Assembly: GCA_976551045.1 (NCBI GenBank)
Contig: CDPCPM010000176.1
Coordinates: 7,750,001 to 7,814,000 of the forward strand
DNA: 64,000 nt
Source of the DNA: Glaucostegus cemiculus
Taxonomy: Eukaryota
Reading direction: 5' to 3'
This document shows positions 1 through 64,000 of this stretch, one piece after another; the first letter of the stretch is position 1, and each line of letters begins with the position of its first letter. The notes beneath the pieces were generated by a model. The model did no database searches. It was not told the DNA's origin and saw only the letters and a program-made list of their open reading frames with translations. The translations under genes and the position numbers were made by a program.

Positions 1-12589: not shown

Positions 12590-12885
12590 CTCCTCACATT
12601 CTCATCAACTCCCCCCAGGTTTGACCGCTCACCTACACATGGGGGGGGGGGGCAACTTACAGTGGCAATTAAACCTCTACCGGCCTTTGGATGTGGGGAG
12701 GAAATCGGAGCACCTGGAGGAAACCCACACAGTCACAGGCAGGACATGCAAACTCCACGCAGAACATGCAAACTCCACGCAGAACATGCAAACTCCACGC
12801 AGACAGCACTGGAGGTCAGGATTGAACCTGGGTCTCTGGCAGTGTGAAGCAGCGGCTCTACCAGCTGTGTGACTGTACCGCCCTT
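12590..12885 (-). mobile_element. Second V-SINE-type family copy with internal 20-bp triplication
   Basis: tRNA-like head at 12820-12885; ACATGCAAACTCCACGCAGA x3 at 12744-12803; relatives near 22440(+), 22925(-), 38340(+). Confidence 0.8.
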
Positions 12886-12939
12886 ATAAATGGTTAACGA
12901 TATAGTAATTAACACTTTACTTCAAATTTATTTAATCGC

Positions 12940-13570
12940 TTAGAACACAGAACATACAGCACAGGAACAGGCCCTTTGGCCCATCTTGTCTGCATGGAAC
13001 ATGATGCTGGATTAAACTGAATCTCTTCTGCCTGTACATGGTCCATATCCCTCCATTCCCTGCAGGTTGATGCGTCTCACAGCCTCTGAAATGCCTCTAC
13101 AGTATCTGCTTCCACCACCCCTCCTGGCTGCCCGTTCCAGGCACCCACCACTCTCTGTGTAAAAAAAAACTTGCCCTGCACATCTCCATTAAACTTTCCC
13201 CCTCTCACCTTAAATGCATGTCTATTAGTACTTGACATTTCTTCCCTGGGATAAAGATTCTGACTATCTACTCTGTCTATGCCTCTCATCATTTTATAAA
13301 CCGCGATCAGGTCTCCCCTCAGCCTCCGATGCTCCAGAGAAAACAACCCAAGTTTGCCCAACCTCCCCTTGTAGCTAAAGCCCTCTAGTCCGGGCAGTAT
13401 CCTGGTGAACCTTTCCAAAGCCTCCACATCCTTCCTGTATTGGGGGCACCAGAAATGCAAACAGTACCCCAAATGCGACCTAATCTAAGTTATATACAGC
13501 TGCAACGTGACTTCCTTACTCTTCCACTCAGTGCCCTGACCAATGAAGGCAAGCATACTGTACGCCTTAT
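12940..13570 (-). mobile_element. CR1 LINE 3' fragment
   Basis: ORF 13077..13472 FWCPQYRKDVEALER...GLFSLEHRRLRGDLI...FFTQRVVGAWN. Confidence 0.9.
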
Positions 13571-13869
13571 TTACTTGCATGGCCACTTGAATTTAAATTA
13601 TTCCATTTCCATGGCAGTATTTGAACTCATGTTCAGATCAATAGTCCAGGTCAGGGAAAGTAGTCACCGGGACAACTGTGGGGGAATGGGATTGCTCTGA
13701 GAGAGTCTAGATTCAGTGGGCTGTATATGTTGTAATATCTCACATTTCTGTGGCATAAGGAAATATGAGATCTAAAATTTTAATTAAATCAAAGTGTTCT
13801 GACAGATTGGATAAGGGAGTGTTCAGAACATTACAGCCCGGATCCCTGTTGGGAATGGTTGATCATCAG

Positions 13870-14536
13870 TGAACACACACCAGTCCTCACTGAGGGGTCA
13901 GCGGTGGAAAGGGGGAGCAGCTTCAAGTTCCTGGGCATCAACATCTCAGAGGATCTATCCTGGGCCCAACACATTGATGCAATCATGAAGAAGGCACACC
14001 AGCGCCTCTACTTCATTAGGAGTTTGAGGAGATTTGGTATGTCACCAAAGAATCTTGCAAATTCCTACAGATGTACAGTGGAGAGCATTCTGACTGGCTG
14101 CATCACCGCCTGGTATGGAGGCTCCAATGTGCAGGATCGAAAGAGGCTGCAGAGGGTTGTAGACTCAGCCAGCTCCGTCACGGGCACAACCCTCCCCACC
14201 ATCGAGACATCTTCAAGAGGAGATACTTCAAGAAAGCCACATCCATCACTAAGGACCCTTGCCATCTGGGACATGCCCTCTTCTCATTACTACTATTGGG
14301 GAGGAGGTACAGGAGCCTGAAGACCCACACTCAACAATTCAGAAACAGCTTCTTCCCCTCCGCCATCAGATTTCTGAACGGTCCATGAACCCATGAGCAC
14401 TACCTCGTTATTCCTCTTTTGCACTGTTTATTTATGTTTGCAATTTATAGCAATTTTTGTGTCTTGCGCTGTACTACTGCCGCAAAACAAGAAATTTCAC
14501 AACGTACATCAGTGATAATAAACCTGATTCTGATTC
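13870..14536 (+). mobile_element. Rex1/Babar-like LINE 3' fragment
   Basis: SFKFLGINISEDLSW...KKAHQRLYFIRSLRRFG, frameshifted; AATAAACCTGATTCTGATTC tail. Confidence 0.9.
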
Positions 14537-15009
14537 GAGAACGGCCAGAGAGTACACACTGAAAAAGTGAGACAGGGATTGTTGCTGCCTGCTTCAATCA
14601 TTGATCAGAGGCCCAAGTCACAGAGGGCATTCACATCTTCTGGAACGGAGGTTGCTCCCAAGGCCTGGGGTGGATGCACTGGGGAGACAGAGCAGCTTCG
14701 GTCAGTTGCTTGGACACAAGGAAACAATCTGTTGTTCCTTTAACTCACTGGGGCTTTTAGAAGGAAGGTGCTTCCCCCCAGAGGCAGTCAGTTGATACTG
14801 CAGCTAAATGGCCACTGACACAATTAAACCTAAATATTTTTAAAAATCTAATTTATATAAACTTCTAAGGCATCAGTGTTTTTTTTTCATTTCTCTTATG
14901 TGCAATGCTAATCTGTTCAAGAAAACTTCAATTCTTCTGGTTAGTGAGACAACTTCCATAAAAATAATGACTAAATTAACCAGTGCTTTGGTCAATTCAT
15001 TGACACACT

Positions 15010-15015
15010 TTTATT
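15010..15015 (-). terminator. Candidate polyadenylation signal of the secreted-protein gene
   Basis: AATAAA on minus about 450 nt past the stop codon, followed by GTGTGT. Confidence 0.45.
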
Positions 15016-15029
15016 AATTTTATAATCCA

Positions 15030-15365
15030 ACAGGAAACTCAGCAATGTAATACAGCAGGAAACTAGGCACTGGAATACAGGGTAACATTCAAGATTGTAA
15101 TGCAGGAGAAATCTCAGCGTTAGACTGCAGAGAAAGGATATATATACTGTTATAATACAGGAGAAAGACAAGGGGAAAGTTTGGTATTCTAAACAGGATG
15201 AAGCTCAGGACTGTAACATTGGGTGAAGCTCAAGAATATAGTTCAGGGTAAAGCTCAGGAATGTAATACAGCGTGAAGCTCTGAGTCGTAATATAAGGTG
15301 ACATTCAGGACTGTAATATGATGAAGCTCTGAGTCATTACACAGGGTGAATCAGCATTGTAACAT
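15030..15365. repeat. Degenerate about 25-bp minisatellite
   Basis: Approximate unit CAGGGTGAAGCTCAGGACTGTAATA, roughly a dozen diverged copies. Confidence 0.7.
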
Positions 15366-15466
15366 ATGGTTGTGACATGTTCTTGATCTTTGCAGCTTTC
15401 AGTGGATTCTGAGTAATTATGATACAGAATGCCTAGATCCCCACATTGCAGTGTTGGACGGGAGGA

Positions 15467-15642
15467 TTAATCTCCACACAATAAGCATGTGTTTTTACTC
15501 TTGATTTTTCCATGGAGTTTTTCCTTGAGCTCCCTTTCAAAGGTTGAAGTTATGTCAGTCTCATGGCTGTAGTTGTACAGTGCATCTTGACAGCGCTCAG
15601 GGAAGTAGTGAGATGGGTGTGCGCTCACTGCTGTAGGGTGTT
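15467..15642 (-). CDS. Uncharacterised secreted Cys-rich protein, last exon 6
   Basis: 176 nt incl. TAA, ttcgcag/; (E)HPTAVSAHPSHYFPERCQDALYNYSHETDITSTFERELKEKLHGKIKSKNTCLLCGD*; frame agrees with ORF 15467..15685. Confidence 0.85.
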
Positions 15643-16083
15643 CTGCGAACGGAACAGATGGATTTATGAACTGAAGTGAGCCCATTGTTCTGTGGTTTCA
15701 CTGTCCGGAAGACTTCAACAACAGTCAGTCAACATGTGCACTGAACTACGCACTGGCTCTCCATGTTAGTGAATCAACCTGTCTCCACGACCTCCAGTGT
15801 ATCCTGGATCCCAGCTCCCTCTGCGTGAACAATTTATTTTTCACATCCCCTCTAAAACTCTTACCCCTTACCCAAAATTTACACCCTCTGGTTTTAGACA
15901 TGGGGAAAACTTCCCTGCTAGTGATCCTCATAATTCTGTACACCTCAATCAGGGCACCTCCTCAGGAAAACAGGCCCAGCCTCTCCATCCAGCTCCCTCC
16001 CACATGTCCGGTGTCCCTGGGAATATCCCTCAGTGACATCTTCAGTCCAAATCCTCTACAGAAAGTGAGTCTGGGGGACCCAC

Positions 16084-16198
16084 CTGTGCAGACAGCCAGC
16101 TGATTCCCTCTAATGTACTGAGTGGTCCATTTATAGTCTGTTGCTTCTCCACAACTCTCATATGGCCGACTCAGCCTGAGGAACTGGAAGTCAAAACC
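16084..16198 (-). CDS. Uncharacterised secreted Cys-rich protein, exon 5 (second half of sushi/CCP-like domain)
   Basis: 115 nt, tgcacag/ ... CAG/gtgggt; phase 0 to 1; GFDFQFLRLSRPYESCGEATDYKWTTQYIRGNQLAVCT. Confidence 0.88.
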
Positions 16199-16432
16199 CT
16201 GTGCAGAGTAAAGTGACAGATTAGTGATGGTTTATCTCCACATGAAGAAACCTCGCCCTCTACAACGTACTCAGGTACTGAGTGCTCTCAGAGTCCAGCT
16301 CACAAGTCAAGGGTATGGAACACAATGTCAAGGATCTCCAAGGTAACGCACATCTCATACATTCAGCATCAGGATCTCCCAGGCACCTCATTACTCTTCC
16401 TCATTGTGACTGGCAGGTAATTAATATGGAAG

Positions 16433-16706
16433 GGTGTGTGTGTATGCACGTGTATGCGTATGTATGTATTTGTGTGGATGTGTATATGTGTGCGTGTGTA
16501 TGTGCATGCGTGTGCATATGTGTGCATGTGCGTGTCTGTATGTGTCTGCGCGTGTATGTGTGTGCATGTGTGCATGTGTGTGTATGTGTGTTCATGCATG
16601 GGTATGTGTCTGTGTGCAGACATGTGCATGTGCATCCCATCCATGTGTATGTGTCTATGTATATATGTAATAGGCACACAGCTGTGTAAGTGCAGACATG
16701 TGTGTT
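16433..16706. repeat. Degenerate (TG)n/(TGCA)/(TGTA) microsatellite
   Basis: Visible alternating purine-pyrimidine tract; source of the spurious C/V and H/T ORFs. Confidence 0.95.
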
Positions 16707-18394
16707 GATTGTGAAGAGCAGTGGGGTTAATTAGTCCCAGACGATGAATTGTCCATCAGCCACTGTCTCTGTAACAGATAATGTGGCCACCAGCACATTG
16801 CTGTTTGGGACCCTTGGTGTGAGCAGGTTGCTGCTACGTTTCCCATGTTGTAACAGTGCCCACGTTTCCAAAGTACTTTCACTGAGTTCATGTACAATAC
16901 TGTAAAAGCCTGACGTTTCACCTGACCACACATACCTGGGTGGTTATACCTCCCTGTTTGTTTGATTACTATGTATGTATGTACATGCCTTTGACAGTCT
17001 CACAATCCCAGCAGCAACGAAACTCATCTCACCAATTCTTTCCTTGATCTTGTGACCACGTTACGCTTCTGAAGCAACACTAGTTACGAATCAGTAACAC
17101 CAGTCAACTGGACATCGGGGAGGCTAAACCCTCCATCTCATCCCCATCATCACAAATACCTCGGTCCTTCCAGCAGTGTGCTCATTACAGCAGAAATTCG
17201 AATGGTGTACCACTTCAATACTGCACCTGTCCAAGTAGTGTACCACTTCCCTTGGCTGAGGAGCCAAGAACCAGGGGCCACATCTCAGAGTAAAGGGTTG
17301 GCCATTTAGAATCAAACTGAGGTGAAGTTTCTTCCCTTAGATGGTGGTGATTCTTTAGAATTCTCTACCCTGGGAGGCTGATGAGGTTCGCTCACTGAGA
17401 TGGTTTAGAACAGAGATGGATTAAGTCCTTGATATTAAGGGAATGGGTGGATATGGGGATGGGCCATAAACTATAAATACAGGAGCAGAATCAGGCCACT
17501 CGGCCCATCAAGTCTGCTCCACCATTCAATCATGGCTCTTCTTTTAACTCCATTCTCCCACCTTCCCCTTGTAACCCTTAACCTCCCCCCTTACCAATCA
17601 AGAGTCTATCAATCCCTGCCTTAAATACATACCTTAATCATGCTAAAAAATGGTGGAAGATAGCTATGGTCTTGATGTATGGTGGAGCAGGCTTCAAGGG
17701 TCCAATGACCTTCTCCTGCTTCTATTTCTTAGGTTATGTTCTTCCTTGCTATGTCAGACACAGCCCTCCATAGAGTTATGCAGCAAGGAAGCAGGCCCTT
17801 TGGCCCAACTCATCCATGCTGACCGAGCCAGTCCCACTTGCCCGCGTTTAGCCCATATCCCTCGAAACCTTTCCTATCCACGGACCTGTCCGAATGTCGT
17901 AACCGTACCCGTCACTACCACTTCCTCTGGCAGGGGCACAAGGTGTGATTCTCCACAAAGCCCACTTTGATGTAAGGCTGTCCTTCAAGAGATACTCATG
18001 TCATTGACTGGGTACGGGGTAAAGCTGCCTGCCTGGTGTCTTTGAGTAAAGAGGGGAGAAGGAGATCAAGGTTTGAAGGAGAGCTTGGGACGAAAGGTTT
18101 GTATGTCTCAATGAGATCACCTGTTTTTCTGTGTTCTAGAGGACACAGGCCTAGTCTATTCAACTTCTCACCTCTCTCTCCCTCTCCACTTTCACTCAAC
18201 TGTGGAAAGGGGGAATCAACAAGTATCCCCCTCACTGACTAATTCAAAGAACGATTCCGCTGGGCAAGTCTGCATCTGTGAACGTCAGGAGACCTCACGT
18301 TCCAAATCCTCAATCATTTATTCCGATTTGTGGTTAGGCGGAAACAAGCTTCAAGCCCACCAGTTGGGGTGTGATGCAACGGTGTGTGCTCTGA

Positions 18395-18466
18395 CCTGAG
18401 GGAGGCAGAGGTAGCTGTGGGGAGCACATGCTCTCCTGAGGGAGGCAGAGGTAGCTGTGGGGCACA
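18395..18466. repeat. About 40-bp tandem duplication
   Basis: CCTGAGGGAGGCAGAGGTAGCTGTGGGG occurs twice in tandem. Confidence 0.85.
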
Positions 18467-18631
18467 GGGAAATGGAGATCCAGGTGGGAGCACAGCCGTG
18501 GACCGATCATACAATCCTCGATTTTCTCTCAGTTTTTCCTGCTGCTGTCTTTACTAATGGTGCAGGTGAGAGAGGGATGAAGGTCGAGAGCACTCACTGA
18601 GGCAGCTGAAGTTCCGGCATGGATTCCCTAC

Positions 18632-18744
18632 CTTGTTACACATCGGCTTGCAATAGCGGGTCTTGTTCAGGGTGAGACACACCAGGCCACCGCCAGTGGG
18701 AACAATGGGCAGGCTGCAGTTCCTGGGGTTGACACTCTGACAAC
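18632..18744 (-). CDS. Uncharacterised secreted Cys-rich protein, exon 4 (first half of sushi/CCP-like domain)
   Basis: 113 nt, tttaaag/ ... AAG/gtaggg; phase 1 to 0; (G)CQSVNPRNCSLPIVPTGGGLVCLTLNKTRYCKPMCNK. Confidence 0.88.
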
Positions 18745-18809
18745 CTTTAAAGAAATCACAAGTATTGCATTTGCAAACTTAGAAAGGACAAGAGATTCTG
18801 CACCGAGTT

Positions 18810-19776
18810 AGTCAAACTCCAATAATCGGACTGTCTGGAAATTCCGATAGTTTGGGGTTTGGCTCACCAGGACCCCAGCTCGAATGCTCCCTTCAATCTC
18901 ACCAGGTTCCCAGTTCCTGTGCTCCTATTAATCTCATGGGACATTGGTTCCCGCACTCCCTTTAAACCCACTGGGCCCCATTTCCTTCACTCCCTTTAAT
19001 CCCACTGCAGCCCCACTTCCTTTTTCTTATATTCATTCATGGGCTGTGGGCTTCGCAGGCTGAGCCAACATTTAATTGCCCGTTCCTAGTTGGCCCTGGA
19101 GAAGGTGGTGATGAGCTGCCTTCTTGAACGGCTGTAGTCCCTGAGGTGTGGGTGTACCCACAGTGCTGTTAGGGAGGGAGCTCCAGGACTCTGACCCAGT
19201 GGCACTGAGACACTTACAAGTCAGGAAATATTAGTTCCTGCACTCCCTTTAATCCCTGGTTCCCTCCTCCCTTTGCTTTCCCTGCGGCCCTGATTCCTAC
19301 ACTCCCTTTAGATAAGATAAGATCTTTATTAGTCACACGTACATCGAAACACACAGGGAAATGCATCTTTTGCGTAATGATTTTTGGGGGGCAGCCCGCA
19401 AGTGTCACCACACTTCCGGCACCAACATAGCATGTCCACAACCTCCTAACCAGTATGTCTTTGGAACGTGGGAGGAAACTGGAGCACCCGGAGGAAACCC
19501 ACACAGACATGGGGAGAACGTACAAACTCCTTACAGGCAGCGGCCGGATTTGACCCCAGGTCGCTGGTGCTGTAAAGTGTTACGCTAACCATTACACCAC
19601 CATGCCTGAGATTCAAGAGTTTCACTGGAAAATTTATTATATTTGTGTAACATTTAAAAAAGAGTGAATTAAAAGTGGTTTAGGGTATTAATCAGTGTAA
19701 TATCCAAAGTTCTGGAAAACCTGTCAGTTCTAGAACCACCAATTCTCAGAGGGTGTCGGATTATCGGAATTGCTCT
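18810..19776. mobile_element. Putative non-autonomous DNA transposon (Tigger/pogo-like MITE) with nested LINE fragment and SINE
   Basis: Imperfect inverted ends AGTCAAACTCCAATAATCGGA ... TCGGATTATCGGAATTGCTCT; internal repeats of GCACTCCCTTTAA. Confidence 0.4.
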
Positions 19777-19829
19777 GTGTTGTGCCACTGTAGAAGTAGC
19801 TTCAAGATAAGTGTGTCAAAATACAAATC

Positions 19830-20900
19830 AAAGAGCAAAAAAACTGCAGGTGCTGGAAATTCAAAATGAACTCAGGGAATGCTAGAAGTTCTCAGCAGGT
19901 CAGGCAGCACCCGTGGGGAGAGAACTACAGTTAATATTTTGGGCCGGGGATCCTTTCACCAGATTAGAAAAAAAATGAGAAGAGTGTGAAACAGTCACGA
20001 AGGGAGAAGAGAACTGAGGGGATATCAGTGACAGGGGGCAGACCAAAGTTGTTGAAGTAACGGTTACCTTATAAACTAGTTGTTAGAACAAAATGATATG
20101 GAAACAATCTGAGACTTAACAATTTGAGATCAAAGTACATCCACATCAGTGGAGTAAAGGGGGCTTACCTGAAATTATTAACCTCAGTGTTAAGGTCCAA
20201 GGGATGTAACGTGCCTAGTTGGAAGATGTGTCCCGTTCCTTGAGCTTATGCTGGAACAATATGGGAAGTTGGAGGGGTCGTATTGGGAATGGGACAGAGA
20301 ATTAAAGTAAGGACGATTGGAAACTTAGGGTCCTCCTTGTGAATGAGGATGTTCTGCAAAGTGGTCACCTAATCCGTGCCTGGTTTTTCCAATGTAGAGG
20401 GGACCATATTGTGAGCTCTGGACTGTGGAGATGGAAGAAGTAAAGGGCAGGTCTACCACCTCCCTCAGGGAAAGTGGTGTGAGACAGGGAGTGGTTGGCG
20501 AAGATAGAGCAGGGAGGTGAAGAGGGAAGAGGCAGTTCGGAATGTCGAAAGGGGAGGAGAGGAGAAGGTGCATCTGATGATGGAATCTCGTTGGAGATGA
20601 TGGAAATTATGGGGTTCAATGTGGAGGCTGGTGGGCTGGGAAGTGAAGATAAAGGCAAACCTATCTGTGTCCTAGCTGGGGGGAGAGGGGTTGAGAGCAG
20701 AAGTGCAGGAGGTAGAGATGATAAGATGAAGAGCCCTGTCAGCGATGGTGGAGGGGAAGCCATGGTTAAGGGGAAAGGAAGACACTGGTGCGCAGTCTCA
20801 TCAGAGCAGATACAGCACAGAGACCGGGAGGATGGAATGGAGTCTTTACGGGAAGTGGATTGCAGGCGGTGTGTTCGAGAAAGCAATGGGAGTCTGTGGG
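19830..20900 (-). mobile_element. Penelope-like retroelement remnant (GIY-YIG endonuclease region)
   Basis: LYIGKTRHGLGDHFAEH (ORF 20325..20573) and KDSIP...CCICSDE (ORF 20365..21009), followed by the terminal repeat. Confidence 0.8.
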
Positions 20901-21484
20901 CTTCTGATGATGCTCTCACTGGTGTGATCTGGCCTATTGCATCCTCTTTCTCACAGAGGCCTCCAGATTCCCAGATTTCCAGAATGAAGAGAAGTTTGGA
21001 TAGGTACATGGATGGGAAGGGTTTGGAGGGATATGGTCTGGGTGCAGGTAGATGGAACTAGGCAGAAGATCAGGTTGGCATGGACTAGATGGGCCAAAGG
21101 GCCTGTTTCCCTGCTACAGTGCTTTATATGACTCTATTCCACGGCCTGGTTGACTAAGGTGAAGGATTTTGCAATCAGAACAATCTACTTTGTACCTGAC
21201 TGCATGAACGATTCTGTCTGATTTGAAGCGATCTGTAAAGTGAGGCAGAGAGGAGGGGTTGGAGCTGACAGCTTTCACCGAAACAGCCGTGACCCTCACT
21301 GTACGGAGAGAGTGATGGGAGCAGTTCCTGGTCTAATCTTACACTGGATTCACTCCTGCATCAGTCGGCTCTCGGACCATTCCAGCTTAAAAGCAGAACA
21401 TTTCCCTATTTGGATAATGCGGAGATGGAGATCTCATGAAGTTACTGCACTGGCAGTAATGCCTCTCACCTTATTGGTTGGTTT

Positions 21485-22045
21485 AGAACCATAGAACAAT
21501 ACAGCACAAAACAGGCTCTTCAGCCCACCAAGTTGTGCCGTCCTTCAAACGTCTCACAATCTAACTCTTTCCTCCCACATATCCTACTATTCCACATTCT
21601 TCCATGTGCCTATCCAACAATCTCTTGAACCTGTCCAACGTGTCTGCCTCTACTACCACCCCAGGCAGCACATTCCATGCGCCACCCACTCTCTGGGTGA
21701 AAAGCTTCCCTCTGACATCTCCCCTAAACTTTCCACCCAATATCTTAAAGCCATGCCCTCTTGTCTTGTGCATCTGCGCTCTGGGAAAGAGGCGCTGGCT
21801 GTCAACACTATCTATTCCTCTCAATATCTTATACACCTCTATCAAGTCTCCTCTCATCCTCCTCCTCTCCAACGAGTAGAGCCCTAGCACCTTAAAGCCT
21901 CTCCTCATATTCCATACCCTCTAATCCAGGCATCATCCTGGTAAATCGCCTCTGCACCCTCTCCAACACCTCCACATCCTTCCTACAATGCGGCGACCAG
22001 AACTGAATGCAATATTCTAAGTGCGGCCTAACTAGAGTTTTGTAA
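21485..22045 (-). mobile_element. CR1 LINE 3' fragment
   Basis: ORF 21561..21908 LGLYSLERRRMRGDLIEVYKILRG...TRGHGFK. Confidence 0.9.
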
Positions 22046-22283
22046 ATACAAAGATGAGAACCACAGAACGTTGTCCCTCATGCCAAGCTCAACCCACGTC
22101 CCATTAAGCTGCTGTTCCAAAAGGACATTGGGTGCTCTGGCTTAAATTTATCAGAGAAACAAAACACAAAGAGGGGCCCATCCCAACCGGATGCAACAAG
22201 GAATGAGGGACGCAGGTGCAGGTGCAATGGGCTGGATCACCAGGGTTCGGACACTGGAATTTCATGGAAGTAAAGGTTGGTAC

Positions 22284-22398
22284 CTTTTCTACGGATGGAC
22301 CTCAGGTTGTCAGCAGCGGTCTGCAACAGCCTGTAGAGTTCACTGTGCTGTGCGGGCTCCAGCCCCTTGATGAACTGGTTAGTACAGTTGATGAATGA
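22284..22398 (-). CDS. Uncharacterised secreted Cys-rich protein, exon 3
   Basis: 115 nt, gtttctcgttccctctacag/ ... AAG/gtacca; phase 0 to 1; SFINCTNQFIKGLEPAQHSELYRLLQTAADNLRSIRRK. Confidence 0.8.
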
Positions 22399-24074
22399 CT
22401 GTAGAGGGAACGAGAAACAATGTCAGATGTAGGATGTAGGTGTAGAGCCTCCGCCTCACAGATCCAGAGACCTGAGTTTGAACCTGACCTCGGGAGCTGT
22501 CTGCGTGGAGTTTGCACGTTCTCCCTGTGACTGTGTGCGTTTCCGCCAGTTGTTCTGGCTTTCTCCAACATCCCAATGATGTGTGGGTTGGTAGGTTAAT
22601 TGGCCGCTGTAAATTGCATGTAAATGAGAGAATATGGGGGGAGTTGATGAGAATGTGGAGAGAATAAAAAAATGGGATCAATGTCGGATTAGTGTAAATG
22701 GGTGGTGGATGGTCAGCATGGAGTCAGTGGGCTGAAGGGCCTTTTTCCATGCTGTAACTCGCTGTGACCATGAGCTCTGCCAATGTACTTGGATGCGCCT
22801 CTTCTCGGTCCCTGTCTGAACAAGGGATCTATTCATTGAGTCATACAGCCCAGAAACAGGCCCTTTAACCCACCCAGTCCATGCCAGCCATAAACCACCC
22901 AGTCACACAAATTCTACATTAATCACAGGGAGAACGTGCGAGCTCCACACAGACCGCACCGGAGGTCGGGATTGAACCCGAGTCTCTGACGCAGAGGGGC
23001 AGCGGCTCAACCAGCTGTGCCACTGTGCTGCCCATTTTGTCCAGGTAATGCTGCAGAGAATGGATCAACTCATCTGTGCAGAGATTGAGAGACAAGCTTC
23101 TTTAATGTGACATCTGATATTTAGATATTTACTTATTGGTTACATGTACATTGAAATGCCCAGTCAAATGTGTCTTTTTGCATTGCTAAGAATGTGCTGG
23201 GGGAAGCCTGCTAGTGTCGCCACGCTTCCAGCGCCAACATAGCATGCCCACAGCTCCGAACCTGTATGTCTTTGGAATGTGGGAGGAGACCCAAGCAGAC
23301 GCGGGGAGAACATACAAACTCCTTACAGGCAGCAGCAGGAATTGAACCCAGGTCACTGGCGCTGTAATAGCGTTACATTAACTGCTATGCTATCGTGCCG
23401 CCCCAATACATTATGGAGGTTACATGAAAGTGGGAGTTGCACCAAATTAAACAGCACCAGAGGGTAGCGCCAGGAGGAATTTTTTTGGACTGCACAGGTT
23501 TGCATATTTGCTCAGCTGGCAAAATGACAACTTTACTATACCTCTACGGGTCACTAGTTATTAACCGCGGTGACTGAATTGCACAAAGAGTGGACGTGCT
23601 AAGGCTCCATCCCAATGGATTGTGGCACTGGAGAAATATAGTCTCATATTGTCCGGGATGGGATGTTCTTATTGGGGGTGGACTATATCCTATTCATATC
23701 ATCAGAGGAATGCAGCAACAAGTGGAGGCCATTCAGCCCCTCAACAGCATTCCATCAGTTAGATCAAGCCTGACCAATATTTTAACCATTAAACCTCCTT
23801 GTTGATTCTGAAAATCATTGCCTGGGAAATCTATTGATCTCAGTTTTCAATATTGTCATTGAGGCTGAACCAGAGCAGCAGAGAGACTCTATGGATCCTT
23901 GGATGTTCTCTGACATCATTTCTGAATGGATGAGTTCAAGGTTTAAGGTTGTGCCCCTGTCCATTGACCACCACTGCTCATCTCTCTATGCTGAGATGCT
24001 TCCACACTGTGGGCTGAGAACTTGGTGACTTCAGCCAACTTTACTTCTTCCCCTCCCGGGCTCCTGTTACCAGG

Positions 24075-24930
24075 TGTATGGGGATGGAATCCATGATGGT
24101 AAAGGACTCGCTGGCAAATGCCACGGAACGGTTGTGAACAACAGGGGGAAGGTTTCAGGAGTTTCAACAATTTCAGGAGGGTCCTGTGCAGGGGTATGGG
24201 GCATTGTGGTTGTTCCCGGAAATGGTTCGTGTGGGTCTTGGGGGTATTAAGAATTCTGGACACCGTTTGGTTTACTAACAAAGAGAACTTTATTATAAGC
24301 TACAGACGCAGAACGCAGGGCAGGATGGACGGGAACGGGGGTACATTCACTCACACACACACTTGGATACCCGCGAGACACGAGAGAGGGATCGCAACAG
24401 GGGTAAAATAAACACACACACACACGCTGATGCATACAGGTAATCAGTAACAGTATACTACTTCAGACTATAACACTACAGTGCTGGGCCCACCCTAGCA
24501 CTGGCTCTAACACTACCCGGAGTTTGAGTGGAACACTCCTTGACCATGTGGCGATGCACTCTTACCAAAGGTTTCTGTAGTGTTACCTCACTACTCCCAG
24601 GTCGTAGAAAGAGGAAGAGCTGGGGTCTCAGTCCTTTTTATGGTGCTGGAAGGCTGGGTGGAGCCTTACTGTTACCATTTGAAAGAGCCAATAGTGGAAA
24701 GGTCAAGGACAAAAGCCTCTGCCACAGCCAATGGTCAAGGGAGGTCAAAGACAAAAGAACTGGTTAGACAGGTTTAGGGTCAAGGGATACTCTCCCACCT
24801 GAGGGGTGGGTGGAGCTGCACCTTGATTGACAGGAGGATGACTTCCGATTAGAAGGAGCAATACTGTCTTCCGGTCAGCGGGGGTCGGGGGGTCACTGCT
24901 GTCACGTGACAGTCATGTTGATTTCTCACA
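24075..24930 (-). mobile_element. Possible solo LTR
   Basis: TG...CA ends, CCAAT motifs, minus-strand CATAAAA (about 24640) and AATAAA (about 24290); no clear target-site duplication found. Confidence 0.4.
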
Positions 24931-25802
24931 ACAGTGGTGGAAGAATTTGGGAAAAAATCCATGTAGAGCTGCTCAGGCCTCTGTACATTCTGGTTCCACT
25001 TTGTCCGCTCTCTTATCCCGATGGAAAAGTCATAACTGCTTCTCCTCAAGGTCTGGATAATCTCCAGTCAGGGTCACTGAGCACATCAGACTCTGATCAG
25101 CATTTCCACTGGAGTGGTACTAACAACATGGGAATTGTAGAGAATTTCTGTGGTTTGGAATGGACTGTCTGAGACTGTGATGGTTCCGTTCAAAAAGGAA
25201 GTCAATATGTTCTTGAAAAATTAATTGTAGGGATACAGGGAAAGAGGCAGGACATGGGGCCAACAAGTTTGCTCTTGCAAAACACTGGCGTAGCCTTTGG
25301 TGGGCTGAATGGCTTCTGCTGTGCAGGAGCAATTCCTGGGCTCTGTGGCCTTGCCTGGCATTCACTGCCGATCCTTAAATGTCCTTGAAAAGTCTGGAAT
25401 GAGCTGACTCCGTGAAGCACCCCAGTCCCGGTGAAGGTGCTCATGAAGTTCTGCTGGGAGGTCAGCTTCAGGATTTAGACTCAGAATTCAGATCTTTTGT
25501 TTCATTTATTCAAGGGGTGTGAGCTTCGCGGGCTGAGCCAGTATTTAATTGCACATCCTTTCAGAAGGTGGTGGTGAGCTGCCTTCTTGAACCGTACAGT
25601 CCTTGAGGTGTGGGGGGTACCCACAGAGTTGTGAGGGAGGGAGTTCCAGGATTTTGACCCAGTGACAGTGAAGGAACAGTGCTATATTTCCAGGTCAGGA
25701 TGGTGTGTGGCTTGGAGGGCAGCTTCCAGGGGATGGTGTTCCCCATGGTTTTGCTGCCCTTGTCCTTCTAGTCGGTAGAGGTGGTGGCTTTGGAAGGGAA
25801 GA

Positions 25803-26530
25803 TTCTATAAGACTATAAGACATGGGAGCAGAATTAGGCCAGTCGGCCCTTCAAGTCTGCTCCACCATTCGATCATGGCTGATTTATTTTTCCCTCTCAA
25901 CCCCATTTTCCTGCCTTCTCCCTGTAACCTTTGACGCCCTTACTAATCAAGAACCTATCAACCTCCACTTTAAATTTACCCAATGACTTGGCCTCCACAG
26001 CTGCCCGTGGCAATGAATTCCACAGATTCACCTCCCTCTGGCTGAAGAAATTCCTCCTCATCTCTGTTCTAAAGGGACGTCCTTCTATTTTGAGGCTGTG
26101 CCCTCTGGTCCTAGACTCTCCCACTGATGGAAACATCCTCTCCACATCCACTCTATCCAGGCCTTTCAATATTCCGCAGGTTTCAATGAGATCTCCCCTC
26201 ATCCTTCCAACCTCCAATGAGTACAGGCCCAGAGCCATCAAACTCTCCTCATGTGCTCATCTTTTCATTCCCAGGATCATCTCGTAAACCTCCTCTGGAC
26301 CCTCTCCAACGCCAGCACATCCTTCCTTGGATACGGGGCTCAAAACTGCTCACAATGCTCCAAGTGTGGTCTGACCAATGCCTTATAAAGCCTCAGCATT
26401 ACATCCTTGCTTTTATATTCTAGTCCTCTCGAAATGAATGCTAACATTGCATTTGCCTTCCTTACTATTGACTCAACCTGCAAGTTAACCTTCAGGGAAT
26501 CCTGCACCAGGACTCCCAAGTCTCTTTGAA
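25803..26530 (-). mobile_element. CR1 LINE 3' fragment
   Basis: ORF 25897..26241 ESRTRGHSLK...RRNFFSQREVNLWNSLP; (TCTTATAG)n tail. Confidence 0.9.
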
Positions 26531-28696
26531 CTTCCGAAATTCAGTTCCAAAATGGAGATGATGAGGAAGACATAATGGAGAGCTTCAAAGCCAAAGGAAG
26601 ACTTAAACAAAAAAACAAGGACCACCAGTTGGGGAAAAGGAGCAGAGCAGCAGATTGGTGAGACTGGACCAAAACTAATATGGACTCTGCAAGCGGAGGC
26701 AGTGTTAGAAGCCAGAAGACCAGAAGAAATTTACATCCAGAAGCCTTGGTGCAAAAGAATTCTGTTGACAGAGACGGCTTAACATGATATTATACAATAT
26801 AATATAATATAATACAAGACTATGATTTGCATTAATGGAAAACAAATAAAATTACAGAGCTCCAGTTTGAAAGCAGTAACCCCTCTACTCTCCCCCCAAT
26901 TCTGAGGAAGAGTTGCTGACCTGAAGTGTTGACTGGTTCCTCTTTCCTCAGGTACTGCTTGACTAGCTGAGTTTTCCCAATATTTCTGTTAATTCCTGAA
27001 TTCCATTATTCAGGTTAGCACCACTCAGTGATCGATGTCGCCTAGGTAACTTCACACTGAGATCACTTTGTTCATGAACAAAGCATCACGGTAAATGAAG
27101 CATTCATTTTCTGGGCAATGGAAGAGCACACCTGAGGCTATTCATGGACCGTGGATGCTCTCAGAGTGCTGTGCCCTAGCACAGCAGGACTGTAGGTAGG
27201 GTGGACTACAGTGCAGAGGCAGACCCCAAGATACAGGCTTCAGAAGGAAAAATGGTGGATGGGTCTAAAAAGGGAAAAAAGTAAAAGGGAGAAGCATGTT
27301 TAGAAATGGAGAAGAAGGAAAGTCTACGTGTAAGACAATGTGTGGACAAGAAAAAGAAGATAGGGAGTGATAAAAGGCAACCGAAGACTGTTATTGTCAA
27401 GTCACGCTCTTTGGTGGTGTACCAGATATGTTGTATAATTGGATTGGTTGTAGTTATTAATTAGGACTATTAGATATACGCATTGTTTATGTAATCTGTG
27501 TGCTGCATACAGTGCTTAAGGTTCTGGAGATAATTAACACTAATGTGACAATTATGGAGATGTTAAGTACATCTGGCAGTGAGGAACCTGTAGATGAATC
27601 TATGAAATGAGCATATCAATATTTGATAACCGTATAGCCATTTGAGTCATAGAGTCCATACGTAACAGAAACAGGCCCTTCAGCCCATCATGCTCATGCT
27701 GCCTGTTTACCTATTTACACTAATCCCATTTACCCACATTAGGTTTCTATCCTTCTGTGCCTTGCACAATTATATGTAGACATTTTACGTAAATAATTAG
27801 TTGATAGCATAAATTCAAAAATGTAGGTAGTTACCTGACGATGTAAGTCAATGTTTGTAAAGAGGTAATGGTTTGCATGGGTTTATTATCTCTTTTAAAG
27901 GGAAAATAATTTGGTAAATATAAATGTGAGTGTACCTTTAAGAACTTGGTATATCACTTGGTATGACCTTGGAGATTTCTTGCTCCAGACTCTGTTGTTG
28001 GCTTGACAATAGCTGCCTTCACCAAAGGCTGTCCTATTGTTAAATCTCTCTGGACTGATAGTACATGTGACGTTATACACACCTACGAACATTACAAAAT
28101 CCCAGCTAAGTCGTGGTGTTCTATGTGCTATCTCACAGGGTGGGATCACACCTGGCATCTGGAGTTCTGACTGAAGCTTGGTATTTAAATTTCAGTTCAG
28201 TCATCCGGTACTTCTGACTCCATATCTTAGTAAGTCTCACTGAGACTGGAAAATAGTTGGTAATCCAAGCTAACGACCAGGATATTTCATGAAAGAAAAG
28301 CAATGCTGACAATGTCAGGACAGGATTTCTTCCTGTGATCTCCTCCACTAAGGCAGACAGACTCTGGATCCTCCCACGCCAAACATTGTTGCAACAGCAC
28401 AGAGCAGTTAGTCCTTTGTATTAATAGTCATAATCCTTCAAGTGGTATAACCTTGCAACACTTTGAGTGTTCCCAACCAATATTAGATATACCCCTGAGG
28501 TGAAAGACAGTGTGTTCTCCCACACTAGTCCCTCAGATCTGACTATTGAATCAGTGGAGCTCCAAGGCTCCTGAACACTGAACCAATTAATACTCAATGG
28601 CACTTTCTGATAATTCAGCTGCAGCTTCCAATGCCTGAACAATCTTTTTGCCCCATCTGACTGAGGAAGCTAATCAGTACTCAATAAAACTCATAC

Positions 28697-28779
28697 CTGC
28701 AAGCCATTGGTAAAGTTTAGGTAGGTATCAAGGCCCAACGCATTGTGACAAGTGCCAGCATCCTTCAGTACATATGCAC
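28697..28779 (-). CDS. Uncharacterised secreted Cys-rich protein, exon 2
   Basis: 83 nt, ctttag/ ... CAG/gtatga; phase 1 to 0; (G)AYVLKDAGTCHNALGLDTYLNFTNGLQ; bridges exons 1 and 3 in frame. Confidence 0.75.
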
Positions 28780-30620
28780 CTAAAGCAACAAAGTTATTTC
28801 ATCAAAACTCATCAAAGTGACTTCAGAATATTTACTATTCCTGCTCATGCATAGCATACACTATGCATCCAGTACATAGCACACCACAGCCATGTTATTT
28901 AATGGGCTGAACCTTCAACCTCTATAATACATACTGCTCCTGTGCCTGTTACCATGCAAAGATTTGCAATTTCTGCTCCCTTCCATCCTATCCACAGTAC
29001 TTTACAGCAAAAGCTCAGTGCCTCTTACAGTCCAGTCATAGACTCATAGAGTCACTAAGCACAGAAGAAGGTACTTCAGCCCAACTGGTCCATGCTTGCA
29101 AGAAGCCCATCTCCCTCTAAACCTGCCCTATCCATGTACCTGTCCAGCTGTCTGTTAAATGTTGTTATTAAACTCTGGTTTCCAGACTCATGCCACATCC
29201 CAAAGCCATGGCGTTTATTGGTCACTGTAAAGTGCCCTTGGTGTAGGTGGGAGGTATTTGGGGTAGAGTTAATGGGAATGTGGGGAGAATTGGTTACGAG
29301 GAAGATTAGTAGAGGATTGGGATTGCACAGTGTGATGGTTGGTCCAGGATATATCACGGGATTGGGATATCAACAGGAGGAAGAATGTTGAGAGAATGGA
29401 TGGTTTGTGGGGGGGGGGGAGGAGAAACGTTGAGGAAAGGGACACTGTGGCATGATGTGTGATCGGCTGTGGTGGTCAGTCGTGATGAGGATTGGGGAGT
29501 GTGAGGTTGGTGGGGTTGGTGTGGTTCCCAGTAAGTAGGAGGGAGGGCAGAGGGTGTGCATCACATACCACATCCATAGCATTTAATGGGCAGAACCATA
29601 GTGGTGAACATCAACCAAAAGACAGGGTAATGATGATGGTGATAAGATGATCAGATGACGAGCTCATTGAGTTCTCCTTTACCTAATGCCAGCACAACCC
29701 TTCTTGTACAACCTGCCTCAACGTGTAACGTGCTGTCCGCAGGTCTCAATGCTCACATGATGTTGAGGTGAGTTCTGCATGTTGTATGACCTCAGTGACC
29801 ATGCCCTGTGGCCTTTGGTCCATGACCCATAATTCACACACGGATGCAGAACAACATTTCAAAAGGGTGCAGTTCATGTGCCAAAGACCTGCTGCTATGT
29901 GGTGACCAGCTTTGAGCTTAAGTTCCTTATGTAGCGGTGCAGCCCCCCTGGAGCACCACACTTTCCCATGGTGGGGGTATCAAAAAACAGGAGGGCATGG
30001 GTTTAAGTTGAGGCCAAGGGGTTTTAAAAGAGATCTGAGGGGTAAGTTTTCCTCACTGAGGGTGTGTGATATCGGGAACCACTGCCAGAGGAGGTGGTGA
30101 AATCAGAGACAATCACTATGTTTAAGCGACATTTAGACGGACACTTAAATAGGCAAGGCAGTGAAGGACGTGGACCTAATGCGGACAAGTGTGATTACTC
30201 TAGATGGGCAAAAAGGTCAGCAGGGGGGGGGTGGGCCAAAGGGCCTGTGTCTGTGCTGTACTACAGGGCTGGCTTGGATTACATACCTCAGTAGGAGTCC
30301 AACGCACTGACATTGAGGCAATAGCTGGTAAATGCCGTGTCATGATCCCTGTATCCTATGCAATCAATTGCTATTAATTCAATCTCTCCCTCCTGCTCAT
30401 ACCTTTTACCCTTTATAGACCTTCTCAAGCTGCTGCCTAATTCCCCCTCTAAAGCTATAATAGGGATTGTTCTTGATACTGACAAAGCTAAAACCTCTGA
30501 GTAGCTCCAATTGCAACTCCTGCTCTGGTAATGTTTTCACCCGCACCCCCATCTTCCCCCTTCTCCCCGCACTCCCTGCGGCCAGGCCGCTTGCGGTGAC
30601 CCAGTTTAAACGCACTGTAC

Positions 30621-30678
30621 CTGGGGTGAGAACGCAGATGAAGCCAACCAGTCTGAGAACAGCAGGCGTACGAGCCAT
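30621..30678 (-). CDS. Uncharacterised secreted Cys-rich protein, exon 1 (signal peptide)
   Basis: gacATGG start, MARTPAVLRLVGFICVLTP(G), 58 nt, donor CAG/gtacag, TATAAA about 55 nt upstream of ATG. Confidence 0.75.
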
Positions 30679-30731
30679 GTCCACTTGTCTGATTCCTGTT
30701 CTCTGACCCTGACTTGCTCTGGGGGCTGGCG

Positions 30732-30804
30732 TTTATATTGTACAGCGCTGGGAGGAGGACAGACAGAGCAAAGAAACTGTTAATCATTAAACAGGTTGAG
30801 AAAT
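30732..30804 (-). promoter_or_regulatory. Proximal promoter of the secreted-protein gene: TATA box, HNF1 site, C/EBP-type site
   Basis: TATAAA (minus) 30732-30737; GTTAATCATTAAA 30779-30791 (12/13 to HNF1 consensus GTTAATNATTAAC); TTGAGAAAT 30796-30804 (fits TKNNGNAAK). Confidence 0.6.
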
Positions 30805-31234
30805 CCTTCCAACAATTGATTGTTCGAAGCAGGAAAATGGATTTGGAAAGTCCATGTGATCTTTGATTTCAAGGCAGAGGTTTCTACTTCTGAAAGATCA
30901 CATACGTTCCTCAAGGGCAGAGATTTACCCTGGAAGAGATGGCCAAGCTGTGAACGTGTAACAGTGCAGGTCTGTAAAGGAGAAAGCAGCTTTGGGTTGA
31001 TTAAGTGGTAGGAAAGAAGACTCAGTGGGAGAGAGAAAGACTTGTTGTTACCTTGTGACTATAGGATGTGCCTCCACTGTGACTAATCAGACCAGTACAG
31101 TTTTGGAAAAGACCCTCAATCATCCATTGACCCTGCATGGGAGGTTATTAAGGAAGGCAAAGGGGGCGTCTAAAACTACATCTCCCTCAATTCCTTTCAG
31201 TCAGCTTCACCTTAACTGTTTCTCATCCTGCAGA

Positions 31235-31870
31235 GAGTTTGAGTTCTAAGGAGAGGCTGGACAGGCTGGGACTATTTTCCCTGGAGCAAAGGAGGCTGAG
31301 GGGTGACCCCATGAGAGACATAGATAAGATGGATGGTCACAGTCCTTTCTCCAGGGCAGGGGAGTCTAAAACTAGAGGGCATAGGTTTAAGGTGAGAGGG
31401 GAAACTTTAAAGGGGACCTGCGGTGCACATTTTTCACACAGAGAGTGGCAGGAACGTGGAACGAGCTGCCAGAGGAAGTGGTAGAGGTAGGTACAATTGA
31501 TAAGTTTAACAATAGAACAATAGAACAATACAGTACAGAACAGGCCCTTCGGCCCATCAAGCTGTGCCATCCTACAAACATCTCCCAAACTAACTCTTTC
31601 CACCCTCATATCCTACTATTCCACATTCTTCCATGTGCTTATCTAACAATCTCTTAAACCTGTCCAACGTATCTACCTCCACTACCACCCCAGGCAGTGC
31701 ATTCCATGCACCAACCACATGTTAAAAAACATTTGGACAGGTACATGGATAGGAGGGGTTTAGAGGGGTATTGGTCAAAAGCAGGCAAATGGGATTTGCA
31801 TTGATAGGCATCTTGGTTGACAGGGATGAGTTGGGTGCCAGTGCCTGTTTCCGTGCTGTGGATCTATGAA
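31235..31870 (+). mobile_element. CR1 LINE fragment with nested inverted CR1 tail
   Basis: ERLDRLGLFSLEQRRLRGD...KTRGHRFK; 31512-31720 is a minus-strand CR1 3' end. Confidence 0.8.
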
Positions 31871-32139
31871 CCTAAGTTGACCTGCTGAGTGTTTCCAAAA
31901 CTTTCTGCTTTTATTTCAGATACCTAATATTTGCAGGTTTTTTTTGAGTTTCATAACTCAAGCCTAGGCCTTCCCTGCAGTTCCTATGAGTGAGGCCTGG
32001 TAAAAATGGAGATCTGGTCCTCACCGTGAGCAGCACATCATCTGCCACACAAGGCTCAATGAGAATGAATTTCCAGGCTAATTATAGTACAGAACCATTA
32101 AAAATAAGTGCACCACACTGGCATGACCTTGATACATTG

Positions 32140-33350
32140 TTGGACCAGAGAACTATCCAATCCCATTGGCCTGCATTAGGCCCTTGTCCCTCTATGTCTT
32201 TCCTATCTAAGTACCTGTCTTTTAAATGTTGTTATTTTGTCTGCCTCCACCACCTCCTCTGGCAGCTCGTTCCAGATAACCACCACACTCTGGGTGAAAA
32301 ATTTATTCCTGAGATCTCCCTTAAATTTCTATCCTCTCACTATCTAGTGAGAATAAATAAACTCTAGTACTGGTGAGACTAAACTCAGCCTGTCCAATCT
32401 CTCCTTATAACTACAGCCCTTCATCCCTGGTGAATCTCTTCCGCACTATCTCCATTTCTACTGCATCGTTCCCGTAGTGTGGTGACCACAACTGTACACA
32501 GTACTCTAAGTGTAGGCTAACCAATGTTTTGCAAACTGCAACACGACGTCCCAACTCTAATACTCAATGCCTCGGCTTATGAATACAAGCTTACTGAATG
32601 CCATTTCCACTATGCTATCCACCAGTGCCATCACTTTTAGCTAGCTGTGGACTTGCACCGGTAGATCCATCTGTACGTCAACACTCTGAAGGTTCCTGCC
32701 ATTTACTTTATATGTCCTACTAGAATTTGACCTCCCAAAGTGCATTATCTCACACTTGTCTTGATTAAATTCCATCCTTAGTTGGTCTCTAGCTTCCAGG
32801 CTTATTCCCACTACCTTTTTTGAATAAGGAGACAACAGTCACTATCCTCCAGTTTTCTGCTATCTCAACCATGGCTAACAAAGTTGTAAAAATACCCACT
32901 ATAGCCTCAGTATTCTTCACCCTTGCTTTCCTTAGCATCCTCGGATAAGATCCTATCTGGTCCTGGGGAGTTATCCACTCTAATATGCTCCAATATTTGT
33001 AGCACCTCCTCCTTCCTAATACAGTCATGCTCCAGAATATCAGCGTACCCCTCCCTTAAATCTCCAGCCACCACAACCTTCTTCCTGTTGAACACCAGAG
33101 AAGTATTCAACGAGGATCTTGTTCATATCTCTTGGCTCCATTCACAAATTACCCCTTTGGTCCCTGACAGGACCTTTTCCTGCCTTAGCTACCCTCTTAA
33201 TCTTACTTTCCAAGGCCATTCTGTGGCCCCTTTCTACCAAATTTCTTTCACATGTTTTCTCCTACATCCCCTATAAACCTCAAGCGAGTTGTTTGATATC
33301 AATTTCCTTTCCCTGACATATACTTCCTTCTTTTCACTGATCAAACCTCT
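32140..33350 (-). mobile_element. Decayed CR1 ORF2 fragments
   Basis: NSPGPDRI, YPRMLR, MEFNQDKCEIMHFGRSN motifs in three frames. Confidence 0.8.
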
Positions 33351-36157
33351 GCTGGAAGACCAAGTTTCAGGCAGACTCCAAGTTGATGATCTTCCAGCAG
33401 CACTTGATGTCTGTCTCCATGGGAGAAGCCCGTTGATCAGAGACTGAGTTCACAATCACACTCACCCTGTTGAGCACTGATAAGTTGCAGGGGGAATGGG
33501 CAGGCACGGTAGTGCAACGCTTTATAGCACCAGTGACCCAGGTTCAATTCCAGCCGCTGTCTATAAGGAGTTTGTACATTCTCCCCGTGTCTGTGTGGGT
33601 TTCCTCTGGGTGCTCCGATTTCCTCCCACGTTCCAAAGACGTATGGGTTAGGAAGTCGTGGGCATGCTATGTTGGCACTGGGAATGTGGCGACACTTGCG
33701 GGCTGCCCCCAGAACACTCTACACAGAAAGATATATTTCACTGTGTGGTTTGATGTACGTGTGACTAATAAAGATATCTTAATTTGTACGTTCTCCCGTG
33801 TCTGCGTGGGTTTCCTCCGGGTGTTCCGGTTTCCTCCCACATTCTGAAGGACATACGGGTAGGTTAATTTGGGGGTTAAAATGGGTGGCGTGGACTCGGA
33901 GGGCCGAAAGGGCCTGTTCCCACGTTGTAAAAAATAAAATTAAAATAAAAATTAAAATAAATCTTATCAACGTCTTCTGTTAAACAGTGTTCCCAAAACT
34001 TGCCTCCTACCCTCACAAGGTCACGCTGACTCAGAACTCTTCCTATCTTGCTTTTACTCCCACTTATCAGATGTTCCCCCTCTAACAGCTGCTCCTGATC
34101 TACCTCTCCTGTGTTACACTATTGAAATCCACCTTCCCCCAGTTTATGACCCTAACTCAAGTACCGACTCCATCTGTTTCTGTGGCTATCCTGAAGCTTG
34201 CAAAACTATGGTCACTGTCTCCAAGGGGTTCCACACACACTTCAATCATTTTCTCATCCTCATTCCCTAAAATAAGATCAAGTACAGTCCCCTCCCTAGC
34301 AGGACTCACTACATACTGCTTCAGAAAACCCCCTTGAATGCTTTTTGCAAAGTCTATCCTCATATAAGCCCCTTGCATTAAAGCAATCCCAGTCAATACT
34401 GAGAAATTTAAAATCTTGGATCAGATGAAGTGTCTTCACCCAAAACATGGACTGTCCATTTCCTTCCACAGATGCTGTCTGACCCGCTGAATTCCTCTAG
34501 CACCTTTTGTGTTGCTCCAGATTCCAGCACCTGCAGTCTCCTGTGTCTCTTTAACAGATTAAAGATGCAGAGATTGTGTCTACATTTGCAAAGCAGTTAC
34601 AAGAAACAAATGAATTGATAGCACTGATGAAAATGAGTGGACTCGATCTGATTGCCATTATAAATTGTGTTCGCAGATTGGAAGCGAAATATTCTAGTTT
34701 TAGGGGAGATGGACATGACAGAAAAGACGGGTTTGTGTTTGGATGATTGTGGTGGTGTTGGGGAGAAACAGCTTTGATAATATCCATACAGGGAACATGG
34801 CGAGGGTAGGAAATCATGGCATAGCGTTGGTTAGCTTGGAAGCTAAGAAAACATAAGACGCAGAAAACACTGACGTGAGACATTACAGGTTAAACTGTGG
34901 GGTGGTGGTAATGGGCAGAGTACAAATCAGGAAGCTGGACCTGCATGTAAGAGGGTTGACAGCACTTGTGGGCACCTTGCTGTCACATTACCTGTGCTTG
35001 ACAAACGTGTCAGGGCAGACTCAACGGAAGAGTCTTTGAAGACAGTTTTTTAGATCAACATGTGAAAGAACCAATGTCTTATGTCTAATATTATGCAATG
35101 AGAGAATTAATTAATTATCTTGTAGCAAAGACCTTGGATAGGAGTACCCGATTAGGAAGAACTTTCGTCCTGAGTGTGGAAGTGATTTAAAGCTCTAAGC
35201 CTAGCACTTGATCTGAACTAAGCAAAACAGTCACTGAAAAGTGAGGTGTGTAAGAATTTCTTGTCATAGAAGGTGGCAAATGCCTGGAATTCTCTACCTG
35301 GGAAGATTGCGGAGGCTAGATCATTGTTGGTATTTAAAGAGGAGGTGCATACATTTTTTTTGAAAAATCAAGGGATTGAGCGTACAACTGGCACAGAAGA
35401 GGAGGTGATGCCTGGGGTTGATCAGCTAGGCTTGAGGGTTCCAGTGGTCCACTCCTGCTTCTGTTTTCTTGTGTCCCCTCAGTGAGTTAATGTAGATAGA
35501 AGGGCTGAAAAAGCTAAAGTGGATTGGGAGGTTAGATTTAAAATAGAAGATAAAATGATTGGAAATTATTCAAGATTAAGATCTCTTTATTTGTCACACG
35601 TACATCGAAACACACAGTGAAATGCGCCTTTTGCATAGAGTGTTCTGGGGGCAGCTCGCAAGTGTCACCACGCTTCCAGCGCCAACATAGCATGCCCACA
35701 ATTTCCTAACCGGTATGTCTTTGGAATGTGGGAGGAAACGGGAGCACCCAGAGGAAACCCACGCAGACACAGGGAGAACGTACAAACTCCTTACAGACAG
35801 TGGCGGGAATTGAACCTGGGCTGCTGGCGGTGTAATAGCGTTACACTAACCTCTACACTACCGTGCTTGCCTCAAATTAGTCTCAACGAATAAGTTCATG
35901 ATTTGCATGAAGGAATGAAAACCCCTGTGAAAGTGGCAAACTGGCCCCGATGAAAGGTCTTGACCTGAAACATCGGCTGTTTATTTCCCTCCGTAGATGC
36001 TGCTTGACCCGCTGAGTTCCTCCAGCATTTTGTGTCTGTTTCTCCAGATTCCGGCATCTGCAGGATCTCTTGTGTCTCCAGTGGCAAACTGGAGAAGCTA
36101 AAGACAGCGTTGATTAAAGGAGGGGTTTTATGGGCTAAATTGTGTTGACCATTTGCC

Positions 36158-36306
36158 NNNNNNNNNNNNNNNNNNNNNNNNNNNNNNNNNNNNNNNNNNN
36201 NNNNNNNNNNNNNNNNNNNNNNNNNNNNNNNNNNNNNNNNNNNNNNNNNNNNNNNNNNNNNNNNNNNNNNNNNNNNNNNNNNNNNNNNNNNNNNNNNNNN
36301 NNNNNN
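36158..36306. other. Assembly gap (others at 39024-39157, 53649-53815, 63678-63845)
   Basis: Runs of N. Confidence 1.
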
Positions 36307-39300
36307 ACTGCAGGCTGTGACTGGTGGCAAAGCCCCACCCCTGTCTCCAACGACTATCAAAGCTGCAAATGGTTTACGACATTTAAGATATTAATATTGA
36401 AATAAAATACACCAAAAAGATATTAATACACTAATTTAAAAATAGCAAAAGTAAATTGAATCATCTACAATTGCCCATTCATAATTAAAAATATTTAGCA
36501 AATGCAAAATAATTTTAGGAAAGGGAATCTTACCTTAAGGAATGTGGCAGGTTCCATTCCACAGAGATCCTCCTCGGAATCAAGGGTCACATCTGGCACA
36601 GGATCCTGTCGGTAATTCCATTAGGCAGGAGAATTCCGGCCTCTGAACTCCGAACTCGCAGTGGAGCAGACCGACAGATTCAGCATTCCGAGACTGTCGG
36701 TAATCCTGGGACTCTGTGTTTGAGAGCACTTGTGCAGAAATCCCAGACTTGCTGCTGTTTAAACACCACCAGTTCCATTCTAAACTGCTGCCTTTAGCCA
36801 TTGGGATCCCTGCCAAATCAGAGCGGGAAGCCTGAGGACTGTGTGAGTTTTGTAATTCAATAAAAAGATGACCAAGAAATCGATGGAGTAATATTCTAGA
36901 ATTTGGGAGTAAATTAAGCTGAGTCGTGAAAACAGATGGCAAAAGCTTATATTAGCAGCTGTGTATGTCAGGGAGGGTGGGGGTTATAATGGGAATAAGA
37001 AAATGGGAAGGCCATTAAATAAATACTTTTTGTCTGCCTTCATAGTAGTACATAAAATGATTCCTGAATTTATGAAAAACCAGGGGTTTAGTGGGGATAA
37101 AAGGTCTACAGAAATCCATATTTCATCCGGACTAGCCAAGGACCATATGGCTTTAACAGGAATTGTGCACTTTTACAAAAATGTTATAACTTTTAAACTG
37201 AATCCACATTCTCAACCTATCATGGTGGGATGAGAGCAATGTTCACTCGATTAGTCTAGACTTCTGATTTCCAGTCCGGCAACAGAACTGTTATTTTACT
37301 GTACCCCTGGAGATATGTGTGAAGTTTCTTTACACATTATTGTCATTGACAGAGACAGACAGTTTACAGTCTGATCCCATAATCTTTTATTGATTTTGTT
37401 TTCCCTTCAGGTTTACATATTTGGCCTTTACAATCTTTATCAAAGACTTAAATGAGGCGAACAAGTTTGATTGAAGATTTGCTGATGATACAATACTAAC
37501 AGGGAGACTAAGCTATGAGCAGGGCTCAGAGAGGTTGCATGGGGACAGAGACCAGTTAAACAGGCAAGAAAGTCCAAGCTGCACTCAAACATCGGGGAAG
37601 TGTGAGGTTATTCATGTTATTGGGAGGAATGGAAAAGCAGGTCATTCTTTTAAAATGAGTGAGATTAATTGGGACCTGAGTTTTCTCTTGAACAATTCCC
37701 TGAAATCTAACATGCACCCACCCAGAACAACCAGTGAAGAAGGATGAAAGATTTACAGTATATTTAGACTGTGGCTTTCACAACCTTGGGTCACCAGAAC
37801 TGCTTGTTGAGTGGGTTTTGAAACATAGCCTCTGTTGAAAGTTAGGAAACACTTCAATCAATTTGTGCAGAGCAAACTCACAGCAATGAACTAATAATGA
37901 GGTAATCTGGTTTTAACCTGGTGGTTGAGGGGAACATGTAGCTGGGATAACATTATCTTTTTCATCCGTTGAAAGAAAATTTCAGTTAATATCTCATCTG
38001 TAAGATTACATCCCCAACAGAGCTCAGTAGTGTTGTCTTCTACTCAGAGGAGGTTGGAGTGTGACCCCCTCCGACCCCAGTGTCCAGGCTGATACAACGT
38101 GTGACTCCTGGTCACTTGTGTCGAATGGTGGGATCCCCAGTGGGTTGTGCAGTCTATGAAGCACTGAGTGAGTGTGATGCTGTCAGAGATATAGACCTTG
38201 ATGTGAAATGTTAATCTGGCTTCCCCGGTGGGAATAAGAGACGCCTAGACACTTGAAGTGCTGGAGTTCTCCTTGCCAACTAAAGTCAGCGTAAGCAGTC
38301 ATTCTCTCTGCAGCTTGAATCAGCATGGTGGCACGGGAGGTGGCACAGTGGTGCAGCTGGTGGAGCTGCTGTCTCGCAGTTCCAGCAACCCAGGTTCGAT
38401 CCCGACCTTGGGTGCTGTCTGTGTGGAGTTTACACGTTCTCCCTGTGATTGCGTGGATTTCCACCGGGCGCTCGGCTTTCCATCCACGTCCCAGAGATAC
38501 GCTAGGTTCGCTAGGTAACTGTTTGCTGTACTAGTGAGTGATACTGGGGGAGAGTTGATGGGAATGTGGGGAGAATAAAATGAGATCAGTGTCAATGGGC
38601 ACCTCATTGTTGCCACACACTCAGCGGCCAAAGCGCCCGATTCCACGCTGCACGACTCTATGAATCTTTGGTTGCCATAGAAGCCTTGGGGGCACTTTAA
38701 GCACTTGTGAGATAAAATGTAAATTCGTCTTTAACACAGTATTTTATAGGTTGAAGAGAATTCACAAAATGCTCAGAGGTTACGCCACAAACCTCAGAAG
38801 GACTGAGAAATCTGGAGCAGGCATTAGTGTGCGTAAGGTGGCTTATCTCTACAGCAATGGTTTAGAAATGGGTGGTGGTCTAGTTTTAGTGCAGATGTCA
38901 TCCTGGACGATGCCCCCTGCATGTAAGAGTAAACACCCATTAGAGGGGTACATGCATGATGCGGGGATTTAAGAGAGAACCTCGTCAATGGAACCCGGAC
39001 TTAGCACCAACAACTGAAGGCATNNNNNNNNNNNNNNNNNNNNNNNNNNNNNNNNNNNNNNNNNNNNNNNNNNNNNNNNNNNNNNNNNNNNNNNNNNNNN
39101 NNNNNNNNNNNNNNNNNNNNNNNNNNNNNNNNNNNNNNNNNNNNNNNNNNNNNNNNNCATCTCTCATGGCACTTTTAGTTTTAGCTTTAGTTATGTGCTA
39201 AATGATGATTGTGTTAAAAGAGAAAGAAAGATCAAACGTGGCAACACCTCCCAACTCTCAGCTGGAGGCCCGAGGTCCCTCACTGTACCAGACTCCTACC

Positions 39301-40391
39301 TGGTTCCTTCCTTATCTCTGACTCATTCAGTTCCCGAATCTGCAGTTTACAAATCAGCTGTGCTGCAGGTTACTCCTCAGTTTGCCCAACATTGAACCAT
39401 CTCTTCTCCATGTGTAATTCTTCAGTCATCCTCCTTCCAGCCCTGCTGGAAATGCACAGGGTTAAGATGGAAAGTACACATTTCTGGGCACCATGTGTTA
39501 GTAGAGCCGTTAACGTAATTGTAAACGTAGATTCAACAGCATCGCAGGAACCTGAGGAGTGGACCATTGAGAGCCCTGAGCTTGCCCCACAGAGATAGGA
39601 AGCTCAGCTCTGAGTCAGGATATTGTGGGTTAAAATCCCACTCCCGAGTTATGAACACATGTGTCAGGGTGTCAGAATTCATTATTGTCATTGGTTTGGA
39701 TAATGTGAGGTCTTGTCAGGTTAATATTAAAGAAGTAATGGGAGAATTTTAATGAAGAGTAGGGATTTCTTCATGATCTGCTGGTCAACAGTTATCCCTC
39801 AACTAGCATGAACCATCTGGACACAGTATCATTGGACATTTGCAACACAGGAGGCCATTCAGTCCGTTGTGTACGTTAGTTGATAGAGAGGTCCCCAGCC
39901 TAACCCCAGCTCCCAGCACTGGGACCGTAGCCATGCAGCCACAGTTCTTCAACTACACATCCAAGTACATTAAAATTGACCAGATCTTCTGCCCCTCCCA
40001 CACTCTTTGACGATAAGTTCCAGACACCCATCACGATCTGGGTGAAACACCTTTCGTCATCTCCTGTCAAATCCTTCCACCCATTACTTTAAATCTGGTT
40101 TCAGTGCCCTCATTTTATCTACTTGATCTCTGCCCTTCATAATTTTGTAGGCATCAATTATGCCTCCCCTTAGCTTCTGCTTTTCCAAATAAAACAGGCC
40201 AAGCCTATCCAAACTTTCCTCATGGATACAGCTTCCAGTCCTGGCAACTCCTGATAAATCTGTTCTGCACCTTCTCCAATGGAATCACACCTTCTGCATA
40301 ATGTGCTACCAGAACTGTGGTGCCTAATCTGTGGTTGGTAATTCATTGCCGAGGTAGGGTTTTCCTGGCTGCTGCATTCCCTACATTATAG

Positions 40392-41443
40392 TGACCAATA
40401 CCTCCAGAACAATTATTCCCAACACTGGTGCCCCACAAGGCTGCGTCCTCAGCCCTCTACTCTACTCCCTCTACACTCACGACTGTGTGGCCAGGTTCTG
40501 CTCCAACTCCATCTACAAGTTTGCAGATGATACCACCGTTGTGGGCTGTATCGCCAGCAGCGACGAGTCAGAGTACAGGAAGGAGATAGAGAACTTAGTG
40601 GAATGGTGTCATGGCAGCAACCTTTCCCTCAATGTCAACAACACCAAAGAGTTGGTCACTGACTTCAGGAAAGGGGGCGGTGTACATGCACCTGTCTACA
40701 TCAATGATGCTGAGGTCGAGAGGGTGGAGAGCTTCAAGTTCTTAGGTGTGAACATCACCAACAGCCTGTCCTGGTCTAACCACGTAGATGCCACAGCCAA
40801 GAAAGCTCAACAGAGCCTCTACTTCCTCAGGAGGTTGAAGAAATTTGGTATGTCCCCTTCGACTCTCACCAACTTTTACCGAGTCACCATAGAAACCATC
40901 CTATCTGGTTATAGCATGGCTTGGTATGGCAACTGCTCTGTACAGGACGCAGGAAGCTTCAGAGAGTTGTGGACACAGCCCAGCACATCACGGACACCAG
41001 CCTCCCTTCTTTGGACTCTGTCTTTACCTCTCGTTGTCTTGGTGAAGCAGCCAGCATAATCAAAGATCCCACCCACCCGGGACATTCTCTCTTCTCTCCT
41101 CTTCCATCTGGTAGGAGATACAGGTGCCTGAGGGCACGCACCACCAGACTTAAGGACAGCTTCTACCCCACTGTGATAAGACTATTGAACAGTTCCGTTA
41201 TACAATGAGATGGTCTGTGACCTCACGTTCTACCTTGTGTGACCTTGCACCTTATTGCACTGCACTTTCTCTGTAGCTGTGACACTTTATTCTGTACTGT
41301 TACTGTTTTTACTGTACTACTTCAATGCACTTTGTACTAACTATGTAACTGCACTGTGTAATGAATTGACCTGTACGATCAGTTTCTAAGACAAGTTTTT
41401 CACTGTACCTCAGTACAAGTGACAATAATAAACCAATACCAAT
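40392..41443 (+). mobile_element. Rex1/Babar-like LINE, RT core to 3' tail
   Basis: ORF 40391..41059 TGAPQGCVLSPLLYSLYTHDC...KFADDTTVVG, frameshift into 40921..41208; (ACCAAT)n tail. Confidence 0.92.
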
Positions 41444-44400
41444 CCACACTTGGAAAGTATTTCATTGGCTCAGAGATATTTTGGGATCTACTTGGTCGAG
41501 AAAGGTGCTCTAGAAATGCAAAGGTTTTTTTTTCCATTCAATTTACATCTGATTTGCAAAATCAAGATGTTAGCAGCAATAGGAAACATTTTGCAGGCAA
41601 CATGGAAGAAGGTTGTGCCTTCTTTTAATGTGGTGAAGGAAGTGTGCTCCAGAAACTACATGATCTGTGGCAGAAGCCAAATTGTCTCAAGACAATCTTC
41701 ATCCTCCACTGCAGTCTTCATCTACCAGTGCATACATTGAGACACGAACCCTCTTTACCATGTTAGAACTTAGAGCTGGATGGAAATTTGACTTGTATTG
41801 CTCTTTGACCTAACCACCATGGATGATCTTACTAGGATTCTGGGCATCAGACAGCAGTTCATTGGAACGTACAAGGTTCTCCATCACTTCAAGGCTGCTA
41901 TCCATTGAGAAGGGACTTGATATGAAGCTTGAGATACTGGGAATATTTCCTCTAAGCTGTTTAGTTTTAAAATATCTTTTTAAAATAAAGGAGTGTTACT
42001 CTGGAGTGGGTGCAAAAGGGGCTACATTTTTTGCTTGGTTTCTCACTTTTAAGTGAATATCAATTTCAAACTGTCCCTCAGAAAAATGAAGGCAAATTGG
42101 AGAATTATTGTTGAGCAGAGTATTCTCAGAGGTATGGCTAATGACTAGTGAGGAAGACACTTCAGAGGATGGAGGAGGGGAGAGGGAGGGAGCCTGTGGG
42201 GTCTGTTCAGAATAGCTTCTGCAATTGGTTCTGTGCAAACAGTGACCTGACCAGCTTCAATTGCTTACTAGAACAGAAGTACCTTACTTGGCCCATTGTG
42301 TCCATGGCTGTCAGAACTGGACAAGGCCATCCCCGTTCCCCAGCTCTCAGTCCACAGTCCTGCAGGAAACATGTCTTCATCCGTTCATCCAGCTACATTT
42401 TAGAAGTGGTGAGGATTTTCAGAAAACAAGTTCCCAGCTTCTGGCACTTGTTCGGTGAAATGGGTTCTTTCTTAACTCCCCTCTATCCTTCTACCAGTGA
42501 ACTTAACGTGAATGAACCCAGGTTACTGACCTCCCTGCTAAGGGAAATGAGCCATTTCTCTTTATCTTGCGTAGGTTTCTCGTAACTTGAATCTCACTCA
42601 TGCAATGTTGCAATTGATTTGTCTTTAAATTTGGCACGCTTTCTGAACGTGTGTTGTTCAGGAAGGGCTATGGTTCGGTTCTGACCAAGGTCTGTAGGAA
42701 GGAAACTGGAGCACCTGAAGTAATGAGTGGGAAACCACATGAAGATTCACAGACTTACCTCCTTTTTCTCTTTTTCCCTCTGGGAGTGAAGCATCTCCCT
42801 AGCCTGACCTGCCGGGCATGTCTTCCTACTCTGTATTTTGCAACTCCTACATTCTTTAGTCTATAATCTCACTCTCTAATGCTCCCAATCACCCATTGAC
42901 TAGATAACCTTGTTTACACCTTATCCCCAGGGTCACCCTGGTTTGACCCTGTCAGAGACACCCCTCCCCCACCCTCCTACAGCATAGCAAACTTCTTTTG
43001 TCTCCTTCTGATGAAGGGTCTTTGACCTGAAACATTAACTCTGTTTCTCTTCCCACAGATGCAGCCTGATCTGCTCAGTGTTTCCAACATTCATTTTATT
43101 TTAGATTTTCAGCACCTGCATTTTTCGTATTCACAGTGTGTGGGCAGTGTGTGTATGCGAAATGAGACCTGCTCCTCGTGATGAGTTCCAGCATCCAATC
43201 TGTTGCCACGTTCCCACCAAAGCTGCTCTTTAACCATCTGGTAGGAGGCAGTGTAGAGGCTGGTGGGGTCACCCAGTCAGGCTCCACAACCCTTTGCATT
43301 GCTGCTCCAGTGCCTGCAGGATGAAATACAACATTCCCGACCTCCGGAAACATCAGAATGTTCTGTCTTTGGAGACTTGCAGATGACGTCATAGACCATG
43401 TACTCAGACTGAACAATATTTGTCATTGACATTGAAGATGGTATATGGGCCAAACGCAGACAACTGGAACCAGCTTAGATACTCGGCATGAACAAGTTAG
43501 GCCAAAGGACCTGTTTCCTTGTCTTACTCTGTGGTAAATGGCAGATGGCTAAAACCATCATAACAGTTGTGTTTTTTAGATAACTTCACTCGATAGTCTG
43601 AAAATTTTTATTGGTCAACCTATACACTAATTTTAGTTGTTCAAATCAGCTCAACTGAGTTAAATTGATCCCAGGCCAATCTCCCGTGAGCCGGTGTCAG
43701 GTAATCCCAAGAATTTGCTTCCTACCACAGGATTACTACCTTGTTTTTGGCATGGTGCCTTTAACCTAAAGATGCTTCTCAGAACCATGAAGGGAATGTG
43801 ATCCTGCACAGGAAAAGGTTAATCTCCATGCTTAAATCTTGGCCAGGGAGGTAGGTTTTAAAGGAGAGGCAGATGAGTTGAGGAAAGCAATTAGGAAGAG
43901 TGGGACAGGGGGCACAGTGGTGTAAGTGGGAGGCTGGCTAGGTTGTGGGATCCAGAGATTGGGGAAGGGGAGGCTCTAGATCTTTCGGGAGGTCTCCACG
44001 ACAGGAAGGGAAGTTTATCGAGTGAATTAAATATAAAGAACGAAGGAAAGAGTTAACTTGTCAGCTTTGGAGAATTAGCTGGTGGAAGGCAGCGAGGACT
44101 GGAATAATGGACAAGCAAACCTGGAGTGGGATTGAATCTTGGCAGTTGAAATATGTGGACGAGCTGAACTATGTGGTGGAGGAGGGAGTTTGGTCAGTGG
44201 ATTAACCATTTATGGAGAGAATGCCAGTGGTAGGTTGGGTGGGACAGGGACTGAGGCAGCAGAGCTGTTGGGCAGGAAGTGGAGGTTAGTATCCTGGGCT
44301 TGCTGGGGGGGTCACTTGTCCATCTCATGGTCAAGCTTTATGACAGGGAGAAGATTGGAGATGCTGCTGGTTAGATGATCGAGGGACCTGCGGACTGGTA

Positions 44401-47234
44401 AATTGGGAACGGAATCAGGGCAATGAAAGGAATGAGGGGAAGGTAGTTTACAAGCTGAGAAACAAGGTTTGAAAACAGACAAGATAAATGAGAAACAAGT
44501 AATCAGGTAATGATGAGAGGAAAGGAGGAGGGACAGAGAGAGGAGATTCTCCTGACTGGTGGCATGTGTAAGAGCCTCAGTGTGATGTTCATTATTGTAA
44601 AGGAAGGTCAAAGAACTCAGGCTGGAAATTCCAACACCTGGTGCTGTTTATGTAAGGAAGTCGGGATGAAAACTTTAACCCTTTCAGTTTAAACAGTGGT
44701 CACTTACTCTGGAGATGGTTCAAAATGATCAGTCTTTGAGGATACTTAAATTTGAACGATGACTATAGACACATCGGCGACCCATTGACAGGTGCAGCAT
44801 GGGTGTCACACCACTTAGATACGCCATGGGTTTGCCCAAAATTCCTCCCTTTGGTGAAGTTGCCACTCTTTAACTGAGACCATTAGCGACCATCTAGTGG
44901 TTCCCCTGTGCCTTTTGGCTCCGTCTACAGGCAGGTTGGTGTTAGCCCCTTGGGCCAGCAGGATAAAGATATCTGCAGTGCTACTTCAGACCAAGCACAG
45001 GAGGGAAGCCTCCCTGATGGGAGACTTCATCTAACATTCCCGCTTTTGTCGTGCACGGTGAAATTCTCAATGGCATTCTCTCACCAGACGAGATTCCCTG
45101 CCACGAGGGTAAAGGTGAGCGATTGCCTCTACCTTGTGCCTTGTATCTGAAGCAGGTCTGTGTTCCAAAGCCCCTCCTTAACTCTTGTTTTCCAGGGACT
45201 TCTATTGCCTAGTTTTGTGTCCATACCCTGTCCCAGGCTACAGGGAATTCCTGCCCAGTTTGGCTCCTGTGGTTCTAGAGAAGGAGAAGTGACGGCCCTC
45301 TCCTGCAACATGAGGCAGGCCTGATTCTTTAGGTAGGAGCAGGTGACTTAAACACATGACAGAGTGGAGCTGGGTCTGACTTCCCAGAGTCATGCTTCAA
45401 CTTTACTTCCATAGTTTAGCGCAAACAGCAAGAGTTAATATGCGTCACCTGCTGGTCTGGATTACAAGCAACAGACATAATTCATGGCCTGTCTTGGTGC
45501 GAAAGAGAAGCTTTAAGAAAACATAGGTTGCACAAAGAGCACTCCTGACACAAAATGTTGGGCGATGGGAATGTGCACTGGGATTTGGGCCACTGGCATC
45601 AGTGTGGATGGCTTGATTTTCCATTCATTCTGGAAAATTGCATTAGCTGCCTGGCTCTCCCTGGTTAAGTTTCTGCTTCATCACAGAGCATTAACACATT
45701 ATCTTCCAGGTTTTTTAATGTTAATCCTAGTGTGTCTTTAAACCTCAGCAGTGTCCGGATCAAGCCACAGGTCGACTTGGATACACCTACAGTCTGAACC
45801 TTCCTCTGTTTAATTAGGTGGACAAATTTAAAAAGGGAAACCATGTTGGAGGCAACAAAAGGAAGGAACAGGTCCTCCTGAATGGAAACAGGGGAGAAAG
45901 GACTGACGTCAAAGGAGAATTATTACATTGAAAGGATTGATTGGTTTTGGCCTGAATATGAACAAATATTAACTAAGGGAAAGGAGCAGCGAAGAAAGAT
46001 AAAAAGCAACAGGAGATAAAGAATTATAGGATTCAGGTTTTTTTGTGTAGATTAGGTCCACTGCGAAAGAATTTGGCATTTATATAGCACTTATTATGTC
46101 CTTAAAATGCCCCAAAGTGCTTTATAGCCAAATAAATACTTCTGAAATGTAGTTATTATTGTATTGAAGGGAATCCACAGCCAATTCGGGCACTTCAAGC
46201 TCTCATATCTGACAATGTGATTAAGACTAGATAATCTATTTGTGTGGCTTTGATTGAGGAATAAGAACAGGCCAAGAGCAAATATGCCACAAAATCATTG
46301 GAATTCACCTGAGAGAGCAGCCACAATGTCAGATCAACATCTCATTGGAAAGGCGTACGTATAACAATGCAGTGCTCACCTCTGACTGTACGGCACTTCC
46401 TCCTTTATACAAAGGCACTTAGATTTTTGTGTTGAAATCACTGGAATGATTTGGAGGTAAAACTGGTACCGATTCACTGAGCAACAGCCTACTCTTAATA
46501 TGCTACTTCTTTGTCAAAGTAAAGTGGGGAGTTTTGTCAGAAGCCATGTGGATTCAGGGACGTTGAACTGTTGATTTTTAAGGTTTATGTCAGATTATAT
46601 TAAAAAAAAAAATTACTTTTACTTGGCGTTCTTGGGCATTAACTCCAGCCACACCCTTATATCAGCTGACAATTTTCAATGTGCATCTGTGCCACTTAGA
46701 ACGCACAGTGTTCCCTTCCCCGTAGGGCAGGAAGGGGGACAGAAATGAAATGATAGACTGTCTGAGCTGTTAATGCTTCAGGCAACCTAAGCAGACTATT
46801 GACACCCTGAATTTTGTTCATTTGTGGCCCAGTCTGGTGTGGTCTTTGTTAGCTAGGTGGTAACCATGACTTGTGGGACAATCAAGCGGATCATGGCATT
46901 CAACTGATGGCTTCCTCAACCACAACTAGGAATTATAATTCCTTTAAGTGAAAGTATTTAAGCTCCACCGCCAAGAAATAAATCAAGTGCCAGATATTGG
47001 ATGGAAGCTGCCAGGGAAGGAGAAACAACTGTTCTCTATCAAGTCAACGTTAAGCTAGTTAAAGCTTCTTACTATTGTAATGTTTCTGTGGTTGGTCCCA
47101 TCTGTAGTTAAGAATCTGGACCTAGCTCATGTAACTACTGGTAGCAGACAATTTGAAATAGAATCCCAGGGCGAGGAGCCCTTTGTGAGTTCATTGGTGT
47201 AAACAGCAGCAAGTCTGGGACAAGTCTGATAAGG

Positions 47235-47337
47235 TTAGTAGTTCAGCTTCTTGGCAACTTCCCATGGGAATTCATTCCGGCCAAAGTGTCCATAGCAGGC
47301 GGTTTTTTGGTAGATTGCTCTCTTCAAGTTTAGGTCC
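47235..47337 (-). CDS. MAT1A: Methionine adenosyltransferase last coding exon 9
   Basis: 103 nt incl. TAA, pyrimidine tract then tctag/; [33 protein letters not shown]. Confidence 0.95.
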
Positions 47338-47849
47338 CTAGAAAAGGAAGAATTTTTTTTTTACTGTTACAATGTAGATAGGCTGAACCATAAATAACAG
47401 AGAGAGGCAGAAATGAGGGCAAGTATCCAAAATACCTTGGTCCATCCAGCAACAAGGATTCAGGATTTCATTTCTTGTTCTCTTCATGGAAAACCATCCC
47501 AGGTGTAAATCAACTGTGATCAGGGAGTTTCCTGACATCACTTCTAACTTTGTGTTCTGCTGGTTTGACCCTGTCTTTTGCCACTTTCATGATGAGATTT
47601 CAAACCATGTTTTTAATGAATCCATTATTTCCCAGCTTCTATCTCATTAGATCCTGTCCAAGATCGATGTGTTCTGTTCAAGTCCTTCTGGATGCTCCTT
47701 ACATTTTAGTTTTCTAAACCCTTGGCAATCAGCCTCATGGCTTTTCTCAGAATCACATTTGTCATACATGTAATTGTGTGACATCACTGCATGATGCATT
47801 TACTCAGCTGGGTATTGTTGTGTGAACTCTGAACCTTAAATAAACCAGG

Positions 47850-48110
47850 TGCACATTTACAGCTCTGTGTCCCCCTGTGTTAATCTGCGCATTACTCTAG
47901 ACATTAAGAGCTCTCTGTATCCCCCTTGTGTTACTCTGCATGTTACTCTAGGCATTAAGAGCTCTCTGTGTTCTCCCTCTGTTACTCTGCACATTGCTCT
48001 GCACATTTGGAGCTCTCTGTCCCCCAACCCCCCCCCCCCCCCATGTTATTCTGTATGTTACTCTGCACATATAGAGCTCTCTGTGCTCCCTCCTGTATTA
48101 CTCTGCACCT
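47850..48110. repeat. About 50-bp minisatellite, 5 copies, in MAT1A intron 8
   Basis: AGCTCT anchors at 47861, 47909, 47960, 48011, 48075; internal TTACTCTGCA subrepeats. Confidence 0.8.
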
Positions 48111-48929
48111 TACTGTTCTCGGTATGAGGAGTCAGGGAGAAGCCTCTCCCATTACAGTGGGAGAGGTGCAGGATAACAGCTCAGACCCGTCCACTATACT
48201 GGGATCCTTGGTGTGAGCCTTTTGGCTCTTATGCAGGTGGAGATGTTCTTCAGGGCAAACGATTGTTGATATTGAGGGCAAGGGTGACAATTTGCCTGCC
48301 CAAAACAAAGCCATAGAGGGGTGTGAGAGCTCCTCCTCACTGACAGGGGCTCTGGCGCATTTGGAACTGTGGCAGATTGTCCAGAGCCATGGCAGACAAA
48401 AGGCGTTTTATTTGATGAGGTGACAGAGAGATTGCAGAGTCACTTTAATCCAGCAACCTCAGACATCATCAAAGGCCATAAATTCTGAACCAGAAACCAA
48501 CACCAGCCAAGTTCATAGATACCTACACTGGCATCAAGGGGCACAAAGCCCTCATTTACATTCAAGCAAACTAGGGCTGTTTACTGAGATCTAGACTCAT
48601 AACTTACACAATGAAACTCAGGTCTAGGAAGAGCTAAGAAACTTGAAGGACATAGCCTGTTAGGCAGAATGTTTGGGACAACATTGTTGTGGTTTCCAAG
48701 GCAGATAAAATTGTCCAACTTTGCGGTGATTACTCCCAGTGAAGCTATGGACAATGAACCACACTCATTGCCAGTGTCACAGGATCTGTATCCTGAGTGG
48801 GCAGGGACCAGTAGTTTCACAAGTCGAACTTCTCCCATGAATATGTCCAATTAAACATGGATAAAGAAAGCCAACACAGTGTCATATTCAACCTCAGGGG
48901 CTTTATTCATAAACTCAGCTGCCTTATGG

Positions 48930-50360
48930 TGGTACTGGTATTGGTTTATTATTGTCACTTGTACCGAGGTACAGTGAAAAACCTGTCTTACAAACCGATC
49001 ATTACACAGTGCAGTTACATTGAGTACAGGATAAAAACAGTAACAGTACAGAGTAAAGTGTCACAGCTACAGAGAAAATGCAGTGCAGTAAGGTGCAAGG
49101 TCACAAGGTAGACTCTGACCTCACGATCTATCTCATCATCTAAGGGAACCGTTCAATAGTCTTATCACAGTGGGGTAGAAGCTGTCCTTATCCAGAATAG
49201 GCCATCATGGACAAGGTATTAAATGGACTCCAACACTGCCTTTAAATTCTTGATCACAACTGCCAGGGGAGGTTGTGTGAGCAGAACGTTGAGCTCCAGA
49301 AAGAGAAGTGCTCCAGTGTGCGGGAAGGACAGGTTTACTTGGCCCTGAGGGTGGGTACAAGCAGTCTGCGACTGGTCAAGGGGAAGGCTGATTCTTGTCT
49401 AGGCTAAACACTGCCTTGGTGAAGCAGCCAGCATAATCAAAGACCCCACCCACCCAGGACATTCTCCTTTCTCTCTTCTCCCATCAAGCAGAAGATACAG
49501 GAGCCTGAGGGTATGTACCACCAGACTGAAGGACAGCTTCTACCCCACTGTGATAAGACTTGAAAGGTTCCCTTATACGATGAGATGGACTCTTGACCCC
49601 GCAATCTACATTGTTATGACCTGCACCTTATTGTCTACCTGCAATGCGCTTCCCTGTAGCTGTGACACTTTACTCTGTACTCTGTTATTGTTTTGACCTT
49701 ATACTACCTTAATATATTGTGTAGTAGAACATAGAACATAGATACCTACAGCACAATTCAGGCCCTTCGGCTCACAAAGCTGTGCCAAACATGTCCCCAC
49801 ACTATTAGGCTTACCCGTAACCTTCTATCTTATTTACCTCCATGTACCTATCCAACAGTCTCTTGAAAGACCCTAACATATCCGCCTCCACCACCATCTC
49901 CGGCAGCCCATTCCACGCACTCACCACTCTCTGAGTAAAAAACTTACCCCTAACATCTCCCCTATATCTTCCCCCAAGCACCTTAAACCTATTTCCTCTT
50001 GTGGCCACCATTTCAGCCCTGGGGAAAAGCCTCAAACTCTCTACTCTATCCATACCTCTCATCATCTTATACACCTCAGTCAGGTCCCCCCTCATCCTCC
50101 TTCTCTCCGATTTCTGGGACAGTGAGGCAGCAGCACTGACTGCTGTACCACTCTCCTGCCCTCTAGACCACCTCACTGTTCTCTGATGCCCTTTTCCTTC
50201 AGTGGGATCTGCATCTCTCACCTCTCCTGGTCTCTCAGTCTCTCTCTGCAACTCAATGTAACTGCACTGTGTAATGAATTGATATGTACCAGTGGTATTC
50301 AAGACAAGTTTTTCACTGTACCTTGGTACAAGTGACAATAATAAACCAATAGCAATACCA
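48930..50360. mobile_element. Nested cluster in MAT1A intron 8: Rex1-like (-) 48930-49190, Rex1-like (+) 49405-49720 and 50245-50360, CR1 (-) 49724-50105
   Basis: Direct similarity to 41040-41443 and to 57540-57917. Confidence 0.8.
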
Positions 50361-51899
50361 GCTCAAGAATATCACTGATCTTTGGTCTTTTCCAGGCACA
50401 GTCTAGCCTTAAACTGTGTTTTTGCTGGACCTTAGAAAAATATTGATATGGCTGCATCGCCTGCTGAACAGGGTGGGACCATGGGGGTGGCTTGAATCCT
50501 CAACTCCTTTTTGAGATCTCCTACTGAATGTCTATATCCTGTATAGTTGTCCTCCCAAATGTGTATCACCTCATAAATGATCTGCCATCTAAATGGCAGT
50601 TTGAAACATTCTCGAAGTCCCTTATGGTCCTTTTCATTGTTAACTGCCCACCAATTTTTGTACTGCCTGCAAGTTTTATTTTGATACTTCCCTTATCCAA
50701 GTCCAGATAATCTCCACACATTGAGCAGGGAAGCAGTGCCAGTCTTCACCACCGGATGGAACATAAATTGAACCTAATAAAGATCCAGACCCTTACACCA
50801 CAATGGAGGGGCTTTGGCGTGGAGCCTGAAGTGACAATGGCTAAGAATTATTGGAATATAAAGGTACAGGCCATCCAGCCAATGGGAGATTACGGTTATG
50901 TGGATATAATACAGAAGAACACAAGACAATCGGAGCTGGAGTAAGCCACTCAGCCCCCCACGCCTGTCCTGCCATTCGATATGATCAAGGCTGAATCATG
51001 CTGCTCTCAACTCCTCTTCTGTGCCAGTTTGCCATAACCCTCAATTCCTTGATCTTTCAAATATTTATCTCTCTCCACCTTAAATACACATATCTAATGA
51101 TTCACACCTGCAGGGGCAGAGAGTTCCCGAGATTCACCACCCTCTGAGAGAAGGTTAATGAAGGCTCTTCCCTTCTGTTGTCTGTCCCTTGGTGTTCAGT
51201 CTCTGATGGTTACCCTTCCTTGTCAATGTGCATTCTCTGTTCATTAAAAAGCAGTCCTATAATGTTCTCGGCTGGAAGCATTATGTAACGGTGCGTTGCT
51301 GGATTCTATGCACCAGGGAACTACAGAGAGACAATCGAGGGTTTGTACAGTGATTGCTGTTTGAAAATACTGTGGCCGGGAATGAAGGCAGCTTCCCATT
51401 CCAGGCAATTTACCTTCATTCATGCGGATAAAATCTCTCCAGCATTGTCCCAGATTCTGCGGGAATTGACTAACTTTCACTCCTTTGAGTAACAAAATAA
51501 CAGTGAAAGGTAAATTATAGAGAAAGCACCTTTGGGTCACTCACCTGTGTTATTCATAACAAAGGTTACCCCTCTGAGCAAATAATAAAGAAAAGTCACT
51601 GGAGCGGGAAAAGAATGAGCTTCATCCTTTGGACAGTTTGCTTGTTAGTTATAAAAGTGTGGAGATGGAGGATTGGGGCAAGGGGAGCTGTTCGACTTGG
51701 TGAGGCTTGGGAAGTGGGAGACCGTATGTTGAAGTTCCCAGGAATACCCCCAGTTGGAGCTGGGGACTAATGTTTACCATGTGCCAGGGATGATCTCACT
51801 GACTTAGTCATCTTAAATTGGGAGCTGGAGTGTTTCCTTGTGGCCAATGCATGGAACTGTGGGGACTCCCCAGAACAAAATGAAACACGTTCATTTTAC

Positions 51900-52033
51900 C
51901 TGACTATCACACCAGGACGAAGGTCAAAGTTCTTCCTCACGATTTCCATCAGAGCTTTGTCTCCCATCTGAGAAGTTCCGTATGAAAAGATGGAGATGGA
52001 GAGTGGCTCAGCAACACCAATGGCGTAGGCAAC
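51900..52033 (-). CDS. MAT1A: Methionine adenosyltransferase coding exon 8
   Basis: 134 nt, tccag/ ... /gtaaaa; [44 protein letters not shown](R); read manually, absent from the ORF track. Confidence 0.95.
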
Positions 52034-52089
52034 CTGGAGATTATGGCAGGGAGAGCTTGCTCAGAAAGTGGCTCTGGTAGGTAACCTGT

Positions 52090-52418
52090 TATGTAAGAGG
52101 CGGTGCCTCAAGAAGGTGGCATCCATCACTAAGGACCCAACACCATCCGGGACATGCCCTCTTCCCATTACTACCATCGGGGAGGAGGTACAGGAGCCTG
52201 AAGACCCACACTCAACGATTCAGGAACGGCTTCTTCCCCTCCGCCATCAGGTTTCTGAACGGTCCATGAATCCGTGAACGCTACCTCGCTATTCCTTGCT
52301 TTGCTGCACAATTTATTTTTATAATTTATAGCAATTTTATATCTTTGCACTGTACTCCACCTCAAAAAAACAAATTTCATATCATATAAGTCAGTGATAA
52401 TAAATCTGATGCTGATTC
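52090..52418 (+). mobile_element. Rex1/Babar-like LINE 3' end
   Basis: KRRCLKKVASITKDP, same tail as 14200-14536; lies about 55 nt from the exon 8 acceptor. Confidence 0.8.
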
Positions 52419-53519
52419 TTGTAATGACTGAATGCACAGCTCGTGCGCAAGAGGATAAAGCAATGATTACTGGCACAGAACTTCATAATTACAGCCAACC
52501 ATAATCATGTTCACTCACATCCAGATTTACACAGAGCTTGAAATAACTGAATGCACTCTCTGAACTACACCTAAACAAACACAATTGCTCACACCCATAA
52601 ACATTCACTCAAACTCATTCACAGATTTTTGGGCAGCACAATAGCGTAGCGGTTAGCGCGACGCTGTTACAGCGCCAGCGATTGGGGTTCAATTCCCGTC
52701 GCTGACTGTAAAGAGTTTGTACGTTCTCCCGTGTCTGCGTGGGTTTCCTCCGGGTGCTCCGGTTTCCTCCCACATTCTGAAAGACGTACGGGTAGGTTAA
52801 TTTGGGGGTTTAAAATGAGTGGCGCGGACTCGTTGAGCTGAAAGGGCCTGTTACCGCGCTGTAAATAAATAATAAAAAAATTTCCATCGACACTGACACA
52901 TACAGAGCGATATTCACTCACAACCACACAACCGTAAGTAGCTGTGTTGGTAAAAGTCCTGTCAAGTCAGGCACTCAATCAGCTTTGGGTTAGATCACCC
53001 TCCAGTGTTGTTGGATTCTGGAATTCCCAACCCAATGACTCCATGGCAGCGTTATCCGCTGGAGGGACAGGAACAAGGTCCATTTGCCTTTCTCAGAATG
53101 TCCATTGACTGCTCAGTGGACATATTCCAACAAAGGCAGCATATACTTCATAAACCATGGGCAATTTAGCAGATGGTTTAGATGCAATATTCTTCTTTGT
53201 ATAGTAAGTCGGGAGCAACATTTATAAATTGAGACTAGACAAAGGTATTTCATTTGTACTGAGGACAAGATCAGATGAGGGTTTTTTGATTTGAGTTGCT
53301 CTCTAGATGTGAACCTCCACCATTCCCTTCCCTAATGCAATCCCTTGGGGTCGAGGGTGACTCGGTCCAGGGCAGTACGGAGTGATGGAAGGTCTCTGTG
53401 CATGAAATCATTTGACATGGGACACCAGGTACCATTCGGATTTGGCAAAGTGTGGTCTTGGTCCAAAGGCAAGCAGCTCCCAGCTGACCAGAGACCAAGG
53501 CCTGTGGCACAGACCGAGT

Positions 53520-53520
<1 letters not shown>

Positions 53521-53583
<63 letters not shown>
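53521..53583. repeat. (CA)n microsatellite
   Basis: Perfect CA run next to an assembly gap. Confidence 0.97.
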
Positions 53584-53586
<3 letters not shown>

Positions 53587-54608
53587 AACATAGATGCACC
53601 CTCTAAGAACACACACAAACACGGTCTAAGCACATAACCTCACACCCANNNNNNNNNNNNNNNNNNNNNNNNNNNNNNNNNNNNNNNNNNNNNNNNNNNN
53701 NNNNNNNNNNNNNNNNNNNNNNNNNNNNNNNNNNNNNNNNNNNNNNNNNNNNNNNNNNNNNNNNNNNNNNNNNNNNNNNNNNNNNNNNNNNNNNNNNNNN
53801 NNNNNNNNNNNNNNNNTAATTCCGGACTGTACCCTCACCCAGTTCCAGCAGCCAAGCCTAACACAGACCACTCAAGCCCCAACACTCCCAGAAAACTTTG
53901 GGAGAATCACCTGCTCGCTGCTGCCTGAGGTCAGCTGATCACAGCCTCTTGGTGCGTTGTGGGTACGTGGGCCCCTGGAGTGCCCTTATGGTGAGACTGT
54001 CACCCTTACCTGGTGACCATCATCTCCCAGCACCGACAATGACCCGAGCCCCACACGGCCCCCGTCTCCCACACTATCTTGTGCTATTTGTGCATTCTGG
54101 CCTCATCACCCATGTCCCATTCAGATCCTATTTAGAACAACCCATGTTCTTCGAGGAGGGTGATACCCAGGGAGCCTTGAAGTTGGGTCTCAAAGGAGTT
54201 CAGTGACAGGGAATTGTCTGCACAGGTTGGAATACTGGGATCAAATGGTGCTGTAAATCAGAGAGCAGAGAAATGGGCCAGTTGGGATTGCTCGATTAAG
54301 GGCCACATGGCCTTCTCCGGTGCTGCAAGAATTCTATAGTTGCACCCCACTTCATAGTTAGTATGAGTTGCAGTATTGTTTGATCTCCATGTTCAAACCA
54401 GCCTGAATTCCTTTCCTAAAAAAGCAGCAGTCTAGAAATGACTGTATTGATATTAATGCATGGATGCTTAACACAGTGGAGATGGATTTCTGCGTTGGTT
54501 AAATGGAAGCTTTCAATAGAACCGGGGAATGCCGCCGTTAAAGGGCAGTCAGAGTAGAGCCACACAGAAACCCTAAGCATCTACGGTAAGAAGCTGCCGA
54601 GCCCTCAC

Positions 54609-54791
54609 CTGTACTAGGACACGTTTGCACAGACCGGCTTTCACCAGGGACTTGGCTACCCAGCGAGCAGCGTAAGCAGCAGATCGATCCACCTTGGTGT
54701 AGTCCTTGCCCGAGAAGGCTCCACCTCCGTGAGCTCCCCATCCCCCATACGTGTCCACAATGATCTTCCGGCCAGTGACTCCGGCGTCACC
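54609..54791 (-). CDS. MAT1A: Methionine adenosyltransferase coding exon 7
   Basis: 183 nt, ttcag/ ... /gtgagg; [61 protein letters not shown] with GGGAFSGKD signature. Confidence 0.97.
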
Positions 54792-54849
54792 CTGAACAAT
54801 CCAAACACAAGACACAAAATGGTTGCAAACCCATTACAAGCAGCTTCTG

Positions 54850-56300
54850 CCTTTGCATCTTAAACCTATGCCCTCTTGTTTCTGATCCTCCTACCTCGGA
54901 AAAAGGATTATGACCATCTGCCCCAACATAATGTTATACACCTCTATCAGTTCACCCCACAGCCTCCTTTGCTCCGGGTTAAACAAGCCCAGCCTGTCCA
55001 GTATCTCCCCAAAACTAAATCCTCCAATCAGGTAACAGCCTGGTGAATCTCCTCTGCACTGTCTCCAGCACAACCACATCCTTCCTACAGTGTGGTGACC
55101 AGAACTGCACACAGTACTCCTGGTGTGTTTAGTAACGTTGCAACATAATGCCCTGACTTTTAGATTCTATGCCTCGGCCTATGGAGGGAAGTATGCCATA
55201 TACCTCTTCACTACCCTAGCTACCTGTGTTGCCACTTTCAGGGAATTATAGAGTTGATCTCCAAGGTCCTGTTATTCATCAACATTCCTTAATGCCCTAC
55301 CATTTACTGTACATGTCCTACCCTGATTTGACTTCCCCAGATGCATCACCTCGCACTTGTCGGGATTAAATTCCACCTGCTCTCCGCCCAACTTTCCATC
55401 TGATCTATATCCTGCCGTAGCCTTAGACAACTTCCCTCGCCATCCACTTCACCACCAACTTTCATATCACCCACGAACTTACTAATCATTCCTTCTACAT
55501 TCACATCCAAATCATTGTTTTACATCATAAACAACAAGGGTCTCAGCACCGACCCCTGCGGTGCACCACTGGCTACAGACTTCCAATCGCAAAAGCAGTC
55601 TTCCACCGCCACCTTCTGCCTCCTATTAGCAAGCCAGGTTTGGATCCAATTAGCCAGTTCTCCAATGGATTCCATGTGCCTTAAGACTGTGAGGGATCTT
55701 GTCAAATACCCTTCTAAAGTCCACAACGTCCACCACTAATGTCAATCTTCATCCTTGGTAACCACCTCAAAAAACTCAATTAAATTTGTGAGGATTGGAT
55801 TTAAGATTAGGCTTGCCTCTGCATAAAGCCGTGCTGATGAAGGCCACTACCTTACCAAATGCACAGAAATCCTATCCCTTAGAATTTTCGCCAATAATTT
55901 CTCTGCCACTGATGTTAAGGCTCGCTGGCCTGTAGTTACCTGGTTTTTCCCTGCTACCCCTTCTTCAATAAAGGAACAACATTAACTATCCCCCAGTTTA
56001 CTGGTACCTCATTTGTGGCTAACGGACATGCAAAAATCTCTGTCAGGACCTCAGTTTTCTCCTCCCATAGCAACCCGGGGATTTATTAACCCTTATGTAT
56101 TCCATGACATCTAACACCTCCTCTTTCTTATTACTGACTTGCTCCACACCATCAACATACCCGTCCCTGAACTCACTACCTTTCATCTCCTATTCCTTGG
56201 TAACTACAGGTGAAAACAACTCATTTAGGATGTCACCCACATCCCCTGACTCAGCACATGGATTACCCCTCTCATTCCTAATGGGACCCATTCTTTCTTT
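54850..56300 (-). mobile_element. CR1 reverse-transcriptase remnant in MAT1A intron 6
   Basis: WIQTWLANRRQKV...SGAPQGSVLRPLLF (ORF 55520..55726) and LDRLGLF. Confidence 0.85.
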
Positions 56301-56848
56301 GGCCTGCTCCTTGCTCCTGAGGGAGTGGTCCCTCCTGTGAGGAAACAAGCTGGAAGGAACTGCTGGCCGGAAGGGGGCATAGATGCAACACCACCGCTAT
56401 GACTGTCCCACGCCCAGTGAACATGGTTTACAGCACCAGCGTGTCACTACCCTTCCTCAGATCAAGTACCGTGTGGTTTCATCTATGAAATGTTGACATT
56501 ATAGCAGGGATGCTTGGGACTGTAAATTAAGTTCGATAGCTGAAGGTTTTATGGCTGGATTGTACAGTGCCGAGATGGACCTTACATCTCACTCAATCCC
56601 TCTCCTCCTTGTTTCCTCATAACCCCACAAATGTGTCCTGCCACTGACTCTAGGTAATGTGTTTTAGATCACAGCAGCTCCCCCTGTAAAATAATTCCGC
56701 CATTTCCTCTCTGGGCCTTTTGCCGGTTCTCTATCCATTGAGACTCTGAGCAGTTTCTTCTCATCTGCTCTGACGAAGCTCCATTTGATTTGAGCACCTT
56801 CACTGGGTTGCTGCAGGTTTCTCAATTCACAATGTCCCTGCCACTGAC

Positions 56849-57067
56849 CTGAGGTCCTCCGATCACAAATCGCCCGCTGGGCTGGAGGTGATACACAGTG
56901 TTGTCATCCAGGTACTTGTGGGGGACCACGACGTCAATGACCTTCTCCTTCAGGGCCTTGCGCATCTCATCCAGCCCTATGTCTTCGTCGTGCTGCACAG
57001 AGATGACGATGGTGTGCACGCGGGTGGGGACGACCATCCCGTTCTCCTGGCTGTACTGCACCGTCAC
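56849..57067 (-). CDS. MAT1A: Methionine adenosyltransferase coding exon 6
   Basis: 219 nt, tgcag/ ... /gtcagt; [27 protein letters not shown]...[15 protein letters not shown]. Confidence 0.96.
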
Positions 57068-57200
57068 CTGCAGGGGAAGCGCGCCGACGGTGTCAGTCCT
57101 GCGGCCGACTCACCTCCTCCTGAACCCGAGCTGATTATGGCCCCGCCAATCCCACCTGCCGCCTTCAGCAATGGGAAACGTGGAATAACGTACAACGCAC

Positions 57201-57344
57201 CTGGGTTTTGGAGTCGGGTCGGAGCCACGGGAGGGTGTGGTCGCGTCGCAGCTCGGCCATGCGGGCGTTGAGCTGGTGTGCGAGTACAATTGTCAGCGGC
57301 ATGCACTCTTCTGTCTCATCCGTGGCATAACCGAACATCAGGCC
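57201..57344 (-). CDS. MAT1A: Methionine adenosyltransferase coding exon 5
   Basis: 144 nt, ctcag/ ... /gtgcgt; [48 protein letters not shown]. Confidence 0.95.
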
Positions 57345-57414
57345 CTGAGAAAGGGAAACAGGCGTGATTAGAGAGCAGGAAGGGGGACTGGGTCAGGGTC
57401 AGGGTAGATGTAGA

Positions 57415-57918
57415 ACACTACAGGAAGGATGTGGAAGCCATAGAGAGGGTGCAGAGGAGGTTTACAAGGACGTTGCCTGGATTGGGGAGCATGTCTTATG
57501 AAAACAGGTTGAGGGAACTCGGTCTTTTCTCCTTGGAGCGACGGAGGATGAGGGGGGACCTGATAGAGGTGTATAAGATGATAAGAGGCATTGATCGTGT
57601 GGATAGTCAGAGGCTTTTTTCCAGGGCTGAAATGGTGGCCACAAGAGGATATAGGTTTAAGGTGCTGGGGAGTAGGTACAGAGGAGATGTCAGGGGTAAG
57701 TTTTTTACTGAGAGAGTGGTGAATGCATGGAATGGGCTGCCAGAAGCAGTGGTGGAGGCAGATACGATATGGTTTTAAGAGACTGTTAGATAGGTACATG
57801 GAGCTTAGAAAAAGAGGGCTATGTATAAGCCTAGCAATTTCTAAGGAAGAGACATGTTCGGCACAGTGTTGTGGGCCGAAGGGCCTGTATTGTGCTGTAG
57901 GTTTTCTATGTTTCTATG
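57415..57918 (+). mobile_element. Young CR1 3' insertion
   Basis: ORF 57431..57778, close similarity to 3720-4218, (TTCTATG)n tail; about 70 nt from the exon 5 acceptor. Confidence 0.9.
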
Positions 57919-58473
57919 ATATCCGTGGCTCTGAGGTCAGCAGATTGTTGGGCACAAGAGACCTGTAGCAATGAGCTTACTACACAGAGCTCAGGGCTTG
58001 AGCGGCACGAGTTTTTAGACAAGGAGTCACTGAGCTGTTATAATGAATGCACAGCATTCATTATAACAGGGCATTCGGCCCATCTGGTTGATACTGATAT
58101 CTGGAGCCTCATCTCATCCTATCTCATTGGAGACACACGAGACTGCAGATGCTGGAATCTGGAGCAACAAACGCTGATTCAGGACCCCTCATCTGCCCTG
58201 AGGTAGGGTTTTGACCTGAAACGTCAACAATTCCTTCCCTTCCCACAGATGCTATTCGACCTACAGAGTTCTTTTTCATTTGGGTGCCAGTATATCTGTC
58301 CTTTCCACAGTCATTACTGCATTTGTCTGGTTTCCCCTTGTGATTGCCTCGCCTACCCATGATTTAGTAAGTTCCACATCTTTATTTCACTCTTTACCAA
58401 AAGCTTCTTCTGAATTTCTTATCAAAGATATTAATAACCAGTGGTTCTGTCTTAAGCATTTACCCTGGTTGTG

Positions 58474-58747
58474 AATTCCACATTATACCCCCACAATTCC
58501 ACCTTAAACCCCCACAATTCCACCTTAAACCTCCACAATGCACCTTAAACCTCCACAATTCCAACTTAACCCCCCACAATTCCACCTTAAATCTCCACAA
58601 TTCCACATTAAACCCCACAATTCCACCTTAAAACCCCACAATTCCACCTTAAACCTCCATAATTCCACACTAAACCCCACAATTCCACCTTAAATCATAA
58701 TTCCACTCTAAATCCCACAATTCCACCTTAAACCCCCACAATTCCAA
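58474..58747. repeat. 21-bp minisatellite, about 13 copies, in MAT1A intron 4
   Basis: Unit AATTCCACCTTAAACCCCCAC. Confidence 0.92.
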
Positions 58748-59284
58748 CATTCCGGTTCCTTTGTTAATGACTGAGGAACGGCTGGGAGTATCCCACTCGC
58801 TGTCATCAATGGCATGAACCCCGAATTTCTTCAGCCAGTGTGTACAGCTCTGCCCCTGTGCAGCAGTAAAGTGCATCCTGTCCCCTGTACGGACAGAGGG
58901 ACAACTCCTGTCACATTCCTGCTCATGGCTGCAATGCAGGTGACTCTTCTCTGTGGGTCCAACTCTCCCTCATGACTGCTGTGGGGATACACGGCAAAGT
59001 GTTGAACTTAGTGTTGCTAAGGGGTGAGAGCTGGCTAGGGAGGGGGAGCTGTGCGCTTTGATCCTGAAACAGTGGACTGTGGACTGTCAGAGACTTGTTC
59101 AATGTGACTGGTGCTTGAAGTGGCCACAAGCTCCAGGCAGGGCAGTGGTCAGGACATTGCCTTCCATAGGTGAGGAACATCACCCGCACATGGCCATTGA
59201 TTCTTCAACAACTGCTACTTTGTAGAAAGTCACCAACACACGTCACTGTGAAGGTAAGTGAAGGAGTCATTACCAGTTGCACAT

Positions 59285-60146
59285 ATAGAGTCATCAAGTC
59301 ATACAGCACAGAAACAGGCCCTTCGGCCCAACTCATTCATACTGACCAAGATGCCCATCTAAGGTAGTCCCACCTGTCCATGTTTGACCCCTCCCTCTTA
59401 ACCTTTCCTACCCATGTACGTCTAAGTATCTTTCAAATGTTGTTACTGTACCTGCCTCAAGCACTTCCTCTGGCAACTCATTCCATATACAAACCGCCCT
59501 CTGTGTGAAAAAGTTGCCCCTCAGGTTCCTATTAAATCTCTCACCTTTCACCGTCAACTTATGTCCTCTAGTTCTTGATTCCCTAACCCTGGGAAAAGAC
59601 TGCATGCATTCACTTTAACTGTGCCCCTTGTGATTTTATACACTCCATAACATCACCCCTCACTCTCCGAAACTCGCAAGGAATAAAAGTCCTAGCCTGC
59701 CTTACCTCTCCCTATATCCAAGTCCCTTGAGTCCTGGCAACATCCTTGTCAATCTTTTATGAGATAAGATCTCTTTATTGGGCACATGTTCATCAAAACA
59801 CACAGTGAAATGCATCTTTTGCGTAGACTGTAGAATGTTGCCACACTTCTGGCGCCAACATAGCACGCCCACAACTTCCTAACCCGTACGTCTTTGGAAT
59901 GTGGAAGGAAACTGGAGCACCCGGAGGAAACCCATGCAGACATGGGGAGAACGTACAAACTCCTTACAGACAGCAGCTGGGATTGAATCCAGGTCACTGG
60001 TGCTGTAATAGCGTTACGCTAACTGCTACACTACCATGCCTGCCTAACCATTTCTGCACTCTTCCCAACATAATGGCATCTTTCCTAAACAGGGTGACCA
60101 AAGCTGAATGCCATACTCCAAGTGTGGCCTCACCAACGTCCTGTAC
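59285..60146 (-). mobile_element. CR1 fragment interrupted by a V-SINE (about 59760-60043)
   Basis: ESRTRGHKL...NFFTQRAVCIWNELP; CR1 resumes after the SINE. Confidence 0.8.
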
Positions 60147-60327
60147 ATGTGCCGGTCAGTGTGGAGTCAGCCACTGGTACTGGGAGCTGCTGGGGTCCTG
60201 TTGGTACTGCTGAGGGAGGACTGGTGTCGGTGAGTTTGATAGCTGGAGATTCTGCAGTAGAAGTTGCCCCTTGGTTTGTACAGACGTGACCGGCAGTGAC
60301 CTTTGCTGATGCTGGCCGTTAACTCAC

Positions 60328-60440
60328 CTGGTCTCCAGCACCAATGTCTTCCTCGTCTCTGTCTAGGTGGACTCCCTGCGCGATGTCCGGAGACTGCTGC
60401 TCCAATGCAACCAGCACATTGCAAGTCTTGTAGTCAAAAC
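60328..60440 (-). CDS. MAT1A: Methionine adenosyltransferase coding exon 4
   Basis: 113 nt, tgcag/ ... /gtgagt; (G)[37 protein letters not shown], begins the GAGDQG signature. Confidence 0.95.
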
Positions 60441-62179
60441 CTGCAGAGAGGCAAACAGGGCCGCTGTTAACGATGCAGAGGGAGGAGCTTGAATCCAGGA
60501 CCAGGCCCTTCTTTTTGCTTTCTGATGCAATCCAGTGTCCGGTGGCAATAATCACCCACCTAAATTACCACAATAATCAAACTTCCTCAAATCCTAGACT
60601 GCTAATTTCTACTTGAGAATTACCTTGCCTGTACCAACCCAATATAATTTACAGCTACAAACAAGATACTGGAAGAACTCAGTGGGTCAGGCAGCACCTG
60701 TGGAGGGAAATAGACGGTCGATGTTTCAGATCAAGAGCCTTCATCCAGACCTATTGAGTTCCTCTAGCATTTTGTTTGTTGCTCTGGATTCCAGCATCTG
60801 CAGAACGTTGTGCCTCAGTATTATTTACAAATTGGAAGTGAAAAGGAGCAAATAGAACTTCATTGAGTTCTTGTCAAGTCCAATCTACTGACCCTGAGTG
60901 AACTGACACCTTCCCTCACTAAATAATGAAAGTATTTTGCTTTTGTGTGTGAGTACAGCTGAGGTTCTGGGTTGATATACTGCTGACTGCTCACAGGAGG
61001 CAACAGGAGGAGCCAGTCTCCATATGCACACCTGTGTAAGCGAGTGGTCAGTGATTTAGACAGGGTGTGGGGTCAGTTGTTTCTGGGTCACTGAGTAAGG
61101 ATGGTGCTGTGATTAGTTGGTGGGTGGTTTCTGCAGGTGTTTCATGAGTGGAGTCACAGAGTCATACAGCTTGGAAACAGGCCATTTGTCCCATCAGGTC
61201 CATACTGACCTGTGGTCACCCGTCCACATTAATCCCATCTTCCAGCACTTGGCCCATAGCCTCCAAAGCCTGGGCGATTCAAACGTGCAGTTAGCCACTT
61301 CTCTCCGGCAGTGTATTCCAGGTACTCACCACTCTCTGGGTGAGAAACATCCCCTCAGATCCCTTCAAAATCTCTTAAGCTTCACTGCATGTTTCGCTAT
61401 ACATGTGACTAATGAAAAAATCTTATCTTACGAATATATATCCTATAGTCTTCTTCTATGTCTGATATGGGGAAAAGTCCTGCAGTCTACCTTATTTATT
61501 CCCCTCATAATTTTATATACCTCAGACATGTCCCCTCTTAACCTCCTCTGCCTCGGGGAAAACAGATCCTGCCTCTCCAGCCTCTCCTCATAACTGAAAT
61601 GCTCCACCCCAGGCAACAGGGTGGAGACAGGTGGTAGTTTTGGGGTCCTGATAATACCGATGAGTGAGGACTGGTGTCGGTGAGTTTGACCGTTGGGGAT
61701 TTTGAATGAGAAGTTGCCCCCTTGACTCGTACAGGCTGTGGTTAACAGGTGCACAGACCAGGACATTTATGTTGTGTCACATCTGGGACAGCAGCTTCAT
61801 CCCTGAAAGAGGAGAGTCCTTGAAACAACACTGGGGTCGGGAGGGAGCTGGAGGGAGAGGACAATGTGCAGAAAGCACAGGCTGCACAGAATCAACACGA
61901 GCACGGGTCTGGACTTGATTCCTTGCAAGGTTGAATATCACTGTTGAGGCTCACAAATGAAGAAAGTTTATTTGCAGAAGATACCCAATATTTTCCAGAT
62001 GCCCAGAGAACTGACTCCAGCTGAAGTCTGTATCGTCTGGAAAGGATCTAGCAAACTGAAACTATCCTAGGAGTTTTCACGGAGTTTGGTAATTGAACAG
62101 AGTTGATCGTGATAAACCATAGGAATTTCAAAAGACTTTTAAATAATGTTAAAGTTTGACTGGATGAATTTTCACTGAC

Positions 62180-62302
62180 CTTTGGAACAATTATCATATC
62201 CGATGTACTGGATTGTGTTTCTCACCACTCTCTGGTAATCAACGATCGCCCGCGAGGTGATCTCACCGCACAGCAGCACCATTCCGGTCTTGCAGACCGT
62301 CT
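62180..62302 (-). CDS. MAT1A: Methionine adenosyltransferase coding exon 3
   Basis: 123 nt, cccag/ ... /gtcagt; (E)[40 protein letters not shown]; TVCK and LLCGE are MAT1A-type (MAT2A has TVAK, LLAGE). Confidence 0.95.
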
Positions 62303-62775
62303 CTGGGGAAACAGGACAGAAGTGCCATTGAGCTGGCAGGTTGACTTGGTGACATTTTGCTTTGTTGCTCATCATGAGGCACAGTGCAAACTCCTGGGAG
62401 AGGAACACTCCATTGTGAGTGCCCAGTGTCAGCATCAAGGTTAGAGCACCAGTATCTGCCTATAATGGTGAGGTCCACATTCTCTCCACTCGCTGAGGAA
62501 ACGGGGTTCCCCTGAGTAACTCACTGGACTTACCAGTGACCATCTCCTGTTTTTTTTTCTGGAAACATTTTCTCTATGATTACCTTACTTATCGCTTCAT
62601 GATTTCATAGTCCTTATCAGGACATCCTTCTCAATTCCAGAGAAAAGAATATTCACCCTAATTCAATTTAAAGGCATTCCACCAATAAGAAATGTACCTA
62701 GTCCTTTCTTAATGAAGCAGCCAAGGTTTTGGGATCACACACTGCAGTAGACAGATTAGGGCGCGGAACACTCAC

Positions 62776-62853
62776 CGCACGCAACCTTGGCATCAGGGTC
62801 CTGCTGCAGGTGGGCGTCCAGCACAGCGTCACTGATCTGGTCACAGATTTTAT
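62776..62853 (-). CDS. MAT1A: Methionine adenosyltransferase coding exon 2
   Basis: 78 nt, ttcag/ ... /gtgagt; (D)[25 protein letters not shown]; size and phase match vertebrate MAT exon 2. Confidence 0.95.
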
Positions 62854-63596
62854 CTGAAAGAGAGGAGGAGGGAGCATTGACGCCAGCAACAGCGGGAATT
62901 TGAAACTAGCGCCTGGAGCAGCGGGATGTCACCCGGTTCTTCCTTAGCAGATCAGCAGAACGCTTGACCAAAGATCTGGAATTGAAGATGATACTGGAAG
63001 AGGAAGGCACAGCGGGAGTCTGAGGGACAACATTAAACCCAAGTACCTTCATCCCAGGGAGCTTCTGATCCCTTCTGTAGCTGCTTGGTTGAAGTTCCAA
63101 ATACAGAGCTGCCTGAGGTTTTGAGTTAGGGAGTAGGAATGGGACACTAACTTTGATGGTTTTCCCTCAGTGGATTGAAGAGGTGGTGTGGAGCAGACTG
63201 GAGGGAGCAGCGGTGGTATTGTCCCCCCTCTGTGGTGGCCACGTGCTGGGGATGGAAGAGGCAAGTATTCCCATCTAACCTGTGGGGTGAACCTCCCAGC
63301 TCATGGTCACAGATCTACTGATTCATGGAGCGATCGGACTGTTGATTTGATGGGCCAGTATAATAGCTGTGTGCTCTGTCTGGGGAACCAACAGAGACGG
63401 AGTACATTGCAGAGTGTAGGAGTACATTTCCTTATCAACCTAAAACATAACATGGAGAGGTGGTCTTCCTACCGCTGGCATGGGACTGATGGATCAGTTG
63501 CCCCCAGTTTTAGCTCCCCGCCCCTCACCCTGGCATACCGACTCCCTCCCAGAGCTGCTTCACCAGTTGTCAGGTTCCTCAGCAAGTGAGCACTTC

Positions 63597-63895
63597 AGTG
63601 TGTGTGTGTGAGAGAATGTGTGATTGTATGTGAGTGTGTGTGTGAATGCATGTGTGCGTGAATGTGTGAGAGAGTATNNNNNNNNNNNNNNNNNNNNNNN
63701 NNNNNNNNNNNNNNNNNNNNNNNNNNNNNNNNNNNNNNNNNNNNNNNNNNNNNNNNNNNNNNNNNNNNNNNNNNNNNNNNNNNNNNNNNNNNNNNNNNNN
63801 NNNNNNNNNNNNNNNNNNNNNNNNNNNNNNNNNNNNNNNNNNNNNGGGCGTGTGTGTATGTGAGTGTGTGTGTGCGCGCGTGTGTGTGTGTGTGA
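63597..63895. repeat. Degenerate (TG)n tract spanning assembly gap 63678-63845
   Basis: TG repeats on both sides of the N run. Confidence 0.9.
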
Positions 63896-64000
63896 GGTGA
63901 GCTGTTTAACACAGAGTATGCTGTTCCACTGCAGAACGACCAGGAGGCGATAACCATGGACCTAGGATCACTTTCCTTTCCTTGGTCCAGGGCTGAATCT

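Follow-up and report, generated by a model that had tools for sequence, protein, structure and literature searches.

Which protein is encoded by a six-exon reading frame on the minus strand of a 64,000-nt window of the Glaucostegus cemiculus genome (the whole stretch of DNA analysed here), and what might that protein do? An initial annotation had described a hidden gene for a secreted sushi/CCP-like glycoprotein of jawed vertebrates, with a possible link to complement or innate immunity. We therefore address in turn the gene, its family, its predicted fold and its potential role.

Gene structure and family identity

The exons (58+83+115+113+115+176 nt) join to 660 nt encoding 219 residues with a single, terminal stop; coordinates, frame and the match to Pristis agree with the model first proposed. 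All five introns are GT-AG (1841, 6298, 3539, 2433 and 441 nt; phases 1, 0, 1, 0 and 1). The coding part of exon 1 (30621..30678, minus strand as for all exons; 58 nt; residues 1–20) specifies a likely signal peptide, identical in 19 of 20 residues to the Pristis protein P0001, and ends in a phase-1 donor. Exon 2 (28697..28779; 83 nt; residues 20–47), with C30 and a sequon at residue 41, starts a predicted helical hairpin; exon 3 (22284..22398; 115 nt; residues 48–86) contains predicted helices 53–59 and 62–88, C52 and a basic stretch at 80–85. Together they form an in-frame 198-nt cassette of phase 1-1. Exon 4 (18632..18744; 113 nt; residues 86–123) carries C87, C95, C108, C117, K118 and C121 and the first half of a six-cysteine sushi domain, completed by exon 5 (16084..16198; 115 nt; residues 124–162) with the basic loop 126–137, C139, W147, Q150–Y151 and C160. 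The coding part of exon 6 (15467..15642; 176 nt; residues 162–219 plus stop) encodes a tail with Y174–F175, C179, a predicted helix (186–204), a predicted strand (213–217), C214 and C217.

Introns 3 and 5, both phase 1, flank the sushi module. Matches in unannotated sequences of other organisms (112 matched stretches, 104 proteins) begin and end at the same junctions: by profile position, 21 start at 122–123, 12 end at 123–124, 14 start at 161–163 and 21 end at 161–165. A phase-0 intron, unmentioned in the initial annotation, splits the sushi domain internally; in L003, a whole related sushi lies within one 1-1 exon, whereas this extra intron divides the domain in the ray gene. Within the window, no second copy was found, and MAT1A is the sole gene seen adjoining.

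The protein has 13 cysteines, 12 of them after the signal-like part, five sequons (residues 41, 51, 94, 112 and 185) and a single strongly hydrophobic 19-mer by hydropathy, starting at residue 6, which bears out the described signal-like N-terminus, mature cysteine count, sequons and lack of a transmembrane segment. Across family rows of 200–240 aa, 70 of 78 have a hydrophobic N-terminus and 0 of 78 show a later membrane-like stretch.

Compared with the Pristis pectinata NCBI protein si:ch1073-126c3.2 (P0001), 196 of 219 residues are identical without a gap, the 13 cysteine positions coincide, and the 23 substitutions bring no structural difference. This makes the ray gene an orthologue within an annotated, uncharacterised family, the one that the initial annotation had named as similar. 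The family profile scores the ray protein at 262.6 bits over profile positions 5–220, and in the tree its sister is Pristis (100/99), inside a starred clade of 9 rows in which every named member is a cartilaginous fish. Judged by sequence, the gene is an intact orthologue of si:ch1073-126c3.2. That the ray gene model, predicted from the DNA, is a chance exon chain or a dead copy is a reading we consider extremely improbable because of the gap-free identity with all cysteines kept; the frame is also open across five canonical introns, and promoter motifs are present. Since orthologues were already annotated, calling the gene hidden overstated its novelty.

Family members occur in lamprey, hagfish, amphibians, turtles, a crocodilian and birds. 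No mammal occurs among the 59 named matches (61 matches in all), consistent with the earlier remark that no mammalian orthologue was recognised. Because lamprey and hagfish have it, the family is not specific to jawed vertebrates as had been proposed, and its module also occurs in invertebrates.

Likely promoter motifs and liver expression in zebrafish

An HNF1-like palindrome (30779..30791, minus strand), ~100 nt upstream of the ATG, is likely a hepatocyte promoter element. It is the single match to the HNF1 consensus (≤1 mismatch) in 64 kb, with 0.10 expected and 9 of 100 shuffles having one anywhere. A TATA box (30732..30737, minus strand) lies 59 nt upstream of the ATG; the 720 nt scanned upstream contain no other TATA[AT]A match. 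Downstream of the stop, the first AATAAA (15010..15015, minus strand) is a candidate polyadenylation signal; a second occurs at 14432.

The expression evidence comes from zebrafish and is tied to the ray gene by its NCBI gene name. In male zebrafish liver, si:ch1073-126c3.2 ranks 22nd at 7303.7 TPM; estradiol lowers this to 916.7 TPM and 11-ketotestosterone to 431.7 TPM (PMC3547925). The plasma protein measures 5.2 μg/mL in females and 15.2 μg/mL in males (PMC4829857), which converts to about 0.2–0.6 μM. Together with the family hydropathy, these data support the original description as a secreted plasma glycoprotein: the ray protein is likely made by liver, secreted into blood and glycosylated.

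Predicted sushi fold

Structure models were computed on the stand-ins P0001 (mean pLDDT 87) and P0041 rather than on the ray protein itself. With a module-only model, the first 25 of 50 fold-search rows are all CCP-bearing chains by title, headed by E-selectin (Z 4.9, rmsd 2.1, 59 aligned). For these predicted models, fold scores are modest (best Z about 5). Foldseek likewise placed E-selectin first (probability 1.00, E 7.6e-3), but returned no match at E ≤ 0.001. Hairpin matches (Z 4.2–5.6) are at a level common for helical pairs.

Residues ~93–163 are thus predicted to adopt a sushi fold of the selectin-like six-cysteine type. The framework cysteines C95, C121, C139 and C160 are present, with W147 between the third and fourth; disulfides C95–C139, C121–C160 and C108–C117 are presumed by analogy with selectin repeats. 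At the gathering score, Pfam Sushi (PF00084) matched 0 of 5 exons, 0 of 15 members and 0 of 8 further vertebrate members, and invertebrate-type relatives reached 14.9–20.4 bits (cutoff 20.7). The sushi/CCP-like pattern first noted in exons 4 and 5 is nonetheless upheld by the fold searches and by its flanking phase-1 introns; the domain is of the selectin-like type, not a complement-regulator repeat.

A sushi-plus-tail module with invertebrate relatives

On sequence comparison, the sushi domain and C-terminal tail constitute one module that has no Pfam model. All 10 vertebrate and all 8 invertebrate-type rows share C95, C108, C117, C121, E137, C139, W147, C160, C179 and C217. Within the family, the eight module cysteines are near-invariant (each in 41–43 of the 41–43 rows covering it) and all present in the ray protein, as are the hallmarks W147 and Y174–F175; the same cysteine pattern therefore recurs in homologues, and the full-length match is to an uncharacterised protein.

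The module recurs in an FN1-repeat protein of a tunicate and in annelid and brachiopod proteins of matrix type. Phallusia CAB3246632.1 (labelled 'fibronectin'; 432 aa, distinct from the 3698-aa Ciona fibronectin, PMC5006582) and two unnamed relatives are secreted-type proteins ending in the same module (E 4.2e-12), with FN1 repeats in the place of the vertebrate helical hairpin; these are the highest-scoring non-vertebrate rows (53–68 bits). Hhalign aligned the tunicate protein over 138 columns (99.1%) and the Lingula protein over 118 columns (97.0%); the family profile did not match the six ordinary sushi repeats of that same Lingula protein and scored −4.7 bits on an ordinary sushi repeat of P0112. 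In Lingula and Capitella polydom/SVEP1-like and SCUBE-labelled proteins, the module sits amid sushi, EGF and ephrin-receptor-like repeats; in these invertebrate matrix proteins it is internal, and in P0110 and P0118 a multibasic site and further domains follow. A mollusc EGF/HYR/sushi Atlas cluster is a further relative of this kind, its Atlas model aligning over residues 92–217 (TM 0.42).

These results bear on whether the protein is a complement regulator or cofactor binding C3b or C4b, towards which the initial annotation leaned. The zebrafish member is indeed a liver-made plasma protein, and the CCP fold is common to factor H, CD46, CD55, C1r/s and MASPs. Nurse-shark plasma is also described as containing uncharacterised proteins without mammalian homologues (PMC9207270), which might include this family. 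Complement regulators, however, need three or four CCPs in tandem, and the ray protein has one CCP and no tandem array. C4BP alpha has eight (PMC2118859). The six cysteines, with C108 and C117 near-invariant, also depart from the four-cysteine CCP, ordinary sushi repeats obtain no score from the family profile, and MAT1A is the only neighbour seen in the window. A complement role, suggested by the fold, appears unlikely.

A conserved core and a variable hairpin

Identity of the sushi core to the ray gene is 43/66 (65%) in lamprey, 44/66 in hagfish and 42/66 in manakin; hairpin identity is 6–22 of about 62 in jawed vertebrates, stingray excepted. A basic residue occupies position 118 in 43 of 43 rows, 131 in 41 of 42 and 134 in 39 of 42, and core net charge is ≥0 in 40 of 40 rows (median +3). 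The ray gene has Leu at 132 and Gln at 156, where 76% and 90% of the family, respectively, carry a basic residue. A structural role for the conserved basic residues is also conceivable, as D126 and E137 are equally conserved and could pair with them.

Jawless fish have a short hairpin or none (the first sushi cysteine of Petromyzon is residue 25), and the teleost model P0039 lacks 67 residues present at this site in its sister P0043. The hydrophobic periodicity of the hairpin is conserved while its sequence varies, and its helices are amphipathic (hydrophobic moment 0.40–0.58). Such helices, with liver origin and sex-steroid regulation in zebrafish, would suit an exchangeable lipoprotein-associated protein whose hairpin docks on HDL-like particles targeted by the sushi module. 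We judge this unlikely, a shade more so than a complement role: most of the hairpin is absent from jawless-fish members, it bears glycosylation sequons and probably a disulfide, and two helices are short for an apolipoprotein.

The basic RSIRRK stretch at 80–85 had been put forward as a convertase site, and cleavage there could release an active sushi fragment as a liver hormone. The ray copy has a minimal RxxR at 80–83, and jawless-fish forms consist of little more than the C-terminal fragment; yet Rx[KR]R occurs in 0 of 42 rows, RxxR in 5 and any dibasic pair in 11, the closest relative, Pristis, has His at position 83 and so lacks the first of the paired arginines, and the stretch lies within predicted helix 62–88 rather than an exposed linker. 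A proprotein-convertase precursor is accordingly a quite improbable reading.

Proposed function and significance

We tentatively favor, at somewhat less than even likelihood, a liver-secreted, glycosylated, non-enzymatic plasma protein whose predicted, likely tail-capped sushi domain would bind one conserved, probably anionic extracellular ligand via a near-invariant basic/aromatic loop. Extrapolating from the zebrafish papers and promoter motifs, hepatocytes would transcribe the ray gene through HNF1 and TATA; the signal peptide would be cut near residue 21, and the protein would circulate at the sub-micromolar level seen in zebrafish. The tail is predicted to pack on the selectin-like sushi domain (C179–C217), giving one module with a putative binding face of K118, R131, S133, R134, Q150 and Y151. 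The ligand would have changed little since jawless fish diverged; candidates are a sulphated glycan, an anionic phospholipid that has become exposed or the acidic surface of a protein at injured tissue. The protein would then serve as an adaptor or scavenger in solution, much as domain V of beta-2-glycoprotein I works. In the weakest step, the hairpin of exons 2–3 would be accessory, dimerising the protein or slowing its clearance, not the functional core.

Less probable, though the leading competitor to this ligand-binding reading, is that the protein acts in solution as the carrier of, or a decoy for, some conserved protein or a small signalling molecule, like the single IL-15 receptor alpha sushi or a hormone-binding globulin. 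A single, very conserved sushi domain, the 0.2–0.6 μM plasma level and the fall of male liver mRNA with both steroids in zebrafish would fit, and the fold search also lists IL-15R alpha (Z 3.5), albeit ranked under selectin and complement CCPs. Cytokines usually drift fast, a poor fit to 65% ray–lamprey identity, and the male bias may partly reflect dilution by vitellogenin in females.

A possible but still rather speculative history is that an undescribed extracellular module was freed from a polydom-like matrix protein and took an FN1-linked form before tunicates and vertebrates diverged. The earliest vertebrates would have turned it into an independent plasma protein of the liver, to which jawed vertebrates added a dimerising hairpin. 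On this view, the protein would be a piece so far missing from wound sensing, clotting or innate defence, kept by fish, amphibians, turtles, crocodilians and birds and lost by mammals.

The gene itself is ordinary, an orthologue in an annotated family. The family matters: it is functionally undescribed yet abundant (a top-25 male zebrafish liver transcript), with ~65% core identity from lamprey to birds, and, as the search found none in mammals, plasma biology centred on mammals would have overlooked it. The analysis resolves 'uncharacterised' into testable parts, namely a module that lacks a Pfam model and has relatives in invertebrates, a few invariant residues and a dispensable hairpin cassette; as zebrafish, Xenopus and fowl carry the gene, it is experimentally accessible.

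Comparison with known systems

Polydom/SVEP1 combines vWFA, HYR, EGF, pentraxin and sushi arrays in one multidomain chain (PMC12549020). Polydom-like invertebrate proteins match the module, with protein-search matches all ≤539 aa. Membership in the Polydom/SVEP1 family was rejected for the ray protein (219 aa, one module); the module may nonetheless be homologous to the post-HYR sushi region of vertebrate SVEP1 itself.

Beta-2-glycoprotein I is a liver plasma protein whose domain V is an aberrant CCP: it carries an insertion and a basic patch, and its C-terminal extension is tied by a disulfide. Its Atlas feature score (as apolipoprotein H) of 0.77–0.79 is a lead only: it has five CCPs versus one and no sequence match to the ray protein, whose tail is a 58-residue helix-strand unit unlike domain V, and no Pfam match to Sushi_2 (PF09014) was obtained.

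Each of the four PDB fold searches has the E-selectin SCR as its best sushi match, at rank 1 in three of them; the SCR resembles the family module (Z 4.9–5.1, rmsd about 2, 59 residues, 20–24% identity) with six cysteines and a Trp in similar order. Unlike E-selectin, the ray protein is single and soluble, falls below the Pfam Sushi threshold, has two inserted loops and the 58-residue tail, and lacks the lectin, EGF and membrane parts of selectins. Full-length likeness is to the si:ch1073-126c3.2 family itself (zebrafish gene 555816, UniProt B8JME6; Pristis orthologue P0001), a named family without described function that is mentioned in two papers, each an omics survey.

Gene model and genomic context

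The gene comprises six exons on the minus strand (30678–30621, 28779–28697, 22398–22284, 18744–18632, 16198–16084 and 15642–15467), which join into 660 nt encoding 219 aa, with 12 Cys past the signal-like part and five sequons. All five introns are GT–AG with pyrimidine-rich acceptors, in phases 1, 0, 1, 0 and 1. When exon 4 was used as a query against longer proteins, the single candidate was a 219-aa Pristis pectinata protein (P0001), named si:ch1073-126c3.2 by NCBI; the two proteins are identical at 196/219 positions with no gaps and have all 13 Cys positions in common, providing the homologue with the same Cys pattern that was looked for. In unannotated sequences of other organisms, family matches begin or end at the exon junctions that follow residues 123 and 162. 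The six-exon model of the initial annotation is borne out by rereading of the sequence, the ungapped alignment and these junction-matched breaks, and an artefactual gene model is scarcely conceivable. The gene is not the hidden novelty then proposed: judged by sequence, it is a new member of the annotated, uncharacterised si:ch1073-126c3.2 family, whose Pristis orthologue is already named. No second copy was found in the 64-kb window. Its place in the family tree makes a ray related to sawfish the likely source of the window.

On the minus strand, the ATG is preceded by a TATA box at 59 nt and, 42 nt upstream of that box, by an HNF1-like site. The latter is the sole match in 64 kb to the HNF1 consensus, one mismatch allowed (0.10 expected). 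The upstream region reads as a liver-type promoter, and an AATAAA follows 451 nt past the stop on the same strand. Further up, motifs at 30872–30846 (minus strand) resemble TCF/LEF and HNF4 sites, a likeness that may be due to chance.

Next to it upstream, also on the minus strand (~62300–47250), is a gene for S-adenosylmethionine synthase, with exon pieces at 62267, 57400–56800, 54779–54653, 52024–51928 and 47294; scoring 50.3 bits to type-1 versus 42.4 to type-2 enzymes, it is MAT1A-like. It ends (last exon near 47,300) ~16.6 kb upstream of the window gene, and the two form a tandem pair of liver-type genes. Mammalian MAT1A adjoins the collectin cluster; a search of the window for collagen-like or C-type-lectin motifs found none, giving no sign of a collectin neighbour, and a literature search returned no published report of MAT1A–collectin synteny. 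The window also holds a tRNA-Lys(TTT) gene (9243–9316, plus strand, 68.2 bits), six open frames (1423–1824, 13077–13484, 13784–14388, 40358–41059, 49811–50362 and 57368–57778) that resemble decayed LINE reverse-transcriptase ends, and four N runs (36158–36306, 39024–39157, 53649–53816 and 63678–63845), none inside the gene.

Liver and plasma data for the zebrafish gene

NCBI's naming links the window gene to zebrafish si:ch1073-126c3.2, which in the male liver data of PMC3547925 ranks 22 at 7303.7 TPM; under estradiol the level drops to 916.7 and under 11-ketotestosterone to 431.7. The plasma tables of PMC4829857 list its product as a 24.8-kDa protein at 5.2 μg/mL in females and 15.2 in males, which we convert to ~0.2–0.6 μM. 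Among ten uncharacterised nurse-shark plasma proteins described in PMC9207270 as having no mammalian homologue, two are common to fishes and amphibians, and that set may contain a family member. A catshark 'Sushi domain-containing protein', for which no link to the family was found, is listed in PMC13701976. In the literature searched, the gene name turned up in two papers, PMC3547925 and PMC4829857, and six other identifiers of the family (accession or locus names) in none.

Range of the family

With the Pristis protein as query, 15 of 92 candidates matched, drawn from rays, skates, teleosts and a newt. Scanning 1.84 billion representatives with the family profile produced 104 matches; 30 of these were looked up for organism, and among those 30 are whale shark, chimaera, bichir, caecilian, axolotl, eight frog species, suboscine birds, lamprey and hagfish. 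The family had been proposed as one of jawed vertebrates; lamprey and hagfish remove that limit, and its range now runs from jawless fish to birds. A bird query yielded 61 matches among 275 candidates, of which 59 were named: 41 birds, 1 crocodilian, 3 turtles, 4 amphibians, 7 teleosts and 3 cartilaginous fishes. Mammals and squamates (lizard, snake) account for 0/59; because this search was insensitive and missed Pristis itself, loss in mammals is only likely. Squamates may represent a second loss, with turtles, crocodilian and birds keeping the family. The human and mouse homologue cells for si:ch1073-126c3.2 are blank in the zebrafish plasma tables of PMC4829857. UniRef has already assigned three of the 61 bird-query rows the automatic name 'Sushi domain-containing protein', and the sushi label is therefore not new.

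Frog members sit on long branches of the family tree, and amphibian members (P0012, P0021, P0023, P0028, P0030–P0038 and P0042) have mostly lost Cys 30, 52, 87 and 214 together. Viral capture of the module gained no support from a fold search, with 0 matches at E ≤ 0.001 and only weak, ordinary viral CCP proteins; two viral-contig loci were rejected as family members (13 bits over 16 positions, a chance level).

Predicted fold of the sushi domain and tail

P0001 and a module-only fragment, P0041, were folded as stand-ins with 43 and 47 sequences, respectively. The P0001 model (mean pLDDT 87) has a signal helix, helices at 36–51, 53–59 and 62–88, a strand-rich domain at ~95–162, helices at 179–204 and a strand at 213–217. 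P0041 (pLDDT 89.6, pTM 0.85) fits a single compact unit of sushi domain and tail. Residues 93–163 of the P0001 model match CCP domains, E-selectin foremost; it aligns over 59 residues at Z 5.1 and rmsd 2.0 and stands at rank 6, after helical proteins that match the hairpin encoded by exons 2 and 3. With P0041, E-selectin ranks first (Z 4.9), all of the first 25 rows are, going by their titles, CCP-bearing, and Foldseek again returns E-selectin (E 7.6e-3). The sushi/CCP-like fold of the initial annotation is thus upheld by both predicted models at modest strength (best Z ~5), on the consistent match list and the Cys/Trp pattern. The Pfam Sushi model matches 0/15 family members, and solved-structure sequence searches with family profiles gave three rows each, all at E 0.39 or worse. 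Neither the tail (164–219) nor module and tail together had a fold match among those listed, a result that neither proves nor excludes a new fold.

The disulfide pairs of the sushi domain would be those of selectin repeats. Among the variable Cys, C87/C214 agree in 37/40 rows of aligned family sequences and C30/C52 in 30/35; the crossed pair C52/C87 agrees too (34/38), and since amphibians lost all four, co-occurrence is blind to the true pairs.

An older module with an apparently added hairpin

Family profile positions ~78–218 also match larger proteins: a Phallusia FN1-repeat protein (E 4.2e-12), two unnamed FN1 relatives, and Capitella and Lingula proteins with EGF, sushi and ephrin-receptor-like repeats. 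Across 10 vertebrate and 8 invertebrate-type rows (three of the latter named), eight Cys (including C179 and C217 of the tail), P101, G104, E137 and W147 are invariant; hhalign gave 99.1% over 138 columns for the tunicate protein and 97.0% over 118 for Lingula. Six ordinary sushi repeats of the same Lingula protein, taken as a control, returned 0 family-profile matches. Because of these invariant residues, the hhalign matches and the unmatched ordinary repeats, we read sushi and tail as one module of distinct type.

Nine fragments with a whole sushi domain, picked from 17, end in Cys-x-Gly (8) or Cys-x-Cys (1), as expected of a read-through phase-1 donor. A metagenome scan, whose pattern crosses intron 4 and so leaves vertebrate loci undetectable, yielded two invertebrate-type six-cysteine sushi exons: L003 (799–1011, phase 1 at both ends) and L004 (~1525–1737, phase 1–1, a single exon), with 0 Pfam matches. 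The L003 donor lies one codon and one base past the last Cys, as does intron 5 of the window gene. Both contigs are AT-rich, animal-like metagenomic sequence. As the related sushi occupies a whole single exon in the fragments and L003, the phase-0 intron inside the domain is likely a later gain.

Among outside matches in the Atlas, a mollusc EGF/HYR/sushi cluster ranks best, with TM 0.42 across residues 92–217. Such parts are contained in Polydom/SVEP1, as described in PMC12549020 and PMC13722417. The module may be homologous to SVEP1 itself. Four 370–480-aa secreted-type proteins (P0075, P0079, P0091 and P0119) combine FN1 repeats with the module and are a candidate separate gene family. One, from Phallusia, is labelled fibronectin; this protein (CAB3246632.1) was rejected as true tunicate fibronectin, differing from and being far shorter than the one reported in PMC5006582. 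In an unrooted module tree in which long branches meet, built after removal of three rows without anchor, the three FN1-type rows lie nearer the vertebrates than do the five remaining invertebrate-type rows, a placement that implies no order of events.

The cassette made up of exons 2 and 3 spans 198 nt and is flanked by phase-1 introns; its computed removal leaves the frame intact and a protein of 153 aa. Gene predictions, in which artefacts are possible, give a 150-aa Petromyzon protein with its first sushi Cys at 25, a hagfish protein with it at 36, and a teleost model without 67 hairpin residues present in its sister model. Among jawed vertebrates other than stingray, hairpin identity to the window gene is 6–22 of ~62, against 36–46/66 for the core (the six-cysteine sushi domain); hydrophobic periodicity is conserved despite this low identity. 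Structural matches to the hairpin reach Z 4.2–5.6, a level common for helices, and several are dimer-forming hairpins. The hairpin thus appears to be an add-on to the module.

Proposed mode of action

Of the earlier interpretation, the sushi-like fold stands as a prediction, and the conserved convertase site and hidden novelty fall. Added here are the jawless-fish-to-bird range, a sushi-plus-tail module in common with invertebrates and without a Pfam model, the hairpin as a cassette, the putative liver-type promoter and a set of residues for testing. The basic stretch, once suggested as a convertase site, has Rx[KR]R in 0/42 rows, RxxR in 5/42 and a dibasic pair in 11/42; a conserved site is ruled out by the first of these counts, His at Pristis residue 83 and the location of the stretch within a predicted helix of the P0001 model. 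That the protein is a convertase precursor is very improbable.

Among polar residues, conservation falls on K118, N122, D126, R131, S133, R134, E137, T143, Q150 and Y151, with no recognisable catalytic set among them. The core of the window gene keeps 43/66 identity to lamprey and 44/66 to hagfish, which suggests that the binding partner of this secreted domain barely changes over time. Core net charge is never negative (40/40 rows, median +3), and RGD or KGD occurs in 0/43 rows. Because of the missing catalytic set, the slow-changing core and this charge, we tentatively prefer a protein that binds an anionic ligand and is not an enzyme. However, the conserved basic residues may be structural, and the window copy is without two basic residues usual in the family. 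That it serves some signalling molecule as carrier or decoy is rather unlikely. A complement regulator is improbable, as one six-cysteine CCP is present here versus the eight repeats reported for C4BP alpha in PMC2118859, and a lipoprotein-associated protein is decidedly improbable. For the anionic-ligand binder, the likeness to a known system has no sequence relationship behind it and lies in the supposed mode of action, in which the protein would work like beta-2-glycoprotein I domain V.
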